In this document: positions 1-64,000 of the stretch, piece by piece
Layout: the number at the start of each line of letters is the position of its first letter
Position numbering within the stretch: the first letter of the stretch is position 1
NCBI RefSeq assembly: GCF_046105845.1
Contig: NZ_CP151004.1
Reading direction: 5' to 3' (one strand)
DNA from: Escherichia coli
GTDB lineage: Bacteria; Pseudomonadota; Gammaproteobacteria; Enterobacterales; Enterobacteriaceae
Length of the DNA stretch: 64,000 bases
The notes under the pieces: generated by a model
Seen by the model: the letters and a program-made list of their open reading frames with translations, nothing else
What the model was told of the DNA's origin: nothing
Databases searched by the model: none
Translations under genes and position numbers: made by a program

Positions 1-515
<515 letters not shown>

Positions 516-518
516 GAA

Positions 519-1667
519 ATGAGTCTGAAAGAAAAAACACAATCTCTGTTTGCCAACGCATTTGGCTACCCTGCCACTCACACCATTCAGGCGCCTGGCC
601 GCGTGAATTTGATTGGTGAACACACCGACTACAACGACGGTTTCGTTCTGCCCTGCGCGATTGATTATCAAACCGTGATCAGTTGTGCACCACGCGATGA
701 CCGTAAAGTTCGCGTGATGGCAGCCGATTATGAAAATCAGCTCGACGAGTTTTCCCTCGATGCGCCCATTGTCGCGCATGAAAGCTATCAATGGGCTAAC
801 TACGTTCGTGGCGTGGTGAAACATCTGCAACTGCGTAACAACAGCTTCGGCGGCGTGGACATGGTGATCAGCGGCAATGTGCCGCAGGGTGCCGGGTTAA
901 GTTCTTCCGCTTCACTGGAAGTCGCGGTCGGAACCGTATTGCAGCAGCTTTATCATTTGCCGCTGGACGGCGCACAAATCGCGCTTAACGGTCAGGAAGC
1001 AGAAAACCAGTTTGTTGGCTGTAACTGTGGGATCATGGATCAGCTAATTTCCGCACTCGGCAAGAAAGATCATGCCTTGCTGATTGACTGCCGCTCACTT
1101 GGGACCAAAGCAGTTTCCATGCCGAAAGGTGTGGCTGTCGTCATCATCAACAGTAACTTCAAACGTACCCTGGTTGGCAGCGAATACAACACCCGTCGTG
1201 AACAGTGCGAAACCGGTGCGCGTTTCTTCCAGCAGCCAGCCCTGCGCGATGTCACCATTGAAGAGTTCAACGCTGTTGCGCATGAACTGGACCCAATCGT
1301 GGCGAAACGCGTGCGTCATATCCTGACTGAAAACGCCCGCACCGTTGAAGCTGCCAGCGCGCTGGAGCAAGGCGACCTGAAACGTATGGGCGAGTTGATG
1401 GCGGAGTCTCATGCCTCTATGCGCGATGATTTCGAAATCACCGTGCCGCAAATTGACACTCTGGTAGAAATCGTCAAAGCTGTGATTGGCGACAAAGGTG
1501 GCGTACGCATGACCGGCGGCGGATTTGGCGGCTGTATCGTCGCGCTGATCCCGGAAGAGCTGGTGCCTGCCGTACAGCAAGCTGTCGCTGAACAATATGA
1601 AGCAAAAACAGGTATTAAAGAGACTTTTTACGTTTGTAAACCATCACAAGGAGCAGGACAGTGCTGA
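519..1667 (+). CDS. galK: galactokinase
   Basis: 382 aa, near-identical to E. coli GalK ([42 protein letters not shown]...); GHMP kinase motifs visible. Confidence 0.97.
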
Positions 1668-2701
1668 ACGAAACTCCCGCACTGGCACCCGATGGTCAGC
1701 CGTACCGACTGTTAACTTTGCGTAACAACGCAGGGATGGTAGTCACGCTGATGGACTGGGGTGCGACTTTACTTTCAGCCCGTATTCCGCTTTCCGATGG
1801 CAGCGTCCGCGAGGCGCTGCTCGGCTGTGCCAGCCCGGAATGCTATCAGGATCAGGCCGCGTTTCTGGGGGCCTCTATTGGTCGTTATGCCAACCGTATC
1901 GCCAATAGCCGTTATACCTTTGACGGTGAAACCGTGACGCTTTCGCCAAGTCAGGGCGTTAACCAGCTGCACGGCGGCCCGGAAGGGTTCGACAAACGTC
2001 GCTGGCAGATTGTGAACCAGAACGATCGTCAGGTGCTGTTTGCCCTGAGTTCAGATGATGGCGATCAGGGTTTCCCGGGTAATCTCGGCGCGACGGTGCA
2101 ATATCGTCTGACCGACGATAACCGTATCTCCATTACTTATCGCGCCACAGTTGATAAACCTTGCCCGGTGAATATGACTAATCACGTCTATTTCAATCTT
2201 GACGGCGAGCAGTCTGACGTGCGCAATCACAAGTTGCAGATTCTGGCGGACGAATATCTGCCGGTTGATGAAGGCGGCATTCCGCACGACGGCCTAAAAT
2301 CTGTCGCCGGAACGTCTTTTGATTTCCGCAGCGCCAAAATCATCGCCAGTGAGTTTCTTGCCGACGACGATCAGCGCAAAGTGAAAGGTTACGATCACGC
2401 GTTCTTGTTACAGGCCAAAGGCGATGGCAAGAAAGTGGCGGCGCATGTCTGGTCAGCAGATGAAAAATTGCAGCTGAAGGTCTACACCACCGCTCCGGCT
2501 CTGCAATTCTACTCCGGCAACTACCTCGGCGGCACACCGTCGCGGGGAACCGAACCTTACGCCGACTGGCAAGGGCTGGCGTTGGAAAGCGAGTTTCTGC
2601 CGGACAGCCCGAACCACCCTGAATGGCCGCAACCGGACTGCTTCCTGCGTCCTGGCGAAGAGTATTCCAGCCTGACGGAATATCAGTTTATTGCTGAGTA
2701 A
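1661..2701 (+). CDS. galM: aldose 1-epimerase (galactose mutarotase)
   Basis: 346 aa, GTG start overlapping the galK stop; matches E. coli GalM ([28 protein letters not shown]...). Confidence 0.96.
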
Positions 2702-2705
2702 TGTT

Positions 2706-2734
2706 AAGCCCTCGTCATGAGGGCTTTATCTTCA
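2706..2734 (+). terminator. candidate hairpin terminator after galM
   Basis: Inverted repeat aagccctc/gagggctt followed by a T-rich tract, directly after the galM stop. Confidence 0.35.
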
Positions 2735-2833
2735 TATTGTTCAAATCACCAGCAAACACCGACATATTTGCAACTCAATATTCACAACAACCTTACACTG
2801 CGACACTATTTTCGCTATGGTTATGCGTAAGCA

Positions 2834-2875
2834 TTGCTGTTGCTTCGTCACGGCAATATAATGAGAATTATTATC
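2834..2875 (+). promoter_or_regulatory. gpmA promoter with Fur-box-like operator overlapping the -10
   Basis: tataat at 2857-2862 with ttgctg 17 bp upstream; 2857-2875 tataatgagaattattatc matches 16 of 19 positions of the Fur box consensus GATAATGATAATCATTATC; gpmA is a reported Fur-regulated gene. Confidence 0.5.
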
Positions 2876-2903
2876 ATTAAAAGATGATTTGAGGAGTAAG
2901 TAT

Positions 2904-3656
2904 ATGGCTGTAACTAAGCTGGTTCTGGTTCGTCATGGCGAAAGTCAGTGGAACAAAGAAAACCGTTTCACCGGTTGGTACGACGTGGATCTGTCTGAGA
3001 AAGGCGTAAGCGAAGCAAAAGCAGCAGGTAAGCTGCTGAAAGAGGAAGGTTACAGCTTTGACTTTGCTTACACCTCTGTGCTGAAACGCGCTATCCATAC
3101 CCTGTGGAATGTGCTGGACGAACTGGATCAGGCATGGCTGCCCGTTGAGAAATCCTGGAAACTGAACGAACGTCACTACGGTGCGTTGCAGGGTCTGAAC
3201 AAAGCAGAAACCGCTGAAAAGTATGGCGACGAGCAGGTGAAACAATGGCGTCGTGGTTTTGCGGTGACTCCGCCGGAACTGACTAAAGATGATGAGCGTT
3301 ATCCGGGTCACGATCCCCGTTACGCGAAACTGAGCGAGAAAGAACTGCCGCTAACGGAAAGCCTGGCGCTGACCATTGACCGCGTGATCCCTTACTGGAA
3401 TGAAACTATTCTACCGCGTATGAAGAGCGGTGAGCGCGTAATCATCGCTGCACACGGTAACTCGTTACGTGCGCTGGTGAAATATCTTGATAACATGAGC
3501 GAAGAAGAGATTCTTGAGCTGAATATCCCGACTGGCGTGCCGCTGGTTTATGAGTTTGACGAGAACTTCAAACCGCTGAAACGCTATTATCTGGGTAATG
3601 CTGACGAGATCGCGGCGAAAGCAGCGGCCGTTGCAAACCAGGGTAAAGCGAAGTAA
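2904..3656 (+). CDS. gpmA: 2,3-bisphosphoglycerate-dependent phosphoglycerate mutase
   Basis: 250 aa from ATG 2904 ([17 protein letters not shown]...); the ORF-track TTG start at 2889 is rejected as an upstream extension; RHGE histidine phosphatase motif. Confidence 0.96.
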
Positions 3657-3681
3657 ACGTCATTCGTTTAAAAATGAGAAA

Positions 3682-3710
3682 GCCGACTGCAAGTGAGTCG
3701 GCTTTTTTGT
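3682..3710. terminator. rho-independent terminator between convergent gpmA and aroG
   Basis: Hairpin gccgact-gcaagtg-agtcggc followed by tttttt; A-rich on the other side so possibly bidirectional. Confidence 0.6.
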
Positions 3711-3737
3711 TTGTCGTTGCTAACAATGGAGCACATT

Positions 3738-3772
3738 GCCTGATGCGACGCTGCGCGTCTTATCAGGGCTGC
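3738..3772. repeat. REP (repetitive extragenic palindromic) element
   Basis: gcctgatgcgacgctgcgcgtcttatcagggc matches the E. coli REP consensus family. Confidence 0.7.
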
Positions 3773-3803
3773 AAACGTACAGTCATGGCGATTCGACTAT
3801 AAA

Positions 3804-4856
3804 TTACCCGCGACGCGCTTTTACTGCATTCGCCAGCTGACGTAACAGAGCATCGGTATCATCCCAGCCAATGCAGGCATCGGTGATGCTCTTGCCATAG
3901 GCCAGCGGTTCCCCACTCTCGAGGCTCTGATTGCCTTCCACCAGATGGCTTTCCACCATTACGCCAATAATAGCCTTTTCGCCACCGGCAATCTGCTGGC
4001 AAACGTCAGCACAAACATCCATCTGCTTTTTGAATTGTTTCGACGAGTTAGCATGGCTGAAATCGATCATCACCAGTGCTGGCAGGCCTGCTTTGTTCAG
4101 TCCTTCTTTCACTTCAGCAACGTGCTTCGCGCTGTAGTTAGGCTCTTTACCGCCGCGCAGAATGATATGGCAATCGCCGTTACCGCTGGTATTCACAATC
4201 GCCGAATGCCCCCATTTCGTTACGGACAGGAAGCAGTGCGGCGCACCAGCGGCATTAATGGCATCGATAGCCACTTTAATCGTACCATCAGTGCCATTTT
4301 TGAAGCCTACCGGGCAAGAAAGACCAGACGCCAGTTCGCGGTGCACCTGCGATTCCGTAGTACGTGCGCCAATTGCGCCCCAGCTCATCAGGTCAGCGAG
4401 ATATTGTGGGGTGATCATATCGAGGAATTCACCCGCCGCTGGCAGACCGCTGTCGTTAATATCGAGCAGCAATTTGCGGGCAATACGCAGACCGTCGTTG
4501 ATCTGGAAGCTGTTATCCATATGCGGATCGTTAATCAGCCCTTTCCAGCCCACCGTAGTACGCGGCTTTTCAAAATAGACGCGCATCACGATTTCCAGCT
4601 CATCTTGCAGCTCTTCACGCAGCGTCAGCAAGCGAGTGGCATACTCTTTAGCCGCGACAGGATCATGAATTGAGCACGGACCAATCACAACCAACAGGCG
4701 ATCATCATTACCTTTCAGGATCTTATGAATCGCTTTTCGGGCATGGGCGACCGTATTCGCGGCATTTTCAGTAGCGGGGAATTTTTCCAGCAATGCGACA
4801 GGAGGAAGTAACTCTTTGATTTCTTTGATGCGTAAATCGTCGTTCTGATAATTCAT
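3804..4856 (-). CDS. aroG: Phe-sensitive DAHP synthase (3-deoxy-7-phosphoheptulonate synthase)
   Basis: 350 aa, near-identical to E. coli AroG (MNYQNDDLRIKEIKELLPPVALLEKFPATE...). Confidence 0.97.
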   Translation of the reverse strand: MNYQNDDLRIKEIKELLPPVALLEKFPATENAANTVAHARKAIHKILKGNDDRLLVVIGPCSIHDPVAAKEYATRLLTLREELQDELEIVMRVYFEKPRTTVGWKGLINDPHMDNSFQINDGLRIARKLLLDINDSGLPAAGEFLDMITPQYLADLMSWGAIGARTTESQVHRELASGLSCPVGFKNGTDGTIKVAIDAINAAGAPHCFLSVTKWGHSAIVNTSGNGDCHIILRGGKEPNYSAKHVAEVKEGLNKAGLPALVMIDFSHANSSKQFKKQMDVCADVCQQIAGGEKAIIGVMVESHLVEGNQSLESGEPLAYGKSITDACIGWDDTDALLRQLANAVKARRG

Positions 4857-4926
4857 GTCTGTTCCAGTGTTGCCATACTTATCTTAGTGAATGCAATACT
4901 TCCAATCTATATCTTCCGTCAGAATG

Positions 4927-4944
4927 TGTAAACGGGGTTTTACA
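4927..4944. promoter_or_regulatory. TyrR box upstream of aroG
   Basis: Perfect TGTAAA-N6-TTTACA palindrome (tgtaaacggggttttaca) 71-88 bp upstream of the aroG ATG; aroG is an established TyrR-regulon member. Confidence 0.55.
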
Positions 4945-5171
4945 CTATGAACGGATTAATCCTGGAATTAGCAAGAAAAACGCCAGATTGTCGCGAAAAA
5001 CGAGATCTCTCCTACAATTTCTAACTGTAACTCCTTTGTTTGTTAATTATTTCAAGATTCTCTGCTGGGTATCTCTGCCTGGCTGAAATCTTAAACCATT
5101 GCCTTATATTCACCTGCAAATGCACTGTTGGAAGAGGTTATCCGACATAACGACCATAACAGGAGCATCCT

Positions 5172-5552
5172 ATGAAAATGACAAAACTGGCCACACTATT
5201 TTTGACTGCCACTCTAAGCCTTGCCAGCGGTGCCGCACTGGCTGCCGATAGCGGAGCGCAAAGCAATAACGGCCAGGCAAACGCCGCAGCTGATGCGGGC
5301 CAGGTAGCCCCTGATGCCCGTGAAAATGTCGCGCCAAATAACGTCGACAATAACGGGGTAAATACCGGTTCTGGCGGCACAATGCTGCATCCGGATGGTT
5401 CTTCAATGAACAATGACGGCATGACCAAAGATGAAGAGCACAAGAACACCATGTGCAAAGATGGTCGCTGTCCGGATATCAATAAAAAGGTACAAACTGG
5501 TGATGGCATCAACAATGATGTCGATACCAAAACCGACGGTACCACGCAGTAA
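5172..5552 (+). CDS. ybgS: secreted/periplasmic protein YbgS
   Basis: 126 aa with signal peptide, Asn/Gly/Asp-rich; matches E. coli YbgS. Confidence 0.9.
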
Positions 5553-5665
5553 CCCTGCGAAATAGCCAATAATTGGAGAGCGGAGTCTCTCCCTTTTAAT
5601 TTTTCCCTTCTAAAAGCAGTATGATGTCATAAAGTTAAGTGAGAATAATTAAGGGATGACTCGTC

Positions 5666-6607
5666 ATGGCGCACTCACACTCACACACTTCCTCACACCT
5701 GCCAGAAGATAATAATGCTCGTCGCTTGTTGTATGCTTTCGGCGTGACTGCCGGGTTTATGCTCGTAGAAGTCATTGGTGGTTTTCTTTCCGGTTCTCTG
5801 GCATTGCTGGCCGATGCGGGTCATATGTTGACCGATACTGCCGCCCTGCTTTTCGCCCTACTCGCAGTGCAATTTTCCCGTCGTCCTCCCACCATTCGCC
5901 ACACTTTCGGTTGGCTAAGATTGACCACGCTCGCGGCGTTTGTGAATGCCATCGCCCTGGTGGTGATTACTATTTTGATTGTCTGGGAGGCGATAGAACG
6001 CTTCCGCACTCCGCGTCCGGTCGAGGGCGGCATGATGATGGCAATTGCCGTGGCTGGGCTGCTGGCAAATGTACTTTCTTTCTGGTTACTTCATCACGGC
6101 AGCGAAGAGAAAAACCTCAACGTGCGAGCAGCGGCACTGCATGTGCTCGGGGACCTGCTGGGTTCGGTTGGAGCTATTATTGCCGCGTTGATTATTATCT
6201 GGACCGGCTGGACGCCTGCTGACCCCATTCTCTCAATACTGGTGTCGCTTCTGGTTCTGCGTAGCGCGTGGCGACTGTTGAAAGATAGCGTGAATGAATT
6301 ACTTGAAGGTGCACCGGTATCGCTGGATATCGCCGAACTGAAGCGTCGTATGTGCCGGGAAATCCCGGAAGTCCGCAATGTGCACCATGTACATGTATGG
6401 ATGGTAGGCGAGAAGCCGGTGATGACGCTGCATGTGCAGGTGATCCCGCCACACGATCACGATGCCTTGTTAGATCAGATCCAACACTACCTGATGGATC
6501 ACTATCAGATTGAGCACGCCACTATTCAGATGGAATATCAACCTTGTCATGGGCCAGACTGCCACCTGAATGAAGGGGTGTCTGGCCATTCACATCATCA
6601 CCATTAA
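5666..6607 (+). CDS. zitB: zinc efflux cation-diffusion-facilitator transporter
   Basis: 313 aa, His-rich N and C termini ([11 protein letters not shown]...GHSHHHH), CDF family; matches E. coli ZitB. Confidence 0.95.
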
Positions 6608-7323
6608 TGGGACAGCGCGCGTGAACCTCTTTCGCGTGCGCTGTTGATCCACATCCGGCTGCCGTTGAGGGCAATAAAGGTCAGGATGATGTACTCCAGA
6701 GACATGGCGTAAACGCCCTGAAGTGCAAAAATAACGACGCTAATCACGTTAATAATCACCCACAACAGCCAGTTTTCCACATACTTACGCGTCATCAGAA
6801 TCATTGCCACGATAGATAACACCATCATGCAGGAATCCCAGAACGGGAAAGCGTCCGGTTGCAGTTCAGGCATCGCAACCTCTAATCCTAATGCTTGCAT
6901 GATCATGACTGCCACGCGGGTCAAAAATGCAAATACCGGATTGATAAATACCGTCATCAGACCAATCGAGACAACGCAAACCGCTAACCAGCTTAGCGCC
7001 TTCGGCAATGGCAACCAGCGAATTTTCAACTCCGCCTCGTTCTGACTGGTTTGTCGCGACCACGCATACCAGCCGTAAATATTCGCGGCAAAGAAAAACA
7101 TCTGTAATAGCAGGCTGGCATACAGCTGAATCTGAAAGAAAATAATGCCAAACAAGGTGACGTTGATCAGGCCAAAGAAGTAGTTGCTGATCTTCTCCAG
7201 ACTGGCAAGGCCAATACACAGCAACCCAGCGATCGTGCCTACCGCTTCGATCCATGAGAGATCATAACCGCCTGCTCCTATTGGTATATGTACCAGAATA
7301 TTCTGCACACTAAAAAAATCCAT
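6604..7323 (-). CDS. pnuC: nicotinamide riboside transporter
   Basis: 239 aa, matches E. coli PnuC; 3' end overlaps the zitB 3' end by 4 bp (convergent). Confidence 0.95.
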
Positions 7324-7360
7324 CTTTCCCCCAAAGCGTAACGTTACGCCTTATTATTCG

Positions 7361-8404
7361 TTATCCACGTAGTGTAGCCGCAAAATCCAGCATACGATTG
7401 AGCGGCACCAGCGCCCTCTCTCGCAGCCTTTCATCAACATGAACCTCGTGATTGCTTCCTTCCTGTTCTAATGCCTCTGCGATGGCCTGAAGGCCATTCA
7501 TGGCCATCCACGGACAATGCGCGCAGCTGCGGCAGGTTGCACCCTCACCTGCGGTTGGTGCTTCCAGTAACTCTTTATCTGGCACCGCCTGCTGCATTTT
7601 GTAGAAAATACCCCGATCGGTTGCCACAATAAGCCTCTGATGTGGCAATGTTTTCGCAGCAGCGATCAGTTGACTGGTGGAACCGACCGCATCCGCCATC
7701 TCTACAATAGCTTGCGGTGATTCTGGATGCACCAGTATGGCAGCATCCGGGTATTCTTCTTGCAAGCGGGTTAACGCCTGAGTCTTAAATTCATCATGCA
7801 CAATGCAGGCACCCTGCCAGCATAAAATGTCTGCGCCCGTCTGTTTTTGCACGTAACGCCCCAGATGTTTGTCGGGTGCCCAGATGATTTTTTCACCCAA
7901 ACTATCCAGATGATCAATAAGTTCGACGGCAATGCTTGAAGTTACCACCCAATCTGCCCGCGCTTTTACCGCAGCAGAAGTGTTGGCGTAGACGACGACA
8001 GTATGATCGGGATGGGCATCGCAAAATGCGTTAAATTCTTCAACAGGGCAGCCGAGATCCAGTGAACATTCAGCCTGAAGTGTCGGCATCAGAATTGTTT
8101 TTTCCGAACTGAGAATTTTGGCGGTTTCTCCCATAAATCTCACCCCAGCGACTAACAACGTAGAAGCGGGATGCTTTGCACCGAAGCGCGCCATTTCCAG
8201 AGAATCAGAAATACAGCCACCGGTTTCTTCTGCCAGTTGTTGAATTTCGGGATCGGTATAGTAATGGGCAACCATCACCGCATTACGTTCTTTTAACAGA
8301 CGTTTTATCTTCTCGCGGTAATACGCTTTTTCATCAATGCTTAACGGCGTCGGCTTCGGGGGGAAAGGATAAATCGCCGTGTCTGGATCAAACATCACGC
8401 TCAT
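7361..8404 (-). CDS. nadA: quinolinate synthase A
   Basis: 347 aa, matches E. coli NadA ([22 protein letters not shown]...). Confidence 0.97.
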
Positions 8405-8477
8405 CTTACCATCTCGTTTTACAGGCTTAACGTTAAAACCGACATGAGCGTAATATTCGCTGTTATCGGTGAAATTT

Positions 8478-8495
8478 GTTTTATATGCTAAACAA
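8478..8495. promoter_or_regulatory. NadR-type operator (NAD box) upstream of nadA
   Basis: tgttttatatgctaaaca fits the TGTTTA-N6-TAAACA palindrome, 74-91 bp upstream of the nadA ATG; nadA-pnuC are known NadR targets. Confidence 0.5.
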
Positions 8496-8620
8496 GATAG
8501 TCGAATGGTGGGGAAAAGTCACTCGAATTACGCCTAATTCCACCGACGTAGAGTTGCTTGCAAAGTAAGCTCTGAAGATGTCATCAGGTTACAAAGTGAA
8601 ATTGAGGATGCCTGAATAGC

Positions 8621-8647
8621 AAAAAAGCGCCTTTAGGGCGCTTTTTT
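8621..8647 (-). terminator. rho-independent terminator, distal copy of a duplicated module
   Basis: Minus strand reads aaaaaagcgccctaaaggcgctttttt: GC hairpin plus T-run; identical copy at 8777-8803. Confidence 0.6.
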
Positions 8648-8776
8648 ACATTGGTGGGTCGTGCAGGATGACTCGCTTCGCTCGCCCTACGGGCCGTCGC
8701 CGCGAGCGGCTCCGTTATTTCGCTGCGCTCAACTCGAACCTGCTGCAGGTTCGAATCTTTGAGTATCGCAGATAGC

Positions 8777-8803
8777 AAAAAAGCGCCTTTAGGGCGCTTT
8801 TTT
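8777..8803 (-). terminator. rho-independent terminator immediately 3' of lysQ
   Basis: Same hairpin plus T-run as 8621-8647, directly downstream of the last tRNA-Lys. Confidence 0.65.
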
Positions 8804-8807
8804 ACAT

Positions 8808-8883
8808 TGGTGGGTCGTGCAGGATTCGAACCTGCGACCAATTGATTAAAAGTCAACTGCTCTACCAACTGAGCTAACGACCC
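8808..8883 (-). tRNA. lysQ: tRNA-Lys (anticodon UUU)
   Basis: Minus-strand sequence is the canonical E. coli tRNA-Lys GGGTCGTTAGCTCAGTTGGTAGAGCAGTTGACTTTTAATCAATTGGTCGCAGGTTCGAATCCTGCACGACCCACCA, including CCA. Confidence 0.97.
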
Positions 8884-8916
8884 CTTGCGGGATTATGCTG
8901 CTTTAATCATTCAGGA

Positions 8917-8992
8917 TGGTGGGTCGTGCAGGATTCGAACCTGCGACCAATTGATTAAAAGTCAACTGCTCTACCAACTGAGCTAACGACCC
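8917..8992 (-). tRNA. lysZ: tRNA-Lys (anticodon UUU)
   Basis: Identical 76-nt tRNA-Lys copy. Confidence 0.97.
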
Positions 8993-9040
8993 ATACGGGT
9001 GTTACCTGAAAGATTTCTACTCGGAACCAATCTTTAAAAT

Positions 9041-9110
9041 TGGTGGGTCGTGCAGGATGACTCGCTTCGCTCGCCCTACGAGCCGTTGCTGACGCAACGT
9101 TATCCTTCAC
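9041..9110 (-). repeat. spacer repeat containing an 18-nt tRNA-Lys 3'-end fragment
   Basis: tggtgggtcgtgcaggat (3' end of tRNA-Lys) followed by gactcgcttcgctcgccctacg...cgttgctgacgcaacgttatccttcacg; a near-identical unit recurs at 9534-9607 and a diverged one at 8652-8760. Confidence 0.6.
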
Positions 9111-9138
9111 GCTTAACATCTGAGTTTGATGTTAAAAT

Positions 9139-9214
9139 TGGTGGGTCGTGCAGGATTCGAACCTGCGACCAATTGATTAAAAGTCAACTGCTCTACCAAC
9201 TGAGCTAACGACCC
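9139..9214 (-). tRNA. lysY: tRNA-Lys (anticodon UUU)
   Basis: Identical 76-nt tRNA-Lys copy. Confidence 0.97.
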
Positions 9215-9217
9215 GAG

Positions 9218-9293
9218 TGGTGGGTGATGACGGGATCGAACCGCCGACCCCCTCCTTGTAAGGGAGGTGCTCTCCCAGCTGAGCTAATCACCC
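9218..9293 (-). tRNA. valZ: tRNA-Val (anticodon UAC)
   Basis: Minus-strand sequence GGGTGATTAGCTCAGCTGGGAGAGCACCTCCCTTACAAGGAGGGGGTCGGCGGTTCGATCCCGTCATCACCCACCA, canonical tRNA-Val(UAC). Confidence 0.97.
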
Positions 9294-9344
9294 GATACTG
9301 CGCTGGATACTACAAACTACTTCCACCGAACCCACCGTAATTAG

Positions 9345-9420
9345 TGGTGGGTCGTGCAGGATTCGAACCTGCGACCAATTGATTAAAAGTCAACTGCTCT
9401 ACCAACTGAGCTAACGACCC
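9345..9420 (-). tRNA. lysW: tRNA-Lys (anticodon UUU)
   Basis: Identical 76-nt tRNA-Lys copy. Confidence 0.97.
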
Positions 9421-9422
9421 GG

Positions 9423-9498
9423 TGGTGGGTGATGACGGGATCGAACCGCCGACCCCCTCCTTGTAAGGGAGGTGCTCTCCCAGCTGAGCTAATCACCC
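9423..9498 (-). tRNA. valT: tRNA-Val (anticodon UAC)
   Basis: Identical tRNA-Val(UAC) copy, 2 nt after lysW. Confidence 0.97.
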
Positions 9499-9533
9499 GA
9501 TACTACGCTGGATACTACAACTAACTAGGTTAG

Positions 9534-9607
9534 TGGTGGGTCGTGCAGGATGACTCGACTTCGTCTCGCCCTTCGGGCCGTTGCTGACGCAACGTTATCC
9601 TTCACGT
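9534..9607 (-). repeat. spacer repeat containing an 18-nt tRNA-Lys 3'-end fragment (second copy)
   Basis: Same truncated tRNA 3' end plus shared spacer sequence as 9041-9110. Confidence 0.6.
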
Positions 9608-9633
9608 TTTACTACCGCTTCCACCTTAGCGAT

Positions 9634-9709
9634 TGGTGGGTCGTGCAGGATTCGAACCTGCGACCAATTGATTAAAAGTCAACTGCTCTACCAACTGAGC
9701 TAACGACCC
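9634..9709 (-). tRNA. lysT: tRNA-Lys (anticodon UUU), first gene of the operon
   Basis: Identical 76-nt tRNA-Lys copy; promoter-proximal position in the minus-strand operon. Confidence 0.97.
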
Positions 9710-9873
9710 ACTTTTTCGTTGCTTTCGGTTTGTTTGATATCCCGTGGCAACGGCGGCATATATTACTGATTTCAGACTTGAGCGCAACAAAAATTTCGAT
9801 GTAGATCACTCAACTGCTTATGATTCGCACGACACGACCAGAAATAATGCGACTTCTGGTCGTGTGTTATGCA

Positions 9874-10665
9874 TTACATCGCGTTAAGACGTTTTTGTGC
9901 CTGTTTAGCGCCATCAGTACCAGGGTATTTACTGATAACCTGCTGGTATACGGCTTTCGCTTTTGCGGTGTCACCTTTGTCCTGCATGATGACACCGACT
10001 TTAAACATCGCATCTGCAGCCTTTGGCGACTTCGGATAGTTTTTTACTACCGAAGCAAAATAGTACGCCGCATCATCTTTTTTACCCTTGTTGTAGTTTA
10101 ACTGACCCAGCCAATAATTGGCGTTTGGCAGGTAAGTTGAATCAGGGTAATTTTTGATGAAATTCTGAAATGCCACCATTGCGTCATCCTGGCGGGATTT
10201 ATCCTGCACCAGCGCAATTGCTGCATTGTAATCCGTGTTTGCATCACCGCTTTTCACCGGCGCGCCAGCATTCGCAGTACCAGCATCAGCTGTCGGCGTC
10301 GTTGATGCCGCCGCACCGCTTTGATCGCCGCTGGTTGATTGCGCCGCTGCACCACCGCTGCTGAGGCTATCGATCTGCAACAGGATCTGCTTTTGCCGCT
10401 CCACGACCTGATTCAGTTGATACTGATTTTCCTGAATCTGACCACGCAGGGAATCAATATCGGATTGATTATCAGAGAGTTGTTGCTGGAGTTGGGTTAA
10501 AAGCTGGCTGTGAGCATTTGAAATACGCTCAAGTTGAGTGACGCGGTCTTCGACCGAGCCTGAGCCGACACTACTGATTGGTGCCTGAGCAAAAGCGGCC
10601 CAGGGGGCCGCTATACCAACCAGTAACGACAGACTCAATAGTTGATGTCTGAAGTTACTGCTCAT
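9874..10665 (-). CDS. cpoB: cell division coordinator CpoB (YbgF), TPR protein of the Tol-Pal cluster
   Basis: 263 aa, signal peptide, coiled-coil then TPR repeats; matches E. coli CpoB. Confidence 0.95.
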   Translation of the reverse strand: MSSNFRHQLLSLSLLVGIAAPWAAFAQAPISSVGSGSVEDRVTQLERISNAHSQLLTQLQQQLSDNQSDIDSLRGQIQENQYQLNQVVERQKQILLQIDSLSSGGAAAQSTSGDQSGAAASTTPTADAGTANAGAPVKSGDANTDYNAAIALVQDKSRQDDAMVAFQNFIKNYPDSTYLPNANYWLGQLNYNKGKKDDAAYYFASVVKNYPKSPKAADAMFKVGVIMQDKGDTAKAKAVYQQVISKYPGTDGAKQAQKRLNAM

Positions 10666-10674
10666 GCAATTCTC

Positions 10675-11220
<546 letters not shown>

Positions 11221-11230
11221 TTAATTATTA

Positions 11231-12523
11231 TCACAGATACGGCGACCAGGCAGGGAATTTGACCTGTCCATCAGTTGCCGGAAGACGCGCTTTGAAACGC
11301 CCATCTGTAGAAACCAAATTCAGCACGGATCCCATCCCCTGAGAAGAGCTGTAGATTACCATAGTGCCGTTAGGTGCCAGACTTGGCGTTTCATCCAGGA
11401 ACGTGGACGACAGAACTTGTACGCCTCCCGTTGCCAGATCTTGTTTGGCAATGTGCTGCTGCCCACCATTGGAGCTGACCATTACCATAAATTTACCGTC
11501 GCTGCTGACATCCGCATCCTGGTTCTGCGAACCTTCCCAGGTAATACGTTGTGGCGCACCGCCGTTGATATTCACTTTATAAACCTGTGGACGACCGGCC
11601 TGGTCAGAAGTAAATGCCAGGTTCTGGCTGTCCGGGAACCAGGTCGGTTCGGTATTGTTACTGCGACCATCCGTCACCTGGCGGATCTGACCAGAAGCCA
11701 AATCCATTACGTACAGGTTCAGACTACCGGTTTTCGACAAGGCGAATGCCAGTTTGCTGCCGTCTGGCGAGAATGCAGGTGCACCGTTGTGACGCGGGAA
11801 TGAAGCCACCTGACGTACAGCGCCATTTGCCAGCGTTTGGATGACCAGCGCGGAACGACCGCTTTCGAAGGTCACATAAGCCAGTTTAGAACCGTCTGGT
11901 GACCACGCCGGAGACATCAGCGGCTGCGGTGAACGGTGAACGACAAACTGGTTGTAACCGTCATAGTCAGATACGCGCAGTTCATACGGGAACTGACCGC
12001 CGTTGGTCTGAACAACGTAGGCAATACGGGTACGGAACGCACCTTTAATGCCGGTCAGTTTTTCAAACACTTCATCACTGGCGGTATGACCAGCATAACG
12101 CAGCCACTGCTTGTTCACTTTGTACGAGTTCTGAGCAAGTACAGTACCCGGTGCGCCGCCAGTGTCAACAAGTTGATAAGCAACATTGTAAGAACCATCC
12201 GGATTCGGAGTGACCTGACCGACAACTACAGCGTCAATACCCAGCGCGGACCATGCAGCTGGTTGTACTTCCTGCGCACTACCCGGCTGCTGTGGCAGAC
12301 GAGCGCGATCTAACGGATTAAATTTACCGCTGTTACGCAAGTCAGCAGCAACGATGCCGCCAATATCTTCAGGTGCCGCACCAGGACCCGCCCACTGGAA
12401 AGGAACAACACCAATAGGACGACCGGAATCTACACCGCTGTCGATCACAATGCGGACTTCAGCATGCAGAACTGATGCCCACAGTATGAGAAAACCAAAT
12501 GCTACTCGTAATGCCTGCTTCAT
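11231..12523 (-). CDS. tolB: Tol-Pal system periplasmic beta-propeller protein TolB
   Basis: 430 aa from [21 protein letters not shown]; matches E. coli TolB. Confidence 0.96.
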
Positions 12524-12655
12524 CATATCTCCCTTATCTGGACCGATGGCCCACGATAATTTAGCAGAATGTTAACAAACCAAAATACACAAAACTACCA
12601 GAACCCCGTGGCAACCGGTGCCTGATGTTGACCGTCGGAACAGTCAACATCGCGA

Positions 12656-13954
12656 TTACGGTTTGAAGTCCAATGGCGCGTTTTTGAACACTTCATATAC
12701 TGCCTGGCTTGGTGGTTTCGGGATCTTCGCAAGTTTAGCTGCTGCCAACGCAGCCTGACAAAGTGCGGGATCGCCACCTTCAGGTTTGATATCCAGTAAC
12801 ATACCATCGGGTGCCAGTTTTATGCGCAGCGTACAGGTTTTGCCTGCATAGGACGATGCGTCATAGAACTTACTTTCGATAGCAGATTTAATCTGCCCGG
12901 CATAGTTATTGATATCGGCCCCTGATGCGCCATTGTTTTTAGTATTACCACTCCCGGCTGGCGAAGCATTGTTCCCTTTCGCCCCTCCCCCCGTTTTCGG
13001 TGCATTCTTACCAGAGCTTAGCTCACCGAAAATATCATCTGCCTCTGCGGCAGCTTTTGCTGCAGCGGCTTTTTCAGCTGCTGCTTTTGCAGCTGCCGCT
13101 TTTTTGTCTGCGGCGGCTTTTTCTGCCGCTGCTTTCTTATCAGCTGCTGCCTTTTCAGCAGCCGCTTTTTCTGCTGCTTTTTTGTCGGCTGCAGCTTTCT
13201 CTGCTGCCGCTTTCTTATCAGCTGCAGCCTTTTCAGCAGCCGCTTTCTTCTCAGCTGCAGCCTTTTCAGCAGCCGCTTTCTTCTCAGCTTCTGCTTTGGC
13301 TTTTTCAGCAGCTTCAGTTGCCGCTTTCTTTCTTGCTTCAGCTGCAGCTGCTTCTGCCGCTTCCGCTTTCTTCTTCAGTGCCGCCGCGGCTGCCTCGGCT
13401 TTTTTCTGCGCTTCGGCTGCGGCTTTGGCGGCTTCTGCTTCTGCTTTTTTCTTCGCGTCTGCAGCCGCTTTCTTCGCAGCTTCTTCCGCAGCTTTAGCAT
13501 CCGCTTCGGCCTTCGCTTTAGCATCTGCCGCCGCTTTCGCTGCCGCTTCTTCCGCTTGCTTCTGCTTTAACTCGGCCTGTTTTGCGGCTTCTTCAGCCTG
13601 CTTTTTCTGTTCCTGAGCAGCTAACCGCTCTTTCTCAAGTTGCTTCAGGCGTTCCTGTTCAGCCGCTTGTTTCTCACGCAGTTCTTCAGCAGCCTGCTGT
13701 TCCTTCATCTTGCGCTGCTCATCAGAACGCTTCGCGCTTGATTCCTGGCTTTGCATGCGTTTGTACTGCTCAACTACCGCACCTGAATCAACCATGACAG
13801 CGTCGATGGATGAACCACCGCCGCCTCCGGCTGAAGCTTCTATATTCTCATCGAACGAACTCCAGATCAGCGCCGCAAATAAGATGACATGCAGCACTGC
13901 TGAAATAATTATCGCCCGCTTGAGCTTGTCGTTTTGTTCGGTTGCCTTTGACAC
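12656..13954 (-). CDS. tolA: Tol-Pal system protein TolA (432 aa; K-12 TolA is 421 aa as I recall)
   Basis: N-terminal anchor MSKATEQNDKLKRAIIISAVLHVILFAAL, long Ala/Lys/Glu-rich helical domain II, conserved C-terminal domain III. Confidence 0.95.
   Translation of the reverse strand: MSKATEQNDKLKRAIIISAVLHVILFAALIWSSFDENIEASAGGGGGSSIDAVMVDSGAVVEQYKRMQSQESSAKRSDEQRKMKEQQAAEELREKQAAEQERLKQLEKERLAAQEQKKQAEEAAKQAELKQKQAEEAAAKAAADAKAKAEADAKAAEEAAKKAAADAKKKAEAEAAKAAAEAQKKAEAAAAALKKKAEAAEAAAAEARKKAATEAAEKAKAEAEKKAAAEKAAAEKKAAAEKAAADKKAAAEKAAADKKAAEKAAAEKAAADKKAAAEKAAADKKAAAAKAAAEKAAAAKAAAEADDIFGELSSGKNAPKTGGGAKGNNASPAGSGNTKNNGASGADINNYAGQIKSAIESKFYDASSYAGKTCTLRIKLAPDGMLLDIKPEGGDPALCQAALAAAKLAKIPKPPSQAVYEVFKNAPLDFKP
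13030..13570. repeat. in-frame tandem repeats inside tolA domain II
   Basis: 30-33 bp units such as gctgcagccttttcagcagccgctttcttctca repeated back to back (e.g. 13222-13254 and 13252-13284), encoding KKAAAEKAAAD-type repeats. Confidence 0.8.
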
Positions 13955-14018
13955 TCTCGGTTCCCAAAAACTGTTCGCCTGTTACCCGCTCTCTTTCAAG
14001 CAAGGGAAACGCAGATGT

Positions 14019-14447
14019 TTAGATAGGCTGCGTCATTAAACCAACCGATTTCACACCCGCACTATGTAACAAGTTCAGTGCTTTAATTATTTCATCGTAA
14101 GGCACATCTTTTGCGCCACCGATCAGAAAGACCGTTTTCGGGTTGGCCTTGAAACGGCTGGACACTTCCGCCACCACCTGCTCTGGTGGCAAACGCTCCA
14201 GGCGATCTTTCTCAACCACCACGGTGTACTGACCAATACCAGACACTTCAACAATCACTGGCGGATTATCGTTACTGCTCACCGCCTGTGATTCAGTAGC
14301 GTCTGGCAGATCGACCTCCACGCTCTGGGTGATGATGGGCGCTGTCGCCATAAAGATCAGCAACAGCACCAGCAGTACGTCCAGCAACGGTACAATGTTG
14401 ATTTCGGACTTGAGATCGCGACGACCTCGTCCACGCGCTCTGGCCAT
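14019..14447 (-). CDS. tolR: Tol-Pal system protein TolR
   Basis: 142 aa, ExbD/TolR family; matches E. coli TolR. Confidence 0.96.
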   Translation of the reverse strand: MARARGRGRRDLKSEINIVPLLDVLLVLLLIFMATAPIITQSVEVDLPDATESQAVSSNDNPPVIVEVSGIGQYTVVVEKDRLERLPPEQVVAEVSSRFKANPKTVFLIGGAKDVPYDEIIKALNLLHSAGVKSVGLMTQPI

Positions 14448-14450
14448 GGC

Positions 14451-15544
<1,094 letters not shown>

Positions 15545-15650
15545 TTTACATCCCGGTAATGCAACAAAAGTTAGAGCTTTTAAACGCTGCTACTATACGC
15601 GCGCGATTGAGGTTTGGGAATGAGGGCAAGTTAAGGGAGCGTAAAAATTT

Positions 15651-15670
15651 ATGGGCCTGGAGCGGCCCAT
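15651..15670 (-). terminator. candidate terminator after ybgE (end of the cydABX-ybgE unit)
   Basis: Palindrome atgggcctggagcggcccat flanked by A/T runs, between ybgE and ybgC. Confidence 0.4.
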
Positions 15671-15693
15671 AATTTTTTAAAGAGAATTCTGAT

Positions 15694-15987
15694 TTAAAAG
15701 AAGAAGAAAATCAGCCCGACAATGAGAACAATATCGGCAAGCAATGGGCAAAAAATCCCTTGCCAAAGAACCTTCTGCGGACGAAAGCCCACGCCGTGAA
15801 TCACACCAGCACAGACGGCCCACATCAGCAATAAACCATGCCAGATTTCCAGTTCACTGGTCTTCGCGGCGAAACGTGATGGGTCCCAAAACATACATCC
15901 TGCTAACAGAAGCGCCATCACGAAGGAAAGCGCCCGCAGGGGGCGCTTGTCCATTACCGCATACAAGGTTGCGATAATCTTACTCAT
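15694..15987 (-). CDS. ybgE: cyd-operon inner membrane protein YbgE
   Basis: 97 aa hydrophobic protein; matches E. coli YbgE. Confidence 0.9.
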   Translation of the reverse strand: MSKIIATLYAVMDKRPLRALSFVMALLLAGCMFWDPSRFAAKTSELEIWHGLLLMWAVCAGVIHGVGFRPQKVLWQGIFCPLLADIVLIVGLIFFFF

Positions 15988-16100
15988 CAGATGTCTTCTT
16001 GACCGGCTTTGCCTGATTCGACGTGCTCAAGCGCCAGCGCGGTGATGACCCCAAACGAACAGGCAAGAAGCGTTCCCAGAATCCATGCGAAATACCACAT
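15987..16100 (-). CDS. cydX: cytochrome bd-I oxidase small subunit CydX (37 aa)
   Basis: Hand-translated from the minus strand: MWYFAWILGTLLACSFGVITALALEHVESGKAGQEDI*; lies between cydB and ybgE; too short for the ORF track. Confidence 0.85.
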   Translation of the reverse strand: MWYFAWILGTLLACSFGVITALALEHVESGKAGQEDI

Positions 16101-16114
16101 TTTTAGCTCCTTAC

Positions 16115-17254
16115 TTAGTACAGAGAGTGGGTGTTACGTTCAATATCTTCTTTGGTGATACGACCGAACATTTTCCAGTAACACCAGGCGGTGTAGAGCA
16201 GAATGATCGGTACCAGAACCACCGCAACCCAGGTCATGACGTTAAGTGTCAGCTGGCTGGAAGTTGCATCCCACATTGTCAGACTTGCGTTCATCATGGT
16301 GCTGGACGGCATCACAAACGGGAACATTGCGATACCGGCTGTCAGGATGATGCAGGCCAGCGTCAGGGAGGAGAACACAAACGCCCACGCGGCTTTATCC
16401 ATACGTGCAGTCAGGATGGTCAGCAGCGGCAGAACCACACCCAGTGCCGGAATAGCCCACAGAATTGGCGTGTTGTTGAAGTTAACCAGCCATGCGCCAG
16501 CTTCACGAACCACTTCTTTATTCAGTGGGTTAGAGGCTGCGTAATGGTCCATTGTCGATTTCACGACATAACCATCGATACCGTACATCACCCATACGCC
16601 AGCCAGTGCGAAACAGACCAGTGTCACCAGTGCCGCCACCTGAGCCGTTGCACGGGTACGCAGGTGCAGTTCGCCCACGGTACGCATTTGCAGATAGGTT
16701 GCGCCCTGAGTAATGATCATCCCTACGCTCACCACGCCTGCCAGCAGGCCGAACGGGTTAAGCAGCTGGAAGAAGTTACCGGTGTAGTACAGACGCAGAT
16801 ATTCATCAACGTTGAACGGTACGCCCTGCAACAGGTTACCGAACGCTACACCAATCACCAGCGGCGGAACGAAGCTACCAATGAAGATGCCCCAGTCCCA
16901 CATGTTACGCCAGCGGGTTTCTTCAATCTTGGAGCGGTAGTCAAAACCGACCGGACGGAAGAACAAAGACGCCAGCACGAGGATCATCGCCACATAGAAG
17001 CCGGAGAACGCAGCGGCATAGACCATCGGCCAGGCAGCAAAGAGTGCGCCGCCTGCGGTGATCAGCCAAACCTGGTTACCGTCCCAGTGTGGTGCAATGG
17101 AGTTAATCATAATTCGACGCTCGGTGTCGTTACGACCGAGGAAACGGGTGAGCATGCCCACCCCCATGTCGAAACCGTCAGTGACTGCAAAACCAATCAG
17201 CAGAACGCCAACCAGCAGCCACCAGATAAAACGCAATACTTCATAATCGATCAT
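16115..17254 (-). CDS. cydB: cytochrome bd-I ubiquinol oxidase subunit II
   Basis: 379 aa; matches E. coli CydB. Confidence 0.97.
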   Translation of the reverse strand: MIDYEVLRFIWWLLVGVLLIGFAVTDGFDMGVGMLTRFLGRNDTERRIMINSIAPHWDGNQVWLITAGGALFAAWPMVYAAAFSGFYVAMILVLASLFFRPVGFDYRSKIEETRWRNMWDWGIFIGSFVPPLVIGVAFGNLLQGVPFNVDEYLRLYYTGNFFQLLNPFGLLAGVVSVGMIITQGATYLQMRTVGELHLRTRATAQVAALVTLVCFALAGVWVMYGIDGYVVKSTMDHYAASNPLNKEVVREAGAWLVNFNNTPILWAIPALGVVLPLLTILTARMDKAAWAFVFSSLTLACIILTAGIAMFPFVMPSSTMMNASLTMWDATSSQLTLNVMTWVAVVLVPIILLYTAWCYWKMFGRITKEDIERNTHSLY

Positions 17255-17269
17255 TTGACGACTCCTGTC

Positions 17270-18838
17270 TTAGCGTGCCGGCTGAGTAGTCGTGGAAGAC
17301 TGCTCAAAGTGATAGCGACCGGTTTTCAGGCTGCTTGGGCCGAGGCGTGCAAATTTGAACATTAAGAACAATTCTGCCACCAGGAACAGGGTATACAGGC
17401 CGCAAATCAGCACCATTGAGAAGATGAGATCGCCTGCGGTCAGTGACGAGTTCGCCACAGCTGTCGGCAGCACTTCACCGATAGCCCACGGTTGGCGGCC
17501 ATATTCAGCCACGAACCAGCCCGCTTCTACAGCAATCCACGGCAGCGGAATACCGTACAGCGCGGCGCGCAGCAGCCATTTTTTCTCGCCAATACGGTTG
17601 CGGATGACACTCCAGAAAGAGAGCGCGATGATTGCCAGCAGCAGGAAGCCACACGCCACCATGATACGGAACGCGAAGTACAGCGGCGCTACACGCGGAA
17701 TGGAGTCTTTGGTTGCCTGTTGAATCTGCGCTTCAGTCGCATCAGCCACGTTTGGCGTATAGCGTTTCAGCAGCAGACCGTAACCGAGGTCTTTCTTCAT
17801 GCTATTGAACTGGTCACGAACCGCCTGGTCGGTAGAACCAGAACGCAGTTGCTCGAGCAGAGAGTACGCCTTCATCCCGTTACGAATGCGTTCTTCATGC
17901 TGCACCATCAGTTCTTTCAGGCCGATAACTGGAGTATCCACGGAACGCGTTGCAATGATGCCCAGCGCGTAAGGGATCTGGATCGCAAATTTGTTCGTCT
18001 CCTCTTCCTGATCAGGAATGCCGAACAGAGTAAAGGCAGCAGGCGCAGGTTGCGTTTCCCACTCGGCTTCAATAGCAGCCAGTTTGGTTTTCTGCACGTC
18101 GCCCATTTCGTAACCAGATTCATCACCCAGAACAATAACAGACAGAACGGCAGCCATACCGAAGCTGGCAGCGATAGCAAAGGAGCGTTTAGCGAAGGCG
18201 AAGTCACGACCTTTCAGCATATACCATGCGCTGATACCGAGGATGAACATCGCGCCAGTCACATAACCAGACGCTACAGTGTGAACGAATTTCACCTGAG
18301 CAACCGGGTTAAGCACCAGCTCGGAGAAGCTCACCATCTCCATACGCATAGTTTCAAAGTTGAAATCGGACGCGATTGGGTTTTGCATCCAGCCGTTCGC
18401 AACCAGAATCCACAGTGCGGACAGGTTTGAACCGAGCGCCACCAGCCAGGTGACACACATATGCTGAACTTTACCCAGACGATCCCAACCGAAGAAGAAC
18501 AGACCTACAAAGGTGGATTCGAGGAAGAAGGCCATCAGACCTTCGATTGCCAGCGGCGCACCGAAGATATCCCCTACATAGTGGGAATAGTAAGACCAGT
18601 TAGTCCCGAACTGGAACTCCATGGTCAGACCGGTTGCCACACCCAGAGCGAAGTTGATACCAAACAACTTGCCCCAGAACTTGGTCATATCTTTATAAAT
18701 CTGTTTGCCGGAAAGGACGTAGACCGTTTCCATAATGGCCAGCAGGAACGCCATACCGAGCGTCAGTGGCACAAAAAGGAAGTGGTACATCGCGGTCAAG
18801 GCAAACTGTAAGCGCGACAGTTCGACTATATCTAACAT
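17270..18838 (-). CDS. cydA: cytochrome bd-I ubiquinol oxidase subunit I
   Basis: 522 aa from [28 protein letters not shown]; the ORF-track start one codon upstream is rejected. Confidence 0.97.
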
Positions 18839-19175
18839 CATGACTCCTTGCTCATCGCATGAAGACTCCGAGAGTGAACCCCGTTAGAAAGGGTCACACG
18901 CATGCCCCAATACAAAATTATTTGCTCGCCTCTATCGTTGCCATTTCATCAAAAGAGGAAAAGACAATGATAAAAAAGTTACAAATATGTTAATGAATAA
19001 ACCAAATTGATCCCGTAATTATATTACGCCGCAAAATCCTTACAATAAACAGGTTTTTATTGAGCAAATTTGCATTTTTCGACAGTGATCAATTTATAGC
19101 GAAATTGTCACGATCTCACCAATTTGATCTACGACAATTTATCGTGTTTTGCAGATTTTTTTCAAGAATTAAAAA

Positions 19176-19189
19176 TTGATTTATATCAA
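19176..19189. promoter_or_regulatory. FNR-type palindrome in the cydA upstream regulatory region
   Basis: Perfect TTGAT-N4-ATCAA (ttgatttatatcaa) about 340 bp upstream of the cydA ATG; cydAB is FNR/ArcA-controlled in E. coli. Confidence 0.5.
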
Positions 19190-19643
19190 AACCAACCAAA
19201 TATGTTAATTATGTATAAACCATAGATCATTGGTGATTTTATTGTTAATTTATTGTGAAATATTTATGCAACACAATTATTACAATGAAAAGGTATAGAT
19301 AAAAAACCAGTGTTTTATTTAACAGAACCGCCTTATCCACTTTTTATAATACCAATTGATTAGATTAGCCAATTTGTTGCTATTTTACATAACATATTTT
19401 TATCAAAGTTAATTGATTGTTGCCTTTATGAGCACCGGCCGTAAGCCCGTTATGTTATTGTTTCATTAGTAATAATCACTTAAATGTATCGATGAAACAG
19501 GTATGACTTAGCGGGAGTGATTGTTTCTGAGTGAACAGAGACCACTTTCGCCTGATAAATGAAAAATGAGCGATTTTTGCAAGTTAGTTTTTCTATAGCC
19601 GAGTACGCTCAGCGCCTCGCTTGATTACAATGAGGTTGCTGCT

Positions 19644-20588
19644 ATGAGTCCTGATAATATCAGTTCTGCTGTCAATCGCTTCTCAGGTTGGCCATCTAAT
19701 AATCCTCTAAAAACAGATAACGAATCAATGACATCACCCATGACTGTGCAGGTAATAAAGATGATTGCCGCCATCCTTGACCCACATCGGATAGTCGTTG
19801 GAATCGATACACTTTATACAACGCAGCGCGAAACATTTACCTCAGAGAGTCAACAGCTCATTGAATCAGCATTGCAAACACTTCATGTGATGAATTTAAA
19901 TAACCTGGAAACAAATCTCGATGAGGAAGGTCACTATCTGGCTTTTGGATATAACGTTGACACTCCTGACAGAATAACCGTTTCTGCTTATAATGAAAAA
20001 AAGCCTGGCTGCTATGGCCAATGTCTTTTAATACAGGATGACGAAACAGACTTATTTAACCTGATAAAAGTTAAAATTTTTGAAGCCAGGCATAATTATG
20101 TCGCTCAATTGATGAGCGATCCGGAATTTATGTTCAAATTTAGTTATAGCGCTCAACAAAATAGATTAGAACCTCATCTTCTGGTTCCCACTTATTTCCC
20201 TCTAAAAACAAACGAACCGGTTACGCAAGAGGATGTACTGTTACTTTATCGTTTCTTTAAAATGGATGGTGATTTTAATATATTAACATCAGATGAATAC
20301 ATGAGTATCATGACACCTCTGATGAAGTGTGAGCGCAGCATCCACGACCACAACAGGTATGTGACGGGCAAAGATACCCTTCTTCTGGACTATCCTCCTT
20401 CTGGTAACCAGATATATTTCCATATTTTTCCTGACGAATCAGCAACACTAGTCCTTTATTTTTCAAACAATGACATTGAATGTTTCGTCTTTGAAAGAGA
20501 TATTCCGAGCCAGTATCGCTTTTTCAAAATGTTTACCAATCTGGCACTGGTTATTGATCAGTTAACCGATGCCAATCAAATACTTTAA
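19644..20588 (+). CDS. hypothetical protein, no recognisable family (orphan island gene A)
   Basis: 314-aa ORF with a GAGG RBS 7 nt upstream; markedly AT-rich (24 G+C in the first 60 nt); Ser/Asn/Pro-rich N-terminus. Confidence 0.7.
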   Translation: MSPDNISSAVNRFSGWPSNNPLKTDNESMTSPMTVQVIKMIAAILDPHRIVVGIDTLYTTQRETFTSESQQLIESALQTLHVMNLNNLETNLDEEGHYLAFGYNVDTPDRITVSAYNEKKPGCYGQCLLIQDDETDLFNLIKVKIFEARHNYVAQLMSDPEFMFKFSYSAQQNRLEPHLLVPTYFPLKTNEPVTQEDVLLLYRFFKMDGDFNILTSDEYMSIMTPLMKCERSIHDHNRYVTGKDTLLLDYPPSGNQIYFHIFPDESATLVLYFSNNDIECFVFERDIPSQYRFFKMFTNLALVIDQLTDANQIL

Positions 20589-20668
20589 TTTTTATATATT
20601 CTCTGTGGCAAATATTGCTAAACAATGCCCGGGGATTAATTTTTATTACTCACGGAAAGATTTAAATA

Positions 20669-21091
20669 ATGATCCCATCTCAAATCTCTTTCAACACCCT
20701 TCCTGTCAATGCAACATACGCTTCAGAGACAACAGTTGACACACAAAAATTCTCTGACATCCTCTACTCAGCGGGGTGTTCCCTAAAGGATCTGGCTTAT
20801 CTGAGCAGATGTCTGGCATCAATACATCCGACTATCGCCAAAAACATTTATGAAACAGAAAATCTCAGCGATCAAAAATTACTACATATTGATTGCCGTA
20901 GTACAAATGAAATCAAGATAAATATCTTTTTTGGTCAACAACGAGAAGGATTAATTGAAATTAGTTCTGACACAGTCATTTTTTCGATACTGTCTTCATT
21001 GATTGACTCCACCATTTCTAAATTTCAACACCAAAACCCCGTTAACGGTTCTGTAAATCCTGGCCTATTGTATGAGGATTATACTGATTAA
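20669..21091 (+). CDS. hypothetical small acidic protein (orphan island gene B)
   Basis: 140-aa ORF 80 bp downstream of gene A on the same strand; AT-rich; about 16 Asp/Glu versus 9 Lys/Arg by count. Confidence 0.65.
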   Translation: MIPSQISFNTLPVNATYASETTVDTQKFSDILYSAGCSLKDLAYLSRCLASIHPTIAKNIYETENLSDQKLLHIDCRSTNEIKINIFFGQQREGLIEISSDTVIFSILSSLIDSTISKFQHQNPVNGSVNPGLLYEDYTD

Positions 21092-21638
21092 ATCCCTCCT
21101 GTCGCGAAAAATGGCCTGCGTTATTGCCAGACGTAATAAAACTTTTGATTAACGTTTCTCGTACTGGTAGCACTTTCATGTACTTTTCTTTTTTACGAAA
21201 AATCAAAAGAGCTAACAAAGGTCATAATTCGCATGAATCATTAATTATTTGTTATTTTCAACATTATTTTTACATTAAGCAGAGATGAATTGCAGTGAAA
21301 TTCGACTTAACTTTTACGAAATGCATTTACTCATGGCTAAAGCCACGTCACAAAAATGCAAATTAGAAGTTGATCACAATTATCTCAATACATCAAATCA
21401 AGTTAATTTTAAAAATTTAACATTCATGACATTAGTTGACATAACACACTGAATTAAAATGAGAATTTGGAAACACACTTTAAACAATCATTTCCCGAAA
21501 GACATTTTGAAAATAGATCAATTGCAACATTACGGTCAGATAAAGACACTCCTGTGATATTAAACCTGTGCCGTTATGAACGGCCATAAATACGGCGTGT
21601 GTAACTTATTTTACTCTCTGTCTTACAAAGGATTACCC

Positions 21639-22088
21639 ATGAAGAAAGCAACACTTGTGATTGGCGTTATTGGCGCGGACTGCCATGCAGTAGGCAATAA
21701 AGTTCTGGACCGCGTTTTTAGCAACCATGGCTTCAGAGTCATTAATCTGGGCGTAATGGTCAGCCAGGACGAATATATTGATGCTGCCATTGAAACTGGC
21801 GCTGACGCGATTGTCGTCTCCTCTATCTATGGGCATGGCGATATCGACTGTCTGGGCATGCGCGAACGCTGCATCGAGCGTGGGCTGGGTAACATCCTGC
21901 TCTATGTGGGCGGTAACCTGGTGGTCGGAAAACATGACTTCGCTGACGTGGAAACCAAATTCAAAGAGATGGGATTTGATCGCGTCTTTTCCCCAAGTCA
22001 TGACTTAGAAGATGTTTGTCAGCTGATGGCCCACGATATCAACCAACGTCATGACGTTGATACTCGTATTCTTGAAGAGGCAATCTGA
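21639..22088 (+). CDS. glmS: glutamate mutase (methylaspartate mutase) small S subunit, cobalamin-binding; clostridial GlmS/MutS, not glucosamine-6-P synthase
   Basis: 149 aa from [24 protein letters not shown] with AAGGA RBS; DxHxxG B12-binding motif; strong similarity to Clostridium MutS/GlmS as I recall it; ORF-track start at 21576 rejected. Confidence 0.9.
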
Positions 22089-23476
22089 TGCAAATCGTCT
22101 CTGTCGATATTGGATCGACGTGGACCAAAGCAGCCCTCTTCGCCCGGGAGGGGGACGCGTTAACGTTGGTTAACCACGTACTGACCCCAACCACCACCCA
22201 TCATCTGGCGAAGGGGTTTTTCTCCAGCCTGAACCTGGTGTTAAACGTAGATAATGCCCTCCCCCTGTTTAACAGCGGTGAGGTTGCATTGAAGTATTCC
22301 TCCTCTGCCAAAGGTGGGCTGGCGGTTGCCGCAATGGGATTGGTGCCTTCTATCACCCTGGAAACCGCGAAAGTAACCGCTCACTCTGCGGGTGCTAAAA
22401 TTGCGCAATATTACGCCTACAAGCTGAACCGTCGTGATATCCAGGCACTGGAAGAAACGCAGCCCGATATTCTCTTGTTCACCGGCGGCACCGATGGCGG
22501 AGAAGAAAGCTACGGACTGAATAACGCCCGTGTGTTGGCAGAATCCAAACTCGACTGCGCCATTATTTATGCCGGAAACCGGGATATTCAGGACGAGGTG
22601 CAGGAGATCCTCGGGCATAAAGACCTGACCATCGTCGACAACGTTCTGCCCGATCTTGACCATCCGAACCCTTTAGCTGCACGCCAGGCTATCTGCGACA
22701 TATTCCTTAAACGCATCGTTAAAGGGAAAGGGCTGGATGTCGTTGTTGATAAAACAGGCGAAGAACCAATGCCGACACCGTGGACAGTCTTTGAACTGGT
22801 TAAGGCAATCAGTAATGTCGATCACAGCTGGAAAGAGTTCATGCTGATCGACATGGGTGGCGCAACCACCGATGTCTATTCCGCCTGTGCCAACACGCTC
22901 TCGCCCGACACCGTTTTACACGGCGTACCGGAACCCTTCGTGAAACGGACGGTGGAAGGCGATCTGGGAATGCGCGTCTCGGCAATGGTGGTTGGTGAAA
23001 GTGCGAAAGAGTTAGTCAATGTGAATTTTGCTCAGCAACCCGCACAGCTGGACGCTTTTTATCATTACCTCCGTCATCTAGTCGCTCATCCCGACTACTT
23101 ACCCGCGAATGCAGAAGAAAAATATTTCGATACCGTCCTGGCCGGACTGTGTGTGGGTTATGCCACCGAAAGACATGCGGGCACCAAAAAAGAGGTCTGC
23201 ACCTGCGTCGGCAATGTCGATTTACAGATGGGACGTGACCTGACAACCGTGCGTAAAGTCGTCGGATCCGGCGGATGGCTCTCGCGTGCCAGTCAGTTCG
23301 ATATGCATCACTGGTTGAAATACCGCGAGTTAAACGACGACGGTAAACGCATTCTCTTACCGACCGAATTTGAATATTACCGCGATTCCCGGGGGCTATT
23401 ACCACTGCTGGCAAACGTCGCCAGAGTCGATCCGCTGGCCGCCGCGCGCACCAGTATTCAATGCTTAACCCTATAA
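22088..23476 (+). CDS. glmL: glutamate mutase-associated protein GlmL/MutL (putative mutase reactivase/chaperone)
   Basis: 462 aa; start overlaps the glmS stop (TGATG); N-terminus IVSVDIGSTWTKAALF is an ASKHA-like ATPase fold motif; conserved position between the S and E subunit genes. Confidence 0.85.
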   Translation: MQIVSVDIGSTWTKAALFAREGDALTLVNHVLTPTTTHHLAKGFFSSLNLVLNVDNALPLFNSGEVALKYSSSAKGGLAVAAMGLVPSITLETAKVTAHSAGAKIAQYYAYKLNRRDIQALEETQPDILLFTGGTDGGEESYGLNNARVLAESKLDCAIIYAGNRDIQDEVQEILGHKDLTIVDNVLPDLDHPNPLAARQAICDIFLKRIVKGKGLDVVVDKTGEEPMPTPWTVFELVKAISNVDHSWKEFMLIDMGGATTDVYSACANTLSPDTVLHGVPEPFVKRTVEGDLGMRVSAMVVGESAKELVNVNFAQQPAQLDAFYHYLRHLVAHPDYLPANAEEKYFDTVLAGLCVGYATERHAGTKKEVCTCVGNVDLQMGRDLTTVRKVVGSGGWLSRASQFDMHHWLKYRELNDDGKRILLPTEFEYYRDSRGLLPLLANVARVDPLAAARTSIQCLTL

Positions 23477-23494
23477 CAATTAAGGCTGCAATCA

Positions 23495-24940
23495 ATGGAA
23501 CTTCGAAATAAGAAATTAACCCATGACGAATTCATGACCGAGCGGCAACAGGTACTGAAAACCTGGGAAACCGGCAAGGATGTTGAAAACTTTGAAGATA
23601 GCGTTAAATACCAACAAACCATTCCTGAGCATAAACGCTTCTCTCTTGCGCTGTTGAAAGCAGACAAGGAAGGTAAAACCCTTAGCCAACCGCGCGCAGG
23701 TGTGGCGCTGATGGACGAACACATCGAACTACTGAAAACACTACAAGAAGAGTGCGATCTGCTGCCGAGCACTATCGATGCATATACCCGTCTGAATCGG
23801 TACGAAGAAGCGGCTGTAGGGATTAAAAAATCCATCGAAGCCGGAACCTCTAAACTGAACGGTTTGCCGGTAGTTAACCATGGCGTCGCAGCTTGCCGTC
23901 GCCTCACCGAAGCCCTGCAAAAACCGCTACAGATCCGCCACGGCACGCCAGATGCGCGTCTGCTGGCTGAAATCTCGATGGCCAGCGGCTTTACCAGTTA
24001 TGAAGGCGGCGGCATTTCCTACAATATTCCGTATGCCAAGCGCGTAACGCTGGAAAAATCGATCCGCGACTGGCAGTACTGCGACCGTTTAATGGGGATG
24101 TATGAAGAACACGGGATCCGCATCAACCGCGAACCGTTTGGCCCACTAACGGGTACGCTGATCCCGCCGTTTATCTCGCACTCTATCGCGATAATCGAAG
24201 GATTGCTGGCACTGGAACAGGGTGTGAAATCTATCACCGTTGGTTATGGCCAAGTCGGCAGCCTGACGCAGGATGTTGCGGCGATCCAGTCTCTGCGTGA
24301 ACTTGCACACGAATATTTTCAGAGCTATGGCTATACCGACTATGAATTGAGTACCGTGTTTCACCAGTGGATGGGCGGCTTTCCGGAAGACGAATCGAAA
24401 GCGTTCGCTATTATCTCCTGGGGCGCAGCCGTCGCGGGGATGTCTGGTGCCACCAAAGTCATCACCAAAAGTCCGCACGAAGCCTGGGGAATCCCGACTG
24501 CCGCTGCCAACATTCAGGGGCTGAAAGCCTCCCGCCAGATGCTCAACATGGTCAATGAGCAGAAATTCCCGCCGTGCCCTGCGGTTGAACTGGAAATTGA
24601 ACTGATTAAGAGCGAGGTTCGCGCGGTACTGAATAAAGTGTTCGAACTGGGTAATGGTGATATTGCGCGCGGTACGGTGCTGGCATTTGAAGCGGGCGTA
24701 CTGGATGTGCCGTTTGCGCCAGCCGCCTGCAACGCGGGCAAAATTCTTCCGGTCCGTGACAACACCGGCGCGATACGCGTACTGGAAGCCGGAGCCGTTC
24801 CATTGCCAAAAGATATTCTCGACCTCCACCACGATTACGTTGCGGAACGCGCACGCTTTGAAGGACGCCAACCGACATTCCAGATGGTTGTAGATGACAT
24901 CAATGCTGTATCCCACAGTAAATTAATAGGAAGACCATAA
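23495..24940 (+). CDS. glmE: glutamate mutase (methylaspartate mutase) large E subunit
   Basis: 481 aa; long collinear similarity to Clostridium GlmE/MutE (MELRNKKLT...QPRAGVALMDEHIELL...HQWMGGFPEDESKAF...). Confidence 0.93.
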   Translation: MELRNKKLTHDEFMTERQQVLKTWETGKDVENFEDSVKYQQTIPEHKRFSLALLKADKEGKTLSQPRAGVALMDEHIELLKTLQEECDLLPSTIDAYTRLNRYEEAAVGIKKSIEAGTSKLNGLPVVNHGVAACRRLTEALQKPLQIRHGTPDARLLAEISMASGFTSYEGGGISYNIPYAKRVTLEKSIRDWQYCDRLMGMYEEHGIRINREPFGPLTGTLIPPFISHSIAIIEGLLALEQGVKSITVGYGQVGSLTQDVAAIQSLRELAHEYFQSYGYTDYELSTVFHQWMGGFPEDESKAFAIISWGAAVAGMSGATKVITKSPHEAWGIPTAAANIQGLKASRQMLNMVNEQKFPPCPAVELEIELIKSEVRAVLNKVFELGNGDIARGTVLAFEAGVLDVPFAPAACNAGKILPVRDNTGAIRVLEAGAVPLPKDILDLHHDYVAERARFEGRQPTFQMVVDDINAVSHSKLIGRP

Positions 24941-26181
24941 TGAAAATAAAACAGGCCCTGTTCACCGCTGGCTATTCCTCATTCTATTTCGATGACCAGC
25001 AGGCGATAAAAAACGGAGCGGGTCACGACGGCTTTTTTTATACCGGGGAGCCAGTAACACAGGGGTTTAACGCCGTACGTCAGGCCGGGGAGTGCGTATC
25101 GGTACAGTTGATTCTGGAAAACGGCGCGGTCGCCGTAGGTGACTGTGCTGCCGTACAGTATTCCGGGGCAGGTGGTCGCGATCCACTGTTCCTCGCGGAG
25201 CACTTTATTCCGTTCCTCAACGACCATATCAAGCCATTACTGGTAGGCCGCGATGTGGATGCTTTCCTGCCGAATGCCCGTTTCTTCGACAAATTGCGTA
25301 TTGACGGCAACTTGCTGCATACCGCCGTGCGCTACGGATTATCACAGGCGCTGCTTGATGCTACCGCGCTGGCAACCGGCCGTCTGAAAACTGAAGTGGT
25401 CTGTGATGAATGGCAGTTGCCACGCGTGGCGGAATCCATTCCATTATTTGGTCAGAGCGGCGACGATCGATATATCGCCGTCGATAAGATGATCCTTAAG
25501 GGCATCGACGTGCTGCCCCATGCGCTGATTAATAACGTCGAAGAGAAGCTGGGCTTTAAAGGTGAAAAACTGCGCGAATATGTCCGCTGGCTGTCGGATC
25601 GTATTCTGAGCAAGCGCACCAGCGCACGCTACCACCCTACCCTGCACATCGATGTATACGGCACTATCGGTCTGATCTTCGATATGGATCCGCTTCGCTG
25701 TGCGCAATACATCGCCAGCCTGGAAAAAGAAGCGCAAGGCCTGCCGCTCTACATTGAAGGGCCGGTCGATGCCGGTAACAAGCCCGATCAAATTCGCCTG
25801 CTGTCCGCGATTACCAAAGAGCTGACGCGCCTCGGTTCCGGCGTGAAAATTGTGGCCGATGAATGGTGTAACACCTACCAGGATATTGTTGATTTCACTG
25901 ATGCCGCCAGTTGCCACATGGTGCAAATCAAAACCCCGGATCTGGGCAGTATTCACAACATCGTCGATGCGGTTCTTTACTGCAACAGCCACAGCATGGA
26001 AGCGTACCAGGGCGGCACCTGCAATGAAACTGATGTCAGTGCCCGCACCTGTGTCCACGTCGCCCTTGCCGCTCGCCCTATGCGTATGCTGGTAAAGCCA
26101 GGGATGGGCTTTGACGAAGGCCTCGATATCGTCTTCAACGAAATGAATCGTACTATCGCGCTGTTGCAGGCTAAGGATTAA
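24940..26181 (+). CDS. mal: 3-methylaspartate ammonia-lyase (beta-methylaspartase)
   Basis: 413 aa; start overlaps the glmE stop; strong similarity to Clostridium MAL (AGHDGF.YTG, CAAVQYSGAGGRDPLFLA, ADEWCNT, HMVQIKTPDLG); enolase-superfamily fold. Confidence 0.93.
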   Translation: MKIKQALFTAGYSSFYFDDQQAIKNGAGHDGFFYTGEPVTQGFNAVRQAGECVSVQLILENGAVAVGDCAAVQYSGAGGRDPLFLAEHFIPFLNDHIKPLLVGRDVDAFLPNARFFDKLRIDGNLLHTAVRYGLSQALLDATALATGRLKTEVVCDEWQLPRVAESIPLFGQSGDDRYIAVDKMILKGIDVLPHALINNVEEKLGFKGEKLREYVRWLSDRILSKRTSARYHPTLHIDVYGTIGLIFDMDPLRCAQYIASLEKEAQGLPLYIEGPVDAGNKPDQIRLLSAITKELTRLGSGVKIVADEWCNTYQDIVDFTDAASCHMVQIKTPDLGSIHNIVDAVLYCNSHSMEAYQGGTCNETDVSARTCVHVALAARPMRMLVKPGMGFDEGLDIVFNEMNRTIALLQAKD

Positions 26182-26184
26182 CAA

Positions 26185-27555
26185 ATGGCTCGTTCTTTTA
26201 AAGTCTTATCGCCAACGGCAATCCTCGGGTATGGATTCCCGGAAGAGAGCTTCCGCAAAGCGATGGCAGAATCGCCCGATCTGATCGCCGTTGATGCAGG
26301 CTCTTCCGATCCTGGCCCCCACTACCTCGGAGCGGGCAAACCGTTTACCGATCGCGCAGGGGTCAAGCGCGATCTGCGCTATATGATCACCGCAGGCGTG
26401 CAAAATAATATACCGGTGGTGATCGGAACGGCCGGCGGTTCTGGTGCCGCTCCACACCTGGAGTGGTGCCGAGAAATAATTCATGAGATTGCCCGGGAAG
26501 AGCACCTCTCGTTCTCGATGGCGCTGATCCCGGCAGACGTTGACAAAGCCATCGTCCACCAGGCGCTGGATAACGGCAAAATCACGGCGCTGGATTTTGT
26601 CCCGCCGTTAACCCACGACGCGATTGACGAAAGTACGTATATCGTCGCGCAAATGGGCATCGAACCCTTCCAGCAGGCGCTGAAAGAAGGCGCGCAAGTG
26701 GTGCTGGGCGGGCGCGCTTACGACCCGGCCTGCTTTGCTGCGCTACCGATCATGCAAGGCTTTGATGAAGGTCTGGCGCTGCATTGTGGGAAAATCCTTG
26801 AATGCGCGGCAATCGCCGCAACGCCCGGCTCAGGCTCTGACTGTGCGATGGGCATCATTGATGACAACGGCTTTACGCTGAAGACATTTAATCCGAAGCG
26901 TAAATTTACCGAAACGTCAGCAGCTGCACACACACTGTATGAGAAATCCGATCCCTACTTCCTGCCTGGACCTGGCGGCGTGTTGAACCTGAAAGACTGC
27001 ACATTTAAAGCGGTCAATGACGGCGAAGTGTACGTCAGCGGTTCTAAGCATGAAGAAACGCCGTATGCCCTGAAACTGGAAGGTGCACGACGGGTGGGCT
27101 TCCGCTGTCTGACCATCGCAGGAACGCGCGACCCGATCATGATCGCCGGGATCGATAAAATCATCGATGAAGTCAAAACCAGCGTTTCGCGTAACCTGTC
27201 GCTCGACGATGACAGCATTCACATCAATTTCCACCTGTACGGCAAAAACGGGGTGATGGGCGACCATGAACCGATGCAAACTGCCGGGCATGAGCTGGGG
27301 ATTGTCCTAGATGTAGTTGCGCCGACCCAGGAAATTGCCAACAGCGTTTGCTCGCTGGTGCGCTCTACTATGCTGCACTACGGCTATGAAAACCGCATCG
27401 CTACCGCAGGCAACCTGGCGTTCCCGTTCTCCCCTTCTGATATCCAGGGCGGGCCGGTATACGAATTTTCCATATATCACCTGATTGAAGCCAACGACGC
27501 TCTGCGTTTTGATTTCCATATTGAACAGGTGACGCCAGAAGGAGTTCAGGCATGA
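26185..27555 (+). CDS. uncharacterised protein, possibly DUF1446/AtuA-like family (assignment from memory, unverified)
   Basis: 456-aa ORF 3 nt after the mal stop in the same operon; Gly-rich motif GTAGGSGAAP; no enzymatic family recognised with certainty. Confidence 0.75.
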   Translation: MARSFKVLSPTAILGYGFPEESFRKAMAESPDLIAVDAGSSDPGPHYLGAGKPFTDRAGVKRDLRYMITAGVQNNIPVVIGTAGGSGAAPHLEWCREIIHEIAREEHLSFSMALIPADVDKAIVHQALDNGKITALDFVPPLTHDAIDESTYIVAQMGIEPFQQALKEGAQVVLGGRAYDPACFAALPIMQGFDEGLALHCGKILECAAIAATPGSGSDCAMGIIDDNGFTLKTFNPKRKFTETSAAAHTLYEKSDPYFLPGPGGVLNLKDCTFKAVNDGEVYVSGSKHEETPYALKLEGARRVGFRCLTIAGTRDPIMIAGIDKIIDEVKTSVSRNLSLDDDSIHINFHLYGKNGVMGDHEPMQTAGHELGIVLDVVAPTQEIANSVCSLVRSTMLHYGYENRIATAGNLAFPFSPSDIQGGPVYEFSIYHLIEANDALRFDFHIEQVTPEGVQA

Positions 27556-27869
27556 AACAGTCAATTGTCTCACTGGCGCAAGTCATTCGTTCGAAAAATG
27601 CCGGACCTTACGAACTGGTTTTAGATATTTTATTTAAAACCAAAGAAAACTATGAGCGAGTTAAATCATCAGGGCAATTAACCCCAGAACTGATCGCGCG
27701 CTTATATCATGTTGAACCTGACTTTATTCATCGTATTGTCTGGTTTGATCCTTCTAACGCAGTAAAAATCGTCATGCCACGAGATATTATCTCCGGGAAT
27801 GTAGGTGACAATGATGTCTATGGTGCACAGCAACATGCACCTTTATTAAATATGAGTTTCGATTTGTAA
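27552..27869 (+). CDS. small uncharacterised protein, possibly DUF4387-like partner of the preceding gene
   Basis: 105-aa ORF whose ATG overlaps the upstream stop (ATGA), indicating translational coupling. Confidence 0.7.
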   Translation: MKQSIVSLAQVIRSKNAGPYELVLDILFKTKENYERVKSSGQLTPELIARLYHVEPDFIHRIVWFDPSNAVKIVMPRDIISGNVGDNDVYGAQQHAPLLNMSFDL

Positions 27870-28029
27870 AAATCCGAATACTTTTAGCCAACTGACATCC
27901 CGTCACTTATTGCAGTTCAACACTTCAGCTATTTGTAAGGTTGTAATAGCAGGTAGATGCCTGAATCTCTATTCAGGCATCTACTTCTCCTGATTCTGAT
28001 TTATCGCCGTGCACCTGATGGAGGAAAAA

Positions 28030-29310
28030 ATGAAGAAAATAAGTTTAACCACGATGATTCTTTTGGCGCTGGTACTTGGAATGATTATCGGCGTAGTGCT
28101 CAATAACACTGCTTCACCGGAAACCGCAAAACTCTATGCGCAAGAAATATCGATATTCACGACGATTTTCTTACGACTGATAAAAATGATTATCGCTCCG
28201 TTAGTGGTCTCTACCCTGGTGGTAGGTATAGCTAAAATGGGCGATGCCAAAGCCCTTGGTCGTATTTTTTCTAAAACACTCTTTTTATTTATTTGCGCCT
28301 CATTGCTGTCAATTGCCTTAGGCTTGATAACAGTAAATTTCTTCATGCCAGGCACAGGAATTAATTTTGTTGCACACGGAGTCGAAACCACCGGAGTGGT
28401 CGCGTCAGAACCCTTTACGCTAAAAGTATTTATTTCGCATGCTTTCCCCACCAGCATTGTCGATGCCATGGCGCACAATGAAATTTTGCAAATCGTGGTG
28501 TTCTCAATTTTCCTCGGCTGTAGCCTGACGGCGATTGGCGAGAAAGGCAGCGCCATCGTTCACGCCTTAGATTCGCTGGCACATGCCATGTTAAAGCTCA
28601 CTGGCTACGTCATGCTCTTCGCTCCCCTGACCGTATTCGCTGCTATTTCAGCATTGATTGCTGAACGAGGACTGGCAGTTATGGTGAGCGCCGGGATCTT
28701 TATGGGTGAATTTTATTTCACCATGTTATTACTTTGGGTGCTGCTTATCGGTCTGGCCATCGTTTATGTCGGCCCCTGCATCAGACGCCTGACCCGCGCC
28801 CTTTCGGAACCCGCCCTGCTGGCATTTACCACATCCAGTTCTGAAGCGGCTTTTCCGGGAACGCTTGAAAAACTGGAGCAATTTGGCGTTTCCCCCAAAA
28901 TTGCCAGCTTTGTCTTACCCATTGGCTACTCATTTAATCTCGTTGGATCAATGGCCTACTGCTCCTTCGCCACAGTTTTCATCGCCCAGGCCTGCAATAT
29001 CCATTTATCCATCGGTGAGCAAATCACCATGCTGTTGATCCTGATGTTGACCTCGAAAGGAATGGCTGGCGTACCACGCGCCTCAATGGTGGTTATCGCC
29101 GCCACGCTCAACCAGTTCAATATTCCGGAAGCGGGGCTGATCTTGCTGATGGGCGTTGATCCGTTCCTTGATATGGGGCGTTCCGCGACAAACGTCATGA
29201 GCAACGCAATGGGCGCTGCGATGGTGAGTCGGTGGGAAGGCGAACATTTCGGCGAGGGCTGTCGGGGTAAAGCATTAAAACCCAATGAATCGAACGTTGC
29301 TCTGCCCTGA
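28030..29310 (+). CDS. dicarboxylate/amino acid:cation symporter (GltP/DctA family), probable glutamate or C4/C5-dicarboxylate importer
   Basis: 426 aa from MKKISLTTMILLALVLGMIIG with GGAGG RBS 6 nt upstream; multi-TM profile typical of the DAACS family; ORF-track GTG start at 28009 rejected. Confidence 0.85.
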   Translation: MKKISLTTMILLALVLGMIIGVVLNNTASPETAKLYAQEISIFTTIFLRLIKMIIAPLVVSTLVVGIAKMGDAKALGRIFSKTLFLFICASLLSIALGLITVNFFMPGTGINFVAHGVETTGVVASEPFTLKVFISHAFPTSIVDAMAHNEILQIVVFSIFLGCSLTAIGEKGSAIVHALDSLAHAMLKLTGYVMLFAPLTVFAAISALIAERGLAVMVSAGIFMGEFYFTMLLLWVLLIGLAIVYVGPCIRRLTRALSEPALLAFTTSSSEAAFPGTLEKLEQFGVSPKIASFVLPIGYSFNLVGSMAYCSFATVFIAQACNIHLSIGEQITMLLILMLTSKGMAGVPRASMVVIAATLNQFNIPEAGLILLMGVDPFLDMGRSATNVMSNAMGAAMVSRWEGEHFGEGCRGKALKPNESNVALP

Positions 29311-29417
29311 GGGGGATCTTAAGCAATCAGAAGCCAATGACTACGCATTTTTATAAGCCGGATCATGAAGTTAGACGGCAATTAAGTAACACTAACGTTT
29401 AAGGTGAAAAGTGAAAT

Positions 29418-31070
29418 ATGTCAAAACCATTTATCTGGCAAGAACCGTTTCTACAAAATAAAGACGGTACAGAATATACATTAATTAGCGATCAGCATAT
29501 TACAGTAACGGAATTAGACGGCGAAGAAGTGATAAAAATCGCTCCTGAAGCATTAACGCTGCTTGCCCGGCAGGCATTTTATGAAGCCTCTTTTTTCTTA
29601 CGTTCCGCTCATTTGCAACAGGTCGCCAGCATTCTTAACGATCCGCAGGCCAGTAGTAATGATAAATACGTTGCGTTGCAGTTATTACGTAATGCTGAAG
29701 TCTCAGCAAAAGGGGTATTACCCAACTGTCAGGATACCGGCACCGCAACTATTGTTGCCAGTAAAGGGCAACAGATATGGACGGGAGGTAACGACGCTGA
29801 AGCCTTAAGCAAAGGCATTTACAGTACTTTCCAGGAAAATAATCTGCGCTTTTCACAAAATGCGCCGCTGGATATGTATACCGAAGTCAATACGCAAACC
29901 AATCTCCCGGCGCAGATTGATATCAGCGCTGTCGCTGGTAATGAGTACCATTTTCTCTGTGTTAATAAAGGGGGCGGCTCCGCCAATAAAGCCGCGCTTT
30001 ATCAGGAAACCAAATCCCTATTGCAACCAGAAAAACTGACCGCATTTTTAATCGAAAAAATGAAATCGCTGGGCACCGCTGCCTGCCCGCCTTACCACAT
30101 CGCCTTTGCCGTCGGAGGGCTTTCAGCCGATCAAACCTTAAAAGTTGCCAAGCTGGCCTCAACGAAATATTACGACAATTTGCCCACCAGCGGAAACGAG
30201 CAGGGACAAGCATTCCGTGATATTGAGCTGGAAAAAGTGTTGCTCGAGGCCAGTCAGCAATTTGGTATTGGTGCGCAATTTGGGGGTAAATATTTCGCTC
30301 ATGATATTCGCGTCATTCGTCTGCCGCGTCACGGTGGCTCTTGCCCGATAGCTATGGCGCTCTCCTGTTCTGCCGATCGCAATATCAAAGCAAAAATTAA
30401 CAAGCACGGTATCTGGCTGGAAAAACTCGAACACAATCCGGGGCAATATATTCCAGCCTCACTGCGGGAAGAAAACCACGCGCAACATGTACAACTGGAT
30501 CTAAACCGTCCGTTGCGTGACGTGATGCAGGATCTCGCCAGATTACCGGTAGGCACCCGCGTGTCGTTAAATGGTCCCATCGTAGTGGCGCGCGATATCG
30601 CCCACGCCAAAATAAAAGCGCGGCTGGATAGCGGCGAACCGATGCCGGATTACCTGAAGCATCATATTGTCTATTACGCTGGCCCGGCGAAAACACCTGA
30701 TAACATGGCCTGCGGTTCACTGGGTCCAACCACGGGCGGTCGAATGGACGGTTATGTCGATACCTTCCAGGCGGCTGGCGGCAGCCTGGTGATGTTATCG
30801 AAAGGTAACCGCAGCCAGCAGGTCACCGATGCCTGTCACAAACATGGCGGCTTCAATCTGGGAAGTATTGGCGGTGCAGCTGCGTTACTGGCGCAAGAAT
30901 ATGTCAAAAGTCTGCGTTGCCTGGAATACCCGGAGCTGGGTATGGAAGCGGTGTGGATGATGGAAGTGGAAAATCTGCCCGCATTCATTCTGGTAGATGA
31001 TAAAGGCAATAATTTCTTTAGTCAGTTTGAACAGCAACACCGCTGCGCCAGTTGCCCTGCGGGACATTAA
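29418..31070 (+). CDS. fumD: class I (Fe-S, FumA/FumB-type) fumarate hydratase paralog, probable mesaconase/fumarase
   Basis: 550 aa, collinear with E. coli FumA/FumB throughout (PFIWQEPF..., CQDTGTA, GGGSANK, CPPYHIA, HGGSCP) but clearly divergent; sits in the methylaspartate operon. Confidence 0.9.
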
Positions 31071-31079
31071 GGAAAATGA

Positions 31080-31682
31080 ATGGAAGCGCGAATTTCAACT
31101 GAACGGCATGTGCAGCGCCAGCAGAAATTGAAGGAACAGGTCGATACGCGCGTCGCGGCGGCGATAGAGAAAAAAGGGATCTTGATTGTTTTCACCGGCA
31201 ACGGCAAAGGGAAATCCACTGCCGCGTTTGGTACTGTAACGCGCGCGGTGGGTCATGGCAAAACGGTGGGGGTTGCGCAGTACATCAAGGGGCAATGGGA
31301 CAACGGCGAATACAACCTTCTCCAGCCGCTGGGGGTTGAGTTTCATATTATGGGAACCGGTTTTACCTGGGAGACACAGAACCGGCAAGCGGATATCGAC
31401 GCGGCGAAAGAGGTCTGGTCGGAAAGCAAACGGATGCTGGCTGACAAGCGTTACGACTTAGTGGTGCTTGATGAGCTGACCTATATGCTGGCTTACCATT
31501 ATCTGGATACCGAAGAAGTGATCGCTTCTCTGCAAAACCGCCCGGCACAACAAAGTGTCATTGTCACCGGACGCGGTTGCCACAGTCAGATATTAAAAAT
31601 GGCGGATACGGTCAGCGAAATCCGCCCCGTCAAACATGCTTTTGATAACGGCATTCAGGCCCAGCCGGGTATCGACTGGTAA
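31080..31682 (+). CDS. cob(I)yrinic acid a,c-diamide / cob(I)alamin adenosyltransferase (BtuR/CobA/CobO family)
   Basis: 200 aa; GNGKGKSTAAFG P-loop and collinear similarity to E. coli BtuR; AAGGAAA RBS. Confidence 0.9.
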   Translation: MEARISTERHVQRQQKLKEQVDTRVAAAIEKKGILIVFTGNGKGKSTAAFGTVTRAVGHGKTVGVAQYIKGQWDNGEYNLLQPLGVEFHIMGTGFTWETQNRQADIDAAKEVWSESKRMLADKRYDLVVLDELTYMLAYHYLDTEEVIASLQNRPAQQSVIVTGRGCHSQILKMADTVSEIRPVKHAFDNGIQAQPGIDW

Positions 31683-31685
31683 TAA

Positions 31686-31717
31686 CTGCGCCTGGCATCC
31701 CGCCAGGCGCAGGTTTT
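31686..31717. terminator. bidirectional hairpin terminator between the operon end and the convergent LysR gene
   Basis: ctgcgcctgg-catcccg-ccaggcgcag stem-loop followed by tttt; overlaps the LysR stop codon on the other strand. Confidence 0.55.
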
Positions 31718-32621
31718 ACATCTCCTGCGGTACAACCGATTTCGCCAGCAACCATTCACGAAATTGCTGCAAGTGCGGTGAGTCAGACTTCTCTTCCTGC
31801 CACGTCATAATAAAACGATTACCGGTACGAATAGGCACATCACAGGGGATCACCATATCGCCACTATCCAAATCATGTTGAATAGCGAAACGTGGTAACA
31901 GCGCCACGCCGAGATTCGAGCGCACGGCGGCAATCAGCATTGAAAGCAAATCGAAACGTGGTCCGTTGTTGACCAGCGGACTGCTAACGCCAGATAAGGC
32001 AAACCACTCTTCCCAGCCAGTAATACGGGTACTTTGATGCAGAAGTGGTAACTCTGTAAGCAGTTCTGCCACTGACAGTTTTTGATCGGACATTGTAAGC
32101 AAACTGCCGCTGCATACCGGCAAAATCTCCTCTTCAAAGAGATATTCTACTTCCGCCCAGGGCGCGCAAAAATTTTCGCGCATAATGACAGCATCGTACT
32201 CCCGATTAAGAAAATCGCCGTTATTAGCTAAAGAGTGAATATTAACAATAATATCGGAATGTAACTTTGTGAATTCATGTAAATTTGGGATTAACCAGTG
32301 GGTACTAAACGTAGGATTCACGGCAAGTTCAATAACCTTAACCGTAGGCTGCCAGGTCATAATGGTATTGGTATCGCGTTCCAGCTTATTTAATGTTTCT
32401 TTTACTATCCCCAGGTAATACTTCCCTGCATCATTAAGAAAAATACGTTTTTTAGAGTGTGAAAATAACGGAGTATGTAAAAATTCCTCCAGCGCACTCA
32501 CTTGTCTGAATACTGCACTTTGGGTCAACGCTAACTCCTCTGCCGCTCTGGTATAACTTTCATGACGTGCGACGACCTCAAAAGTCACCAGCAGCTCCGT
32601 TTTAGGTATTTTTCCTCGCAT
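31716..32621 (-). CDS. LysR-family transcriptional regulator
   Basis: 301 aa; N-terminal wHTH (ELLVTFEVVARHESYTRAAEELALTQSAVFRQVSALEEFL) plus substrate-binding domain; convergent with the operon. Confidence 0.9.
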   Translation of the reverse strand: MRGKIPKTELLVTFEVVARHESYTRAAEELALTQSAVFRQVSALEEFLHTPLFSHSKKRIFLNDAGKYYLGIVKETLNKLERDTNTIMTWQPTVKVIELAVNPTFSTHWLIPNLHEFTKLHSDIIVNIHSLANNGDFLNREYDAVIMRENFCAPWAEVEYLFEEEILPVCSGSLLTMSDQKLSVAELLTELPLLHQSTRITGWEEWFALSGVSSPLVNNGPRFDLLSMLIAAVRSNLGVALLPRFAIQHDLDSGDMVIPCDVPIRTGNRFIMTWQEEKSDSPHLQQFREWLLAKSVVPQEM

Positions 32622-33185
32622 AATGCCGTCCCTTAAAAATAGTTTAAACCATCAAAAATACATTACTTATTACGAAGTAATGGTAACCAAAGCAGCAATA
32701 AATAATTTATAAGAATCATGATTGACATTTATAACCCAGTAAGCCTGGCGTGACAAATATCTTAATCAGATAATAATAATCCGAAAAGCACAGCGCCTTT
32801 CGAATTATCCGGAATCACATTAAGTGAAAATTATTAAATTGATATCATTTATCATATCTGTGGATATTATGATAAACAATCAACAAAGATTTTATTTTTG
32901 ATTTATAGCATATCCCTCTAAGAATTTTTGCGATGCTGCAATATCCGGGGTAAAGACCCGATCCTGGCTGACAAATGGCACGACTTGACGATAAGCGGTG
33001 AACATCGCTTTTGTTGATTTACTTAACGCTACGGTCAAACGCTGGGAAGCCAGTGCATCAGGTAACGATTCGAAATTCGCCGTCGTTCTTATTCGTGGCT
33101 TGCGGTCGGTTGCGGCAATCCACAGTGGCTGTGGTCATGCAGTCAAGCCAGCGGTCAGATTTCGACCGTGGTTAACATTTAAGGC

Positions 33186-33286
33186 ATAAAAAAGGCCATC
33201 ATATGATGGCCAACCATGTCGAAACCGACAGCCCTTCGCCATTCCTGTAGAGGGAAGCGGCGAGGGCTATTTCTTATTACAGATAT
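33186..33286 (-). ncRNA. sdhX: probable SdhX (RybD) sRNA from the sucD 3' UTR with intrinsic terminator
   Basis: About 100 nt between the sucD stop and a ggccatcat/atgatggcc hairpin followed by a U-run on the minus strand; positional equivalence to the K-12 sucD 3'-UTR sRNA; sequence identity not verified. Confidence 0.45.
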
Positions 33287-34156
33287 TTATTTCAGAACAG
33301 TTTTCAGTGCTTCACCGATATCCGCCAGGCTGCGAACGGTTTTCACGCCTGCGGCTTCCAGAGCAGCGAATTTCTCATCCGCAGTCCCTTTCCCACCGGC
33401 AATGATCGCACCCGCGTGGCCCATACGTTTGCCTTTCGGCGCAGTCACACCAGCGATGTAACCCACAACAGGCTTGGTAACGTGCTCTTTGATGTACGCA
33501 GCCGCTTCTTCTTCAGCGCTACCGCCGATCTCACCGATCATCACGATCGCTTCGGTCTGCGGATCTTTTTCGAACATTTCGAGGATGTCGATAAAGTTAG
33601 AGCCAGGGATCGGGTCGCCGCCGATACCGACACAGGTCGACTGACCGAAACCGTAATCCGTGGTCTGTTTAACCGCTTCATAGGTCAGTGTACCGGAACG
33701 GGAAACGATACCCACTTTACCCGGTTTGTGAATGTGACCCGGCTGGATACCGATTTTGCATTCACCCGGAGTGATTACGCCCGGACAGTTCGGGCCGATC
33801 ATACGAACGCCTGCTTCATCCAGTTTCACTTTCACGGTCAGCATATCCAGCGTCGGGATGCCTTCAGTGATGGTGATAATCAGTTTGATGCCTGCATCGA
33901 TGGCTTCCAGAATGGAGTCTTTGCAGAACGGTGCTGGTACGTAGATAACAGAAGCGGTAGCGCCAGTAGCAGCAACAGCTTCACGAACGGTGTTGAACAC
34001 CGGCAGGCCGAGGTGGGTGGTGCCGCCTTTACCTGGGGTTACGCCGCCAACCATTTTAGTGCCGTATGCAATAGCCTGTTCTGAGTGGAAAGTCCCCTGG
34101 CTACCGGTAAAGCCCTGGCAGATAACCTTGGTGTTTTTATCAATTAAAATGGACAT
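33287..34156 (-). CDS. sucD: succinyl-CoA synthetase alpha subunit
   Basis: 289 aa; matches E. coli SucD. Confidence 0.97.
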
Positions 34157-35322
34157 TATTTCCCCTCCACTGCGGCAACAACCTGCTGAGCTGCATCCGT
34201 CAGACCTTTTGCTGCAATAATATTCAGGCCGCTGTCAGCCAGTTTCTTCGCGCCGAGTTCGGCGTTGTTACCTTCCAGACGTACCACGACCGGTACGTTA
34301 ACACCCACTTCCGCTACCGCGCCGATGATACCGTCAGCGATCAGGTCGCAACGAACGATACCGCCGAAGATGTTAACCAGAACGGCTTTCACTTTGTCGT
34401 CAGAGAGGATGATTTTGAACGCTTCGGTTACACGTTCTTTGGTTGCGCCGCCGCCAACGTCAAGGAAGTTAGCTGGTTCGCCGCCGTGCAGTTTAACGAT
34501 GTCCATCGTACCCATCGCCAGACCTGCGCCGTTAACCATACAACCGATGTTACCGTCCAGCGCAACGTAGTTCAGTTCCCACTGTGCAGCCTGTGCTTCA
34601 CGTGGATCTTCCTGCGACTGGTCACGCATTTCGCGCAGATCAGGCTGGCGGAACAGTGCGTTGCCATCAGCGCCCAGTTTGCCGTCGAGGCAAATCAGAT
34701 CGCCCTGTTTGGTGATGACCAGCGGGTTGATTTCGATCAGCGCCAGGTCGCGCTCCAGGAAAATGGTCGCCAGGCCCATGAAGATTTTGGTGAACTGCTG
34801 AACCAGTTTACCTTCCAGACCCAGTTTGAACGCCAGCTCGCGTCCCTGATACGGCATCGGGCCAGTCAGCGGATCAAGCGCAACTTTGTGGATCAGGTGC
34901 GGAGTTTCTTCCGCCACTTTTTCGATTTCCACGCCGCCTTCGGTGGAGGCCATAAAGACCACACGACGGGAACTACGGTCAACAACGGCACCGAGATACA
35001 GCTCTTTAGCGATATCGGTCGCTGCTTCAACCAGAATCTGGTTAACCGGTTGGCCATTGGCATCTGTTTGATACGTTACCAGACGCTTGCCCAGCCAGTT
35101 TTCTGCAAAAGCACGGATGTCTTCTTTGCTGTTTACAACTTTCACACCGCCCGCTTTACCGCGGCCACCAGCGTGAACCTGACATTTCACTACCCACGGA
35201 CCGGCACCGATTTTTGAAGCGGCTTCTTCTGCTTCGCGCGGAGTAGTACAGGCATAACCCACCGGTGCTGGTAAGCCATAGCGGGCAAAAAGTTGTTTTG
35301 CCTGATATTCATGTAAGTTCAT
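34156..35322 (-). CDS. sucC: succinyl-CoA synthetase beta subunit
   Basis: 388 aa; matches E. coli SucC. Confidence 0.97.
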
Positions 35323-35415
35323 GTGTTCTGTCCATCCTTCAGTAATCGTTATCTTTTAAACCGTAGACCGACACCCTATCCACGTCGGTCTACAGTGCAG
35401 GTGAAGCTTAAACTA

Positions 35416-36633
35416 CTACACGTCCAGCAGCAGACGCGTCGGATCTTCCAGCAACTCTTTGATCGTTACCAGGAAGCCCACGGATTCGCGACCATCGATC
35501 AGACGGTGATCGTAGGACAGCGCCAGGTACATCATCGGCAGGATCTCAACCTGACCATTCACCGCCATCGGACGATCTTTGATAGCGTGCATACCCAGAA
35601 TTGCGCTCTGCGGCGGGTTGATGATAGGCGTTGACATCAGGGAACCGAACACACCACCGTTGGTGATGGTGAAGTTACCACCGGTCAGATCTTCAACCGT
35701 CAGCTTGCCGTCACGGCCTTTAACTGCCAGCTCTTTGATTTTCTTCTCGATATCTGCCATGCCTAGGGTATCGACATCACGCAGTACCGGCGTCACCAGG
35801 CCGCGCGGCGTAGAAACCGCCATGCTGACGTCGAAATAGTTGTGGTAAACCACATCATCGCCGTCGATAGACGCGTTCACTTCCGGGTAACGTTTCAGGG
35901 CTTCAACCACCGCTTTCACGTAGAAGGACATAAAGCCCAGACGAATACCGTGACGTTTTTCAAACGCTTCACCGTACTGCTTACGCAGATCCATAATCGG
36001 CTTCATGTTGACTTCGTTGAACGTGGTCAGCATGGCGGTGGAGTTTTTCGCTTCCAGCAGACGCTCTGCCACACGCTTACGCAGGCGAGTCATCGGGACA
36101 CGTTTTTCGCTACGTGCAGCCAGAGCCGGTTGCGCCACCGGAGCAGCCGCTGCCGGAGCAGACTCTTTCGCCGGGGCTTTCGCCAGATGTTTTTCCACAT
36201 CTTCACGAGTCAGACGACCACCCACACCGGTGCCTTTAATGGCGCTGGCGTCGAGGTTGTGTTCAGCCAGCATGCGGCGGATCGCCGGGCTTAACGCATC
36301 GTTGTTTTGCTCTTCCAGAGACGCCTGCTGGCGTTGCGCCGGAGTGGACGCTTTCTCTTCAGATTTGGCGCTGGTTTCTTTACCCGCGCTGTTGCCTTCA
36401 CGCAGGCGACCAAGGATTTGACGAGACGTTACCGTTGTACCTTCATCTTCCAGAACCGCATCCAGAATGCCGTCTGCTGATGCCGGTACTTCCAGTACCA
36501 CTTTGTCAGTTTCGATTTCTACCAGCACTTCATCACGTACGACTGCGTCGCCGGGTTTTTTATGCCAGGTTGCGACGGTGGCATCGGCTACGGATTCAGG
36601 CAGGTCAGGGACCAGAATATCTACGCTACTCAT
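35416..36633 (-). CDS. sucB: 2-oxoglutarate dehydrogenase E2 (dihydrolipoyllysine succinyltransferase)
   Basis: 405 aa; lipoyl domain, Ala/Pro linker, catalytic domain; matches E. coli SucB. Confidence 0.97.
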
Positions 36634-36647
36634 TGTGTATCCTTTAT

Positions 36648-39449
36648 TTATTCGACGTTCAGCGCGTCATTAACCAGATCTTGTTGCTGTTTCTGGTGAA
36701 CGGACATATACCCTACCGCCGGAGAGGCGGAGGCCGGGCGGCCTGCATAACGCAGAGAAGCCCCAAACGGAATCACTTCACGGAAATGATGCTGGCTGCA
36801 GTACCATGCGCCCTGGTTGAGCGGCTCTTCCTGGCACCAGACAAAATCCTTGACGTGAGCAAACTGCTGCAACACTTCCTGCATCGCTTTATGCGGGAAC
36901 GGGTAGAGTTGCTCGATACGCACAATGGCGACATCGTGTTGATTGTTCTTACGACGTTGTTCCAGCAGGTCGTAATAAACCTTACCAGAACACATCACTA
37001 CACGCTTAACGCCCTTCGGATCAAGCTCGTCGATTTCACCGATGGCTGGCAGGAAGGTGCCGTTCGCCAGTTCTTCGAGGCTGGAAACCGCCAGCGGATG
37101 ACGCAGCAGGGATTTCGGCGACATCACGACCAGCGGACGACGCATCCCGCGCAGCGCCTGACGACGCAGCATGTGGTAAACCTGTGCCGGGGTAGACGGT
37201 ACGCACACCTGCATGTTTTGCTCAGCGCAAAGTTGCAGATAACGTTCCAGACGCGCGGAGGAGTGCTCCGGCCCCTGCCCTTCGTAACCGTGCGGCAGCA
37301 ACATCACCAGACCACACATCCGGCCCCATTTCTGTTCGCCAGAGGAGATGAACTGGTCGATAACCACCTGAGCACCGTTAGCGAAGTCACCGAACTGTGC
37401 TTCCCAGATAGTCAGAGTGCGTGGTTCTGCGGTGGCATAACCGTATTCAAACGCCAGCACGGCTTCTTCTGACAGTACGGAGTCCCAGACACGAAACGCG
37501 CCCTGACCGTTATGGATGTGTTGCAGCGGCGTGTAAGTGGAACCGTTAGACTGGTTGTGGATCACCGCGTGGCGGTGGAAGAAGGTACCGCGACCGGAGT
37601 CTTCACCCGACAGGCGAACCGGAATGCCTTCGTCAACCAGCGTGGCGTAAGCGAGGTTTTCCGCGCCGCCCCAGTCGAACAGTTTCTCACCAGCTGCCAT
37701 CGCCTGGCGATCGCCATAAATCTTGGCAACGCGAGACTGCATTTCAACTGCTTCCGGCACCGTGCTGATGCGTTTAGCCAGTTCCTGCAGGCGCTTCATC
37801 TCAACTTTGTTCGGGTACTCTTCGTCCCATTCGTGGTTGAGGTACGGCGACCAGGTGAAAGAGTGCATGTTCATCGGACGCCACTCTGCCACTACGCAAT
37901 CGCCAGCATCCAGCGCATCGCGGTACAGGTTAACCATCTCGGTGGCATCTTCGAGCGTCGCCACTTTTTCTTGCTCCAGCTTGTCAGCGTAGATTTTGCG
38001 CGGCGTCGGATGTTTTTTGATTTTCTGATACATCAGCGGCTGAGTTGCGCTCGGCTCGTCGGCTTCGTTATGGCCATGACGGCGGTAGCACACCAGGTCG
38101 ATGAAGACATCACGTTTAAAGGTGTTACGGAAATCGAGCGCCAGACGGGTCACAAAGGCAACGGCTTCCGGATCATCCGCGTTAACGTGGAAAATCGGTG
38201 CCTGAACCATCTTACCGATATCAGTACAGTACGGCGTCGAACGGGCATCCAGCGGGTTAGAGGTGGTGAAGCCAACCTGGTTGTTGATAACGATACGTAC
38301 CGTACCGCCAACTTCATAACCACGCGCTTTCGACATGTTCAGGGTTTCCTGAACCACGCCCTGCCCGGTCACTGCGGCGTCACCATGAATGGTGATTGGC
38401 AGCACTTTGTTGCTGCTCGGCTCATCAAGTCTGTCCAGACGGGCACGAACAGAACCGATAACGACCGGGCTTACAATCTCAAGGTGAGACGGGTTAAACG
38501 CCAGCGCCAGGTGCACCAGGCCGCCATCGGTCTGGAAGTCAGACGAGAAGCCCATGTGGTATTTCACGTCGCCCGTGCCGAGGTGTTCTTTATGTTTACC
38601 GGCAAACTCGTCGAACAAGTCTTGCGGTTTTTTACCCAGCACGTTCACCAGCACGTTCAGACGGCCACGGTGCGCCATCCCGAGAACCACTTCGCGGGTG
38701 CCGCTGTTGCCAGCGTGGCGGATCATCTCTTTAAGCATCGGGATTAACGCGTCACCGCCTTCCAGCGAGAAGCGTTTTGCGCCAGGGAATTTTGCGCCGA
38801 GGTAACGTTCAAGGCCTTCAGCGGCGGTCAGTTCGCTTAAGAAGCGTTTTTTCTCTTCGCTATTGAAAGTCGCGCGACCAGACTCGATACGCTGTTGGAT
38901 CCAGCGTTTTTCTTCGGTGCTGGTAATATGCATATACTCGGCACCAATCGGGCCGCAGTAGGTTTGCTTGAGGGCTTCCAGCAGCTCGCCGAGTTTCATG
39001 GTTTCTTTGCCGCTGGCAAATGAACCGACGTTGAAGGTCTCCTGGAAGTCTGCTTCGGTCAGATCGTGGAAAGACGGATCCAGATCGGCCACTTTATCTT
39101 GCTGCCACAGTCCCAGCGGATCGAGATTCGCATGCTGGTGACCACGGAAGCGGTATGCGTTAATGAGCTGCAGGACTTTAACCTGCTTCACATTGGTGTC
39201 AGGGTCGGAGATCGTTGAAGAGTAACGTGAAGCGTCTTTCGCCAGGCGGCGGAAATATTCACGCGTTTGAGAGTGGAATTGATCCGGTTTGACTCCCGTA
39301 CCAGGTAACTGCTGGAACGTCGAACGCCAGTTAGCGTCAACCGAGTCAGGATCGGTTAAGAAGTCTTCATAGAGCTGTTCTATCCAGCTCTGGTTTGCGC
39401 CAGAGAGGTAAGAAGAGTCCAACCAGGCTTTCAAAGCGCTGTTCTGCAT
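36648..39449 (-). CDS. sucA: 2-oxoglutarate dehydrogenase E1 component
   Basis: 933 aa; matches E. coli SucA. Confidence 0.97.
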
Positions 39450-39619
39450 CGTGATCCCTTAAGCATCTTTTTTATGCTTACTTCGCCGTGGATACTACCA
39501 CGCACAGTGATGTGCGTGCCGGGGTTCACTTGCGAGCTCTTGTCTACGTAGTGGCTCGCGAAGGAACCTTTAAAAACTGTCTTAGTGTCAGGGGCAGTTT
39601 TTAAAGATTTCCTGAATAG

Positions 39620-39636
39620 CCGGGGGATTTCCCCGG
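39620..39636 (-). other. GC hairpin in the sdhB-sucA intergenic region
   Basis: Palindrome ccggggaaatcccccgg (minus strand) 14 nt after the sdhB stop, lacking a U-run. Confidence 0.4.
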
Positions 39637-39649
39637 CATCAACATTTAA

Positions 39650-40366
39650 TTACGCATTACGTTGCAACAACATCGACTTGATATGGCCGATGGCGCGCGT
39701 CGGGTTCAGCCCCTTCGGACATACACTGACGCAGTTCATGATGCTGTGACAGCGGAATACACTGAATGCATCGCTCAAACCGTCGAGGCGGCTGTCAGTC
39801 TCGGTATCACGGCTATCGATCAGGAAACGATATGCCGCTAACAAGCCTGCCGGGCCGATAAACTTATCGGGATTCCACCAGAAAGACGGACAAGAGGTTG
39901 AACAACATGCGCAGAGAATACATTCATACAGCCCGTCGAGTTTTTCGCGCTGCTCTGGCATCTGTAAATGCTCGCGAGCTGGCGGATTTTGTCCATTATT
40001 CAACAGGTAAGGCTTAATTTTCTCATATTGCGCATAGAATTGTCCCATGTCTACCACCAAATCGCGGATCACCGGTAAACCTGGCAGCGGGCGAATCACA
40101 ATCTTCTTGCCCGGCTGGTTGAGTGCCGAAATCGGGGTAATACAGGCCAGACCATTCTTGCCGTTCATGTTCAGACCGTCGGAACCGCACACACCTTCAC
40201 GGCAGGAGCGACGGAACGACAGGCTGGGATCTTTCTCTTTCAGCTGGATAAGCGCATCCAGCAGCATCATGTCACGACCTTCTTCCGCTTCCAGGGTGTA
40301 ATCCTGCATACGCGGAGCATCATCAACATCCGGGTTATAGCGATAAATTGAAAACTCGAGTCTCAT
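39650..40366 (-). CDS. sdhB: succinate dehydrogenase iron-sulfur subunit
   Basis: 238 aa; Cys clusters; matches E. coli SdhB. Confidence 0.97.
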   Translation of the reverse strand: MRLEFSIYRYNPDVDDAPRMQDYTLEAEEGRDMMLLDALIQLKEKDPSLSFRRSCREGVCGSDGLNMNGKNGLACITPISALNQPGKKIVIRPLPGLPVIRDLVVDMGQFYAQYEKIKPYLLNNGQNPPAREHLQMPEQREKLDGLYECILCACCSTSCPSFWWNPDKFIGPAGLLAAYRFLIDSRDTETDSRLDGLSDAFSVFRCHSIMNCVSVCPKGLNPTRAIGHIKSMLLQRNA

Positions 40367-40381
40367 TTTCCTGTCTCCGCA

Positions 40382-42148
40382 TTAGTAAGTACGAATCTTC
40401 GGCGGGAATGCCGGGCGCAGTTTCGGTTCCATGTTGACGCTTCGGCGCGTCATGGATTCCGACTCTGGCAGATACAGGGAGTGGCACAGCCAGTTTTCAT
40501 CATCACGATCCGGGAAGTCGAAGCGGCTATGCGCGCCACGGCTTTCGGTACGGAAGTTGGCAGAAACAGCCGTTGCATACGCCGTTTCCATCAGGTTATC
40601 CAGTTCCAGGCACTCAACGCGCTGGGTGTTGAACTCGCTGGAAGTGTCATCCAGACGGGCATTTTTCAGACGCTCGCGGATCACTTTCAACTGCTCAAGC
40701 CCTTTCGCCATCGCATCACCTTCACGGAAGACCGAGAAGTTATGCTGCATACATTCTTGCAGCGCTTTACGAATCGCCACCGGATCTTCACCGTTACGAT
40801 TATTGTTCCAGCGGTTCAGACGATCCAGAGACGCTTCAACATCAGACTCGCTGGCATCGCGCAGTGCGCCCTGCTCGGCGATAGACTCTTGCAGATGCAG
40901 ACCTGCCGCACGACCAAAGACCACCAGGTCCAGCAGCGAGTTGCCGCCCAGACGGTTAGCGCCGTGTACCGATACACAAGCGATTTCACCAACGGCAAAC
41001 AGCCCCGGAACCACCACATCTTCGCCTTTCTCGTTCACAGTCAGCGCCTGACCGGTCACTTTGGTCGGAATACCGCCCATCATGTAGTGACAGGTTGGGA
41101 TAACCGGAATCGGCTCTTTCACCGGATCAACGTGAGCGAAGGTACGGGAGAGTTCCAGGATACCCGGCAGACGGGATTCGAGAACTTCTTTACCCAGGTG
41201 GTCAAGTTTCAGTTTTGCGTGTGGCCCCCACGGACCATCACAGCCGCGACCTTCACGGATTTCGATCATGATGGAACGCGCCACCACGTCACGGCCCGCC
41301 AGGTCTTTGGCGTTCGGCGCATAACGCTCCATAAAGCGTTCGCCATGTTTGTTCAGCAGATAACCGCCTTCACCACGGCAACCTTCGGTGACCAGTACGC
41401 CCGCTCCTGCAATGCCGGTCGGGTGGAACTGCCACATTTCCATATCCTGTACTGGTACGCCTGCACGGATAGCCATGCCGACGCCGTCGCCAGTGTTAAT
41501 GTGGGCGTTGGTGGTGGACTGATAAATACGCCCTGCCCCGCCAGTCGCCAGCACGGTAGCGCGGGCTTTGAAATAAACCACTTCACCAGTTTCGATGCAC
41601 AGTGCGGTACAACCGACCACCGCGCCATCGGCGTTTTTCACCAGATCCAGCGCATACCATTCGGAGAAAATAGTGGTGTGGTTTTTCAGGTTCTGCTGAT
41701 AAAGGGTGTGCAACAGTGCGTGACCGGTACGGTCAGCTGCCGCCGCAGTGCGTGCCGCCTGCTCGCCGCCGAAGTTTTTCGACTGGCCGCCAAACGGACG
41801 TTGATAGATACGACCATCATCAAGGCGCGAGAACGGCAGGCCCATGTGTTCGAGCTCCAGAATCGCTTCCGGCCCGGTTTTACACATATATTCAATCGCG
41901 TCCTGGTCACCGATATAGTCCGAACCTTTTACGGTGTCGTACATATGCCATTCCCAGTTATCTTCATGGGTATTACCCAGCGCAACGGTAATGCCGCCTT
42001 GCGCAGAAACGGTATGGGAACGGGTCGGGAAGACTTTAGAGAGCAGCGCACAGGTCTGACCGCTCTGGGAAATTTGCAGCGCCGCGCGCATACCTGCGCC
42101 ACCGGCACCAATCACAACTGCATCAAATTCTCTGACTGGCAATTTCAT
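40382..42148 (-). CDS. sdhA: succinate dehydrogenase flavoprotein subunit
   Basis: 588 aa from [24 protein letters not shown]; ORF-track start 4 codons upstream rejected. Confidence 0.97.
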
Positions 42149-42495
42149 CACACACCCCACACCACAACGAATCCATAAATCACGTAAACCACCAGTGCAA
42201 CGACAATCACCAGTTGCAGCATCAGGCGCAAAGCCAGCGGTTTAACGTAGTCGGTCAACACCTGCCACATGCCGATCCAGGCATGGATCAAGATAGAAAA
42301 CAGCGCCAGCAGGGTGAACACTTTGGTGAACGCAGAGGCGAAGAAACCGATCCAGACTTCATATGTCAGCTCGCCACTGGTAGCGAAAAAACCGACCATA
42401 TAAATGATGTAGAGCGTCAGGACGATAGCGGTAGCGCGAACGAGGATAAAATCATGTACGCCATTGCGTCCTAATGCGGAGGCGTTGCTTACCAT
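42148..42495 (-). CDS. sdhD: succinate dehydrogenase membrane anchor subunit
   Basis: 115 aa; matches E. coli SdhD. Confidence 0.96.
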
Positions 42496-42878
42496 ACGAG
42501 GACTCCTGCGAGAAGTGAAAGCACGACAGTAATAACAAAGGAGATTTTGGCGGAGCGTTTACCCGCTTCGAATGTTTCTTCCAGATAGCCAAAATCCATC
42601 ATCATGTGGCGAATACCTACGACGACGTGATACGCCAGAGCGGTAAGGATGCCCCACATGATAAATTTGACGAAGAAGCTGCCCATAATCGCGGAAGCTT
42701 GCTCGAAACCTTCAGGGGAAGAGAGGCTGGTACCCAGAAGCCACAGCAGGATGCCCACTGCAACAAAGGTGATCACACCGGAAACGCGATGGAGAATGGA
42801 CGCTATCGCCGTGATGGGGAACCGGATGGTCTGTAGGTCCAGATTAACAGGTCTTTGTTTTTTCACATTTCTTATCAT
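42489..42878 (-). CDS. sdhC: succinate dehydrogenase cytochrome b556 subunit
   Basis: 129 aa from [21 protein letters not shown]; ORF-track start 5 codons upstream rejected. Confidence 0.95.
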
Positions 42879-43586
42879 GAATAACGCCCACATGCTGTTC
42901 TTATTATTCCCTGGGGACTACGGGCACAGAGGTTAACTTTCTGTTACCTGGAGACGTCGGGATTTCCTTCCTCCGGTCTGCTTGCGGGTCAGACAGCGTC
43001 CTTTCTATAACTGCGCGTCATGCAAAACACTGCTTCCAGATGCGAAAACGACACGTTACAACGCTGGGTGGCTCGGGATTGCAGGGTGTTCCGGAGACCT
43101 GGCGGCAGTATAGGCTGTTCACAAAATCATTACAATTAACCTACATATAGTTTGTCGGGTTTTATCCTGAACAGTGATCCAGGTCACGATAACAACATTT
43201 ATTTAATTTTTAATCATCTAATTTGACAATCATTCAACAAAGTTGTTACAAACATTACCAGGAAAAGCATATAATGCGTAAAAGTTATGAAGTCGGTATT
43301 TCACCTAAGATTAACTTATGTAACAGTGTGGAAGTATTGACCAATTCATTCGGGACAGTTATTAGTGGTAAACAAGTTTAATAATTCGGATTGCTAAGTA
43401 CTTGATTCGCCATTTATTCGTCATCAATGGATCCTTTACCTGCAAGCGCCCAGAGCTCTGTACCCAGGTTTTCCCCTCTTTCACAGAGCGGCGAGCCAAA
43501 TAACAAACGGGTAAAGCCAGGTTGATGTGCGAAGGCAAATTTAAGTTCCGGCAGTCTTACGCAATAAGGCGCTAAGGAGACCTTAA

Positions 43587-44870
43587 ATGGCTGATACAAA
43601 AGCAAAACTCACCCTCAACGGGGACACAGCTGTTGAACTGGATGTGCTGAAAGGCACGCTGGGTCAAGATGTTATTGATATCCGTACTCTCGGTTCAAAA
43701 GGTGTGTTCACCTTTGACCCAGGCTTCACTTCAACCGCATCCTGCGAATCTAAAATTACTTTTATTGATGGTGATGAAGGTATTTTGCTGCACCGCGGTT
43801 TCCCGATCGATCAGCTGGCGACCGATTCTAACTACCTGGAAGTTTGTTACATCCTGCTGAATGGTGAAAAACCGACTCAGGAACAGTATGACGAATTTAA
43901 AACTACGGTGACCCGTCATACCATGATCCACGAGCAGATTACCCGTCTGTTCCATGCTTTCCGTCGCGACTCGCATCCAATGGCAGTCATGTGTGGTATT
44001 ACCGGCGCGCTGGCGGCGTTCTATCACGACTCGCTGGATGTTAACAATCCTCGTCATCGTGAAATTGCCGCGTTCCGCCTGCTGTCGAAAATGCCGACCA
44101 TGGCCGCGATGTGTTACAAGTATTCCATTGGTCAGCCATTTGTTTACCCGCGCAACGATCTCTCCTATGCCGGTAACTTCCTGAATATGATGTTCTCCAC
44201 GCCGTGCGAACCGTATGAAGTTAATCCGATTCTGGAACGTGCTATGGACCGTATTCTGATCCTGCACGCTGACCATGAACAGAACGCCTCTACCTCCACC
44301 GTGCGTACCGCTGGCTCTTCGGGGGCGAACCCGTTTGCCTGTATCGCAGCAGGTATTGCTTCACTGTGGGGACCTGCGCACGGTGGTGCTAACGAAGCGG
44401 CGCTGAAAATGCTGGAAGAAATCAGCTCCGTTAAACACATTCCGGAATTTGTTCGTCGTGCGAAAGATAAAAATGACTCTTTCCGCCTGATGGGCTTCGG
44501 TCACCGCGTATACAAAAATTACGACCCGCGCGCCACCGTAATGCGTGAAACCTGCCATGAAGTGCTGAAAGAGCTGGGCACCAAAGATGACCTGCTGGAA
44601 GTGGCTATGGAGCTGGAAAACATCGCGCTGAACGACCCGTACTTTATCGAGAAGAAACTCTATCCGAACGTCGATTTCTACTCTGGTATCATCCTGAAAG
44701 CGATGGGTATTCCGTCTTCTATGTTCACCGTGATCTTCGCTATGGCACGCACCGTTGGCTGGATCGCCCACTGGAGCGAAATGCACAGTGACGGTATGAA
44801 GATTGCCCGTCCGCGTCAACTGTATACAGGATATGAAAAACGCGACTTTAAAAGCGACATCAAGCGTTAA
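43587..44870 (+). CDS. gltA: citrate synthase (type II)
   Basis: 427 aa; matches E. coli GltA; divergent from sdhC across a roughly 700 bp regulatory region. Confidence 0.97.
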
Positions 44871-44898
44871 TGGTTGATTGCTAAGCCGTTTACTTTCC

Positions 44899-44931
44899 GG
44901 ACCCGCCTTTAATAGAGCGGGTTCTTTTTTA
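44899..44931 (+). terminator. rho-independent terminator after gltA
   Basis: Hairpin acccgc...gcgggt followed by ttttttat. Confidence 0.6.
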
Positions 44932-44998
44932 TATGGCTGAACATAATAAATTGTAAAAATTAAACCAGATGCAAATACCCATTAATAAGGTGAAAAAA

Positions 44999-45012
44999 TG
45001 TGACAAGTCACA
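44999..45012. promoter_or_regulatory. perfect palindrome TGTGAC-AA-GTCACA upstream of the fimbrial operon (candidate operator)
   Basis: 14-bp perfect inverted repeat about 250 bp upstream of ybgD in an AT-rich region; the 2-bp spacer does not fit CRP (N6) geometry. Confidence 0.3.
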
Positions 45013-45259
45013 TACTGAGCAGAATGATAAGTTTATTTTTATACTTTCATGCCGGTAGCATTGTTAACCCAATGAAAATCATGCATATCCATCCCACCCC
45101 ATCCTTCATCTCATTAAACAATAAATTTATGCACTCAATTATTCCATTCTTTATATAACAAGCTTTTTAATATTGTTAAATAAAACCAAATACATTCAAC
45201 TGTCAGTTAATATATTCTTGCCTCGCAACACTCTATCTCATTATTTAAAGGACTCAGCT

Positions 45260-45826
45260 ATGTTTAAAGGACAAAAAACATTGGCCGCACTGGCCGTATC
45301 TCTGCTGTTCACTGCACCTGTTTATGCGGCTGATGAAGGATCCGGTGAAATTCACTTTAAAGGTGAAGTTATTGAAGCACCGTGTGAAATACATCAGGAT
45401 GATATTGATAAAGAAGTTGAACTCGGTCAGGTGACCACCAGCCACATTAATCAGTCGCATCACAGCGATGCCGTTGCTGTCGACCTGCGCTTAGTCAACT
45501 GCGATCTGGAAAACTCCAACAACGGTTCCGGCGGCAAGATTTCTAAAGTTGCAGTCACCTTTGACAGCTCAGCGAAAACCACCGGCGCAGATCCGATTCT
45601 CAACAACACCAGCACGGGTGAAGCGACCGGTGTCGGCGTGCGTTTAATGAATAAAGATCAAAGCAATATCGTTTTAGGCACCGCTACTCCAGATATCGAC
45701 CTGGCACCAACCTCCAGCGAACAAACGTTAAATTTCTTTGCGTGGATGGAACAAATTGATCAGGCTACGCCCGTAACACCAGGCGCAGTTACGGCGAATG
45801 CGACCTACGTACTGGATTATAAATAA
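45260..45826 (+). CDS. ybgD: fimbrial major subunit-like protein
   Basis: 188 aa from MFKGQKTLAALAVSLLFTAPVYA (signal peptide) with AAGGA RBS; fimbrial-subunit size; first gene of a chaperone-usher operon. Confidence 0.9.
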   Translation: MFKGQKTLAALAVSLLFTAPVYAADEGSGEIHFKGEVIEAPCEIHQDDIDKEVELGQVTTSHINQSHHSDAVAVDLRLVNCDLENSNNGSGGKISKVAVTFDSSAKTTGADPILNNTSTGEATGVGVRLMNKDQSNIVLGTATPDIDLAPTSSEQTLNFFAWMEQIDQATPVTPGAVTANATYVLDYK

Positions 45827-45876
45827 GTATCACTTTGGCGGCGTCATCGCCGCCTTTCTTCAAATATTTATCAGGT

Positions 45877-48336
45877 ATGGACACCGTGAATATTTATCGA
45901 CTCTCTTTTATATCCTGCCTGGTCATGGCGATACCTTCCGCATTGGCGGTCGAATTCAACCTGAATGTCCTCGATAAATCGATGCGAGATCGCATTGATA
46001 TTTCATTATTAAAGGAAAAAGGGGGCATTGCTCCCGGTGAATATTTTGTTAGCGTTGCAGTAAATAACAACCAAATCAGTAACGGACAAAAAATTGACTG
46101 GAAAAAGAACGGTGACCAAACCATTCCGTGTATTAATGATTTACTGGTAGATAAATTTGGTTTAAAACCTGAAGTTCGTCAGTCGTTACCACGGTTAAAC
46201 CAGTGCGTCGATTTTAGCTCCCGGCCTGAAATTCTCTTCATTTTTGATCAGGCTAGCCAGCAACTGAATATCACTATTCCACAAGCCTGGCTGGCGTGGC
46301 ACTCAGATAACTGGACTCCCCCCTCAACATGGAAAGAAGGTGTCGCCGGCGTCCTGATGGATTACAACCTGTTTGCAAGCAGCTACCGCCCACAGGATGG
46401 TAGCAACAGCACTAACCTGAACGCCTATGGAACAGCCGGAATTAACGCCGGGGCATGGCGCTTACGCAGTGATTACCAGCTTAATAAGACCGATAGCGAA
46501 GATAACCATGACCAGTCAGGCGGAATATCGCGCACCTATCTTTTTCGTCCATTACCGCAATTAGGCTCTAAGTTAACCCTCGGCGAAACCGATTTCAGTT
46601 CCAATATTTTCGACGGCTTTTCTTATACCGGCGCGGCACTGGCAAGTGACGATCGGATGTTACCGTGGGAGCTACGCGGCTACGCCCCACAAATCAGCGG
46701 CATTGCACAAACCAACGCCACCGTCACCGTGAGTCACTCAGGGCGAGTTATTTACCAGAAAAAAGTCCCACCAGGTCCGTTTATCATTGATGACCTTAAT
46801 CAGTCCGTCCAGGGTACGTTGGATGTCAAAGTGACGGAAGAAGATGGTCGGGTGAACAATTTCCAGGTTTCGGCAGCATCGACGCCCTTCCTGACTCGCC
46901 AGGGACAGGTTCGCTATAAATTGGCCGCGGGTCAGCCACGGCCCTCCATGTCACATCAAACTGAAAATGAAACCTTTTTTAGCAATGAAGTTTCCTGGGG
47001 GATGCTGTCAAATACCTCGCTGTACGGCGGCCTGCTGATTTCGGGTGACGACTACCATTCTGCCGCAATGGGTATCGGGCAAAATATGCTCTGGCTTGGT
47101 GCATTGTCGTTTGATGTCACCTGGGCCAGTAGTCAGTTTGATACTCAGCAGGACGAGCGGGGCTTAAGTTACCGCTTTAATTACAGCAAACAAGTGGATG
47201 CCACTAACAGCACGATTTCGCTCGCCGCTTATCGCTTTTCAGATCGTCATTTTCACAGCTACGCCAACTATCTGGATCACAAATACAACGACAACGATGC
47301 GCAGGACGAAAAACAGACGATCAGCTTATCCGTGGGGCAACCGATTACCCCACTGAACCTCAATCTGTACGCCAACCTGCTGCATCAAACCTGGTGGAAT
47401 GCAGACGCCTCCACGACCGCCAACATCACGGCGGGTTTTAATGTTGATATTGGTAACTGGAGAGATATCTCGATCTCGACGTCATTCAATACAACCCATT
47501 ACGAAGATAAAGATCGCGACAATCAGATTTACCTGTCGATTTCGCTTCCCTTCGGTAACGGGGGGCGGGTCGGTTATGACATGCAAAACAGTAGTCAAAG
47601 CACCACGCACCGCATGTCGTGGAATGATACGTTGGATGAACGTAATAGCTGGGGCATGTCTACCGGACTGCAATCCGACCGTCCGGATAATGGAGCCCAG
47701 GTGAGCGGTAACTATCAGCACCTGAGTTCAGCGGGTGAGTGGGATATTTCTGGTACCTATGCCGCCAATGATTACAGTTCCGTCAGCAGCAGCTGGAGCG
47801 GTTCTTTCACGGCAACTCAATATGGTGCGGCGTTCCATCGTCGCAGCTCCACCAATGAACCACGTCTGATGGTCAGTACCGATGGCGTGGCAGATATTCC
47901 GGTTCAGGGCCATCTCGACTACACCAACCATTTTGGCATTGCGGTGGTGCCGTTGATTTCCAGTTATCAGCCTTCCACCGTGGCGGTGAACATGAATGAC
48001 TTACCCAACGGCGTAACAGTGGCAGAAAACGTTATCAAAGAAACGTGGATTGAAGGCGCGATAGGTTACAAATCACTGGCTTCCCGTTCCGGTAAAGACG
48101 TTAACGTCATCATTCGCAACGCCAGCGGTCAGTTCCCTCCCCTCGGTGCGGATATCCGCCAGGATGATAGCAGCATTAGCGTGGGGATGGTTGGCGAGGA
48201 AGGACACGCCTGGTTAAGTGGAGTCTCTGAAAATCAACAATTTACCGTGGTCTGGGGTGATAGCCAGCGTTGCTCGATCCATCTTCCTGAACATATGGAA
48301 GACACCGCAAATCGCCTGATTTTACCTTGTCATTAA
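45877..48336 (+). CDS. ybgQ: fimbrial outer-membrane usher protein
   Basis: About 819 aa from MDTVNIYRLSFISCLVMAIPSALA; start is ambiguous (TTG 45835, ATG 45877, GTG 45886); usher-family length. Confidence 0.88.
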   Translation: MDTVNIYRLSFISCLVMAIPSALAVEFNLNVLDKSMRDRIDISLLKEKGGIAPGEYFVSVAVNNNQISNGQKIDWKKNGDQTIPCINDLLVDKFGLKPEVRQSLPRLNQCVDFSSRPEILFIFDQASQQLNITIPQAWLAWHSDNWTPPSTWKEGVAGVLMDYNLFASSYRPQDGSNSTNLNAYGTAGINAGAWRLRSDYQLNKTDSEDNHDQSGGISRTYLFRPLPQLGSKLTLGETDFSSNIFDGFSYTGAALASDDRMLPWELRGYAPQISGIAQTNATVTVSHSGRVIYQKKVPPGPFIIDDLNQSVQGTLDVKVTEEDGRVNNFQVSAASTPFLTRQGQVRYKLAAGQPRPSMSHQTENETFFSNEVSWGMLSNTSLYGGLLISGDDYHSAAMGIGQNMLWLGALSFDVTWASSQFDTQQDERGLSYRFNYSKQVDATNSTISLAAYRFSDRHFHSYANYLDHKYNDNDAQDEKQTISLSVGQPITPLNLNLYANLLHQTWWNADASTTANITAGFNVDIGNWRDISISTSFNTTHYEDKDRDNQIYLSISLPFGNGGRVGYDMQNSSQSTTHRMSWNDTLDERNSWGMSTGLQSDRPDNGAQVSGNYQHLSSAGEWDISGTYAANDYSSVSSSWSGSFTATQYGAAFHRRSSTNEPRLMVSTDGVADIPVQGHLDYTNHFGIAVVPLISSYQPSTVAVNMNDLPNGVTVAENVIKETWIEGAIGYKSLASRSGKDVNVIIRNASGQFPPLGADIRQDDSSISVGMVGEEGHAWLSGVSENQQFTVVWGDSQRCSIHLPEHMEDTANRLILPCH

Positions 48337-48351
48337 TTAAGGAAATGAAAA

Positions 48352-49083
48352 ATGACATTTATGAAAGGACTTCCCCTTTTGTTGTTGATTGCCAGTCTCT
48401 GCAGCTACGCTGCGCTACAACCCGATCGCACTCGCATTGTGTTTAACGCTAATGATAAAGCCACCAGCCTGCGAGTGGATAATCGTAGCGATAAACTCCC
48501 CTACCTCGCTTATTCCTGGCTCGAAAATGAAAAAGGGGAGAAAAGCGATGATCTTCTGGTTGCCCTGCCACCGATACAACGTCTGGAACCGAAAGCAACA
48601 ACGCAGGTACGGATAGTAAAGCAAGTCTCGACCACAAAATTACCGGGCGATCGCGAAACGCTATTTTTCTACAATATGCGTGAAATTCCTCCCGCCCCGG
48701 AAAAAAATAGCGACCATGCCGTTCTGCAAGTCGCCATTCAGAGTCGTATCAAGGTATTCTGGCGACCGGCTGCATTACGCAAGAAAGCAGGAGAAAAGGT
48801 CGAACTGCAGTTACAGGTCAGCCAGCAGGGCAACCAACTGACACTGAAAAATCCTACCGCGTATTATCTGACCATTGCCTATCTGGGGAGAAATGAAAAA
48901 GGCGTTCTCCCGGGCTTCAAAACCGTGATGGTTGCGCCTTTTAGTACAGTAATTACAAACACCGGAAGTTATAGCGGCAGTCAGTTTTATCTCGGTTATA
49001 TGGATGATTACGGCGCGTTACGCATGACGACGCTCAATTGCAACGGACATTGCCGTTTACAAGCAGTGGAGGCGAAGAAATGA
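48352..49083 (+). CDS. ybgP: fimbrial periplasmic chaperone (PapD-like)
   Basis: 243 aa with signal peptide; chaperone-sized protein between usher and adhesin genes. Confidence 0.9.
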
Positions 49084-50141
49084 GTACTGGCAAAGGATTG
49101 TTGCTCGTCATCTGTCTGTTATTTCTGCCATTGAAGTCTGCGCTAGCGCTGAACTGCTATTTTGGTACTTCCGGTGGAACGGTAGAAAAATCGGAAGCGA
49201 TTCAACCCTTTGCTGTGCCAGGTAATGCCAAACCCGGCGATAAGATTTGGGAATCTGACGATATTAAAATTCCCGTCTATTGTGACAACAATACCAACGG
49301 CAACTTTGAAAGTGAGCATGTCTACGCCTGGGTAAACCCCTACCCGGGGGTGCAGGATCGCTATTATCAACTCGGCGTAACTTACAATGGCGTTGATTAT
49401 GACGCCAACCAGGGAAAAAGCCGCATCGACACTAACCAGTGTATCGACAGTAAGAACATTGACATTTATACCCCTGAGCAGATTATCGCGATGGGATGGC
49501 AGAACAAAATTTGCTCGGGCGATCCCGCTAATATTCATATGTCGCGTACCTTTCTCGCTCGCATGCGGTTATACGTCAAAATACGAGAAATGCCTCCGCA
49601 TGATTATCAAAGTACGCTTAGCGACTATATCGTCGTGCAATTTGACGGTGCCGGTAGCGTTAACGAAGACCCTACCGCCCAAAACCTGAAATATCATATT
49701 ACTGGTCTGGAAAACATTCGCGTGCTGGATTGCAGCGTCAATTTTTCTATTTCACCAGAAACACAGGTGATTGATTTTGGTAAATTTAATTTGCTGGATA
49801 TTCGTCGCCACACAATGTCGAAAACATTCAGTATTAAGACGACAAAATCACAAAATGACCAATGCACCGACGGATTTAAAGTCAGTTCCTCCTTTTATAC
49901 CGAAGAAACGTTGGTTGAAGAAGATAAAGCATTGTTGATTGGTAATGGTCTGAAGCTACGTTTGCTGGATGAAAACGCCTCGCCTTATACCTTCAATAAA
50001 TATGCTGAATACGCCGATTTCACCAGCGATATGCTGATCTACGAAAAAACCTATACGGCTGAACTTTCGTCCATTCCAGGTACCCCCATCGAGGCTGGCC
50101 CCTTCGATACAGTGGTGCTTTTTAAGATTAACTATAACTGA
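49080..50141 (+). CDS. ybgO: fimbrial adhesin-like (tip) protein
   Basis: 353 aa from [23 protein letters not shown]; ATGA overlap with ybgP; GGAGG RBS. Confidence 0.85.
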
Positions 50142-50292
50142 TTTGCCATGGTGTCCTTTGCAGCCGGAAAGGGCATCTCTTTCAGAAAATTGCTGATTTT
50201 CCCCTTTTCCTTGATTGCTGTTATTTTTTCCTGGCCCGGCTTTCTTTATGCTGTATCGATACACCAAAGAGAAAATAATGAGGGAGCGAAGG

Positions 50293-51339
50293 ATGCCAGT
50301 TTTGCAGTGGGGAATGTTATGTGTGCTATCACTTCTCCTTTCTATTGGTTTCCTCGCGGTACATCTCCCGGCGGCACTATTACTTGGGCCGATGATCGCC
50401 GGGATCATCTTTAGTATGCGCGGAATTACTCTGCAACTTCCCCGCTCCGCTTTTCTCGCCGCCCAGGCCATTCTTGGCTGCATGATTGCGCAAAACCTCA
50501 CTGGTTCGATTCTCACCACCCTGGCCGTCAACTGGCCGATCGTGCTTGCAATTTTACTGGTGACGCTGCTTTCCAGCGCCATCGTGGGTTGGTTATTGGT
50601 GCGCTATAGCTCACTGCCTGGAAATACCGGTGCCTGGGGTTCTTCTCCTGGCGGCGCGGCGGCAATGGTCGCTATGGCGCAAGATTACGGCGCAGATATT
50701 CGCCTGGTGGCGTTTATGCAATATCTGCGAGTGCTGTTCGTCGCAGGGGCCGCTGTTCTGGTCACCCGCATGATGCTGGGCGATAACGCTGAAGCGGTTA
50801 ACCAGCAGATCGTCTGGTTCCCGCCAGTGAGCATTAATCTCCTGCTTACGATTTTGCTCGCGGTCGTTGCCGGTACGGCGGGATGCTTGCTACGTCTTCC
50901 TTCCGGCACGATGCTCATCCCGATGCTGGCGGGCGCAGTGCTCCAGTCTGGTCAGCTCATCACGATTGAACTCCCGGAATGGCTGCTGGCGATGGCGTAT
51001 ATGGCAATTGGCTGGAGGATTGGTCTTGGTTTCGATAAGCAAATCTTACTGCGAGCATTGCGCCCACTGCCACAAATCTTGCTGTCGATTTTTGCTCTGC
51101 TGGCTATTTGTGCAGGTATGGCGTGGGGGCTGACCCGGTTTATGCATATTGATTTTATGACCGCCTACCTCGCCACCAGTCCCGGCGGGCTTGATACCGT
51201 GGCGGTCATCGCCGCAGGGAGCAATGCCGATATGGCGCTTATTATGGCGATGCAAACCCTGCGCCTGTTCAGTATTTTGCTGACGGGGCCAGCCATTGCG
51301 CGGTTTATTTCAACCTATGCGCCGAAGCGGTCGGCCTAG
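50293..51339 (+). CDS. abrB: AbrB-family membrane transporter (putative regulator of aidB expression)
   Basis: 348 aa from [20 protein letters not shown] with AGGGAG RBS; polytopic membrane protein; ORF-track start 26 codons upstream rejected. Confidence 0.9.
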
Positions 51340-52127
51340 TGCTGGCAGCCTGGACACCAGTAAAACGGGCGCGAGGACAACGTGGTTTTCTCAATGATGC
51401 TGCCACAGCGTTCACACGGTTCGCCATCACGATGAAAAACCTTAAAGCGAAACAACGCCCCATGATGTTTATTCTCATCCACCTGCCCCCGCGTAGCGTA
51501 AGAAAGTCGAGGAATATCCAGTAACGCGTGTGCGAGTGCATCCAGTTGCGCCGCACTGAGATCTTTCGCTTTATGATTGCCGGTTAACCCCACCTGCCAG
51601 AGGATCTCCACCCGCAAATAATTGCCAAGTCCTGCCAGAAACGCCTGATCGAGCAGTAATCCAGCAAACTGACGGTTACGAAAGCGCGGCGACAATAATC
51701 GTTCCTTTACCACCTCCGGCGTCAGATTCGGATCCAGCACATCGGGGCCAACGCGTTGTAAAAACGGATGCGTGGTCAGTTGTTCCGGGGTCAACATCTC
51801 AATATCCGAGGCGCTATAAAGCAGAATGGTTTTGTCAGCCGTTTGCAGTTTTACCCGCAATACTCGCGTGGTCTGCGGCTCTTCGCCGGTATCAACCACG
51901 CGCCAGACGCCGTAAAGCTGATTATGGCTGTAGAGCGTTAAACCGTTGGAAAAATGAGTTAACAACGCCTTACCTCGCGTTTCCACATGGGTAACGTGTT
52001 GACCGATAAGTTGTGATTGATAAGGTTCTAACTGCGGGAAGGCAAACCAGACATCAGTTAGTGGTTTGCCTTTGATCGCCGCCTCCAGGTTATCCGCTGC
52101 ACGGCGGATCTCCGGGCCTTCAGGCAT
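51336..52127 (-). CDS. nei: endonuclease VIII (DNA glycosylase/AP lyase)
   Basis: 263 aa; N-terminal MPEGPEI catalytic motif, C-terminal zinc finger CxxC...CxxC; 4-bp convergent overlap with abrB. Confidence 0.96.
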
Positions 52128-52162
52128 GGTGATATCCTTTTTTCATTCTTTATTAAGCGGGG

Positions 52163-52897
52163 TTATGCTGCGACAACAATCCCCTTTTCGGCAAATGTAG
52201 AGCGTAGTCGGCGGGCGAATGCCAGTGCGTGTTCTCCATCGCCATGCAGGCAGACCGTTTGCGCCGTGACCGTTGCCCATTCGCCGTTGATACTTTTGAC
52301 TCTGCCGTGTTGCACCATCTCCAACGTTTGCGCCAGCGCCTGTTCTTCGTTTTCAATCAACGCGCCTGGCTGGCTTCGCGGCACCAGCGAGCCGTCAGCC
52401 TGATAACCGCGATCGGCAAACACTTCCTCGCGCGTTATCAGACCATATCGCTTGCCTGCACGAATCAGCTCGCTTCCCGCCAGCCCGACGAGAATCAATG
52501 ACGGATCGCAAGCGTATACCGCTCTGGCGATGGCGTCTGCCAGTTGTGCCTCTTTCGCCGCCTGGTTGTATAACATGCCGTGCGGTTTGACATGACGCAT
52601 TACGCCCCCTTGTGCACGGGTAATCGCTGCCAGCGCGCCAATTTGATACAGCGTCTGGGCGTAAACGGTTTCTGGCGGCAGCTGCATGGCACTGCGACCA
52701 AAATTTTCCCGGTCGGGAAAACTCGGGTGAGCGCCAATCGCGACACCATTTTTTATTGCTTCACGCACGCAAGCCTGCATGATTTGCGCATCGCCTGCAT
52801 GAAATCCACAAGCAATATTGGCAGAGGAAACCAGCGTTAATAGCTCTGCGTCGCTGGCGCAGCCTTCGCCCAGATCGGCGTTCAGGTCAATTTTCAT
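52163..52897 (-). CDS. pxpA: 5-oxoprolinase subunit A (LamB/YcsF family)
   Basis: 244 aa; matches E. coli YbgL/PxpA. Confidence 0.93.
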
Positions 52898-53819
52898 TGT
52901 GCAGCCGCCACGCTAATTGTTCGAAATAACGTTGTTGATCTTGCCGCGCTTTCAGTGCCTCTTCCAGTGAACACTGGACAAAATGAATCGGCTGACCGAG
53001 CGGAATTTGCGCCAGATGGTACATATCAGCCTCAATGATACAGGCAATACGCGGATAACCACCGGTGGTCTGTGCGTCGTTCATCAATACAATCGGCTGG
53101 CCGTTATGCGGCACTTGCACCACACCCGGCAACAAACCGTGAGATAACAGTTCGCGATCGGTGGTGCGTTTTAAAATTTGCCCCTGTAAGCGATAGCCCA
53201 TGCGGTTACTTTGCGGACTAAGCTGCCAGGGCGAACGCCAGAATGCATCCTGCGAGGCGCGATCGAACTCATGATATTCCGGCCCCGGCAAGGCGCGAAT
53301 GCGGTTGCCCCACAGCAGCTGTTTAACGCCCTGCGCTTCCATAAAATCACGCTTCGATTTACCCATCGGGAGTCGGTCACCATCCTTCAGTAAACGGCCT
53401 TCCAGCCCGCCAATCCCCACTTTGAGATCGGTACTGCATGACCCCATTACCGGCGGAACATCAATACCACCCGCGACCGCCAGATAACTGCGCATCCCGT
53501 GCAGCGGGCGTTTAAGCGTTAAACGCTGGCCTGCTTTCATCGGCAATCGCCAGCCAGTCCAGACGGCATTATCATCCAGCCGCGCTTCGCAACCTGCCCC
53601 CGTCAGGGCAAACCACCCATCAGTTTCGAACTCTACCGTTAACTGACCGAGCGTTATCTCCAGCGCGGGGGCATTGGCGTCATTACCCACCAGCAGGTTA
53701 GCAATGCGTAACGCAGGCATATCCAGTGCGCCGCAGTGGCTGATACCCGACTGGCGAAAACCGTGACGACCGCCATCCTGCACAGTGGTATACATGCCCG
53801 CACGAATAATCTTCAGCAT
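52887..53819 (-). CDS. pxpC: 5-oxoprolinase subunit C
   Basis: 310 aa; matches E. coli YbgK/PxpC. Confidence 0.93.
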
Positions 53820-54469
53820 ACTCCCTCCTTCTGCGGTACAAAGCGCACGCTGTCTCCCGGACGTAATAAGATGGGTTCGTCACGCGCCGGATCAAACAGG
53901 CTGAGTGAGGTATGACCAATCAACTGCCAGCCACCCGGCGTTGCCAGCGGATAAACACCAGTCTGTGGCCCGCCGATCCCGACAGAACCTGCCGGAACGA
54001 GCAAGCGCGGTTCAGCGCGCCGTGGCGTGTGTATTTGTTCCGGCAAACTCCCGAGATACGGGAAGCCCGGTTGAAAACCTAAAAACCAGACCACGTATTC
54101 CACGGAGGAGTGTAATTCAACAACCTGTTTCTCACTCAACCCACAATGCGCCGCGACCACCGCTAAATCCGGTCCGCCTGCACCACCGTAAACCACCGGA
54201 ATTTCAATAAAGCGAGACTCCGGCTCCAGCGCCTCACTCTCCTCCCACCAGCGTTGCAAACGCTCTATGGCATCCAGCGCCAGCGACTCAGGATTACGCA
54301 AAATCACCGTGATATTGTTCATGCCGGGAATGGCTTCAACCACATTCGGCATATCCACCAGACGCTGTGCCAGTCGCCAGATCCGTTTCTGGCTAGCCAG
54401 CGTCACCGGCGGTTCCAGTTCCAGCACTACCGCCGTTTCACCTATCAGATAACAACGCGCTCGTTGCAC
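53813..54469 (-). CDS. pxpB: 5-oxoprolinase subunit B
   Basis: 218 aa; matches E. coli YbgJ/PxpB. Confidence 0.93.
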
Positions 54470-54491
54470 TTTCGATCCCTCTGATTATTCG

Positions 54492-55235
54492 TTATGCAGG
54501 ATTAGGAATATCAATAAAGGTCACATCAAGATCGGTATTTTCATTCAGCCACTCGCTCAACGCGCGAATACCACCACGTTCAGTGGCATGGTGACCCGCA
54601 GCATAAAAATGCAATCCCTGCTCGCGGGCTGAATGAATGGTCTGTTCAGAAACTTCGCCAGTAATAAAAGCATCCACGCCAAAACGCGCGGCGCTATCGA
54701 TAAAACTTTGCCCGCCGCCCGTGCACCAGGCAACGCGCTGGACCACCTCAGGTCCGGTATCGCCACACCATAACGGCTTACGTCCCAGACGCGCTTCAAT
54801 CCAGGAGGCTAGTTCCAGTCCCGGCACAGGCATGGTCAGTTCGCCCCACGGCACCAACGGCTCAATTTCGCCCATGACCGTGATCCCCAGTAACGCCGCC
54901 AGCTGTGCGTTATTGCCCAGCTCAGGATGTGCGTCAAGCGGCAAATGCCAGCCATACAGGTTGATATCATTTGCCAGCAACGTTTTTAAACGGTTACGCT
55001 TCATGCCGCGAATGACCGGAGATTCGCCTTTCCAGAAGTAGCCATGATGCACAATGACCGCATCCGCGCCCAGACGCACTGCCTCATCGAGCAAAGCCTG
55101 GCTGGCAGTGACACCGGTAACAATTTTTTGCACCGTCTCTTTGCCTTCCACCTGCAAACCATTCGGCGCGTAATCACTAATCGCCGCGCTGTTCAGTTTT
55201 TCGTTAATCAGTTGTTCCAGTTCGGTGTTTTTCAT
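54492..55235 (-). CDS. ybgI: NIF3-family metal-binding protein YbgI (GTP cyclohydrolase 1 type 2 homolog)
   Basis: 247 aa; matches E. coli YbgI. Confidence 0.93.
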   Translation of the reverse strand: MKNTELEQLINEKLNSAAISDYAPNGLQVEGKETVQKIVTGVTASQALLDEAVRLGADAVIVHHGYFWKGESPVIRGMKRNRLKTLLANDINLYGWHLPLDAHPELGNNAQLAALLGITVMGEIEPLVPWGELTMPVPGLELASWIEARLGRKPLWCGDTGPEVVQRVAWCTGGGQSFIDSAARFGVDAFITGEVSEQTIHSAREQGLHFYAAGHHATERGGIRALSEWLNENTDLDVTFIDIPNPA

Positions 55236-55322
55236 CTTCGCGCCTTCCGTATTCTGATAGCTACACCGTTAACATAGCGTTACCTCGCCTGTTCGTCGAT
55301 AGCCAATCTTTTGACATATTAA

Positions 55323-56987
<1,665 letters not shown>

Positions 56988-57001
56988 CAGGCCAGCACCG
57001 A

Positions 57002-57135
57002 TGCCTGATGCGACGCTTAATGCGTCTTATCAGGCCTGGATTTCCCTGCAATATATTGAATTTGCACTATTTGCCAGGCCGGAGAAGGCGTTCACGCAGT
57101 ATCCGGCATCCGGGCAAGATTGCCTGACGCGTCTG
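57002..57135. repeat. BIME/REP cluster between convergent dtpD and phr
   Basis: gcctgatgcgacgcttaatgcgtcttatcaggcc followed by further REP-like palindromes (gccggagaaggcg...ccggcatccggg, ttgcctgacgcgtctg). Confidence 0.7.
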
Positions 57136-58554
57136 TTATTTCCCCTTCCTCGCCGCCTCATACGCTGCCAACGTTCGTACTCTCGCTTCTTTGTGATCGA
57201 CAATCGGTTGCGGATAATCCAGCGTCACACCTGATTTATCTGCCCACTTCCACGGCTCATGCACCGCTTTCCCTGGTACATCGCGCAACTCTGGTAGCCA
57301 CCGGCGGATAAACTCGCCTTCGCGGTCAAATTTCTCGCCCTGGGTTGTCGGGTTAAAAATACGAAAATACGGCGCTGCATCGGTTCCGGTTGAAGCGGCC
57401 CACTGCCAGCCACCGTTATTGGCTGCCAAATCACCATCAATCAGCTGCGACACGAAATATCGCTCGCCTTCGCGCCAGTCGATCAATAAATCTTTCACCA
57501 AAAAACTGGCTGTAATCATCCGTAGCCGGTTATGCATCCAGCCAGTGCTGTTAAGCTGACGCATGGCAGCATCAACAATCGGGTATCCCGTTTTACCTTC
57601 TTGCCAGGCTTTAAAATGGGCGGGATTGCGCTGCCACTGCACACGATCCGTCCAGACAATAAACGGACGATGTTTACACAGCGAAGGATAATACGTCATC
57701 AAATGGCGGTAGAACTCGCGCCAGATCAACTCATTAAGCCAGACACTACCGGCCCCATCTTCCAGCGCCTGCGGCTGTTCCGCCAACAGGCGATGTAGAC
57801 ACTGGCGAGGCGATAACCCGCCCGTTGCCAGGCTGGCGGACAAACGGCTGGTACCTTCAACTGCCGGAAAATCTCGTTGTTGCTCATACTCTCCGGCACC
57901 GTTCTGGCAAAACTGGCGTAATTGCGCAATCGCCGCTTTTTCTTCCACCGGGAAATGCGCAGTATCGAAAGGCTGACGAGGATAACTCAGCGTAATGGAT
58001 GGCGCGGGAGCTATCGATCCGCTACTACGTACTTTTGGCGCAGCGACGCACTCCGGCATCCCTTCCCGCAACCGTTTCAGCCAGGCGTTTTTAAATGGCG
58101 TAAAGACTTTGTACATCTCATGATTGCCAGTCATCACCGTCCCCGGCGGCAGGATCACGCTGTCGTCAAATCCTTCACACACCACGTTACGCAGCGTTCT
58201 CTCAACCTGCACATCCCGCGCCCGCTCATTCACCTCATACTGATAGTTATAAAAAAGATGAGTAACGCTGTTTTCCGCGCACACCTGTTTAACTATTTCG
58301 ACGCTGGCGGCAAAGTCATCCACTTCACGGAACAATAAAGGAATGCCTTTTTCCGCCAGCGCGATTTGTAGCCCATTCAGTTGAGCATTGATAAGTTCAG
58401 CCTGACGCGGCGACACATTATGCGCCGCCCACTGGCGTGGGGTAGCGATATACAACGCCAGCACGCGCGCAGACGAATTGCGGCAGGCGGCAGCCAGCGC
58501 GAGATTATCGTGCTGACGTAAATCCTGGCGAAACCAGACCAGATGGGTAGTCAT
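57136..58554 (-). CDS. phr: deoxyribodipyrimidine photolyase
   Basis: 472 aa; matches E. coli Phr. Confidence 0.97.
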   Translation of the reverse strand: MTTHLVWFRQDLRQHDNLALAAACRNSSARVLALYIATPRQWAAHNVSPRQAELINAQLNGLQIALAEKGIPLLFREVDDFAASVEIVKQVCAENSVTHLFYNYQYEVNERARDVQVERTLRNVVCEGFDDSVILPPGTVMTGNHEMYKVFTPFKNAWLKRLREGMPECVAAPKVRSSGSIAPAPSITLSYPRQPFDTAHFPVEEKAAIAQLRQFCQNGAGEYEQQRDFPAVEGTSRLSASLATGGLSPRQCLHRLLAEQPQALEDGAGSVWLNELIWREFYRHLMTYYPSLCKHRPFIVWTDRVQWQRNPAHFKAWQEGKTGYPIVDAAMRQLNSTGWMHNRLRMITASFLVKDLLIDWREGERYFVSQLIDGDLAANNGGWQWAASTGTDAAPYFRIFNPTTQGEKFDREGEFIRRWLPELRDVPGKAVHEPWKWADKSGVTLDYPQPIVDHKEARVRTLAAYEAARKGK

Positions 58555-59060
58555 AAAACTCCTGCATGGCGCAAGTTAATCACACGCGGCCAAAGTTCGA
58601 AATAACGCTGCCCTGAAAGCCAGGCGTCAGGATAAAGCGCCATATAGTGTTTGATACGCATCAGCGGCGCAAGAAGCGGTTGCTCGCCACGGCGATAACT
58701 GTCGATAAGCGCCGCCAGCTGCTGGCGTTCTGTGGAATCAATATGCGGGCGAAAATACCCCTGAACGTGCATCAAAACGTTGGTGTGATCGCGCGGGTTG
58801 GCGGGATGAGAAAGCAAAACAATTACGCGTTGGCGGTACTGGCTGTAAAAATCATCCAGATTTTGCCACTGATGAATATCAGCCACAAACGGGCCAAGTT
58901 TGCGGTATTCCGGCTGAGAATGAGCCAGAAAGACGAGTTTATAGCGGCTGTGATAATCGAGAAGCGCCCCGCGCGTTAAGCCTCGCTCTTTAAGACGGTA
59001 TAACTCCTGCAAAGCAAAAATGCGAATAAGGGTGCTGTCATCAAATCGTTGTAGATTCAT
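58551..59060 (-). CDS. ybgA: DUF1722-family protein YbgA
   Basis: 169 aa from MNLQRFDDSTLIRIFALQELYRL with AGGAG RBS; 4-bp overlap with phr; ORF-track start 23 codons upstream rejected. Confidence 0.9.
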   Translation of the reverse strand: MNLQRFDDSTLIRIFALQELYRLKERGLTRGALLDYHSRYKLVFLAHSQPEYRKLGPFVADIHQWQNLDDFYSQYRQRVIVLLSHPANPRDHTNVLMHVQGYFRPHIDSTERQQLAALIDSYRRGEQPLLAPLMRIKHYMALYPDAWLSGQRYFELWPRVINLRHAGVL

Positions 59061-59680
59061 TACTGCTCCTGAACGGTTTACAGGAGTAAGTGTAGACGGC
59101 GAAAAGAAAAAAACCGCCAGCGTTTCCACTAGCGGTTTTCAATGTATTCAAAACTCAGCAATCAGTAAAAATCACCAGTTGCCTTTTCGGCCTGATCCAT
59201 CCACACCGGTTTATCGCTGGTTTTCGACCAGACGCGGTGCAGGTAGCTGTAAAAGCGGGCGCGGTCTTTCCAGAAAAGCATGAAAGGCAGCGCCAGAACG
59301 CCCGCTGCAACCGCATAAGTACGGCGTAAAAAGATAAGCCATGCAGGATATTCTCTGTAGAGTTCCATACTTTTCTCCCCCTTTTGTATCTACCCGGTGA
59401 ATGGCACCGGAAAAATGAATTTGTTTATCTGATGAAAATAGTACCGCCTTTTGTGTAATTTTACTACTCATCCGACCACTTATTTTTGCTTATTGATGGT
59501 TTATTTACATTCACCGTGTAATTAAGTTACATGAAAGTTAAATTAATACTAATCATTAGTTAAATCATGGCTTTTGCCATTTTTATACTTTTTTTACACC
59601 CCGCCCGCAGATTTTTGCGAAATCTTTGCAGCCAGAATTCTACCCTTCCGGTATCACTTTTAGGCCACTGGAGGTGCACT

Positions 59681-59770
59681 GTGAGTGCAGGCGTGATAGC
59701 CGGCGTGTTGCTGGTGTTTTTATTACTGGGTTATCTGGTTTATGCCCTGATCAATGCGGAGGCGTTCTGA
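59681..59770 (+). CDS. kdpF: Kdp ATPase small hydrophobic subunit KdpF (29 aa)
   Basis: GTG start 6 nt after GGAGG; [29 protein letters not shown]; stop overlaps the kdpA ATG. Confidence 0.85.
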
Positions 59771-61443
59771 TGACTGCGCAAGGGTTCTTACTGATCGCCA
59801 CGTTTTTACTGGTGTTAATGGTGCTGGCACGTCCTTTAGGCAGCGGGCTGGCGCGGCTGATTAATGACATACCTCTTCCCGGTACAGCGGGTGTTGAACG
59901 CGTACTCTTTCGTTTACCTGGCGTCTCTGACAGTGAGATGAACTGGAAGCAGTATCTCTGTGCCATTCTCGGCCTGAACATGCTGGGGCTGGCGGTGCTG
60001 TTTTTTATGTTGCTCGGTCAGCACTATCTGCCGCTTAATCCACAGCAGTTGCCAGGGCTGTCATGGGATCTGGCGCTGAATACCGCCGTCAGCTTTGTCA
60101 CTAATACCAACTGGCAATCTTACAGCGGTGAAACCACGTTGAGCTATTTCAGCCAGATGGCTGGCTTAACGGTGCAAAACTTTCTTTCTGCCGCCAGCGG
60201 GATTGCGGTGATTTTTGCCCTCATCCGTGCATTTACCCGCCAGGGCATGAGCACACTCGGGAATGCCTGGGTCGATCTGCTACGCATCACGTTATGGGTG
60301 CTAGTCCCTGTGGCGTTGTTGATCGCACTGTTTTTTATTCAACAAGGTGCATTGCAAAACTTTCTGCCCTATCAGGCGGTGAATACCGTTGAAGGAGCGC
60401 AACAGCTGTTACCCATGGGGCCAGTAGCTTCTCAGGAAGCGATCAAAATGCTCGGTACTAACGGCGGTGGCTTCTTTAATGCCAACTCCTCGCATCCGTT
60501 TGAAAACCCAACCGCACTGACCAACTTCGTGCAAATGCTGGCGATCTTCTTGATCCCAACGGCACTGTGCTTTGCCTTTGGCGAAGTGGCGGGCGATCGC
60601 CGTCAGGGGCGCATGTTGCTGTGGGCGATGTCGGTGATTTTTGTCATCTGCGTAGGCGTGGTGATGTGGGCAGAAGTTCAGGGTAATCCTCATCTGCTGG
60701 CACTGGGCGCGGACAGCAGCATCAATATGGAAGGTAAAGAGAGCCGTTTCGGCGTGCTGGTCAGTAGCCTGTTTGCGGTCGTGACTACGGCGGCTTCCTG
60801 CGGCGCGGTGATTGCGATGCATGATTCGTTTACCGCCCCCGGTGGCATGGTGCCGATGTGGCTGATGCAAATTGGTGAAGTGGTATTCGGCGGTGTCGGT
60901 TCTGGTCTTTACGGCATGATGCTGTTTGTCCTGCTGGCGGTGTTTATTGCCGGGCTGATGATTGGTCGTACACCGGAATATCTGGGTAAAAAAATCGACG
61001 TACGCGAGATGAAACTGACCGCACTGGCGATTCTGGTCACCCCGACGCTGGTGCTGATGGGCGCGGCGCTGGCAATGATGACCGACGCCGGACGTAGCGC
61101 CATGCTCAACCCTGGCCCGCATGGTTTTAGCGAAGTGCTGTACGCCGTGTCATCCGCCGCTAACAACAACGGAAGCGCCTTTGCCGGATTAAGCGCCAAC
61201 TCTCCATTCTGGAACTGTTTACTGGCGTTCTGCATGTTTGTCGGTCGCTTCGGGGTGATTATCCCGGTGATGGCAATTGCCGGTTCGCTGGTGAGTAAAA
61301 AGAGCCAACCCGCCAGCTCCGGCACGCTGCCAACGCACGGCCCGCTGTTTGTTGGCCTGTTAATCGGCACCGTATTGCTGGTTGGCGCACTGACCTTTAT
61401 CCCTGCCCTGGCGCTTGGTCCGGTGGCGGAATATCTCTCCTGA
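59770..61443 (+). CDS. kdpA: potassium-transporting ATPase subunit A
   Basis: 557 aa from [24 protein letters not shown]; ORF-track upstream start rejected. Confidence 0.96.
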
Positions 61444-61465
61444 TGATATTGAGTGAGCACTGAAT

Positions 61466-63514
61466 ATGAGTCGTAAACAACTGGCGCTATTCGAACCAAC
61501 ACTTGTCGTTCAGGCGCTGAAAGAAGCGGTGAAAAAATTAAACCCGCAGGCGCAATGGCGCAATCCGGTGATGTTTATCGTCTGGATCGGCAGTCTGCTG
61601 ACCACCTTTATTAGCATCGCAATGGCAAGCGGTGCGATGCCTGGCAATGTGCTGTTTAGCGCGGCAATTAGCGGCTGGCTGTGGGTCACCGTACTGTTCG
61701 CTAATTTCGCCGAGGCGCTGGCAGAAGGCCGCAGTAAAGCGCAGGCCAACAGTCTGAAAGGGGTGAAAAAAACTGCCTTTGCCCGCAAGCTTCGTGAGCC
61801 GAAATATGGCGCTGCGGCGGACAAAGTTCCTGCCGATCAACTGCGTAAAGGCGATATCGTACTGGTAGAAGCTGGCGATATTATCCCCTGCGATGGTGAA
61901 GTCATTGAAGGCGGCGCATCGGTCGATGAAAGCGCCATCACCGGGGAATCGGCTCCGGTGATCCGTGAATCCGGCGGCGATTTTGCCTCCGTCACCGGCG
62001 GCACGCGTATTCTTTCTGACTGGCTGGTAATTGAGTGCAGCGTTAACCCCGGCGAGACATTTCTGGATAGGATGATCGCGATGGTGGAAGGCGCACAGCG
62101 ACGCAAAACGCCGAACGAGATTGCCCTGACCATTCTCCTGATTGCCCTGACTATCGTCTTTTTACTGGCAACCGCCACGCTGTGGCCGTTTTCCGCGTGG
62201 GGCGGTAATGCAGTCAGCGTAACGGTACTGGTGGCGCTGCTGGTCTGTCTGATCCCAACGACCATTGGCGGTCTGTTGTCAGCGATCGGCGTCGCCGGGA
62301 TGAGTCGGATGCTGGGCGCGAATGTGATTGCCACCAGCGGACGTGCAGTTGAAGCGGCGGGTGACGTTGACGTCCTGCTGCTGGATAAAACCGGCACCAT
62401 CACACTCGGTAACCGTCAGGCGTCGGAGTTTATCCCCGCGCAGGGCGTGGATGAAAAAACGCTGGCTGACGCCGCACAACTGGCTTCGCTGGCTGATGAA
62501 ACGCCGGAAGGCCGCAGTATTGTGATCCTCGCCAAGCAACGTTTTAACCTGCGCGAGCGCGATGTGCAGTCGCTCCATGCCACCTTTGTACCGTTTACTG
62601 CGCAAAGCCGGATGAGCGGGATCAACATCGACAACCGCATGATCCGTAAAGGTTCTGTCGATGCCATTCGCCGCCATGTTGAGGCTAACGGTGGTCACTT
62701 CCCTGCCGATGTCGATCAAAAAGTCGATCAGGTTGCGCGTCAGGGGGCCACGCCGCTGGTGGTGGTGGAAGGTTCCCGTGTGCTGGGCGTTATTGCGCTG
62801 AAAGATATCGTCAAAGGCGGTATTAAAGAGCGCTTCGCCCAGCTGCGCAAAATGGGCATTAAAACGGTGATGATTACCGGCGATAACCGTCTGACTGCCG
62901 CCGCGATTGCTGCGGAAGCGGGCGTCGATGATTTCCTCGCCGAAGCGACACCGGAGGCCAAGCTGGCATTGATTCGTCAGTATCAGGCAGAAGGCCGTTT
63001 AGTGGCGATGACCGGCGACGGCACCAACGATGCTCCGGCGCTGGCGCAGGCAGATGTCGCGGTGGCGATGAACTCCGGTACTCAGGCGGCGAAAGAAGCG
63101 GGCAATATGGTGGATCTCGACTCTAACCCGACCAAGTTGATCGAGGTGGTGCATATTGGCAAACAGATGCTGATGACCCGTGGCTCGCTCACTACCTTCA
63201 GCATTGCCAACGATGTAGCGAAATACTTCGCCATTATTCCGGCGGCGTTCGCGGCAACATATCCGCAGTTAAATGCGCTGAACATCATGCGCCTGCATTC
63301 GCCCGACTCCGCAATCCTCAGTGCGGTCATTTTCAACGCCTTGATTATCGTCTTTTTGATTCCCCTAGCGTTAAAAGGCGTGAGTTATAAACCGCTTACC
63401 GCTTCTGCCATGTTGCGCCGTAACTTATGGATTTACGGTCTGGGTGGGCTGCTGGTGCCATTTATTGGTATCAAAGTCATTGATTTACTGCTGACCGTTT
63501 GCGGTCTGGTGTGA
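61466..63514 (+). CDS. kdpB: potassium-transporting P-type ATPase subunit B
   Basis: 682 aa; DKTGT phosphorylation motif and TGDN/GDGxND motifs; matches E. coli KdpB. Confidence 0.97.
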
Positions 63515-63522
63515 GGTTTACC

Positions 63523-64000
63523 ATGCGTGGATTACGTCCGGCATTATCGACATTTATCTTTCTGTTATTGATTACTGGCGGCGTTTACCCGCTGCTAACC
63601 ACCGCGCTGGGGCAATGGTGGTTTCCCTGGCAGGCCAACGGTTCGTTGATTCGTGAAGGTGATACGGTGCGCGGTTCGGCATTAATCGGGCAGAATTTTA
63701 CCGGCAACGGCTATTTTCATGGTCGCCCGTCGGCAACGGCAGAAATGCCCTATAATCCACAGGCTTCTGGCGGGAGCAATCTGGCGGTCAGTAATCCTGA
63801 GCTGGATAAACTAATAGCCGCACGCGTTGCTGCATTACGGGCCGCTAACCCGGATGCCAGCGCGAGCGTTCCGGTTGAACTGGTGACGGCATCGGCAAGC
63901 GGGCTGGACAATAACATCACCCCGCAAGCGGCAGCCTGGCAGATCCCACGCGTGGCGAAAGCGCGTAATCTCAGCGTTGAACAGCTCACGCAACTGATCG
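63523..64000 (+). CDS. kdpC: potassium-transporting ATPase subunit C, 5' portion (continues beyond the window)
   Basis: ATG at 63523 with GAGG RBS; [40 protein letters not shown]... matches E. coli KdpC; no stop before the window end. Confidence 0.92.

What the first reader, a model, noticed from the sequence alone, without database searches (positions are those of the whole stretch)
19644..21091. Two AT-rich orphan genes of unknown function at the island edge: candidate two-component toxin/effector module
A 314-aa ORF and a 140-aa acidic ORF lie co-directionally, 80 bp apart, each with a plausible RBS. Both are far more AT-rich than the surrounding genes and are bounded by roughly 800 bp and 550 bp AT-rich non-coding stretches. 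Neither shows any motif I can assign to a known family. The pattern (larger protein with Ser/Asn/Pro-rich N-terminus followed by a small acidic partner) resembles effector plus class I chaperone, toxin plus immunity, or a small phage-defence pair, but this is speculative. Their base composition differs from the downstream operon, suggesting a separate acquisition.
Basis: inference. Interest (0 to 1): 0.8.

Follow-up and report, generated by a model that had tools for sequence, protein, structure and literature searches.

The report
Two silent Escherichia-only orphan genes
Two neighbouring AT-rich genes beside the E. coli cydAB operon are real, fast-evolving genes found only in Escherichia, almost never transcribed in the laboratory and often lost, and nothing found here supports the idea that they form a toxin or effector pair.

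Summary

Both genes show weak purifying selection (dN/dS about 0.1-0.5). A is demonstrably kept open. They occur in 1135 of 5426 complete E. coli genomes, co-inherited with the island.

They are not an obligate pair. E. albertii keeps A intact while B carries a stop codon or is deleted. Another Escherichia lineage has both decayed beside an intact island. At least 438 carrier genomes lack the LEE secretion system.

Published data show RPKM of 5 or less in 11 conditions, and reduced Himar1 insertion typical of low-GC DNA that may be bound by H-NS.

Best reading: ordinary, silenced, lineage-restricted ORFans. The toxin/effector idea is unsupported. One weak lead remains: B insertion mutants were depleted in rabbit colons.

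The parts
18842..19479 (.). cydAB upstream control region (AT-rich, GC about 33%). It is shared with E. coli strains that lack genes A and B, and it contains a perfect FNR box at 19176-19189.
   Evidence: blastn: 91% identity over window 18842-19479 to a B2-type strain (L004), and 80% over the first 373 nt to a K-12-type strain (L005). FNR consensus match with 0 mismatches. cydA at 17270-18841 on the minus strand.
19480..19643 (+). Upstream region private to gene A, and the left junction of the variable sucD-cydA segment. It includes the GAGG ribosome-binding site at 19632-19635.
   Evidence: Homology to strains lacking A and B stops at about 19479. Sequence read.
19644..20588 (+). [not shown]
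   Evidence: dN/dS 0.33-0.54 for the substantially diverged allele pairs. ORF-integrity test P = 2e-4. Codon-position bias of substitutions p = 0.002-0.003.
20589..20668 (+). 80-nt A-B spacer. Its 3' half, which includes GGAAAG at 20654-20659, is conserved between divergent alleles. No terminator was predicted.
20669..21091 (+). [not shown]
   Evidence: dN/dS 0.11-0.46. The core (residues about 38-114) is conserved and the tails vary. Disrupted or deleted in E. albertii and in MOD1-EC7003.
21092..21638 (.). [not shown]
   Evidence: No Rfam family. 0 of 14 TA sites hit in Tn-seq.
19480..33185 (.). The whole variable segment between the cydAB control region and sucD: A, B, glmS-glmL-glmE-mal, AtuA/DUF4387, a dicarboxylate symporter, fumD, cobO and a LysR regulator.
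   Evidence: Junctions. Gene content. Alternative contents of the same interval.

Best explanation
A and B are two genuine but weakly constrained protein-coding genes restricted to the genus Escherichia (ORFans). They lie in a 2.8-kb AT-rich block that runs on from the cydAB control region.

Most likely they are leftovers of an old foreign acquisition. The acquisition predates or is independent of the adjacent methylaspartate island. I infer that xenogeneic, H-NS-type silencing keeps them transcriptionally off under ordinary conditions.

They encode soluble, acidic, cytoplasmic alpha/beta proteins with no recognisable catalytic, secretion, DNA-binding or toxin motif.

They are not an interdependent pair. 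A is the better maintained of the two and probably keeps some conditional, non-essential role. B is dispensable and decays first.

Their near-perfect co-occurrence with the island inside E. coli reflects linkage within one alternative haplotype of the hypervariable sucD-cydA interval, not shared function.

Shown: the ORFs, their composition, orphan status, distribution, selection pattern and decay pattern. Published data show low RNA levels and reduced transposon insertion. Inferred: H-NS occupancy, foreign origin, and the absence of a toxin or effector role.
For: Orphan status:
- No hit in NCBIfam, PADLOC, PHROGs, Pfam or PDB sequences.
- The word-indexed search of 5.8 billion proteins returned only Escherichia or Shigella proteins, or unnamed proteins at least 65% identical.
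- The profile HMM search of 1.84 billion representatives found only fragments of A itself.
- No phage or plasmid relatives.
- The scan of GTDB species representatives found A only in E. albertii, in Escherichia sp. MOD1-EC7003, and in two MAGs, labelled Collinsella and Citrobacter, with 98-99% identical copies that I take to be mis-binned E. coli contigs.

Real genes under weak constraint:
- dN/dS is 0.33-0.54 for substantially diverged A pairs and 0.11-0.46 for B. Neighbours: cydA about 0, glmE 0.01-0.10, glmL 0.09-0.20.
- A stays open over 214 substitutions, P = 2e-4.
- Second codon positions are spared.

Fast divergence: A and B differ by 7-11% in nucleotides between E. coli lineages whose flanking genes differ by 1-2.5%. 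This is similar to the adjacent AT-rich intergenic DNA. It matches the published pattern for H-NS-bound genes and upstream regions (PMC4720273).

Dispensability and independence:
- Present in 1135 of 5426 complete E. coli genomes; the island is in 1131.
- E. albertii-type L002: A intact, B a 31-aa remnant, no island.
- E. albertii L019-21: A intact, B with a stop at codon 36.
- E. albertii type strain: A frameshifted.
- MOD1-EC7003: A multiply frameshifted and B lacking 93 codons, beside an intact island.
- Shigella dysenteriae: fragments only.

Indirect sign of nucleoid-protein occupancy: only 23-25% of TA sites were hit in A and B, against 56-61% in cydA and glmS. The authors link low-GC under-representation to possible H-NS blocking of Himar1 but leave the cause open (PMC6705877).
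Against: - H-NS binding at this locus was not measured in any data I could read. The held supplements of PMC4720273 do not list ECs0766 or ECs0767.
- Low RNA in 11 laboratory or environmental conditions does not exclude strong induction in the gut, under anaerobic glutamate fermentation, or on phage attack.
- Every one of the 39 sampled full-length E. coli carriers is annotated with both ORFs, none shown as a pseudogene. dN/dS is clearly below 1. Some function is therefore being selected and remains unexplained.
- B insertion mutants fell 16- to 120-fold in 5 of 7 infant rabbits (CompTIS 'CD', Group 2). If real, this hints at an in-host role.
- The structure models were too poor (pLDDT 44 and 40) for fold comparison to exclude any family.
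Confidence: 0.6

Rival explanations
1. A and B form a two-gene conflict module, either toxin-antitoxin, effector-immunity, or a small anti-phage defence pair, in which one product neutralises or senses for the other.
For: The genes are co-directional and adjacent with an 80-nt spacer and no predicted terminator between them. They always occur together in E. coli. They are AT-rich and fast-evolving, as conflict genes often are. If B were the toxic partner, keeping A after B is lost would resemble an orphan immunity gene.
Against: - No PADLOC, Pfam or PHROG hit.
- Both proteins are acidic, the sizes (314 and 140 aa) are atypical for type II TA, and the genes do not overlap.
- There is no T6SS, Rhs, CDI, integrase or defence-island context. 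The flanks are cydAB and a metabolic operon.
- A stays intact where B is dead, which excludes 'A toxin, B antidote' unless A is silent.
- Insertions in both genes are recovered in vitro.
- Both are practically untranscribed, unlike constitutively expressed TA or defence operons.
Confidence: 0.08
2. A, B or both are type III secretion substrates, with B possibly serving as a class I chaperone for A. They would be delivered by the LEE or ETT2 system into host cells.
For: The N-termini are rich in Ser, Thr, Asn, Pro and Ile and lack a hydrophobic signal peptide. B has the size (140 aa) and pI (4.76) typical of class I chaperones and is adjacent to a larger protein. The genes are low in GC and restricted to Escherichia, including LEE-positive E. 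albertii and O157.
Against: - LEE (escN-escV) is in 697 of 5426 genomes and A/B is in 1135, so at least 438 carriers have no LEE.
- The genes are not in a prophage or exchangeable effector locus.
- No Pfam chaperone or effector hit. hhalign of B against CesT and CesF gave probability below 1%.
- E. albertii keeps A but has lost B.
- A showed no colonisation phenotype in rabbits, 'Q' in all 7.
Confidence: 0.06
3. One or both genes are silenced, host-induced fitness factors of unknown biochemistry that matter in the intestine.
For: For B, log2 fold changes across seven rabbits were -6.0, -6.4, +0.2, -5.0, -0.8, -6.9 and -4.2. glPC1 was -1228, in the bottom 10% (CompTIS 'CD', Group 2), a group that also contains ler. 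Downstream glmS was 'Q', so a polar effect on the island is unlikely. The ORFs are maintained in all sampled E. coli carriers.
Against: Only 5-7 insertion sites were informative, the bottleneck was severe, and the Con-ARTIST consensus was 'Q' (2 of 7 CD). Tiny genes such as the thr leader also score 'CD'. The result was not validated by deletion. B is inactivated in E. albertii, itself an intestinal organism. RNA in cattle faeces was 0.
Confidence: 0.12
4. A and B are accessory or regulatory proteins of the adjacent methylaspartate (glutamate fermentation) island.
For: Near-perfect co-occurrence in E. coli, 1135 against 1131 genomes. Same orientation, immediately upstream of glmS. The island is equally silent in vitro.
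Against: The island is reported in Klebsiella, Citrobacter, Salmonella, Yersinia, Morganella and others (PMC4682846), yet no A or B homologue exists outside Escherichia. The island is intact with both genes decayed in MOD1-EC7003. A is present without the island in L002. GC differs by 15 points, and a 547-nt gap separates B from glmS. The island has its own LysR regulator.
Confidence: 0.06
5. B, and conceivably A, is a non-functional ORF that persists by chance in young lineages.
For: Near-zero RNA. For B, ORF survival over 46 substitutions is not significant (P = 0.09) and the codon-position bias is weak (p = 0.11-0.29 in two comparisons). Both genes diverge about as fast as the neighbouring intergenic DNA. 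B decays outside E. coli.
Against: For A: the integrity test gives P = 2e-4, dN/dS is about 0.4 over deep divergence, and second codon positions are spared. For B: dN/dS is 0.11-0.46, the 77-residue core is conserved while the tails vary, one comparison gives position counts of 5/1/11 (p = 0.011), and the ORF is intact in all sampled carriers.
Confidence: 0.08

Closest known systems
Lineage-restricted ORFan genes of E. coli (short, AT-rich, fast-evolving genes with no homologues outside the genus; Daubin and Ochman 2004, recalled from memory; reviewed in PMC12315717, whose abstract appears)
   Same: Homologues only in Escherichia and Shigella. GC is 15 points below the genome. dN/dS is several-fold above that of neighbours but below 1. 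Presence is patchy and pseudogenisation is frequent. There is no assignable function.
   Different: A, at 314 aa, is long for an ORFan. The genes sit at a fixed chromosomal position next to a core operon, not in a prophage, and no phage relative was found.
Xenogeneically silenced (H-NS-bound) horizontally acquired genes; H-NS-bound genes and upstream regions evolve faster (PMC4720273); H-NS may hinder Himar1 insertion (PMC6705877)
   Same: An AT-rich block, near-zero transcription, reduced transposon insertion relative to its flanks, and raised non-synonymous and intergenic divergence.
   Different: H-NS occupancy at this locus has not been shown. The block is contiguous with the cydAB promoter region, which I recall (Govantes et al. 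2000, not checked here) is itself H-NS-regulated.
Type III effector plus class I chaperone pairs (for example Tir-CesT)
   Same: A small acidic protein adjacent to a larger one. N-termini rich in Ser, Thr and Asn. Low GC.
   Different: No sequence or profile similarity. At least 39% of carriers have no LEE. The 'chaperone' is lost while the 'effector' is kept in E. albertii. The gene order and the 80-nt gap are uninformative.
Type II toxin-antitoxin or effector-immunity modules
   Same: A two-gene, co-directional, accessory and fast-evolving arrangement.
   Different: No toxin or antitoxin domain. Both proteins are acidic and large. There is no gene overlap and no autoregulated expression. The context is not a mobile element or a secretion system. 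One partner survives the loss of the other.

Membership tests
Lineage-restricted ORFan / xenogeneic silenced genes | No homologue outside a narrow taxon despite exhaustive search | tested here: met
   only E. coli, Shigella fragments, E. albertii, Escherichia sp. MOD1-EC7003 and unnamed proteins at least 65% identical.
Lineage-restricted ORFan / xenogeneic silenced genes | Base composition markedly more AT-rich than the host genome | tested here: met
   GC 37-38% (GC3 34-36%) against about 52% for flanking genes.
Lineage-restricted ORFan / xenogeneic silenced genes | Raised evolutionary rate with dN/dS below 1, meaning a coding sequence under weak constraint | tested here: met
   A 0.33-0.54 for substantially diverged pairs and B 0.11-0.46, against 0-0.2 for neighbours. 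ORF integrity P = 2e-4 for A.
Lineage-restricted ORFan / xenogeneic silenced genes | Transcriptional silence under standard conditions | tested here: met
   Published RNA-seq: RPKM 0-5 (A) and 0-2 (B) in 11 conditions (PMC4048457; tag mapping).
Lineage-restricted ORFan / xenogeneic silenced genes | Direct H-NS/StpA occupancy and derepression in hns mutants | not testable with these tools
   Indirect evidence only: 23-25% of TA sites hit against 56-61% in the flanks, read with the authors' general suggestion that H-NS may occlude insertion. The held ChAP-seq supplements do not list these genes.
Type II toxin-antitoxin / effector-immunity pair | Recognisable toxin, antitoxin or immunity domain | tested here: not met
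   No Pfam, NCBIfam, PADLOC or PHROG hit with E below 0.05.
Type II toxin-antitoxin / effector-immunity pair | Obligate co-retention: the neutralising partner is never lost while the toxic one is intact | tested here: inconclusive
   A is intact with B nonsense-mutated or deleted in E. albertii. This excludes 'A toxin, B antidote' but is compatible with 'B toxin, A orphan immunity'.
Type II toxin-antitoxin / effector-immunity pair | Toxicity of one product that the other relieves | not testable with these tools
   Needs expression experiments.
Anti-phage defence system | Match to a known defence protein model, or location in a defence island | tested here: not met
   PADLOC gave 0 families. 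The neighbours are cydAB and a metabolic operon.
T3SS effector plus class I chaperone | Carrier genomes possess the cognate secretion system | tested here: not met
   LEE is in 697 genomes and A/B in 1135, so at least 438 carriers lack LEE. ETT2 was not examined.
T3SS effector plus class I chaperone | Chaperone is small, acidic and adjacent to its substrate | tested here: met
   B is 140 aa with pI 4.76, 80 nt downstream of A. These features are non-specific.
T3SS effector plus class I chaperone | CesT/SycE-type fold or family membership of the chaperone | tested here: inconclusive
   No Pfam hit. hhalign against CesT and CesF gave probability below 1%. The AF2 model has pLDDT 39.6, too poor for a fold test. 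These chaperones are very divergent in sequence.
T3SS effector plus class I chaperone | T3SS-dependent secretion or translocation | not testable with these tools
   Needs secretion assays.
Methylaspartate (glutamate fermentation) gene cluster | Co-occurrence with glmSLE-mal across the taxa that carry the cluster | tested here: not met
   They co-occur only inside E. coli. The cluster is reported in many other genera (PMC4682846) that have no A or B homologue. The cluster is intact with decayed A and B in MOD1-EC7003, and A occurs without the cluster in L002.

The most novel reading that the evidence does not exclude
The AT-rich block encodes silenced, host-induced proteins with previously unseen folds. 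At least B contributes to intestinal colonisation by EHEC, as hinted by the 16- to 120-fold loss of B insertion mutants in 5 of 7 rabbits. Alternatively, A and B together form an unrecognised conflict module that acts only when derepressed.
Probability: 0.12. Interest if true: 0.6.

Novelty: new member of a known kind. Interest (0 to 1): 0.22.

Why it matters
If the main reading is right, this is a clean and well-documented example of what most 'hypothetical' AT-rich genes in E. coli accessory DNA are. They are genus-restricted, silenced, weakly selected and repeatedly lost.

It also shows that adjacency plus composition is not enough to call a toxin or effector pair.

The locus could serve as a test case for how ORFans persist. 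One fixed chromosomal site carries alleles spanning E. coli to E. albertii, at graded stages from intact to nonsense-mutated to deleted.

Only the minority reading, an in-host fitness role for B or a novel conflict module, would change how people think about EHEC biology. That reading currently rests on one unvalidated transposon-screen signal.

Tried and rejected
1. Family assignment. Pfam, NCBIfam, PADLOC, PHROGs and a PDB sequence profile gave nothing. The best hits were E = 0.06-0.9 and are noise.

2. Remote homology. A profile HMM search of 1.84 billion representatives returned only fragments of A. An alignment-seeded search for B added only a truncated E. albertii copy.

3. Structure. 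AF2 on the shallow alignments gave pLDDT 43.7 (A) and 39.6 (B).
- Foldseek against AFDB50 returned only self hits and noise.
- I did not run a fold search on B, because its model is too poor to mean anything.

4. A-B relatedness or an internal repeat in A. hhalign gave probability 1%. Smith-Waterman with shuffles gave z of 1.65 or less. Rejected.

5. 'Distant' B homologues P0046 and P0047 are frameshift artefacts of an indel-ridden assembly (L003).

6. Mobile-element origin. No phage or plasmid relatives were found. The three 'plasmid' hits are mislabelled chromosomes or chromosome fragments. No flanking repeats or integrase.

7. RNA elements. No Rfam family at E of 1 or less in 18.7-21.8 kb. 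Promoter-like and terminator-like sites were within about two standard deviations of the shuffle expectation.

8. Literature. Locus tags are absent from the searchable main texts and from the held supplements of three papers.

Full report
**Observation.** The window is an E. coli chromosome segment, 99.6% identical over the region to O158:H23 strain CFIAFB20140388.

- The ORF list confirms a 314-aa ORF at 19644-20588 (gene A) and a 140-aa ORF at 20669-21091 (gene B). They are on the same strand, 80 nt apart.
- A has a good ribosome-binding site: GAGG at 19632-19635, 8 nt before the ATG. B has a weak one: GGAAAG at 20654-20659.
- Both proteins are acidic, pI 4.68 and 4.76, and hydrophilic. Neither has a transmembrane segment or signal peptide.
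- GC is 38.2% for A and 37.4% for B. The flanking non-coding stretches are 802 nt at 33% GC and 547 nt at 32% GC. cydA is 52.7% and glmS-glmL 52.1%.

The description is accurate. One correction: at least 638 nt of the 802-nt upstream stretch is the conserved cydAB control region. It is shared with E. coli strains that lack A and B and holds a perfect FNR box at 19176-19189. Only about 164 nt is private to gene A.

**Context.**
- Upstream on the opposite strand lies cydABX-ybgE.
- Downstream lie glmS, glmL, glmE, methylaspartate ammonia-lyase, AtuA/DUF4387, a dicarboxylate symporter, the mesaconase FumD, cobO and a LysR regulator, then sucD.
- This is the known glutamate-fermentation cluster of O157:H7 (PMC4682846).
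- The sucD-cydA interval is a variable spot. K-12-type strains carry mngR-mngA-mngB there, and B2-type strains carry a single TPR protein.
- The variable segment in the window spans about 19480-33185.

**Are they real genes?**

For A the answer is yes.
- An E. albertii-type allele with 214 nucleotide differences (65% amino-acid identity) keeps exactly 314 codons.
- Placing the same substitutions at random gives 7.8 stop codons on average. Only 0.02% of trials stayed open.
- dN/dS is 0.33-0.54 for substantially diverged allele pairs.
- Second codon positions are spared, p = 0.002-0.003.

For B the evidence is weaker but points the same way.
- dN/dS is 0.11-0.46.
- The core (residues about 38-114) is conserved while both tails vary.
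- One comparison gives substitution counts of 5, 1 and 11 at codon positions 1, 2 and 3.

Both genes evolve fast.
- They differ by 7-11% in nucleotides between E. coli lineages whose cydA and glm genes differ by 1-2.5%.
- This is about the same as the neighbouring AT-rich intergenic DNA.

**What are they?** Every homology route failed.
- Pfam, NCBIfam, PADLOC, PHROGs and a PDB sequence profile gave no hit.
- The 5.8-billion-protein search returned only Escherichia or Shigella proteins, or unnamed proteins at least 65% identical.
- The profile search of 1.84 billion representatives returned only fragments of A.
- Phage, plasmid and viral-contig collections gave nothing. The 'plasmid' hits are mislabelled chromosomes.
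- A and B are unrelated to each other, and A has no internal repeat.
- There is no Rfam element, no repeat boundary and no integrase in the region.

**Distribution and decay.**
- A+B is present in 1135 of 5426 complete E. coli genomes.
- All 39 sampled full-length carriers are annotated with both ORFs, none shown as a pseudogene. One further genome has an IS4 element in A.
- The methylaspartate genes are in 1131 genomes, so within E. coli the whole segment is inherited as one haplotype.

Outside E. coli the association breaks down.
- An E. albertii-type contig has cydA, an intact A, a 258-aa outer-membrane-like gene, then sucD. It has no island, and only a 31-aa remnant of B.
- Three E. albertii assemblies have the full arrangement, with A intact but B stopped at codon 36.
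- The E. albertii type strain has A frameshifted.
- Escherichia sp. MOD1-EC7003 has an intact island beside a multiply frameshifted A and a B lacking its first 93 codons.
- Shigella dysenteriae has fragments only.

The cluster is reported in Klebsiella, Citrobacter, Salmonella, Yersinia and others, where no A or B homologue exists. A and B are therefore neither part of the pathway nor dependent on each other.

**Expression and fitness data from the literature.**

Strand-specific RNA-seq of EDL933 across 11 conditions (PMC4048457 Table S4). [quoted passage not shown]

| Gene | RPKM in the 11 conditions |
|---|---|
| cydA | range 2-212 |

Himar1 Tn-seq of EDL933 (PMC6705877 S2 Table):

| Gene | TA sites | Sites hit | Call |
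|---|---|---|---|
| A | 64 | 23.4% | Underrepresented |
| B | 28 | 25% | Underrepresented |
| glmS | 18 | 61.1% | Neutral |
| cydA | 62 | 56.5% | Neutral |

- The authors relate under-representation of low-GC genes without K-12 homologues to possible H-NS hindrance of Himar1, and leave the cause open.
- A separate study found that H-NS-bound genes and upstream regions evolve faster than unbound ones (PMC4720273). This matches the divergence pattern seen here.

In infant rabbits:
- A was 'queried' (no phenotype) in all seven animals.
- B had log2 fold changes of -6.0, -6.4, +0.2, -5.0, -0.8, -6.9 and -4.2. It fell in the bottom 10% of glPC1 scores (CompTIS 'CD', Group 2), but the Con-ARTIST consensus was 'Q'.
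- With 5-7 informative sites and a severe bottleneck, this is a lead and not a result.

Effector plus chaperone:
- LEE (escN-escV) is in 697 genomes, so at least 438 of the 1135 carriers lack it.
- B shows no profile similarity to CesT or CesF.
- E. albertii keeps the 'effector' but not the 'chaperone'.
- The N-termini rich in Ser, Thr, Asn and Pro, and the size and pI of B, are compatible with the idea but non-specific.

Toxin-antitoxin, immunity or defence:
- No model matches, both proteins are acidic, there is no conflict-system context, and expression is silent.
- An intact A with a dead B rules out 'A toxin, B antidote'. The reverse polarity cannot be excluded.

Separate acquisition from the operon: supported.

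**Conclusion.** The most likely explanation (about 0.6) is that A and B are ordinary lineage-restricted ORFans.
- They are old foreign DNA at a recombination-prone site.
- They sit in an AT-rich block contiguous with the cydAB promoter region. I infer H-NS-type silencing of this block but have not shown it.
- Selection on them is weak, they are dispensable, and they are lost independently.
- A is better maintained than B.

The toxin, effector and defence-pair reading has no positive evidence, and several observations count against it. The residual novel possibility (about 0.12) is a derepression-dependent role, most concretely an in-gut fitness contribution of B.

This is a new, well-characterised member of a known kind, and interest is low.

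Noticed in passing
window 19480-33185 (sucD-cydA interval); L002, L004, L005, L019-L021: The interval between sucD and the cydAB control region is a hypervariable spot with at least four alternative contents across Escherichia. They are mngR-mngA-mngB (K-12 type); a single TPR protein (B2 type); A+B plus the methylaspartate island (this window and some E. albertii); and A plus a 258-aa outer-membrane-like gene (E. albertii type).
   Followed up: partly
window 19176-19189: A perfect FNR consensus palindrome, TTGATTTATATCAA, lies 335 bp upstream of cydA. This fits the known anaerobic control region of cydAB. It means most of the 'non-coding stretch' upstream of gene A already has a known function.
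   Followed up: partly
[not shown]
   Followed up: no
window 29418-31070; L001 22519-25432: The mesaconase/fumarase gene fumD is intact in the window (550 aa) but is split by an ISEc31 insertion in the otherwise closest complete genome.
   Followed up: no
L003 (GCA_002230845.1): An indel-ridden assembly of a near-identical E. coli yields frameshifted ORF fragments. In protein databases these look like 50-59% identical 'distant homologues' of B (P0046, P0047).
   Followed up: yes
L013, L014: Contigs carrying A and B at 98-99% identity are deposited inside MAGs labelled Collinsella sp. and Citrobacter sp. This is probably bin contamination by E. coli DNA.
   Followed up: partly
window about 12689-13954 and about 43000-46000: The strong AT skew (-0.48) at 13-14 kb coincides with tolA, placed by coordinate mapping to L001; I assume its repetitive domain is the cause. 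The GC dip at 43-46 kb probably coincides with the ybg fimbrial operon, by approximate mapping to the closest genome. Both look like ordinary core features.
   Followed up: partly
window 19630-19647: A five-codon mini-ORF (ATG AGG TTG CTG CTA TGA) overlaps the ribosome-binding site and start codon of gene A. Its significance is unknown and it may be chance.
   Followed up: no

Follow-up and report, generated by a model that had tools for sequence, protein, structure and literature searches.

Gene content of the accessory island

The window analyzed here, a 64,000-nucleotide stretch of Escherichia coli DNA, contains an accessory island located between cydA (17270-18841, minus strand) and sucD. 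The island consists, in this order, of two hypothetical genes (19644-20588 and 20669-21091), a gap, an operon extending from glmS to cobO, and a convergent gene of the LysR family. The operon (21639-31682, plus strand) includes glmS, glmL, glmE, mal, an AtuA-family gene, a DUF4387 gene, a glutamate/dicarboxylate symporter gene, fumD, and cobO; the GC content of the operon body is 50-59%, that is, the operon itself is not AT-rich. The gene assignments are based on the RefSeq annotation of an E. coli locus that is 99.4% identical to this one, the Pfam B12-binding match of GlmS, and the description of this methylaspartate-pathway cluster by Kronen and Berg, where fumD is ECs0757 (PMC4682846). The two hypothetical genes lie on the same strand as the operon, and searches of Pfam, NCBIfam, PADLOC, and PHROGs yielded no match for their products.

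The accessory nature of the cluster, presumed in the first-pass annotation of this region, is borne out by its distribution. The gap sequence was detected in 1135 of the 5426 complete E. coli genomes (about a fifth), and in genomes without the cluster, mngR adjoins sucD. In published work, the cluster has been reported in approximately 90% of O157:H7 strains and also in many opportunistic enterobacteria. E. coli K-12 does not carry it.

The gap between the second hypothetical gene and glmS spans 547 bp (21092-21638). The preceding 140-aa open reading frame (ORF) stops at 21091, and glmS starts with the ATG at 21639, as indicated by both the RefSeq annotation in E. coli and the conservation of the ribosome-binding site; the ORF list placed the start at 21576 because the ATG in the loop of a palindrome (see below) is in frame with glmS. 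The gap was originally described as AT-rich and noncoding, and this description holds: its GC content is 32.4%, compared to 50.8% for the whole window, and the ORFs overlapping it (58, 55, 54, and 40 aa) are all shorter than 60 aa. None of these small ORFs had a Pfam match, and given that 1-bp indels between E. coli strains disrupt their reading frames, they are not coding. The gap is part of a longer low-GC tract that extends from ~18950 to ~21650 (~2.7 kb, 25-40% GC).

A variable spacer and a conserved core

For comparative analysis, 80 loci encoding GlmS relatives were retrieved, of which 53-54 Enterobacterales loci were analyzed, together with several E. coli strains. In all 53 Enterobacterales loci, the 550 bp preceding glmS have a GC content of 24-40%, compared to 46-59% in the first 3 kb counted from the glmS start. 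The similarity of the other loci to the window is limited to the last ~150 bp before glmS.

The 5' part of the gap (21092-21486) is an AT-rich, fast-evolving spacer in which no conserved element was found. It is part of a variable segment (~19485-21347) that also carries both hypothetical genes. The spacer (measured over 21092-21484) is 93.4% identical to the corresponding sequence of O157:H7 and 84.1% identical to that of strain MFDS1019527, with indels, whereas the identity in the next 154 bp (21485-21638) is 99.4% and 98.1%, respectively, and that in glmS is 98.2% and 96.4%. Thus, in these two E. coli strains, the divergence of the core (0.6-1.9%) is lower than that of the glmS gene itself (1.8-3.6%), and the 5' part of the gap diverges by 6.6-15.9%. 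Neither of the two hypothetical genes is present in Escherichia whittamii or Escherichia sp. E1V33; these genomes align with the window up to ~19484, in the cydA control region, and the alignment resumes from ~21348. In other genera, the variable segment is not alignable, and in Klebsiella, Citrobacter, and Salmonella, the gene upstream of glmS is a divergent cydA located 1.2-1.6 kb away. The fast evolution of this sequence, together with its absence in relatives, implies that most of the putative leader is a variable, unconstrained segment. The 21092-21486 sequence was presumably gained or lost together with the two E. coli-specific hypothetical genes.

A predicted weak promoter and predicted short leader

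Alignment of 53 distinct sequences anchored on ATCAATTG, the 3' end of the most conserved box, yielded a profile that consists of a conserved block (21487-21525), a variable 17-bp stretch, and a conserved hexamer (21545-21550). The end of the block and the hexamer have the geometry of a sigma-70 promoter, with a predicted -35 element TTGCAA (21522-21527, plus strand), which shares its TTG with the end of the invariant box on the 3' side, and a predicted weak -10 element GACACT (21545-21550, plus strand; consensus nAnAnT). In all 53 sequences, the TTG of the -35 element is invariant and the element conforms to TTGnnn, with variants such as TTGCAA, TTGCTT, and TTGTAT. The -10 element varies as well (GACACT, GAAACT, CACACT, CACATT, CATATT), and its positions 2, 4, and 6 (A, A, and T), the ones that match TATAAT, are the only ones conserved in at least 95% of the sequences. 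The distance between the TTGnnn and nAnAnT hexamers is exactly 17 bp in every lineage, within the 16-18 bp range of sigma-70 promoters.

The predicted promoter matches the consensus in 7 of 12 positions, including the A at -11 and the T at -7, and was missed in a consensus scan because this score falls below the 9-of-12 threshold. Such a subthreshold score is expected for an activator-dependent promoter. With only three of six consensus bases in the -10 element, the promoter would be nearly inactive on its own. A sigma-54 promoter, with TTGC taken as the -12 element, was rejected as there is no GG at -24.

If transcription starts at the seventh base after the -10 element, that is, at ~21557, the 5' untranslated leader would be ~82 nt long (21557-21638, plus strand), not 550 nt. 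The long leader postulated in the first-pass annotation, therefore, is not supported by the promoter geometry, and ~390 bp at the 5' end of the gap are unconstrained. The predicted leader is 70-89 nt long in most Enterobacteriaceae, 58-59 nt in three loci of the Citrobacter amalonaticus type, and 135-248 nt in Yersinia, Morganella, Hafnia, and Budvicia. It would contain an ordinary ribosome-binding site: the Shine-Dalgarno region AAAGGA (21627-21632, plus strand) is located 6 nt before the glmS ATG, and all aligned Enterobacteriaceae share the conserved motif (A/G)AGGAT. No entry for this operon was found in the supplement listing transcription start sites mapped by Cappable-seq in EDL933.

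A third conserved box, TATTAA (21558-21563, plus strand), has a major-allele frequency of 0.90 in Enterobacteriaceae and is preceded by TG (21555-21556) in Escherichia alone. Judging from its sequence, this box could be an alternative -10 element, which would move the start to ~21570. It is not accompanied by a conserved -35 element at 16-18 bp, lacks the final T of TATAAT, and is absent from distant lineages.

A conserved operator-like block

The block adjoining the promoter (21487-21525, plus strand) is a putative operator, for which we propose the LysR-type regulator of the cluster as the binding partner. Among 37 distinct Enterobacteriaceae sequences, the major-allele frequency is 0.96 over positions 21501-21527, compared to 0.5-0.6 in the flanks. 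The block includes an invariant 17-mer, TGAAAATAGATCAATTG (21508-21524, plus strand), which has a single exact copy in the window and is preserved without change, once per locus, in 38 loci representing about 10 genera (Escherichia, Citrobacter, Klebsiella, Salmonella, Enterobacter, Lelliottia, Pluralibacter, Buttiauxella, Pseudescherichia, and an assembly labeled Raoultella). The distance from the 17-mer to the glmS ATG is 107-135 bp, except for one locus with an inserted repeat, where it is 241 bp. A degenerate form of the box, CAAGA-N4-CTGA-N4-WATCAATTG, was detected in Yersinia, Morganella, Hafnia, Budvicia, Yokenella, and two other lineages.

Three overlapping dyads can be discerned in the block: ATC-N11-GAC (21487-21503), GAC-N13-ATC (21501-21519), and TTGA-N7-TCAA (21507-21521). 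The last of these contains T-N11-A, an arrangement typical of LysR-type sites. Relative to the inferred start at 21557, the dyads are centered at approximately -62, -47, and -43, respectively, compared to the textbook position of -65 for the recognition site of LysR-type regulators, which is accompanied by an activation site near -35. The dyads are not perfect: Morganella and Yokenella have lost TGA-N7-TCA, and the upstream half-site is moderately conserved. Sites for the marbox, Cra, Lrp, and CRP were considered by eye and rejected.

The same dyad invites a different reading, in which the protein bound to the invariant box is not the LysR protein of the cluster but a regulator that acts globally or is encoded elsewhere, for example, a CRP/FNR-family protein, IHF, or ArcA. 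Indeed, TTGA-N7-TCAA is an FNR-like site (TTGAT-N4-ATCAA) with one extra base; its center at approximately -43, over a weak -35 element, is close to the -41.5 position of class II FNR promoters; the pathway is oxygen-sensitive, and anaerobic control would be expected for a radical B12 pathway. Furthermore, the first half of the consensus for IHF reads WATCAA. However, the TTR part of that consensus is missing, and in all 38 loci, the TTGA and TCAA half-sites are 7 bp apart instead of 6, one base too far for a class II FNR promoter.

The search for FNR sites points in the same direction. The absence of a perfect FNR site in the gap, noted in the first-pass annotation, extends to matches with one mismatch: no sequence in the gap fits the consensus with at most one mismatch. 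A match with two mismatches is located at 21370, in the unconserved part, and none with two or fewer lies within the conserved core. The sole perfect site (19176-19189) belongs to the cydA upstream region. Near glmS in related genomes, FNR-like sites are sporadic and lineage-specific, with a perfect one in Budvicia only, and no FNR site is conserved. With the wrong half-site spacing and unconserved sites, an FNR-dependent promoter was rejected. Moreover, a global factor would not explain the additional copies of the box, described below, that adjoin the LysR gene or precede pathway genes. We therefore consider binding of the box by a global or unlinked regulator quite unlikely.

The palindrome near the ribosome-binding site

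The palindrome GCCGTT-atg-AACGGC (GCCGTTatgAACGGC, GCCGTTATGAACGGC), to which the first-pass annotation drew attention, is indeed present at 21570-21584 (plus strand), 55 bp before the glmS ATG, and would occupy positions +14 to +28 of the predicted transcript. As a bare inverted repeat, the palindrome is unremarkable. The gap contains no excess of perfect inverted repeats with 6-bp arms (2 observed compared to 3.15 expected from dinucleotide shuffles), and the folding z-scores are -0.68 for the hairpin and +0.41 for the leader. An arm with at least four G/C bases was obtained in just 3.6% of the shuffles, which makes the significance of the palindrome marginal.

The conservation of the palindrome is narrow. 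It is found in E. coli, where three of eight sequences have A>G changes that retain G-U pairs, whereas E. whittamii keeps only the GCCG/CGGC part. Outside Escherichia, the sequence is not conserved, and other genera have different hairpins or none: the segment is missing in three loci of the C. amalonaticus type, and Enterobacter and Lelliottia have no comparable stem. Unrelated hairpins occur at a similar place in Escherichia, Salmonella, the Citrobacter freundii group, C. sedlakii, Buttiauxella, Pluralibacter, and K. spallanzanii, which is mildly suggestive. Pairing in the register of the palindrome was found in 50.8% of the cells, weakly above the 44.6% in shuffled sequences.

These hairpins raise the possibility that the conserved core and the stem form a cis-acting RNA, that is, a riboswitch, an attenuator, or a 5' stabilizing stem-loop that senses B12 or a pathway metabolite. 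The dependence of the pathway enzymes on B12, the recurrence of unrelated hairpins at about one place in several lineages, and the G-U pairs retained in E. coli are compatible with this possibility. The results of the dedicated searches speak against it. As the first-pass annotation had proposed, Rfam covariance models were scanned for riboswitches: a permissive scan (E <=10) of 18500-22500 produced nothing credible, and a scan of 12 related loci at the gathering thresholds produced no match before glmS; the two cobalamin riboswitches detected in those 12 loci belong to other genes, 4.5 kb away. RNAalifold applied to the leader gave -1.44 kcal/mol, with no consensus structure and no compensatory pairs. 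A scan for intrinsic terminators and attenuators found none on the plus strand of 21092-21638, and the sequence directly 3' of the stem is CATAAATACGG rather than a T-run. Finally, the conserved bases match the geometry of a promoter, not a pattern of base pairing. Given these observations and the lack or weakness of the hairpin in the C. amalonaticus-type loci, Enterobacter, and Lelliottia, a cis-acting RNA appears highly improbable. The proposed role of the palindrome as a control element is not sustained by the comparison of genera; by its sequence, it would be, at most, an Escherichia-specific 5' stem.

The LysR-type regulator and additional copies of the box

The regulator gene located at the far end of the island (31716-32621, minus strand; 301 aa) is convergent with the operon, and its product belongs to the GcvA subfamily of NCBIfam (E = 1.4e-64). 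LeuO is not among the 25 best family matches of this protein; the Yersinia orthologue matches LeuO with E = 2.5e-11. In the window, the regulator gene is not divergent from the target promoter but is convergent with the operon and 10 kb away from this promoter.

The linkage between this regulator and glmS is maintained across orders. In S. enterica arizonae, the orthologue is convergent and follows cobO, the same layout as in E. coli. In five Yersinia species, the orthologue (62-64% identity) is located 2.7 kb upstream of glmS, and in Yokenella and Enterobacter sp. ENT03, it is 57-58% identical, also upstream, and divergent from a btuC-btuD-btuB-btuF-like operon. In the betaproteobacteria Aromatoleum and Rhodoferax, the orthologue (43-45% identity) is directly divergent from glmS, across gaps of 190-220 bp. 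E. coli and Yersinia share the same recognition helix, TQSAVFRQ, and that of the other orthologues is nearly identical. The suggestion that the convergent LysR gene encodes the regulator of the operon is strengthened by this linkage to glmS in different orders and by the divergent arrangement in the two betaproteobacteria.

To search for additional copies of the box, a position weight matrix was built from the glmS boxes; in the 64-kb window, random top matches score 4-6 bits. In Yokenella and Enterobacter sp. ENT03, a match of 18.3-18.9 bits lies in the gap between the regulator gene and btuC, where the site reads AAGTTGTCTTCATTTTTTTTCAATTG, followed after 17 bp by TATATA. Matches of 9.9-16.0 bits precede fumD in three Yersinia species, in which the product of this gene is 70% identical to FumD of the window; in Y. 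vastinensis, the fumD site is followed by TTGCTT and, after 16 bp, AATAAT. The next-best matches in two Yokenella-type loci and Y. vastinensis score 3.7-10.1 bits. The B12 genes preceded by the box have no detectable cobalamin riboswitch.

The search did not reveal a matrix-grade second site before the E. coli LysR gene, nor a clear copy of the box in the regulator-glmS gaps of the two betaproteobacteria. A GAT-N13-ATC sequence (32863-32881), in which 14 of 19 positions are box-like, was considered as an autoregulatory site and rejected because its score falls outside the top 12 in the window, which extend down to 3.7 bits. The region upstream of the LysR gene is replaced in approximately 300 cluster-bearing genomes, with a gene of the RtcB family found there in the examples seen. 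Matches at five tRNA-Lys genes (10.5 bits, 8839-9690) were discarded as chance likeness to the anticodon arm.

The linkage of the regulator, the extra boxes, and the T-N11-A dyad together make the LysR protein of the cluster the best candidate for the protein that binds the block. We consider it probable that the gap is a spacer joined to a regulator site and a weak promoter that is activated by this LysR-type protein. Under this scenario, the actual control element would be 21487-21550, and the ~39-bp block would bind a transcription factor. Its 3' end, ATCAATTG, would overlap the -35 element TTGCAA of a weak sigma-70 promoter, with the -10 element GACACT located 17 bp downstream. The promoter would fire only when the activator contacts RNA polymerase at the -35 element, and this activator would be the GcvA-type LysR regulator encoded at the other end of the cluster, probably in its co-inducer-bound form. 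Activation, rather than repression, is the presumed mode of action.

Extending this scenario beyond the glm operon, the box might mark an undescribed regulon of a GcvA-type LysR regulator that, in Enterobacterales, couples the glm operon (along with fumD in genomes where this gene stands apart) with B12 uptake and, possibly, B12 synthesis. We put this forward tentatively, as a plausible reading that falls short of being probable. Were it true, providing the regulator with its co-inducer would wake the cryptic operon in EHEC. No regulatory study of this cluster was found in a literature search.

Silence of the operon and the H-NS alternative

The operon is silent under laboratory conditions, as anticipated in the first-pass annotation. 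In RNA-seq data on EDL933, glmS (Z0895) and its neighbors Z0886-Z0897 have RPKM values of 0-3 across 11 conditions, except for Z0890, which reaches 18 (PMC4048457 Table S4). In the same data, the LysR gene (Z0885) reaches an RPKM of 113 in LB, and cydA has RPKM values of 13-212 in 10 of the 11 conditions (PMC4048457 Table S4). Likewise, Kronen and Berg found no condition under which O157:H7 expresses the pathway, and their attempts at induction failed (PMC4682846).

The presence of the regulator mRNA without expression of the target fits an activator that lacks its co-inducer, and H-NS silencing of the 2.7-kb AT-rich tract would account for it equally well. The LysR mRNA in LB may also be read-through from sucABCD, which is on the same strand. 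In our assessment, H-NS silencing of this 2.7 kb of AT-rich DNA, added to activation by the LysR protein, is plausible.

The competing explanation assigns a function to the entire 550 bp, which would be transcribed as a long leader or would nucleate H-NS binding, with the palindrome as a control element and the LysR protein acting mainly as an anti-silencer. The setting of the promoter lends itself to such a view: the sequence is AT-rich relative to the genome, with ~2.7 kb of 25-40% GC DNA around the promoter, and an AT-rich upstream tract is found in all genera; the two hypothetical genes, like the operon, are silent in the 11 conditions; and these genes are on the same strand as the operon, with no strong terminator after them. 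As in H-NS-silenced islands that are relieved by LeuO or SlyA, an AT-rich tract in a 51% GC genome coincides with an accessory locus that is silent in the laboratory. Unlike in those islands, however, the operon body has a balanced composition (50-59% GC), and the regulator is GcvA-like rather than LeuO-like; a literature search for H-NS data on this locus returned none. The 5' 390 bp, which would have to be part of the functional region, show no constraint and, in relatives, are either missing or cannot be aligned, and the palindrome is not conserved. In addition, because the gene upstream of glmS in most genera is a divergent cydA, read-through into glmS is impossible there. On balance, a functional role of the whole gap as a leader or nucleation region seems unlikely to us.

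Comparison with known systems

The feature is, most likely, an ordinary, previously undescribed promoter/operator of a known accessory operon, predicted from its sequence to be activator-dependent. With this prediction, the control region of a cryptic operon is narrowed to ~65 bp, a transcription start is predicted, and a specific candidate regulator is named. The value of this result is practical, as a handle for waking the silent glutamate-fermentation (methylaspartate/mesaconate) pathway; otherwise, the feature is ordinary.

The predicted arrangement resembles the catabolic promoters that are activated by LysR-type regulators, such as GcvA at gcvTHP and RipR/ItcR at the itaconate-degradation operon, in several respects. 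A gene of the LysR family accompanies the pathway; an AT-rich, partly palindromic site with T-N11-A abuts the -35 element of a weak sigma-70 promoter; in the absence of the inducer, the target remains silent; and in some lineages, the regulator gene is divergent from the target. The differences concern the location of the regulator gene, which lies 10 kb from the glm promoter in a convergent orientation in E. coli and Salmonella, and the best-conserved putative dyads, which are centered at approximately -43 to -47, with a weaker one at approximately -62. In its sequence, the box also does not appear to be the GcvA site (CTAAT).

Another parallel is with the eut and pdu systems of Salmonella and E. 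coli, which are likewise accessory operons for B12-dependent enzymes, with an adenosyltransferase (here cobO), a reactivase (here the reactivase-like glmL), and a pathway-specific activator, for which the LysR protein is the candidate here. Unlike this LysR-type protein, EutR and PocR are of the AraC type and are encoded inside or beside their operons. A further difference from eut and pdu is that, in Yokenella, the box is also found before B12-uptake genes.

Additional copies of the glm box and their variation

Among the glmS-bearing loci from relatives, the glm box, the conserved operator upstream of glmS, is present in more than one copy in some lineages. The Yokenella locus L053 contains a second box with its promoter (positions 1026-1075), near-identical to the first and located ahead of a btuC-btuD-btuB-btuF-like B12 uptake operon, and the second Yokenella-type locus, L052, carries a box and promoter at the equivalent place. 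In both loci, this uptake operon is divergent from the LysR gene. A search for a cobalamin riboswitch in L053 detected none. In Yersinia, fumD is split off from the glm operon and lies directly downstream of the LysR gene; in the Yersinia vastinensis locus L042, it is associated with a box-like site followed by TTGCTT, a 16 bp spacer and AATAAT (approximately 2258-2308, minus strand), with counterparts in loci L043 and L046.

The invariant box includes a Dam site (GATC; 21516-21519 in the window) that is found in all Enterobacteriaceae, whereas Yersinia, Morganella and Hafnia have AATC or TATC at this position. Because of this difference, Dam methylation, as judged from the sequences, might modulate binding to the box in one clade only.

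A dyad of the form GAT-N13-ATC, GATATTATGATAAACAATC, is located at 32863-32881 in the window, 242-260 bp before the start of the LysR gene. It is identical to the glm dyad at 14 of 19 positions, which falls below a matrix-grade match. The region 5' of the LysR gene is missing from about 300 E. coli genomes that carry the cluster; in examples seen among these genomes, its place is occupied by an RtcB family gene. Within the Lys/Val tRNA array, five tRNA-Lys genes (8839-9690, minus strand), each carrying AATCAATTG, also scored 10.5 bits against the box matrix; these matches were dismissed as chance.

FNR sites and the predicted glmS leader

A perfect FNR consensus, TTGATTTATATCAA, is present in the window at 19176-19189, 335 bp 5' of cydA, where it falls within the cydAB control region, a conserved segment running from 18842 to approximately 19484; this site serves cydAB regulation, not the glm operon. 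In the Budvicia locus L038, the same perfect consensus is found 165 bp before glmS, between the conserved box and the gene, and the predicted leader in this lineage is 248 nt long. This motif suggests an additional, lineage-specific anaerobic promoter. Weaker FNR sites are present in loci L036 and L039.

The predicted leader itself varies. At position 21595, the window has G and all seven other aligned E. coli-type sequences have A (CATAAATACGGCG versus ...ACGACG). This G, confined to the window strain among the eight sequences aligned, creates a second ACGGC complementary to GCCGT, with which it can form an alternative hairpin. In Citrobacter amalonaticus S646 (L012), a G+C-rich, hairpin-forming, repeat-like insertion of about 110 bp (approximately 5800-5960) interrupts the predicted glmS leader, so that 241 bp separate the box from the ATG.

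Genes within and upstream of the operon

In E. coli, Klebsiella and Salmonella, mal is followed by genes for an AtuA-family protein (456 aa) and a DUF4387 protein (105 aa), at 26185-27869 in the window; these bacteria are not known to possess a citramalate-cleaving enzyme.

Upstream of glmS, two AT-rich hypothetical genes (34-40% GC) on the plus strand encode proteins of 314 aa (19644-20588) and 140 aa (20669-21091), neither of which had a match in Pfam, NCBIfam, PADLOC or PHROGs. E. coli has the pair, whereas E. whittamii and Escherichia sp. E1V33 lack it; with 88-96% identity between strains, the pair diverges more than the glm operon. In EDL933, the genes adjoining glmS, Z0896 and Z0897, are unexpressed (RPKM 0-2) and probably correspond to this pair.

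Follow-up and report, generated by a model that had tools for sequence, protein, structure and literature searches.

Genomic context and extent of the island

The window, by which we mean the whole 64,000-nucleotide stretch of Escherichia coli DNA analysed here, contains a strain-variable segment flanked by tol-pal, cydAB, sucABCD, sdh and gltA (Table 1). The flanks match the chromosomes of 5425 of 5426 E. coli genomes, with identity up to 99.3%, and bear out the chromosomal setting given in the preliminary description. In a blastn comparison of the K-12 locus with the window, homology is lost at positions 19214 and 33184; the segment occupies the place of mngR-mngA-mngB in K-12. The island borders show no integrase, tRNA or flanking direct repeat, and their short repeats are all at chance level.

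Table 1. Features of the strain-variable segment, with coordinates in the window and family scores in bits.
Feature	Position	Strand	Description	Model score vs cut-off
Strain-variable segment	19215..33183	.	13,969 bp, GC 0.476, between cydA and sdhX/sucD	
Orphan ORF	19644..20588	+	314 aa, GC 0.38; RefSeq: hypothetical	
Orphan ORF	20669..21091	+	140 aa, GC 0.37; RefSeq: hypothetical	
AT-rich region upstream of glmS	21092..21638	+	547 bp, GC 0.324; presumed promoter/regulatory region	
glmS	21639..22088	+	Glutamate (methylaspartate) mutase S subunit, cobalamin-binding	NF002612, 252.5 vs 110
glmL (mutL)	22088..23476	+	Glutamate mutase accessory protein	NF040745, 508.5 vs 475; TIGR01319, 887.6
glmE	23495..24940	+	Glutamate mutase E (catalytic) subunit	TIGR01503, 864.5 vs 390.1
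mal	24940..26181	+	3-methylaspartate ammonia-lyase	TIGR01502, 543.9 vs 286.15
cmlA	26185..27555	+	AtuA family (DUF1446), predicted citramalate lyase large subunit; starts 3 nt past the mal stop	
cmlB	27552..27869	+	DUF4387 protein, predicted citramalate lyase small subunit; 4-nt overlap with cmlA (ATGA)	
Hairpin	27953..27984	+	Perfect 14-bp stem, 4-nt loop, in the 160-bp gap after cmlB; candidate partial terminator/RNA stabiliser	
Symporter gene	28030..29310	+	Dicarboxylate/amino acid:cation symporter; start codon per RefSeq	
fumD	29418..31070	+	Class I fumarase homologue, mesaconase (mesaconate to (S)-citramalate)	NF011921, 1281.6 vs 1060
cobO	31080..31682	+	ATP:cob(I)alamin adenosyltransferase	TIGR00708, 246.6 vs 167.75
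Hairpin	31686..31712	.	GC-rich, terminator-like, between the convergent cobO and LysR genes; 11 pairs (9 G-C), then GTTTTAC	
LysR-family regulator gene	31716..32621	-	RefSeq annotation; nearest NCBIfam model is a GcvA-like subfamily	Under cut-off

This locus had been read as a complete four-gene module, glmS-glmL-glmE-mal, lacking a citramalate lyase. The gene identities in that reading hold; the four-gene extent does not, a lyase is probably present, and the cluster was already known. The four genes belong to a larger island, in which they are joined by genes for a transporter, the mesaconase FumD, a cobalamin adenosyltransferase and a regulator of the LysR type. The six genes from glmS to cmlB are closely packed: neighbours overlap or lie no more than 18 bp apart. 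The ten genes of the pathway and its regulator are all intact, free of internal stops and equal in length to their counterparts in other strains; four already carry correct names in RefSeq.

The cluster was described in E. coli O157:H7 by Kronen & Berg in 2015 (PMC4682846), in the order GlmS-MutL-GlmE-Mal-DUF1446-...-GltP-FumD-CobA-LTTR, with a reported frequency of 26.5% among E. coli strains and of 90.6% among those of O157:H7. Counting as carriers those genomes with at least 80% of the cluster, we find it in 1117 of 5426 complete E. coli genomes (~21%), at 95-99% identity. With this prevalence, and publication in 2015, calling the module unusual for E. coli was an overstatement. The closest match to the window's cluster among the 5426 genomes is 99.0% identical. 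Compared with O157:H7, the genes, their order, their lengths and the chromosomal site (cydA-sucD) are the same, and there is no structural difference; the DNA is 98.5% identical over 11.6 kb and the pathway proteins are 98-100% identical, making the window a slightly divergent allele. The segment is thus very probably the enterobacterial island for glutamate fermentation known from O157:H7.

Glutamate mutase plus methylaspartate ammonia-lyase

Families were assigned by scores against the curated cut-offs of NCBIfam equivalog models. By this measure the products of glmS, glmL, glmE and mal are each above the cut-off for their own function; the genes are intact and placed as first described. The overlapping stop and start codons that had been noted are present as TGATG (22086-22090), where the start of glmL overlaps the stop of glmS, and as TAATG (24938-24942); glmL and glmE do not overlap but lie 18 bp apart. 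The listed open reading frame of glmS spans 21576-22088. Its start at 21639, an ATG after AAAGGA, gives a protein of 149 aa and agrees with the start annotated in RefSeq for the orthologue (450 bp).

GlmS also exceeds the cut-off of a second S-subunit model, TIGR01501 (245.8 vs 135.8). It aligns without gaps to the GlmS chains of Clostridium cochlearium (1I9C/1CCW), with 63% identity. The DxHxxG motif announced earlier reads D14-C-H16-A-V-G19. Together with SxL, whose L63 is conservatively replaced by Ile, and GG, it completes the motifs of base-off/His-on cobalamin binding: residues D14, H16, G19, S61, G91 and G92 are all conserved.

In the E subunit of C. cochlearium glutamate mutase, we take the active-site residues to be R66, R100, R149, E171 and Y181. 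Their equivalents, and those of K326 and E330, are all conserved in GlmE, as judged from an alignment to 6H9E/1CCW, with which it shares 59% identity. The accessory protein GlmL is identified by its equivalog model and by the position of its gene between glmS and glmE; against the model of its paralogue from the ornithine pathway it scores 253.1, under the cut-off of 600. A solved structure was sought for GlmL, and none is known.

The generic B12-binding fold of GlmS, with its weak matches to domains of methylmalonyl-CoA mutase, ornithine aminomutase and MetH, could suggest that the S and E subunits come from a different B12-dependent family, an acyl-CoA mutase or an aminomutase, with a substrate other than glutamate. 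Those matches all fall under the family cut-offs (50.2 vs 57.45 for the C-terminal model of methylmalonyl-CoA mutase), against 252.5 and 245.8 bits for the two methylaspartate mutase models. GlmE has TIGR01503 as its sole family match in NCBIfam, its PDB matches are all glutamate mutase chains (E = 4e-191), and it retains the three arginines that bind the substrate as well as E171 and Y181. Family scores and PDB matches thus reject the other assignment, which is effectively refuted and which we consider exceedingly improbable. By sequence, the S and E subunits are those of a glutamate (methylaspartate) mutase, as originally proposed: neither membership of another B12 mutase family nor a loss of catalytic residues was found.

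MAL is 93.5% identical to the enzyme of Citrobacter amalonaticus (1KKO) and 56% identical to that of C. tetanomorphum (1KCZ). With the values for GlmS and GlmE, this agrees with the collinear similarity to Clostridium enzymes that had been described at the outset. In MAL, the Mg2+ ligands are presumably D238, E273 and D307, the catalytic residues K331 and H194, and the substrate-binding residues Q172, Q329, T360, C361 and L384; all ten positions (10/10) are identical in the island protein.

A predicted citramalate lyase next to mal

The two genes that follow mal encode an AtuA-family and a DUF4387 protein. CmlA shares 91.7% identity over all 456 residues with 9ERQ_A/9EVF, named "Citramalate lyase, subunit A (cmlA)", and CmlB 84.6% identity over 104 residues with PDB 9ERQ_B, named "Citramalate lyase, subunit B (cmlB)". 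The solved complex is made of two subunits of 456 and 105 residues, with which the island pair aligns end to end and without gaps. Given the close full-length identity of both subunits and their adjacent, coupled genes, the AtuA/DUF4387 pair is probably the citramalate lyase of the island. The preliminary description had stated that no such gene is present here and had proposed a search for candidates; this pair, directly after mal, contradicts that statement.

The lyase assignment rests on the naming by the PDB depositors (9ERQ/9EVF) and on one preprint (10.64898/2026.01.16.699985). In the latter, growth of an evolved strain on mesaconate depended on Cml of Raoultella planticola, which supports the conversion of mesaconate to acetyl-CoA in vivo. 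The protein used in vivo is that of R. planticola; the island pair is a candidate lyase by its likeness to the chains in 9ERQ/9EVF, which presumably come from R. planticola too. A literature search in a limited collection found no primary paper on CmlAB.

The 2015 paper (PMC4682846) speculated on a secreted end product: the pathway would stop at mesaconate or (S)-citramalate, released for instance as an effector on host metabolism and not catabolised. It is true that the island holds no gene for a CitDEF-type lyase, as 0/10 of its proteins match a citrate or citramalate lyase family in NCBIfam. Yet cmlA and cmlB, so close to the solved subunits, are translationally coupled and follow mal directly, and the step from mesaconate to acetyl-CoA is supported by Cml in vivo. 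The negative extract result of 2015 says little on this point, since the cells used did not express the cluster at all. We regard secretion of the end product as quite improbable and a cleavage of (S)-citramalate by CmlAB as the probable last step.

Transporter, mesaconase, adenosyltransferase and regulator

The symporter, called GltP in the 2015 paper (PMC4682846), scores 314.8 bits with the DctA model and 303.2 with the GltP model of NCBIfam, both under cut-off; its presumed substrate is glutamate. FumD is 98.5% identical to the syntenic protein of O157:H7, and against the FumA model it scores 924.9, under the cut-off of 1105: it is an orthologue of the former, distinct from FumA and FumB. 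The O157:H7 enzyme has a kcat/Km of 2x10^6 with mesaconate, against 7.5x10^5 with fumarate (PMC4682846). CobO is 100% identical to its O157:H7 counterpart. From its position, the LysR protein is a candidate regulator of the island.

Upstream region and expression

Neither of the two orphan ORFs upstream of glmS has a Pfam domain, and their products, 93-95% identical to those of O157:H7, diverge more than the pathway proteins do. The 314-aa ORF occurs in 1138 genomes, the same number as the island; a homologue, 65% identical, lies at the same site in a contig without glm genes, and a protein search returned five clusters of close relatives only.

DNA of such low GC as the region before glmS is typically silenced by H-NS. 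This AT-rich stretch would have a regulatory role, and silencing may act through it. On the + strand upstream of glmS there is no convincing sigma-70 consensus, promoter-like sites being no more numerous than in shuffled sequence. At Rfam gathering thresholds, no cobalamin riboswitch or other known RNA element was found in the island. The missing B12 riboswitch and clear promoter, and the sub-threshold scores of the symporter with GltP and DctA, speak against the glutamate fermentation reading.

Strain ATCC 700728 of O157:H7 did not grow anoxically on glutamate, with or without cobalamins, and had no detectable methylaspartate ammonia-lyase activity (Kronen & Berg, PMC4682846). Expression of the cluster has therefore never been demonstrated in E. 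coli. A cryptic, silenced remnant, without present function in this species, would fit the lack of expression and of Mal activity under any laboratory condition tried, as well as the typically H-NS-silenced composition upstream of glmS. We find such a remnant improbable: the ten genes are intact, the catalytic residues are all conserved, and 1117 genomes retain 80% or more of the cluster. In addition, each of the ten genes has a dN/dS relative to O157:H7 within 0-0.17, a sign of purifying selection, from one pairwise comparison with few substitutions per gene. Mal activity was moreover detected earlier in other enterobacteria, according to the citation of Kato & Asano (1997) in PMC4682846.

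It is possible, if doubtful, that the island is a host-induced trait of colonisation or virulence. Silent in the laboratory, perhaps through its AT-rich DNA and the LysR protein, it would be turned on in the gut and ferment luminal glutamate to pyruvate and acetate with scavenged B12, in about a fifth of lineages including O157:H7. The availability of B12 and glutamate would then be niche determinants, and the two site-specific orphan ORFs might have a part in this control.

Proposed pathway and comparison with known systems

As a citramalate lyase pair is probably present beside the other pathway genes, the island appears to encode the complete route from glutamate to pyruvate and acetate. 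Glutamate would be imported by the DAACS-family symporter and converted by GlmS/GlmE with adenosylcobalamin to (2S,3S)-3-methylaspartate. GlmL would serve as accessory protein of the mutase, and CobO would make adenosylcobalamin from scavenged cobalamin. Mal would then remove ammonia to give mesaconate, FumD would hydrate it to (S)-citramalate, and CmlAB is predicted to split the latter into pyruvate and acetate. The present analysis shows which genes these are, that they are intact and syntenic and keep their catalytic residues, and how prevalent they are; that FumD is active in vitro and that mesaconate use in vivo depends on Cml was shown in other work, the latter with the R. planticola enzyme. 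That the pathway operates in this strain is our assumption.

Little in the finding is new, since a 2015 publication already covered the genes and how they are arranged, how common they are in E. coli, and the activity of FumD. What is usefully corrected is the end of the route: with the AtuA/DUF4387 pair beside mal as the predicted citramalate lyase, the pathway is probably complete, and the old question of citramalate's fate is largely answered.

The chemistry is that of the clostridial methylaspartate pathway (C. tetanomorphum, C. cochlearium, C. tetani), with homologous GlmS, GlmL, GlmE and Mal; identity to the clostridial proteins of known crystal structure is 56-63%, and key residues are all conserved. 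Clostridia use a two-subunit mesaconase, MesAB, and a citrate-lyase-like citramalate lyase, CitDEF, with the activation genes CitCXG (PMC4682846). The island has in their place FumD, a single-chain class I fumarase, and the putative lyase CmlAB, an unrelated AtuA/DUF4387 pair, and it brings its own adenosyltransferase and transporter. In the haloarchaeal methylaspartate cycle, which serves acetate assimilation, mesaconate is activated to mesaconyl-CoA; the island encodes neither a CoA-transferase nor a mesaconyl-CoA hydratase. FumD and CmlAB point instead to a route through the free acids.

Four methylaspartate genes

The window holds four consecutive + strand ORFs, assigned in the preliminary description to glmS, glmL, glmE and mal. 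This observation is correct and the assignments are sound: judged by protein score against the curated NCBIfam equivalog cut-offs, all four products exceed the threshold of their family. Starting at 21639, after an AAAGGA ribosome-binding site, glmS is 450 bp long, equal to the RefSeq gene annotated in other strains. The junctions lie exactly where they had been placed, with TGATG at 22086-22090 and TAATG at 24938-24942; glmL and glmE are spaced by 18 bp.

Features of the window, with strand and family scores
Feature	Position	Strand	Remarks
tRNA/RtT array	8652-9709	−	seven tRNA genes interleaved with three RtT repeats (Rfam)
CpoB/ybgF RNA thermometer	10636-10774	−	Rfam
Composition anomaly	13001-14000		AT skew -0.48, GC skew -0.21
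Orphan ORF	19644-20588	+	314 aa
Orphan ORF	20669-21091	+	140 aa
glmS	21576/21639-22088	+	NF002612, 252.5 bits (cut-off 110)
glmL	22088-23476	+	NF040745, 508.5 bits (cut-off 475)
glmE	23495-24940	+	TIGR01503, 864.5 bits (cut-off 390.1)
mal	24940-26181	+	TIGR01502, 543.9 bits (cut-off 286.15)
AtuA-family (DUF1446) gene, putative cmlA	26185-27555	+	
DUF4387 gene, putative cmlB	27552-27869	+	4-nt overlap with AtuA-family gene
Inverted repeat	27953-27984	+	perfect, 14 bp, 4-nt loop
Dicarboxylate/amino-acid symporter	28030-29310	+	DctA and GltP models, both under cut-off
fumD, class I fumarase homologue	29418-31070	+	
cobO, cob(I)alamin adenosyltransferase	31080-31682	+	
Terminator-like hairpin	between cobO and LysR gene		
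LysR-family regulator	31716-32621	−	convergent with cobO

GlmS and GlmE are 63% and 59% identical to the C. cochlearium chains of solved structures, and MAL is 56% identical to the structurally solved C. tetanomorphum enzyme and 93.5% to Citrobacter amalonaticus 1KKO. In alignments to the structure chains, GlmS keeps the DxHxxG motif (D14, H16, G19), together with S61, G91 and G92; GlmE keeps the equivalents of R66, R100, R149, E171, Y181, K326 and E330; and MAL keeps Q172, H194, D238, E273, D307, Q329, K331, T360, C361 and L384. These are key residues in the published structures. Membership of the S and E subunits in a different B12 mutase family, the check proposed in the preliminary description, is refuted: the model of the methylmalonyl-CoA mutase C-terminal domain gives GlmS only 50.2 bits, under the cut-off of that model, and GlmE matches no family besides TIGR01503 in the NCBIfam search.

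A published island, common in E. coli

Homology with the aligned K-12 locus ends at 19214 and restarts at 33184, so that a 13,969-bp segment stands in place of mngR-mngA-mngB, between cydA and sdhX/sucD. No integrase, tRNA or flanking repeat was found at its borders. That the host chromosome is of E. coli type follows from the flanks (tolQRAB, ybgC, cydABX and sucDCBA, sdh, gltA), which have matches in 5425 of 5426 complete E. coli genomes, with identity reaching 99.3%.

Close gene packing extends beyond mal, the putative cmlA starting 3 nt past its stop codon. A gap of 160 bp separates cmlB from the transporter gene; the hairpin inside it may act as a partial terminator or RNA-stabilising element dividing the island into two transcription units. 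The four genes of the preliminary description understate the island, which also has the putative cmlAB, the symporter, fumD, cobO and the LysR regulator. Exactly this cluster was described in E. coli O157:H7 (Kronen & Berg, PLoS One 2015; PMC4682846), as GlmS, MutL/GlmL, GlmE, Mal, a DUF1446 protein, GltP, FumD, CobA and a LysR-type regulator; our finding re-describes it. An O157:H7 genome has the identical gene set, lengths, order and site, with pathway proteins 98-100% identical to those of the window. Kronen & Berg put the frequency of the cluster at 26.5% for E. coli strains and 90.6% for those of O157:H7; for methylaspartate ammonia-lyase activity among Enterobacteriaceae they refer to Kato & Asano (1997). 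Among the 5426 complete E. coli genomes, 1138 match the cluster; in 1117, with identities of 95-99%, the match covers 80% or more. As an accessory trait the island is thus common in E. coli: with this prevalence and a counterpart published in 2015, "unusual for E. coli" was an overstatement.

A probable citramalate lyase would complete the pathway

The fate of citramalate was left unsettled in 2015, because lyase activity was not detectable (PMC4682846). The AtuA-family and DUF4387 proteins encoded directly beside mal match PDB entries 9ERQ and 9EVF, whose chains the depositors named "Citramalate lyase, subunit A (cmlA)" and "subunit B (cmlB)". Both alignments are gapless, with 91.7% identity over all 456 residues for CmlA and 84.6% over 104 residues for CmlB. 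According to a preprint (10.64898/2026.01.16.699985), an evolved E. coli strain needed Cml for growth on mesaconate and for acetyl-CoA formation. From the depositors' names, the preprint and the very high identity, the pair is probably citramalate lyase, and the preliminary description was wrong to state that the island has no such gene. A clostridial CitDEF-type lyase, to which CmlAB is unrelated, is absent from the island proteins by NCBIfam search. With cmlAB present, it has become unlikely that the pathway ends in secreted citramalate or mesaconate.

The FumD of O157:H7 is a mesaconase/fumarase whose kcat/Km is higher for mesaconate (PMC4682846). Glutamate would be imported, probably via the symporter (we infer this step, as the transporter falls below the GltP and DctA cut-offs). 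GlmSE, with adenosylcobalamin, would then yield 3-methylaspartate, Mal would convert this to mesaconate and ammonium, FumD would form (S)-citramalate, and CmlAB would split it into pyruvate and acetate. On a simple count of atoms, the whole sequence is redox-neutral. In E. coli mixed-acid fermentation, pyruvate can give ATP through pyruvate formate-lyase, phosphotransacetylase and acetate kinase. E. coli is not known to synthesize B12 de novo; the island-borne cobO fits adenosylation of a scavenged corrinoid. Rfam detected no cobalamin riboswitch in the island.

Selection and expression

The pathway genes are all intact. One pairwise comparison, against O157:H7, gives them dN/dS of 0-0.17 at few substitutions per gene. 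Intactness and low dN/dS, at these small counts, argue that they are kept functional. The intact genes, purifying selection and prevalence among E. coli genomes make it less likely that the island is a cryptic relic. None of the conditions that Kronen & Berg tried, cobalamins added or not, gave growth on glutamate or Mal activity (PMC4682846), which speaks against a role of the island in ordinary culture. The 547-bp stretch upstream of glmS has a GC content of 0.324; silencing of this AT-rich DNA is a plausible explanation of the absent expression.

Orphan ORFs and the cydA-sucD site

Between cydA and glmS lie two hypothetical ORFs of GC 0.37-0.38, neither with a Pfam domain. A search with the 314-aa ORF returned just five clusters of close relatives among 5.8 billion proteins. 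Both occur in 1138 E. coli genomes, a count equal to the island's; their protein identity to O157:H7 is 93-95%, below that of the pathway genes, with dN/dS of 0.52 and 0.21. In the cydA-sucD gap of an Escherichia-like Logan contig (SRR11658232, 8001-10683), the 314-aa ORF has a homologue of 65% identity, behind which lies an unrelated 258-aa ORF that matches nothing in Pfam. The glm genes are missing from the contig, which ties the orphan to the site.

The interval is polymorphic (window 19215-33183 versus K-12 NC_000913.3 765153-771084): of 5426 genomes, 3887 have the mngR-mngA-mngB segment, 1138 have the glutamate island and about 400 match neither, or something else. The site resembles a gene-replacement hotspot.

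Elsewhere in the window, the tRNA/RtT array and the RNA thermometer that follows it are ordinary K-12-type content beside the tol-pal genes. The strong composition anomaly corresponds, by gene order, to tolA on the − strand and presumably reflects its repetitive Ala/Lys/Glu-rich central domain.

Follow-up and report, generated by a model that had tools for sequence, protein, structure and literature searches.

Evidence That CmlA and CmlB of the Escherichia coli Methylaspartate Cluster Form an (S)-Citramalate Lyase

Organization of the Locus

The window, which is the whole stretch of DNA analyzed here, comprises 64,000 nucleotides of Escherichia coli contig NZ_CP151004.1 (assembly GCF_046105845.1). 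It carries a cluster of methylaspartate pathway genes, located on the Escherichia chromosome between cydAB and sucABCD, in which two open reading frames, designated cmlA and cmlB, lie between the methylaspartate ammonia-lyase gene mal and a symporter gene (Table 1). In a 99% identical RefSeq locus, the annotated order is cydAB, two hypothetical genes, glmS, glmL, glmE, methylaspartate ammonia-lyase, AtuA protein, DUF4387 protein, symporter, class I fumarate hydratase, cobO, a LysR gene on the opposite strand, and sucDCBA. The two genes under study are named there "acyclic terpene utilization AtuA family protein" and "DUF4387 domain-containing protein", and glmE carries only the name "methylaspartate mutase subunit E". 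The original prediction, made from the sequence of the window, had placed the pair between ammonia-lyase and transporter in an operon where every other gene has an assignable role; the gene order and the RefSeq annotation of the 99% identical locus agree with it on both counts. Of 5426 complete E. coli genomes, 1125 contain a match to the segment that bears the pair, at 95–99.3% identity, so about a fifth of these genomes carry the pair and hence the cluster.

Table 1. Features of the Methylaspartate Cluster in the Window
Feature	Position	Strand	Assignment	Basis
glmS	21639..22088	+	methylaspartate (glutamate) mutase subunit S, B12-binding	RefSeq annotation of 99% identical locus, ORF
glmL (mutL)	22088..23476	+	glutamate mutase accessory/reactivating protein	ORF, RefSeq annotation
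glmE	23495..24940	+	methylaspartate mutase subunit E	ORF, RefSeq annotation
mal	24940..26181	+	methylaspartate ammonia-lyase	ORF, RefSeq annotation
cmlA	26185..27555	+	probable citramalate lyase large subunit, 456 aa, ATG start, AtuA/PF07287 family	ORF list
cmlA/cmlB coupling junction	27540..27555	+	Shine-Dalgarno AGGAG and overlapping start/stop	sequence
cmlB	27552..27869	+	probable citramalate lyase small subunit, 105 aa, ATG start, DUF4387/PF14330	ORF list, Pfam, PDB match
dicarboxylate/amino acid:cation symporter (GltP-like)	28030..29310	+	presumed glutamate uptake	named GltP in PMC4682846 Fig. 5
fumD	29418..31070	+	class I fumarase/mesaconase, would supply the (S)-citramalate that CmlAB cleaves	FumD biochemistry in PMC4682846
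cobO/cobA	31080..31682	+	cob(I)yrinic acid a,c-diamide adenosyltransferase, makes adenosyl-B12 cofactor	ORF, RefSeq annotation
terminator-like hairpin	31686..31712	+	11 pairs, 9 G-C, directly after cobO; likely end of operon	consensus scan only
LysR-type gene	31716..32621	-	putative regulator of the cluster; converges on operon 3' end, past the cobO hairpin	LTTR in PMC4682846 Fig. 5

The junction between the end of cmlA and the start of cmlB reads AGGAGTTCAGGCATGAAACAG. The cmlB start codon (27552-27554) and the cmlA TGA stop codon (27553-27555) share a 4-nt ATGA overlap, and an AGGAG motif at 27540-27544, inside the end of cmlA, precedes the cmlB ATG by 7 nt. The lengths of the two reading frames and the overlap had been predicted correctly, in agreement with both the ORF list and the sequence. 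Such a tight stop/start arrangement would favor joint production of CmlA and CmlB. The large gene is also joined tightly to mal, whose TAA stop codon lies at 26179-26181, so that the cmlA ATG at 26185 begins 3 nt beyond it, with an AAGGA motif at 26173-26177. An Rfam scan of positions 18500-33500 returned no RNA family, B12 riboswitch included, and promoter-like sites found by a scan were not above shuffled expectation. Upstream of glmS there is an AT-rich stretch that contains two hypothetical genes.

Relationship to a Crystallized Citramalate Lyase

The Pfam search assigns residues 63-394 of the large protein to AtuA (PF07287, formerly DUF1446; E 2.3e-19) and residues 6-101 of the small protein to DUF4387 (PF14330; E 2.9e-39), which are the two families that had been proposed in the original prediction. 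NCBIfam holds no model for CmlA or for CmlB. In a sequence search of the PDB, the large protein matches chains 9erq_A/9evf_A over residues 1-456 (E 2.3e-290, 91.7% identity), named by the depositors [quoted passage not shown], and the small protein matches 9erq_B/9evf_B end-to-end (E 5.2e-57, 84.6% identity), named [quoted passage not shown]. The two entries are titled "Citramalate lyase - ADP - pyruvate complex" (9EVF, released 2025-10-08) and "Citramalate lyase - AMPPNP- citramalate complex" (9ERQ, released 2025-10-22). A structure model of the large protein superimposes on 9evf_A with a TM score of 0.92. The earlier view that no biochemical function has been established for the pair is thereby out of date, since near-identical orthologues stand in the PDB as citramalate lyase CmlA/CmlB and have been used as such in a 2026 preprint.

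The crystallized CmlA is 100% identical to the product of a gene from Klebsiella michiganensis DSM 25444, where the cluster glmS-glmL-glmE-mal-cmlA-cmlB-gltP-fumD-cobO has the same nine-gene order as the window. The CmlAB pair of Raoultella/Klebsiella (9ERQ, 9EVF; "Cml" in the preprint) thus shares with the window pair the architecture of 456 aa plus 105 aa, the cluster, the gene order, and the 4-nt overlap, and the only difference is the host, as the window pair lies on the Escherichia chromosome. CmlA and CmlB chains are equal in number, four each across 9ERQ and 9EVF. This equality, together with the fused AtuA-DUF4387 proteins described below, fits the predicted complex of the two proteins.

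Sequence conservation agrees with this relationship. The window CmlA keeps all ∼170 invariant columns of a 23-sequence clade alignment and all 24 positions whose conservation among 116 family representatives reaches at least 90%. The residues of CmlA that are invariant family-wide are D42, G44, P45, G87, R177, D180, E206, E253, E299, E370, and H432. In CmlB, the invariant residues include R13, S14, K15, N16, and P19, within an RSKNAGP stretch, and G91-H95 and P97, within GAQQHAP, among others. To judge from the alignments, these residues are candidate catalytic and interface positions.

Conservation and Gene Neighborhood

A pattern scan with one genome per species yielded 583 relatives, and the best 80 of these 583 loci, at 57-92% identity, were used for neighborhood analysis. 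These 80 span about ten phyla or groups of that kind, among them Enterobacterales, Betaproteobacteria, Riflebacteria, Aminicenantes/Acidobacteriota, Spirochaetes, Lentisphaerae, Firmicutes, Planctomycetes, and Chloroflexi. By tblastn, cmlB directly follows cmlA wherever the contig extends far enough, and it is missing only in one locus whose contig ends early; glmS-glmL-glmE-mal lie upstream of cmlA in most of the 80. Upstream sequence of 3 kb or more is available for 68 loci, and in 61 of these mal ends less than 400 nt before cmlA. The same 4-nt cmlA/cmlB overlap is present in 40 of 78 related loci, and the gap is below ∼25 nt in nearly all of them. Because cmlB comes after cmlA in every one of these 78 loci, nearly always with an overlap or short gap, the pairing goes beyond chance.

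Five loci contain cmlAB with no mal or glm genes nearby (Accumulibacter, three Shewanella, and Desulfospira), which suggests that CmlAB is not strictly tied to glutamate fermentation. The neighbors of the orphan Shewanella pairs are HrpA, an M4 protease, and FadE, a context that is uninformative.

Function in the Methylaspartate Pathway

We conclude that CmlA and CmlB very probably constitute a heteromeric (S)-citramalate lyase that catalyzes the last step of the methylaspartate pathway, an assignment that for the window genes rests on the structures and the in vivo use of an orthologue. The function of the pair had already been assigned by others before the present analysis, and nothing in it is new as a discovery. 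In the proposed scheme, glutamate would be converted to (2S,3S)-3-methylaspartate by GlmS/GlmE, with GlmL and CobO serving the B12 cofactor; 3-methylaspartate would then yield mesaconate (Mal), (S)-citramalate (FumD), and finally pyruvate and acetate (CmlAB). CmlA, from the AtuA family, would be the catalytic subunit and CmlB its DUF4387 partner, and together they would split (S)-citramalate directly into pyruvate and acetate, with neither CoA nor an acyl-carrier-protein prosthetic group taking part.

The preceding step was established by Kronen and Berg (PLoS One 2015; PMC4682846), who characterized FumD of the E. coli O157:H7 cluster biochemically as a mesaconase. In the same study, E. coli cells expressing citrate, isocitrate, or methylisocitrate lyases gave no citramalate lyase activity. 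The authors found no conditions under which the E. coli O157:H7 operon was expressed, could not say what becomes of (S)-citramalate, and drew attention to the DUF1446 gene that follows mal. CmlAB closes this 2015 gap for enterobacteria with a glutamate mutase/methylaspartase cluster. The in vivo evidence comes from a 2026 bioRxiv preprint (10.64898/2026.01.16.699985), in which cmlAB of Raoultella planticola cleaves citramalate directly to pyruvate and acetate. When combined with FumA, cmlAB gave mesaconate-dependent growth of an acetyl-CoA auxotroph; plasmid curing abolished growth on mesaconate, and isotope labeling confirmed the result. Evolved strains upregulated the acetate-activating enzyme Acs, as would be expected if CmlAB releases free acetate. 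Our literature searches on CmlAB found the 2015 FumD paper and the 2026 preprint that uses the enzyme, and no primary enzyme paper; a search on DUF1446 found no functional study.

The original prediction had offered three guesses for the unassigned step. A CoA-independent citramalate conversion is borne out by the PDB complexes and the preprint. The other two, a mesaconate conversion and cofactor handling, are superfluous, as the mesaconase is FumD (PMC4682846) and B12 handling falls to GlmL and CobO.

Three other readings of the pair were weighed against citramalate lyase. The Pfam match and the RefSeq product name would suggest that the large protein is the AtuA of terpene utilization, with a CoA-ester lyase function, and AtuA has been tentatively assigned such a reaction, which likewise releases acetate from a tertiary β-hydroxy acid (PMC4847356). 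However, the AtuA substrate is a CoA ester, the assignment was never firmly shown (PMC4847356, PMC4097962), and the review PMC4097962 gives the reaction to LiuE. The cluster contains no atu genes, and identity to terpene-pathway AtuA and to the long fused AtuA-type proteins is only ∼30-41%, versus 92% to the crystallized citramalate lyase. Gene context and the ligands in 9ERQ and 9EVF contradict this function, and we consider it highly improbable. A role in support of glutamate mutase or its B12 cofactor, outside the carbon path, would suit the close co-location of the pair with glmS-glmL-glmE and the "cofactor handling" proposed earlier. It is contradicted by the crystal ligands, which are citramalate and pyruvate, by the preprint, in which cmlAB works in E. 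coli in the absence of glutamate mutase (10.64898/2026.01.16.699985), and by the orphan cmlAB pairs without glm genes; distant family members, moreover, adjoin M20 peptidases or MFS transporters. We give such an accessory role as little credence as the terpene function.

Least probable of all, to the point of being almost certainly wrong, is a second methylaspartate ammonia-lyase. The idea derives from three homologues that carry the name "3-methylaspartate ammonia-lyase" in their source annotation, a misannotation that Kronen and Berg noted had arisen "for unknown reason" (PMC4682846). The large protein matches AtuA alone, with none of the MAAL_N, MAAL_C, or MR_MLE domains, and the true Mal, which bears MAAL_N and MAAL_C, is encoded immediately upstream. 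Genes adjacent to mal that are now named AtuA family, DUF4387 or, wrongly, 3-methylaspartate ammonia-lyase should be renamed as citramalate lyase subunits CmlA and CmlB.

Comparison with Other Routes of Citramalate Cleavage

The classical citramalate lyase (EC 4.1.3.22) of Clostridium tetanomorphum, which is CitD/CitE/CitF-like and carries an acetyl-ACP prosthetic group, catalyzes the same overall reaction at the same place in the pathway (PMC4682846). In contrast, the CmlAB proteins are unrelated to it and have neither ACP nor thioester; a nucleotide is bound in the CmlAB orthologue instead. The Pfam families of the window pair are AtuA and DUF4387 only, with no CitDEF-type subunit among them, and neither the window nor any of 90 cmlAB loci yielded a homologue when searched by tblastn with E. 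coli CitC, CitD, CitE, and CitF. Clostridial methylaspartate clusters carry citDEF-like genes (PMC4682846). Taken together, the absence of Cit homologues from the 90 loci and their presence in the clostridial clusters mark cmlAB as a non-orthologous replacement of the CitDEF-type lyase, and a clean one, in which an elaborate ACP-based lyase has given way to a small nucleotide-binding enzyme of two subunits. Citramalate is also converted to pyruvate and a C2 unit by the citramalyl-CoA lyase and CoA-transferase route of Burkholderia and Chloroflexus, but that route needs CoA activation and yields acetyl-CoA, and most enterobacteria lack its genes (PMC4682846).

Role of the Bound Nucleotide

The orthologue binds a nucleotide both with substrate (AMPPNP and citramalate) and with product (ADP and pyruvate), and on this basis the reading that we prefer, at somewhat less than even confidence, is that the nucleotide serves for transient acyl-phosphate activation of citramalate. 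ATP would transiently phosphorylate the C4 (acetate-side) carboxylate of citramalate, and the resulting acyl phosphate would acidify the neighboring carbon as the thioester does in the classical enzyme. Retro-aldol cleavage of the acyl phosphate would then give pyruvate and acetyl phosphate, and transfer of the phosphate back to ADP, either on the enzyme or by acetate kinase, would leave the net ATP cost at zero. The energy yield of glutamate fermentation is poor, such that one ATP per turnover would be unaffordable, and this fits a reading in which the phosphate is recycled. In the preprint (10.64898/2026.01.16.699985), high acetate is expected to disfavor cleavage thermodynamically, and the reaction is treated as reversible; a reversible, acetate-sensitive reaction argues against net ATP hydrolysis and fits acyl-phosphate activation.

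Alternatively, CmlAB may be a citramalate lyase in which the nucleotide is merely allosteric or structural, and the enzyme may carry out a direct, metal-assisted retro-aldol cleavage of the free dicarboxylate with a stabilized aci-carboxylate, as in isocitrate lyase. The invariant acidic residues D42, D180, E206, E253, E299, and E370 fit metal binding, the preprint (10.64898/2026.01.16.699985) describes the enzyme without mention of ATP, and no convincing kinase fold was found when the amino-acid kinase fold (carbamate kinase, NAGK, aspartokinase) was considered for the N-terminal domain. Against this, the AMPPNP-citramalate and ADP-pyruvate complexes look like substrate and product snapshots of a phosphoryl-transfer cycle. 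Deprotonation to a carbanion beside a free carboxylate is also chemically hard, and it is for this reason that the classical citramalate lyase uses a thioester. We regard direct cleavage as unlikely, though by no means negligible, and retain acyl-phosphate activation as the preferred reading.

The Wider AtuA/DUF4387 Family

CmlAB provides the first solid function for the large AtuA/DUF4387 family, for which clustering at 50% identity leaves 2,389 representatives. In members that share 41-50% identity, the AtuA and DUF4387 pairing persists, but the neighbors are M20 peptidases or MFS transporters. In AtuA-type proteins of ∼610 aa, the AtuA and DUF4387 parts are fused, and one such fusion has a PF04082 fungal transcription factor as its neighbor, in surroundings of fungal type. 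Together with the conserved adjacency of the separate genes, these fusions give independent support for a joint function of both parts.

Acetate-releasing cleavage of a tertiary β-hydroxy acid occurs in the proposed AtuA reaction as well, which suggests that the chemistry may be common to the family. It is possible, though we hold it as a doubtful extension, that ATP is a recycled cofactor in CmlAB and that the whole AtuA and DUF4387 family consists of phospho-activated, acetate-releasing lyases acting on different β-hydroxy acids. We did not find this idea in literature searches. If it is true, the family-wide reading would cover the bacterial and fungal fused AtuA proteins and the pairs with M20 neighbors, and it would assign AtuA.

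Two further observations concern the cluster itself. In groups other than Enterobacterales, cmlB is followed by a gene for a conserved ∼315-aa protein, which has a Walker A motif and belongs to no Pfam family; at least 17 loci have this gene between cmlB and a class I fumarase gene. The same protein is also paired with fumarase where cmlAB is absent, which makes a partnership with the mesaconase more likely than one with Cml. The GC3 of cmlB is far below that of cmlA in Enterobacterales alone, with values of 0.33 and 0.61, respectively, in the window.

A P-Loop Gene beside cmlB outside Enterobacterales

In nearly all methylaspartate clusters of non-enterobacterial origin, cmlB is followed by a conserved gene encoding a protein of ∼313-328 aa with the Walker A motif GVIGAEGAGKSTL. 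The gene is present in 48 of the 87 sequences searched (86 related loci from other genomes plus the window), and among these it was found neither in the window nor in any Enterobacterales. Searches of Pfam and NCBIfam gave no family for the product, and its PDB relatives are limited to the P-loop itself. The protein retains 46-72% identity between phyla, and ∼2,100 homologues were found, which NCBI names [quoted passage not shown]. At least 17 loci carry the P-loop gene between cmlB, which comes first, and a class I fumarase gene. In one further arrangement, locus L094, the P-loop gene lies immediately 5′ of the fumarase gene with cmlAB, mal, and the glm genes not nearby; the adjacency to fumarase persists without them, and we therefore consider the P-loop protein to be probably a partner of the mesaconase/fumarase.

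Base Composition of cmlA and cmlB

Despite the overlap of the two genes, base composition changes abruptly at the cmlA/cmlB boundary of the window, from 55% GC (GC3 0.61) in cmlA to 39% GC (GC3 0.33) in cmlB. This observation covers the window and loci L001-L023, L027, and L035. The drop in GC3 is common to almost all Enterobacterales loci, with a difference of +0.08 to +0.28, and in other phyla the difference is smaller, around zero (-0.10 to +0.15). The break may be an old recombination junction, at which the enterobacterial cluster acquired gltP-fumD-cobO and dropped the P-loop gene.

Pairs in Other Contexts

Orphan cmlAB pairs occur in L030, L060, L065, L070, and L075 (Accumulibacter, Shewanella, and Desulfospira), where mal and the glm genes were not found within ∼6-10 kb, which suggests that citramalate is supplied there by a different source. 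The orphan CmlA proteins are 57-68% identical to that of the window, and overlap or adjacency of cmlA and cmlB is retained; the Shewanella pairs are flanked by hrpA on one side and an M4 protease gene on the other. In two unrelated metagenome contigs, an M20 peptidase gene follows a more distant AtuA and DUF4387 pair, a neighbor that hints at a different substrate for this subfamily.

Several public records of CmlA homologues (P0003, Salmonella; P0060, Riflebacteria; P0076, Lentisphaerae) still carry the wrong name "3-methylaspartate ammonia-lyase", a misnaming noted in 2015 by Kronen and Berg (PMC4682846). Upstream in the window, the stretch between cydA and glmS is AT-rich (35-39% GC vs ∼52% in the flanks) and contains two hypothetical ORFs.

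Coordinates of the features discussed
Feature	Location	Length	Remark
P-loop gene	L084:11677-12618		
P-loop gene	L086:11712-12665		
P-loop gene	L093:9001-9972		
P-loop gene	L094:9001-9987		
cmlA/cmlB, composition break	window 26185-27869		
AtuA + DUF4387 pair with M20 peptidase	L087:126-3237		41-44% identity (both pairs)
AtuA + DUF4387 pair with M20 peptidase	L088:8001-11294		
AT-rich stretch	window 19000-21600		
Hypothetical ORF	window 19644-20588	314 aa	unnamed in RefSeq also
Hypothetical ORF	window 20669-21091	140 aa	unnamed in RefSeq also

Follow-up and report, generated by a model that had tools for sequence, protein, structure and literature searches.

A DAACS-family carrier linked to the methylaspartate pathway island of Escherichia coli, a probable proton-coupled glutamate importer

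Within a 64,000-nucleotide stretch of Escherichia coli DNA (the window; RefSeq contig NZ_CP151004.1), a gene for a carrier of the DAACS family lies among the genes of an island for glutamate breakdown, and we consider it probable, at roughly two chances in three, that its product is an H+-coupled glutamate importer that feeds the island pathway. Family membership, the residues at the binding and coupling sites and the conserved linkage of the gene to its neighbours were computed directly. From these we infer the substrate, the direction of transport, the coupling to protons and co-expression with the enzyme genes.

In the proposed role, a proton-coupled carrier of the DAACS/SLC1 fold would bring in L-glutamate, and probably also aspartate and other closely related acidic amino acids. 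The imported glutamate would then be converted to 3-methylaspartate by GlmSE with GlmL, using AdoCbl from CobO, and further to mesaconate by Mal, to (S)-citramalate by FumD, and to pyruvate and acetate by CmlAB. That the first enzyme of the pathway takes L-glutamate counts for this reading, while the report that glutamate neither supported nor stimulated anaerobic growth of O157:H7 (Kronen and Berg, PMC4682846) counts against it. No transport assay for the carrier was found in the searchable literature. The idea of a pathway-linked glutamate carrier is itself already in print at annotation level: Fig 5 of Kronen and Berg (2015; PMC4682846) labels the gene 'GltP, glutamate transporter' and shows it with FumD, CobA and a LysR regulator as neighbours, and with GlsA in other species.

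The carrier gene and the island around it

The carrier gene is contained in a plus-strand open reading frame at 28009-29310, and its start codon is the RefSeq start of the O157:H7 protein WP_000724200.1 ('dicarboxylate/amino acid:cation symporter'); reading frame and RefSeq start thus both agree with the extent of 28030-29310 given in the original prediction. An identical protein sequence is already public, under generic names every time (database look-up). The Sakai tag of the gene was inferred as ECs0758; the literature searched made no mention of ECs0758-0764, and ECs0750-0754 are sdh/suc genes.

Judged from its sequence, the product is a true membrane transporter of the glutamate/dicarboxylate family (DAACS/SDF, TC 2.A.23). 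The Pfam SDF profile (PF00375) is matched from end to end (profile positions 1-387 of 387; E = 4.9e-102; 342 bits, cut-off 27.9), residues 8-404 are collinear with residues 14-417 of GltPh across the TM segments, HP1 and HP2 (E ~1e-54), and AncInt (PDB 9BGZ), a reconstructed aspartate transporter, aligns at E = 1e-68, all of which bears out the DAACS assignment first proposed. The accompanying claim that E. coli has further carriers of this kind also stands, K-12 having GltP, DctA, SstT and TcyP. The gene is under purifying selection, since dN/dS against its orthologues is 0.04-0.09, values that are approximate because dS is saturated; the two Morganella copies (see below) give 0.09 against each other, again with saturated dS and hence approximate. 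Its GC3 (0.55) is in line with the neighbouring genes. A foreign origin of the carrier, considered from the low GC at ~27.5-28.5 kb, was rejected, the dip being that of cmlB and the spacer.

The genes on the plus strand run in the order glmS-glmL-glmE-mal-cmlA-cmlB, carrier, fumD-cobO (Table 1). The island sits between cydA and sucD, where K-12 has mngR-mngA-mngB, and is found in 1123 of 5426 complete E. coli genomes (~21%). Its AtuA/DUF1446 and DUF4387 proteins are essentially identical to the cmlA and cmlB proteins of PDB 9ERQ/9EVF, and FumD has been characterised as a mesaconase, mesaconate being its preferred substrate (PMC4682846). Because cmlAB are the citramalate lyase and FumD the mesaconase, the island encodes the full route from glutamate through methylaspartate, mesaconate and citramalate to pyruvate and acetate.

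Table 1. Genes, sequence elements and carrier residues of the island, in window positions; residue equivalences are to GltPh.
Feature	Position	Strand	Basis or remark
glmS, methylaspartate (glutamate) mutase subunit S	21636..22088	+	NCBIfam NF002612, 252 bits; RefSeq
glmL, mutase accessory protein	22088..23476	+	Profile matches, RefSeq
glmE, methylaspartate mutase subunit E	23495..24940	+	TIGR01503, 864 bits
mal, methylaspartate ammonia-lyase	24940..26181	+	TIGR01502, 544 bits
cmlA, citramalate lyase subunit A (annotated AtuA family/DUF1446)	26185..27555	+	PDB 9ERQ_A, 966 bits, residues 1-456; Pfam AtuA
cmlB, citramalate lyase subunit B (DUF4387)	27552..27869	+	PDB 9ERQ_B, 193.5 bits; Pfam DUF4387
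Spacer cmlB-carrier, 160 nt	27870..28029	+	Sole long gap in the glmS-to-carrier block
Perfect 14-bp inverted repeat, 4-nt loop	27953..27984	+	In spacer; no clean U tract
Shine-Dalgarno-like GGAGGA	28020..28025	+	4 nt 5' of carrier ATG 28030; sequence inspection
DAACS/SDF-family carrier gene, 426 aa	28030..29310	+	ORF, Pfam SDF, RefSeq CDS with identical start, GltPh and AncInt alignments
Carrier A90 = GltPh T92			
Carrier S91 = GltPh S93			
Carrier E272 (HP1) = GltPh S279	28843..28845	+	Proposed protonation site of H+-coupled homologues, PMC12668577
TM7 motif N303-L304-V305-G306-S307 = GltPh N310-M311-D312-G313-T314	28936..28950	+	Asp replaced by Val
R350, HP2 tip = GltPh G357	29077..29079	+	Marks the carrier's clade
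TM8 motif D381-M-G-R384-S-A-T-N388-V-M-S391-N392 = GltPh D394, R397, N401, G404, D405	29170..29205	+	
fumD, class I fumarase/mesaconase	29418..31070	+	NF011921, 1282 bits; characterised in PMC4682846
cobO, cob(I)alamin adenosyltransferase	31080..31682	+	Profile matches, RefSeq
11-bp GC-rich hairpin after cobO (11 pairs, 9 G-C)	31686..31712	+	Best-scoring terminator-like site of the cluster
LysR-family regulator, convergent with the operon	31716..32621	-	Profile matches, RefSeq

Linkage to the pathway genes across enterobacteria

An orthologue scan with one genome per species yielded 55 enterobacterial carrier loci (72-100% identity) in at least 15 genera, and the neighbourhoods of these loci were typed by tblastn with the island proteins. 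The carrier adjoins pathway genes in 54 of the 55, which upholds the tie to the mutase and lyase operon that had been claimed for E. coli. Most copies (49 of 55) lie directly 3' of glmS-glmL-glmE-mal(-cmlAB); another five are the second of two Morganella copies, lying ~36 kb away from the first and directly 5' of fumD-cobO, and the remaining one is an orphan carrier in Trabulsiella. Across genera, the identity of the carrier drops in parallel with that of the adjoining enzymes. In Yersinia, Hafnia and Budvicia, whose loci are without fumD, the genes for the mutase, the lyase and CmlAB still have the carrier with them, so the carrier is tied more tightly to the upper pathway than fumD is.

None of the homologues with 56% identity or below (from Chitinophaga, Zymomonas and various MAGs) had pathway genes nearby, which indicates that the linkage of carrier and pathway is an enterobacterial acquisition. 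Likewise, no mutase or lyase gene was found near six more distant relatives (P0121, P0125, P0126, P0128, P0148 and P0157), and their neighbourhoods did not point clearly to a substrate; P0148 has peptidase, aminotransferase and amino-acid permease genes around it.

In 29 of the 55 loci a glutaminase gene (PF04960, E ~1e-105) follows directly after the carrier on the same strand. The linked glutaminase has an N-terminal extension of 45-66 residues with a hydrophobic, signal-like segment (e.g. MNKAMIGVSLFTFSVLFSTATLA/QP), a putative signal peptide. A glutaminase so placed fits the conversion of glutamine to glutamate in the periplasm followed by uptake, and carrier and enzyme would form a coherent unit for glutamine/glutamate use. 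E. coli is without the adjacent glutaminase gene, which counts against the glutamate-importer reading.

Family position, binding-site residues and the choice of substrate

Among the K-12 paralogues, the carrier is 40% identical to GltP, 34% to DctA, 25% to TcyP and 20% to SstT. It scores 301 bits against the NCBIfam GltP equivalog model (NF008440) and 313 bits against that for DctA (NF002461), below the respective cut-offs of 638 and 513. A neighbour-joining tree of 103 sequences was rooted on SstT and bootstrapped 200 times, with the four E. coli paralogues and the motif classes as reference points. In this tree GltP and DctA each group with their own motif class, and the carrier falls in a large third clade, the features of which are an Arg at the HP2 tip (GVPRAS), an Asp at position 394 and the H+ signature. 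Of the 200 bootstraps, 97.5% separate the carrier plus its near relatives from GltP, DctA, SstT and TcyP, and 79.5% separate a near-complete Arg-357 clade from these four. No experimentally characterised member or known substrate was placed in the Arg-357 clade, the reference points being the E. coli paralogues.

By score and by tree, then, the carrier is not an orthologue of GltP or of DctA and belongs to a separate Arg-357 clade. The 'GltP-family paralog' of the original prediction keeps its family, though it is no GltP orthologue, given the shortfall in bits and the separate clade; the phylogenetic check proposed with it places the carrier outside the clades of carriers for unrelated substrates (SstT, TcyP).

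Residues of the carrier were numbered by GltPh equivalence from the alignment. D394 binds the amino group of the substrate and R397 its side-chain carboxylate, and together they set specificity for acidic amino acids as against dicarboxylates and neutral amino acids (PMC12668577). In the carrier, D381 corresponds to the amino-group ligand D394, R384 to R397 for the side-chain carboxylate and N388 to N401 for the alpha-carboxylate, and S307 in TM7 to T314; the TM8 ligands are thus kept (DMGRSATN), and HP1 is serine-rich (TTSSSE). E. coli DctA and eight DctA-type representatives have Ser at 394 and GVTGSG in HP2, whereas the carrier has Asp and GVPRAS. Since Asp is kept where DctA has Ser, an acidic amino acid is favoured and mesaconate disfavoured. 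The H+-coupled members of the family have [A/L/I/V/M/F]92, L311 and N405, with E279 as putative protonation site (PMC12668577), and this signature is complete in the carrier (A90, L304, N392 and E272 at positions 92, 311, 405 and 279), in which the Asn of H+ carriers stands in place of GltPh D405. Of the three substrates first offered, glutamate or a close amino-acid analogue is favoured over mesaconate because of Asp 394 and the signal-bearing glutaminase in 29 of the 55 loci; glutamate thus gains and mesaconate loses ground.

The NMD motif of the carrier is NLVGS and not NLDGS, the conserved TM7 Asp being replaced by Val. D312 belongs to the Na+ site (PMC12668577), and GltP and DctA keep the Asp. 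Every one of the 54 full-length orthologues, the two Morganella copies and the Trabulsiella orphan among them, has both D312V and G404S, and all full-length enterobacterial orthologues share identical NLVGSMAYCSFA, GVPRAS and DMGRSATNVMSN motifs. Among the nearest relatives that lie apart from pathway clusters (45-56% identity), which have NLDGS and NVxGN, neither replacement occurs, so the two set the pathway-linked clade apart from those relatives. D312V is unusual rather than unique, since a non-acidic residue at 312 recurs elsewhere in the Arg-357 clade without a mutase link and SstT has Ala (NMAGA), a motif which further indicates that the SDF family tolerates loss of the NMD Asp. Given Val at 312, coupling or specificity of the carrier may differ from those of GltP.

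How far such a difference might go bears on the alternatives to glutamate import. Unlikely, in our estimate, is a functionally shifted clade in which Val and Ser-404 would fill the former cation pocket, with altered energisation or a tuning to 3-methylaspartate as the result; it could, for example, allow a cheap uncoupled or exchange-type entry of glutamate suited to low-energy fermentation. Slightly more doubtful again is a carrier specialised for L-threo-3-methylaspartate, or one of broad range for Glu, Asp and methylaspartate, in which D312V (with G404S) would reshape the pocket beside residues 311 and 314 for a branched substrate. The two replacements are present throughout the orthologues and absent from the nearest non-pathway relatives, and the kept amino-acid ligands would be needed by methylaspartate too, but a non-acidic 312 arises repeatedly in the Arg-357 clade without the mutase link, and the adjacent glutaminase indicates glutamate. 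Moreover, a cell that took up methylaspartate would have no need of the three mutase genes or of cobO, yet these are always linked. No external source of methylaspartate is known, which also counts against this substrate. On its side stands earlier work that found methylaspartase activity to be widespread in enterobacteria (as related by Kronen and Berg, PMC4682846).

That the carrier moves a C5 dicarboxylate of the pathway, with mesaconate or citramalate entering for FumD and CmlAB or an intermediate leaving, we regard as very unlikely. The DctA model does give the nominally best NCBIfam score (313 against 301 bits for GltP), the gene lies beside fumD in E. coli, the second Morganella copy stands directly 5' of fumD-cobO and away from the mutase genes, and FumD prefers mesaconate (PMC4682846). 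However, residue 394, the published discriminator against dicarboxylates (PMC12668577), is Asp in the carrier, while all DctA-type sequences examined have Ser together with GVTGSG in HP2; the binding-site motifs are identical in both Morganella copies; and the carrier of Yersinia, Hafnia and Budvicia stays with mutase and lyase at a locus that has no fumD.

Transcription, significance and comparison with known systems

From glmS to cmlB, neighbouring genes either overlap or leave gaps of no more than 22 nt, and a spacer 5' of the carrier is present in all species examined (64-362 nt). The inverted repeat in the E. coli spacer has a local folding energy of ~-28 kcal/mol; it may serve as a partial terminator, as a processing site or to stabilise the mRNA. 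The equivalent spacer of 17 of 17 other species checked also contains a stable hairpin, though with another sequence; that of Yersinia, Hafnia and Budvicia has a T-rich tail and, beyond it, a long AT-rich stretch. Two other identities of the E. coli hairpin were rejected, that of a canonical terminator because it is without a U tract and that of a dispersed repeat because it has one copy per island-bearing genome. A consensus scan found no sigma-70-like plus-strand promoter in the E. coli spacer, and among the Rfam families, riboswitches included, none was matched 5' of the carrier or of glmS in a search of 19000-33500 (E up to 1).

Co-transcription of the carrier with the enzyme genes is plausible, and the simplest reading of the arrangement would be a single transcript within which the hairpin acts to attenuate or to stabilise. 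The least credible alternative makes the carrier a general acidic-amino-acid transporter that rides in the island as a passenger with its own transcription signals and no dedicated role, as the 160-nt spacer with its strong hairpin after otherwise closely packed genes, the T-rich tail and AT-rich stretch in Yersinia, Hafnia and Budvicia, and the orphan copy in Trabulsiella could suggest, but adjacency is kept in 54 of 55 loci from at least 15 genera, divergence parallels that of the neighbours, the clade-specific residues are invariant, the E. coli spacer is without a sigma-70-like promoter and the best-scoring terminator-like site comes after cobO. No conditions were found by Kronen and Berg (PMC4682846) in which O157:H7 expresses the cluster, and the literature searched held no expression data for its genes.

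Beyond the published annotation, the present analysis adds that the carrier is not a GltP orthologue and belongs to a separate clade with the H+ signature, and that its residues favour an amino acid over mesaconate. It also adds the linkage in 54 of 55 loci, the clade-distinguishing D312V and the spacer hairpin in every species checked. Current understanding is otherwise unchanged, the gene and its presumed role having been published before as annotation. With CmlAB as the formerly missing citramalate lyase, O157:H7 and many other enterobacteria have in the island all steps of a B12-dependent conversion of glutamate to pyruvate and acetate, into which glutamate probably enters through the carrier. 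To know the carrier's substrate and coupling would help to explain when this pathway, silent so far, comes into use in the gut, and deletion or overexpression of the carrier offers a handle for finding the conditions that induce it. For transporter biology, a natural homologue with the H+ signature and without the NMD-motif Asp is a convenient test case.

Among known carriers, E. coli GltP (b4077), a glutamate/aspartate:H+ symporter, has its fold and length in common with the glutamate importer proposed here, at the 40% identity given above. Both have the TM8 pattern D-M-x-R-x-x-x-N-x-x-x-N (in GltP DMARTALNVVGN), Glu at 279 and Leu at 311. They differ in HP2, which is GVPGVS in GltP and GVPRAS in the carrier, and in TM7 (NLDGS against NLVGS), and gltP stands alone whereas the carrier gene lies within a catabolic island. 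E. coli DctA (b3528), a C4-dicarboxylate:H+ symporter of 34% identity, shares the family and the H+-type signature; it has Ser at 394 (SEAR), GVTGSG in HP2 and NLDGT in TM7, where the carrier keeps Asp 394. The closest solved structures are GltPh (1XFH) and AncInt (9BGZ), with which every substrate-ligand position aligns, while at their Na+-site residues T92, M311, D312 and D405 the carrier has A, L, V and N.

At the level of the pathway, the methylaspartate clusters of Clostridia (glm-mal-mesAB-citDEF) have the upper enzymes GlmS, GlmE, GlmL and Mal in common with the island. The clostridial clusters are described as having a two-subunit mesaconase and a citramalate lyase of the citrate-lyase type, and the legend of the figure names no carrier gene (Kronen and Berg, PMC4682846); in contrast, the enterobacterial cluster has FumD, CmlAB and the carrier.

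Citramalate lyase genes of the island

Judged by their sequence matches, the products of cmlA and cmlB are essentially identical to the citramalate lyase subunits CmlA and CmlB in PDB entries 9ERQ and 9EVF (see table), and this match fills the citramalate step of the methylaspartate pathway that was left open by Kronen and Berg (2015). RefSeq naming of the two genes still lags behind. Base composition differs between them, with a GC of 0.39 (GC3 0.33) in cmlB and of 0.55 (GC3 0.62) in the overlapping cmlA, such that a sharp compositional break splits the genes of one two-subunit enzyme (CmlAB). The spacer between cmlB and the carrier gene contains a perfect 14-bp hairpin, and in 17 other enterobacterial species the same spacer also holds a stable hairpin, of unrelated sequence. 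Such a hairpin may set the enzyme-to-carrier ratio, either through internal attenuation or by stabilising the mRNA.

Features located in the window and at other carrier loci
Feature	Location	Annotation	Details
Hypothetical-protein ORF	19644-20588	O157:H7 annotation	314 aa; between cydA and glmS
Hypothetical-protein ORF	20669-21091	O157:H7 annotation	140 aa; between cydA and glmS
cmlA	26185-27555	'AtuA family protein'	9ERQ/9EVF CmlA, 966 bits
cmlB	27552-27869	'DUF4387'	9ERQ/9EVF CmlB, 193.5 bits
Spacer, cmlB to carrier	27870-28029
Hairpin in spacer	27953-27984
Glutaminase	L018 11455-12591; L060 11418-12476		examples; plus 27 other loci
Morganella carrier copy 1	L045-L048, L050, L051		downstream of glmSLE-mal-cmlAB
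Morganella carrier copy 2	L052, L054-L057		directly upstream of fumD-cobO

Carrier neighbourhoods across the enterobacterial loci

A glutaminase gene, whose product has a hydrophobic, putatively signal-like N-terminal extension, lies directly 3' of the carrier in 29 of the 55 enterobacterial loci; among these 55, the E. coli, Salmonella arizonae, Morganella and Yersinia loci have no carrier-adjacent glutaminase. Morganella possesses two carrier paralogues about 36 kb apart that share the same binding-site motifs (dN/dS of 0.09 between copies), its pathway cluster being in two halves with one carrier retained in each. In Trabulsiella odontotermitis (L040), the carrier is an orphan of 80% identity that keeps intact every clade-specific motif setting pathway-linked carriers apart from their nearest relatives, and no pathway genes were found within 10 kb of it. 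A 7.3-kb contig from a 'Collinsella sp.' MAG (L014, JAIJJM010000101.1) shows 98-100% protein identity to the E. coli island, and its placement under that name is probably a binning error.

The island site compared with K-12

Both hypothetical-protein ORFs between cydA and glmS are low in GC (0.37-0.38) and belong to the island. The sucD-cydA interval is occupied here by the island (about 19600-32700), versus mngR-mngA-mngB in K-12 (765153-771457 in the compared region, L094), a replacement at a chromosomal site common to both.

Follow-up and report, generated by a model that had tools for sequence, protein, structure and literature searches.

A predicted mesaconase gene, fumD, in a methylaspartate-pathway gene cluster of Escherichia coli

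The gene cluster between cydA and sucD

The window, a 64,000-nucleotide stretch of Escherichia coli DNA (contig NZ_CP151004.1), carries between cydA and sucD an island of ~14 kb relative to K-12 (about 19215-33179). The island holds a cluster of ten genes, all intact, in the order glmS-glmL-glmE-mal-cmlA-cmlB-transporter-fumD-cobO on the plus strand, followed by a convergent gene for a LysR-family regulator (Table 1). The preliminary description of this DNA had placed a third class I fumarase paralog in a methylaspartate operon, and this placement holds: fumD is the eighth gene of the cluster and stands 3.2-7.8 kb downstream of glmS, glmL, glmE and mal, on the same strand. GlmS, GlmL, GlmE, methylaspartate ammonia-lyase (MAL) and CobO all score above the curated NCBIfam equivalog cutoffs. 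The glmS profile match starts at residue 22 of the longest open reading frame, which begins at 21576, and thereby supports the annotated start. The transporter is matched by the NCBIfam DctA and GltP models with E values of 1e-90 to 1e-94, yet falls below their cutoffs; it is labelled GltP in Fig 5 of Kronen and Berg (PLoS One 2015; PMC4682846). Judged by sequence, the enzyme set of the methylaspartate pathway is complete, i.e. glutamate mutase, MAL, mesaconase and citramalate lyase are all represented.

Table 1. Features of the methylaspartate gene cluster in the window, with predicted functions
Feature	Coordinates	Strand	Predicted product or description	Evidence
glmS	21639..22088	+	glutamate (methylaspartate) mutase, B12-binding subunit S	NF002612 251.9 bits, TIGR01501 245.2 bits, both above cutoff
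glmL	22088..23476	+	glutamate mutase accessory/reactivating protein	NF040745 508.5 bits (cutoff 475), TIGR01319
glmE	23495..24940	+	glutamate mutase catalytic subunit E	TIGR01503 864.5 bits (cutoff 390)
mal	24940..26181	+	3-methylaspartate ammonia-lyase, mesaconate producer	TIGR01502 543.9 bits (cutoff 286)
cmlA	26185..27555	+	AtuA/DUF1446 family, citramalate lyase large subunit	PDB 9erq_A/9evf match
cmlB	27552..27869	+	DUF4387 protein, citramalate lyase small subunit	PDB 9erq_B match
transporter	28030..29310	+	dicarboxylate/amino acid:cation symporter (GltP/DctA-like), presumed glutamate importer	PGAP, NCBIfam
fumD	29418..31070	+	class I (Fe-S) mesaconase/fumarase, 550 aa	ORF, Pfam, NCBIfam, alignments
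cobO	31080..31682	+	ATP:cob(I)alamin adenosyltransferase	NF004637 295.6 bits (cutoff 185), TIGR00708
terminator-like hairpin	31686..31712	+	11-pair stem, 9 G-C, within the 33 bases that separate cobO from the convergent LysR gene	terminator scan
LysR-family transcriptional regulator	31716..32621	-	presumed regulator of the cluster	PGAP

The layout suggests that fumD is probably co-transcribed with the rest of the methylaspartate operon, because the gaps are tight, a terminator scan of the gap between the transporter gene and fumD gives no strong site, and a strong hairpin follows cobO, the strongest terminator-like site within 20900-33400. The first 4 bases of cmlB lie within the end of cmlA, one of several overlaps in the cluster; fumD starts 107 bases after the transporter gene, and cobO follows the fumD stop by 9 bases. 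CobO is predicted to supply adenosylcobalamin for glutamate mutase.

Control of the cluster by the convergent LysR regulator is presumed; HTH_1 and LysR_substrate domains are found at the orthologous position in the Salmonella, Pseudescherichia, Hafnia and Yersinia clusters. A consensus -35 box is often missing from promoters that LysR proteins activate. A scan for consensus sigma-70 promoters returned no plus-strand site ahead of glmS or fumD, and is uninformative because it found fewer sites (9) than the 16.8 expected from shuffled sequence. An Rfam search of 18500-33500, e.g. for a cobalamin riboswitch before glmS, gave no match at E<=0.1.

The fumD product and its relation to FumA and FumB

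fumD is an uninterrupted ATG-initiated open reading frame of 550 codons. Its product contains the Pfam domains Fumerase (PF05681; residues 50-325, E 7e-74) and Fumerase_C (PF05683; residues 331-536, E 2e-78), and the occurrence of both on a single chain of ~550 residues, covering residues 50-536, marks it as a class I fumarate hydratase. NCBIfam holds three separate full-length models for the enterobacterial class I fumarases: the protein scores 1281.6 bits against the equivalog NF011921 (cutoff 1060), but 924.9 bits against the FumA model NF011919 (cutoff 1105) and 921.4 bits against NF011920 (cutoff 1094), so that the curated FumA and FumB cutoffs are both missed.

In an end-to-end four-way alignment the protein is 68% identical to K-12 FumA and 67% to FumB, the only gaps being one of a single residue at the N-terminus and small ones at the C-terminus. 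The collinearity over the whole length and the clear divergence from both paralogs that had been described from the sequence are thus borne out. Between FumA and FumB identity is 90%, and because fumD stands outside this pair, it is taken to be a distinct, older paralog. A simple duplication of fumA or fumB, the near-identity that was named at the outset as a finding that would overturn the proposal, is ruled out by the same figures. The three enzymes share the two-domain architecture, the Fe-S cysteines and the catalytic residues; the C-terminus of FumD is 2-3 residues longer, and its published substrate preference is reversed relative to that of FumA and FumB. The genomic settings also differ: in K-12 the paralogs are found as manA-fumA-fumC and dcuB-fumB. 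FumD is the third class I fumarase and the fourth fumarase overall in E. coli, since the species also has the class II enzyme FumC.

The alignment that had been proposed against FumA, FumB and a published-type FumD places the protein firmly with the last. With the FumD ortholog of O157:H7 strain F6667 it shares all but 8 of its 550 residues (98.5% identity; P76Q, N175D, A231V, V243I, N385S, D411E, D428E and V447I, window to O157), and all eight substitutions are conservative and none falls at a catalytic or cluster position. The allele compared is that of F6667, and the enzyme that has been assayed is that of strain ATCC 700728. The O157:H7 protein (ECs0757) has the same length, operon, chromosomal site and NCBIfam family, and orthology to this characterised protein rather than to FumA or FumB follows from the identities and from the match to NF011921 above its cutoff. 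The gene is accordingly identified, from its predicted product, as fumD, the E. coli mesaconase/fumarase.

The closest solved structure is that of the Leishmania major fumarase FH-2 (LmFH-2; PDB 5l2r; E 5.5e-211 over residues 18-536), a eukaryotic housekeeping enzyme whose catalytic, substrate and cluster residues are listed in bioRxiv 10.1101/2022.09.03.506457. The LmFH numbering was mapped onto the window protein after subtracting a 36-residue chain offset, and every listed residue is present. The [4Fe-4S] ligands Cys133, Cys252 and Cys346 correspond to C104, C223 and C317, the cluster cysteines already noted in the preliminary description. The catalytic residues Asp135, His334, Thr467, Thr468 and Arg471 correspond to D106, H305, T438, T439 and R442, and the substrate-binding residues Gln134, Arg173, Gly216, Arg421 and Lys491 to Q105, R144, G187, R392 and K462. 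Together with the 542 identical residues and the NF011921 assignment, this conservation supports the proposal that the protein is a candidate mesaconase equivalent to O157:H7 FumD. The requirement for an oxygen-labile [4Fe-4S] cluster comes from the biochemistry of the O157:H7 ortholog (PMC4682846).

Biochemistry of FumD and its proposed step

Gene, name, kinetics and operon context were all published in 2015 and are not new. Kronen and Berg (PMC4682846) named the protein FumD, purified and assayed the O157:H7 enzyme ECs0757, which needs strictly anoxic handling, and reported that this [4Fe-4S] enzyme, active on fumarate as well, hydrates mesaconate to (S)-citramalate reversibly and stereospecifically; what the preliminary description says of both activities is therefore correct. 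The kcat/Km values are 2x10^6 M-1 s-1 for mesaconate and 7.5x10^5 M-1 s-1 for fumarate, so that mesaconate is favoured by a factor of two to three (PMC4682846).

We consider it about 90% probable that the window FumD is likewise an oxygen-sensitive [4Fe-4S] hydro-lyase that hydrates mesaconate within a methylaspartate-pathway operon and retains fumarase activity. In the proposed route glutamate would be imported by the GltP-like symporter and converted to 3-methylaspartate by the adenosylcobalamin-dependent glutamate mutase GlmS/GlmE, with GlmL as reactivase and CobO for cofactor supply; methylaspartate ammonia-lyase would deaminate 3-methylaspartate to mesaconate (methylfumarate), FumD would hydrate the mesaconate double bond, with (S)-citramalate as the product, and CmlAB would cleave the latter to pyruvate and acetate.

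A different view of the enzyme is that FumD serves in the cell as a spare fumarase, e.g. under anaerobic conditions or stress, its mesaconase activity being an instance of class I promiscuity and its operon position incidental. It can draw on the facts that all three class I enzymes hydrate both fumarate and mesaconate, FumA and FumB acting on mesaconate with 4% and 19%, respectively, of their own fumarate efficiency, and that the Vmax of FumD is higher with fumarate (671 vs 292 U/mg; PMC4682846). A Providencia alcalifaciens homolog that shares two signature residues of FumD (below) also lies apart from methylaspartate genes. However, catalytic efficiency favours mesaconate, and the Km of FumD for fumarate, 0.9 mM, is 4-10 times that of FumA and FumB (PMC4682846). 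The gene is moreover linked to glm/mal genes in six of the seven genomic contexts inspected, from six genera, and the 2015 survey found a fumD-type gene in all enterobacterial glm/mal clusters (PMC4682846). A spare fumarase is thus improbable, and the mesaconase reading of FumD is preferred.

The in vivo role of FumD is inferred: Kronen and Berg, under the conditions that they tried, saw neither methylaspartate ammonia-lyase activity in O157:H7 ATCC 700728 nor growth on, or stimulation by, glutamate (PMC4682846). A literature search for post-2015 work on the physiology of the E. coli methylaspartate cluster found nothing substantive.

The putative citramalate lyase CmlAB

The fate of (S)-citramalate was left open in 2015, when citrate lyase, isocitrate lyase and methylisocitrate lyase were found not to cleave it (PMC4682846). 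The two genes between mal and the transporter gene probably settle this question. All 456 residues of the AtuA-family protein are matched by PDB 9erq_A/9evf (E 2.3e-290; ~92% identity by hand count from the alignment), named by the depositors "Citramalate lyase, subunit A (cmlA)", and the DUF4387 protein matches PDB 9erq_B, "Citramalate lyase, subunit B (cmlB)", with an E value of 5e-57. No NCBIfam model matches either protein. A 2026 preprint (10.64898/2026.01.16.699985) uses Raoultella planticola cmlAB, a gift of the Berg laboratory, for the conversion of citramalate to pyruvate and acetate. The CmlAB step is thus inferred from the naming by the PDB depositors and from this one secondary source; a literature search for a primary CmlAB paper, or for a functional study of DUF1446/DUF4387 proteins in this context, returned only the 2015 FumD paper and the one 2026 preprint. 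The AtuA/DUF4387 pair was also considered as a novel missing citramalate-cleaving step, and is not new in that sense, the PDB already naming CmlA and CmlB as citramalate lyase.

With CmlAB included, the operon would seem to cover every step from glutamate to pyruvate, acetate and NH3, FumD being the fourth of the five. The enterobacterial arrangement differs from that of the clostridia. As described in PMC4682846, the putative mesaconases MesAB of Clostridium tetani and C. tetanomorphum consist of split alpha and beta subunits and form a phylogenetically separate branch, and their clusters are accompanied by a citramalate lyase of the CitDEF type, unlike the predicted CmlAB enzyme of the E. 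coli cluster.

Distribution, synteny and selection

Of 5426 complete E. coli genomes, 1117 carry 80% or more of the 12 kb core of the region (21000-33000) at >=95% identity, and 1138 (21%) have any match to the core. Genomes with the island have three places for a class I fumarase and the others two. The window is E. coli chromosome and shares 97-99% identity with other E. coli over gal-tol-cyd and suc-sdh-gltA-kdp. Gene order and the cydA/sucD site are common to O157:H7, Salmonella enterica and Pseudescherichia vulneris. In Hafnia alvei and Yersinia intermedia the genes stand in another order but are still linked, with LysR-fum-cobO adjacent to glmS-glmL-glmE(-mal-AtuA).

The pairwise dN/dS of fumD within E. 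coli is 0.14 against O157 and 0.08 against isolate AF40, and the gene is under purifying selection. The Salmonella FumD protein is still 86% identical to that of the window, across a distance at which dS is not computable, the synonymous differences being too many for distance correction.

These data bear on a further possibility, that the island is silent or decaying in E. coli and that fumD is without current function. The absence of expression and of MAL activity in O157:H7 ATCC 700728 under any condition tried fits such a state, as does the lack of a simple consensus promoter upstream of glmS, although the latter counts for little if the promoter is of the LysR-activated kind. The ten intact genes, their retention in more than 1,100 complete genomes, the low dN/dS and the conservation of the Salmonella protein all speak against decay, and we regard a silent fumD as very improbable, more so than a spare fumarase. 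Kinetic preference, the six-in-seven linkage and purifying selection thus leave both alternatives disfavoured relative to a mesaconase that serves the methylaspartate pathway.

About one fifth of E. coli strains, most O157:H7 included, would carry a B12-dependent route from glutamate to citramalate, which with CmlAB probably continues to pyruvate and acetate, and which could be a gut-niche or virulence-associated trait.

Some other features of the locus are of separate interest. In K-12 the sucD-cydA interval holds mngR-mngA-mngB for mannosylglycerate utilisation (K-12 excerpt 5157-11087). The methylaspartate island fills exactly this interval, and the two gene sets resemble alternative cassettes for a single site. 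At its left edge, between cydA and glmS, the island is of low GC content (38-42%) and contains two plus-strand open reading frames, 19644-20588 (314 aa) and 20669-21091 (140 aa), that E. coli annotations, O157:H7 among them, list as hypothetical, that are without a match in Pfam, NCBIfam, PADLOC or PHROGs, and that are absent at the equivalent position of the Salmonella and Pseudescherichia loci. Farther away, at 57136-61443, ybgA/phrB runs almost directly into ybfA-kdpFABC in the window, and in isolate AF40 ybgA is next to an RHS core protein, RHS fragments and an ISAs1 remnant; the phrB-ybgA stretch is unusually divergent (94.7% identity vs 98-99% elsewhere).

Signature positions of the FumD clade

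Three positions that adjoin functional residues in the sequence separate FumD from FumA, FumB and LmFH, the FumD clade having Gly, Gly and Ser in place of the alanine of the other three. G307 (HGGSCP in FumD, HGASCP in the others) lies two residues after the catalytic His, G440 (PTTGGRMD vs PTTAGRMD) directly after the catalytic Thr-Thr, and S461 (SKGNRS vs AKGNRS) immediately ahead of the substrate-binding Lys. Among the matches listed, each homolog at least 75% identical to FumD has all three residues. G307 and G440 are also kept in a sister clade from Hafnia, Yersinia and Providencia, of which the Hafnia and Yersinia genes are linked to methylaspartate genes, and the pair is found in none of ~58 diverse class I fumarase representatives that cover both positions, a sample that comes from a representative-library search, consists mostly of fragments and has FumA, FumB and FumD within one 50% cluster. 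The 2015 paper discusses no residues (PMC4682846).

It is possible, as a tentative suggestion from these alignments, that G307, G440 and S461 shift FumD from fumarate towards mesaconate, e.g. by an enlarged or re-shaped pocket for the C2-methyl group; two of the changes, from Ala to Gly next to the catalytic acid and base, could plausibly provide space for this methyl group, which is offered as a hypothesis and not as a finding. The association of G307/G440 with methylaspartate clusters is not absolute, because the 550-residue Providencia alcalifaciens class I fumarase that carries both (excerpt 10001-11653) adjoins ABC transporter and fimbrial genes and has no methylaspartate genes within 10 kb. 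This homolog may be a housekeeping enzyme or the relic of a lost cluster.

Annotation

The value of the locus lies mainly in correct annotation, with little that is new beyond the CmlAB match and the candidate specificity positions. PGAP labels fumD, cmlA and cmlB generically, the second as "acyclic terpene utilization AtuA family". The name fumD (mesaconase/fumarase) is preferable to a generic "class I fumarate hydratase", and the "AtuA family" and "DUF4387" genes should be annotated as citramalate lyase subunits. A separate difficulty of naming is seen in the K-12 MG1655 record NZ_CP184745.1, where PGAP gives the symbol "fumB" to the class I fumarase flanked by manA and fumC (excerpt 2971-4617), which is fumA by synteny, and the same symbol to the true dcuB-adjacent fumB, so that symbol-based paralog counts in such records are misleading.
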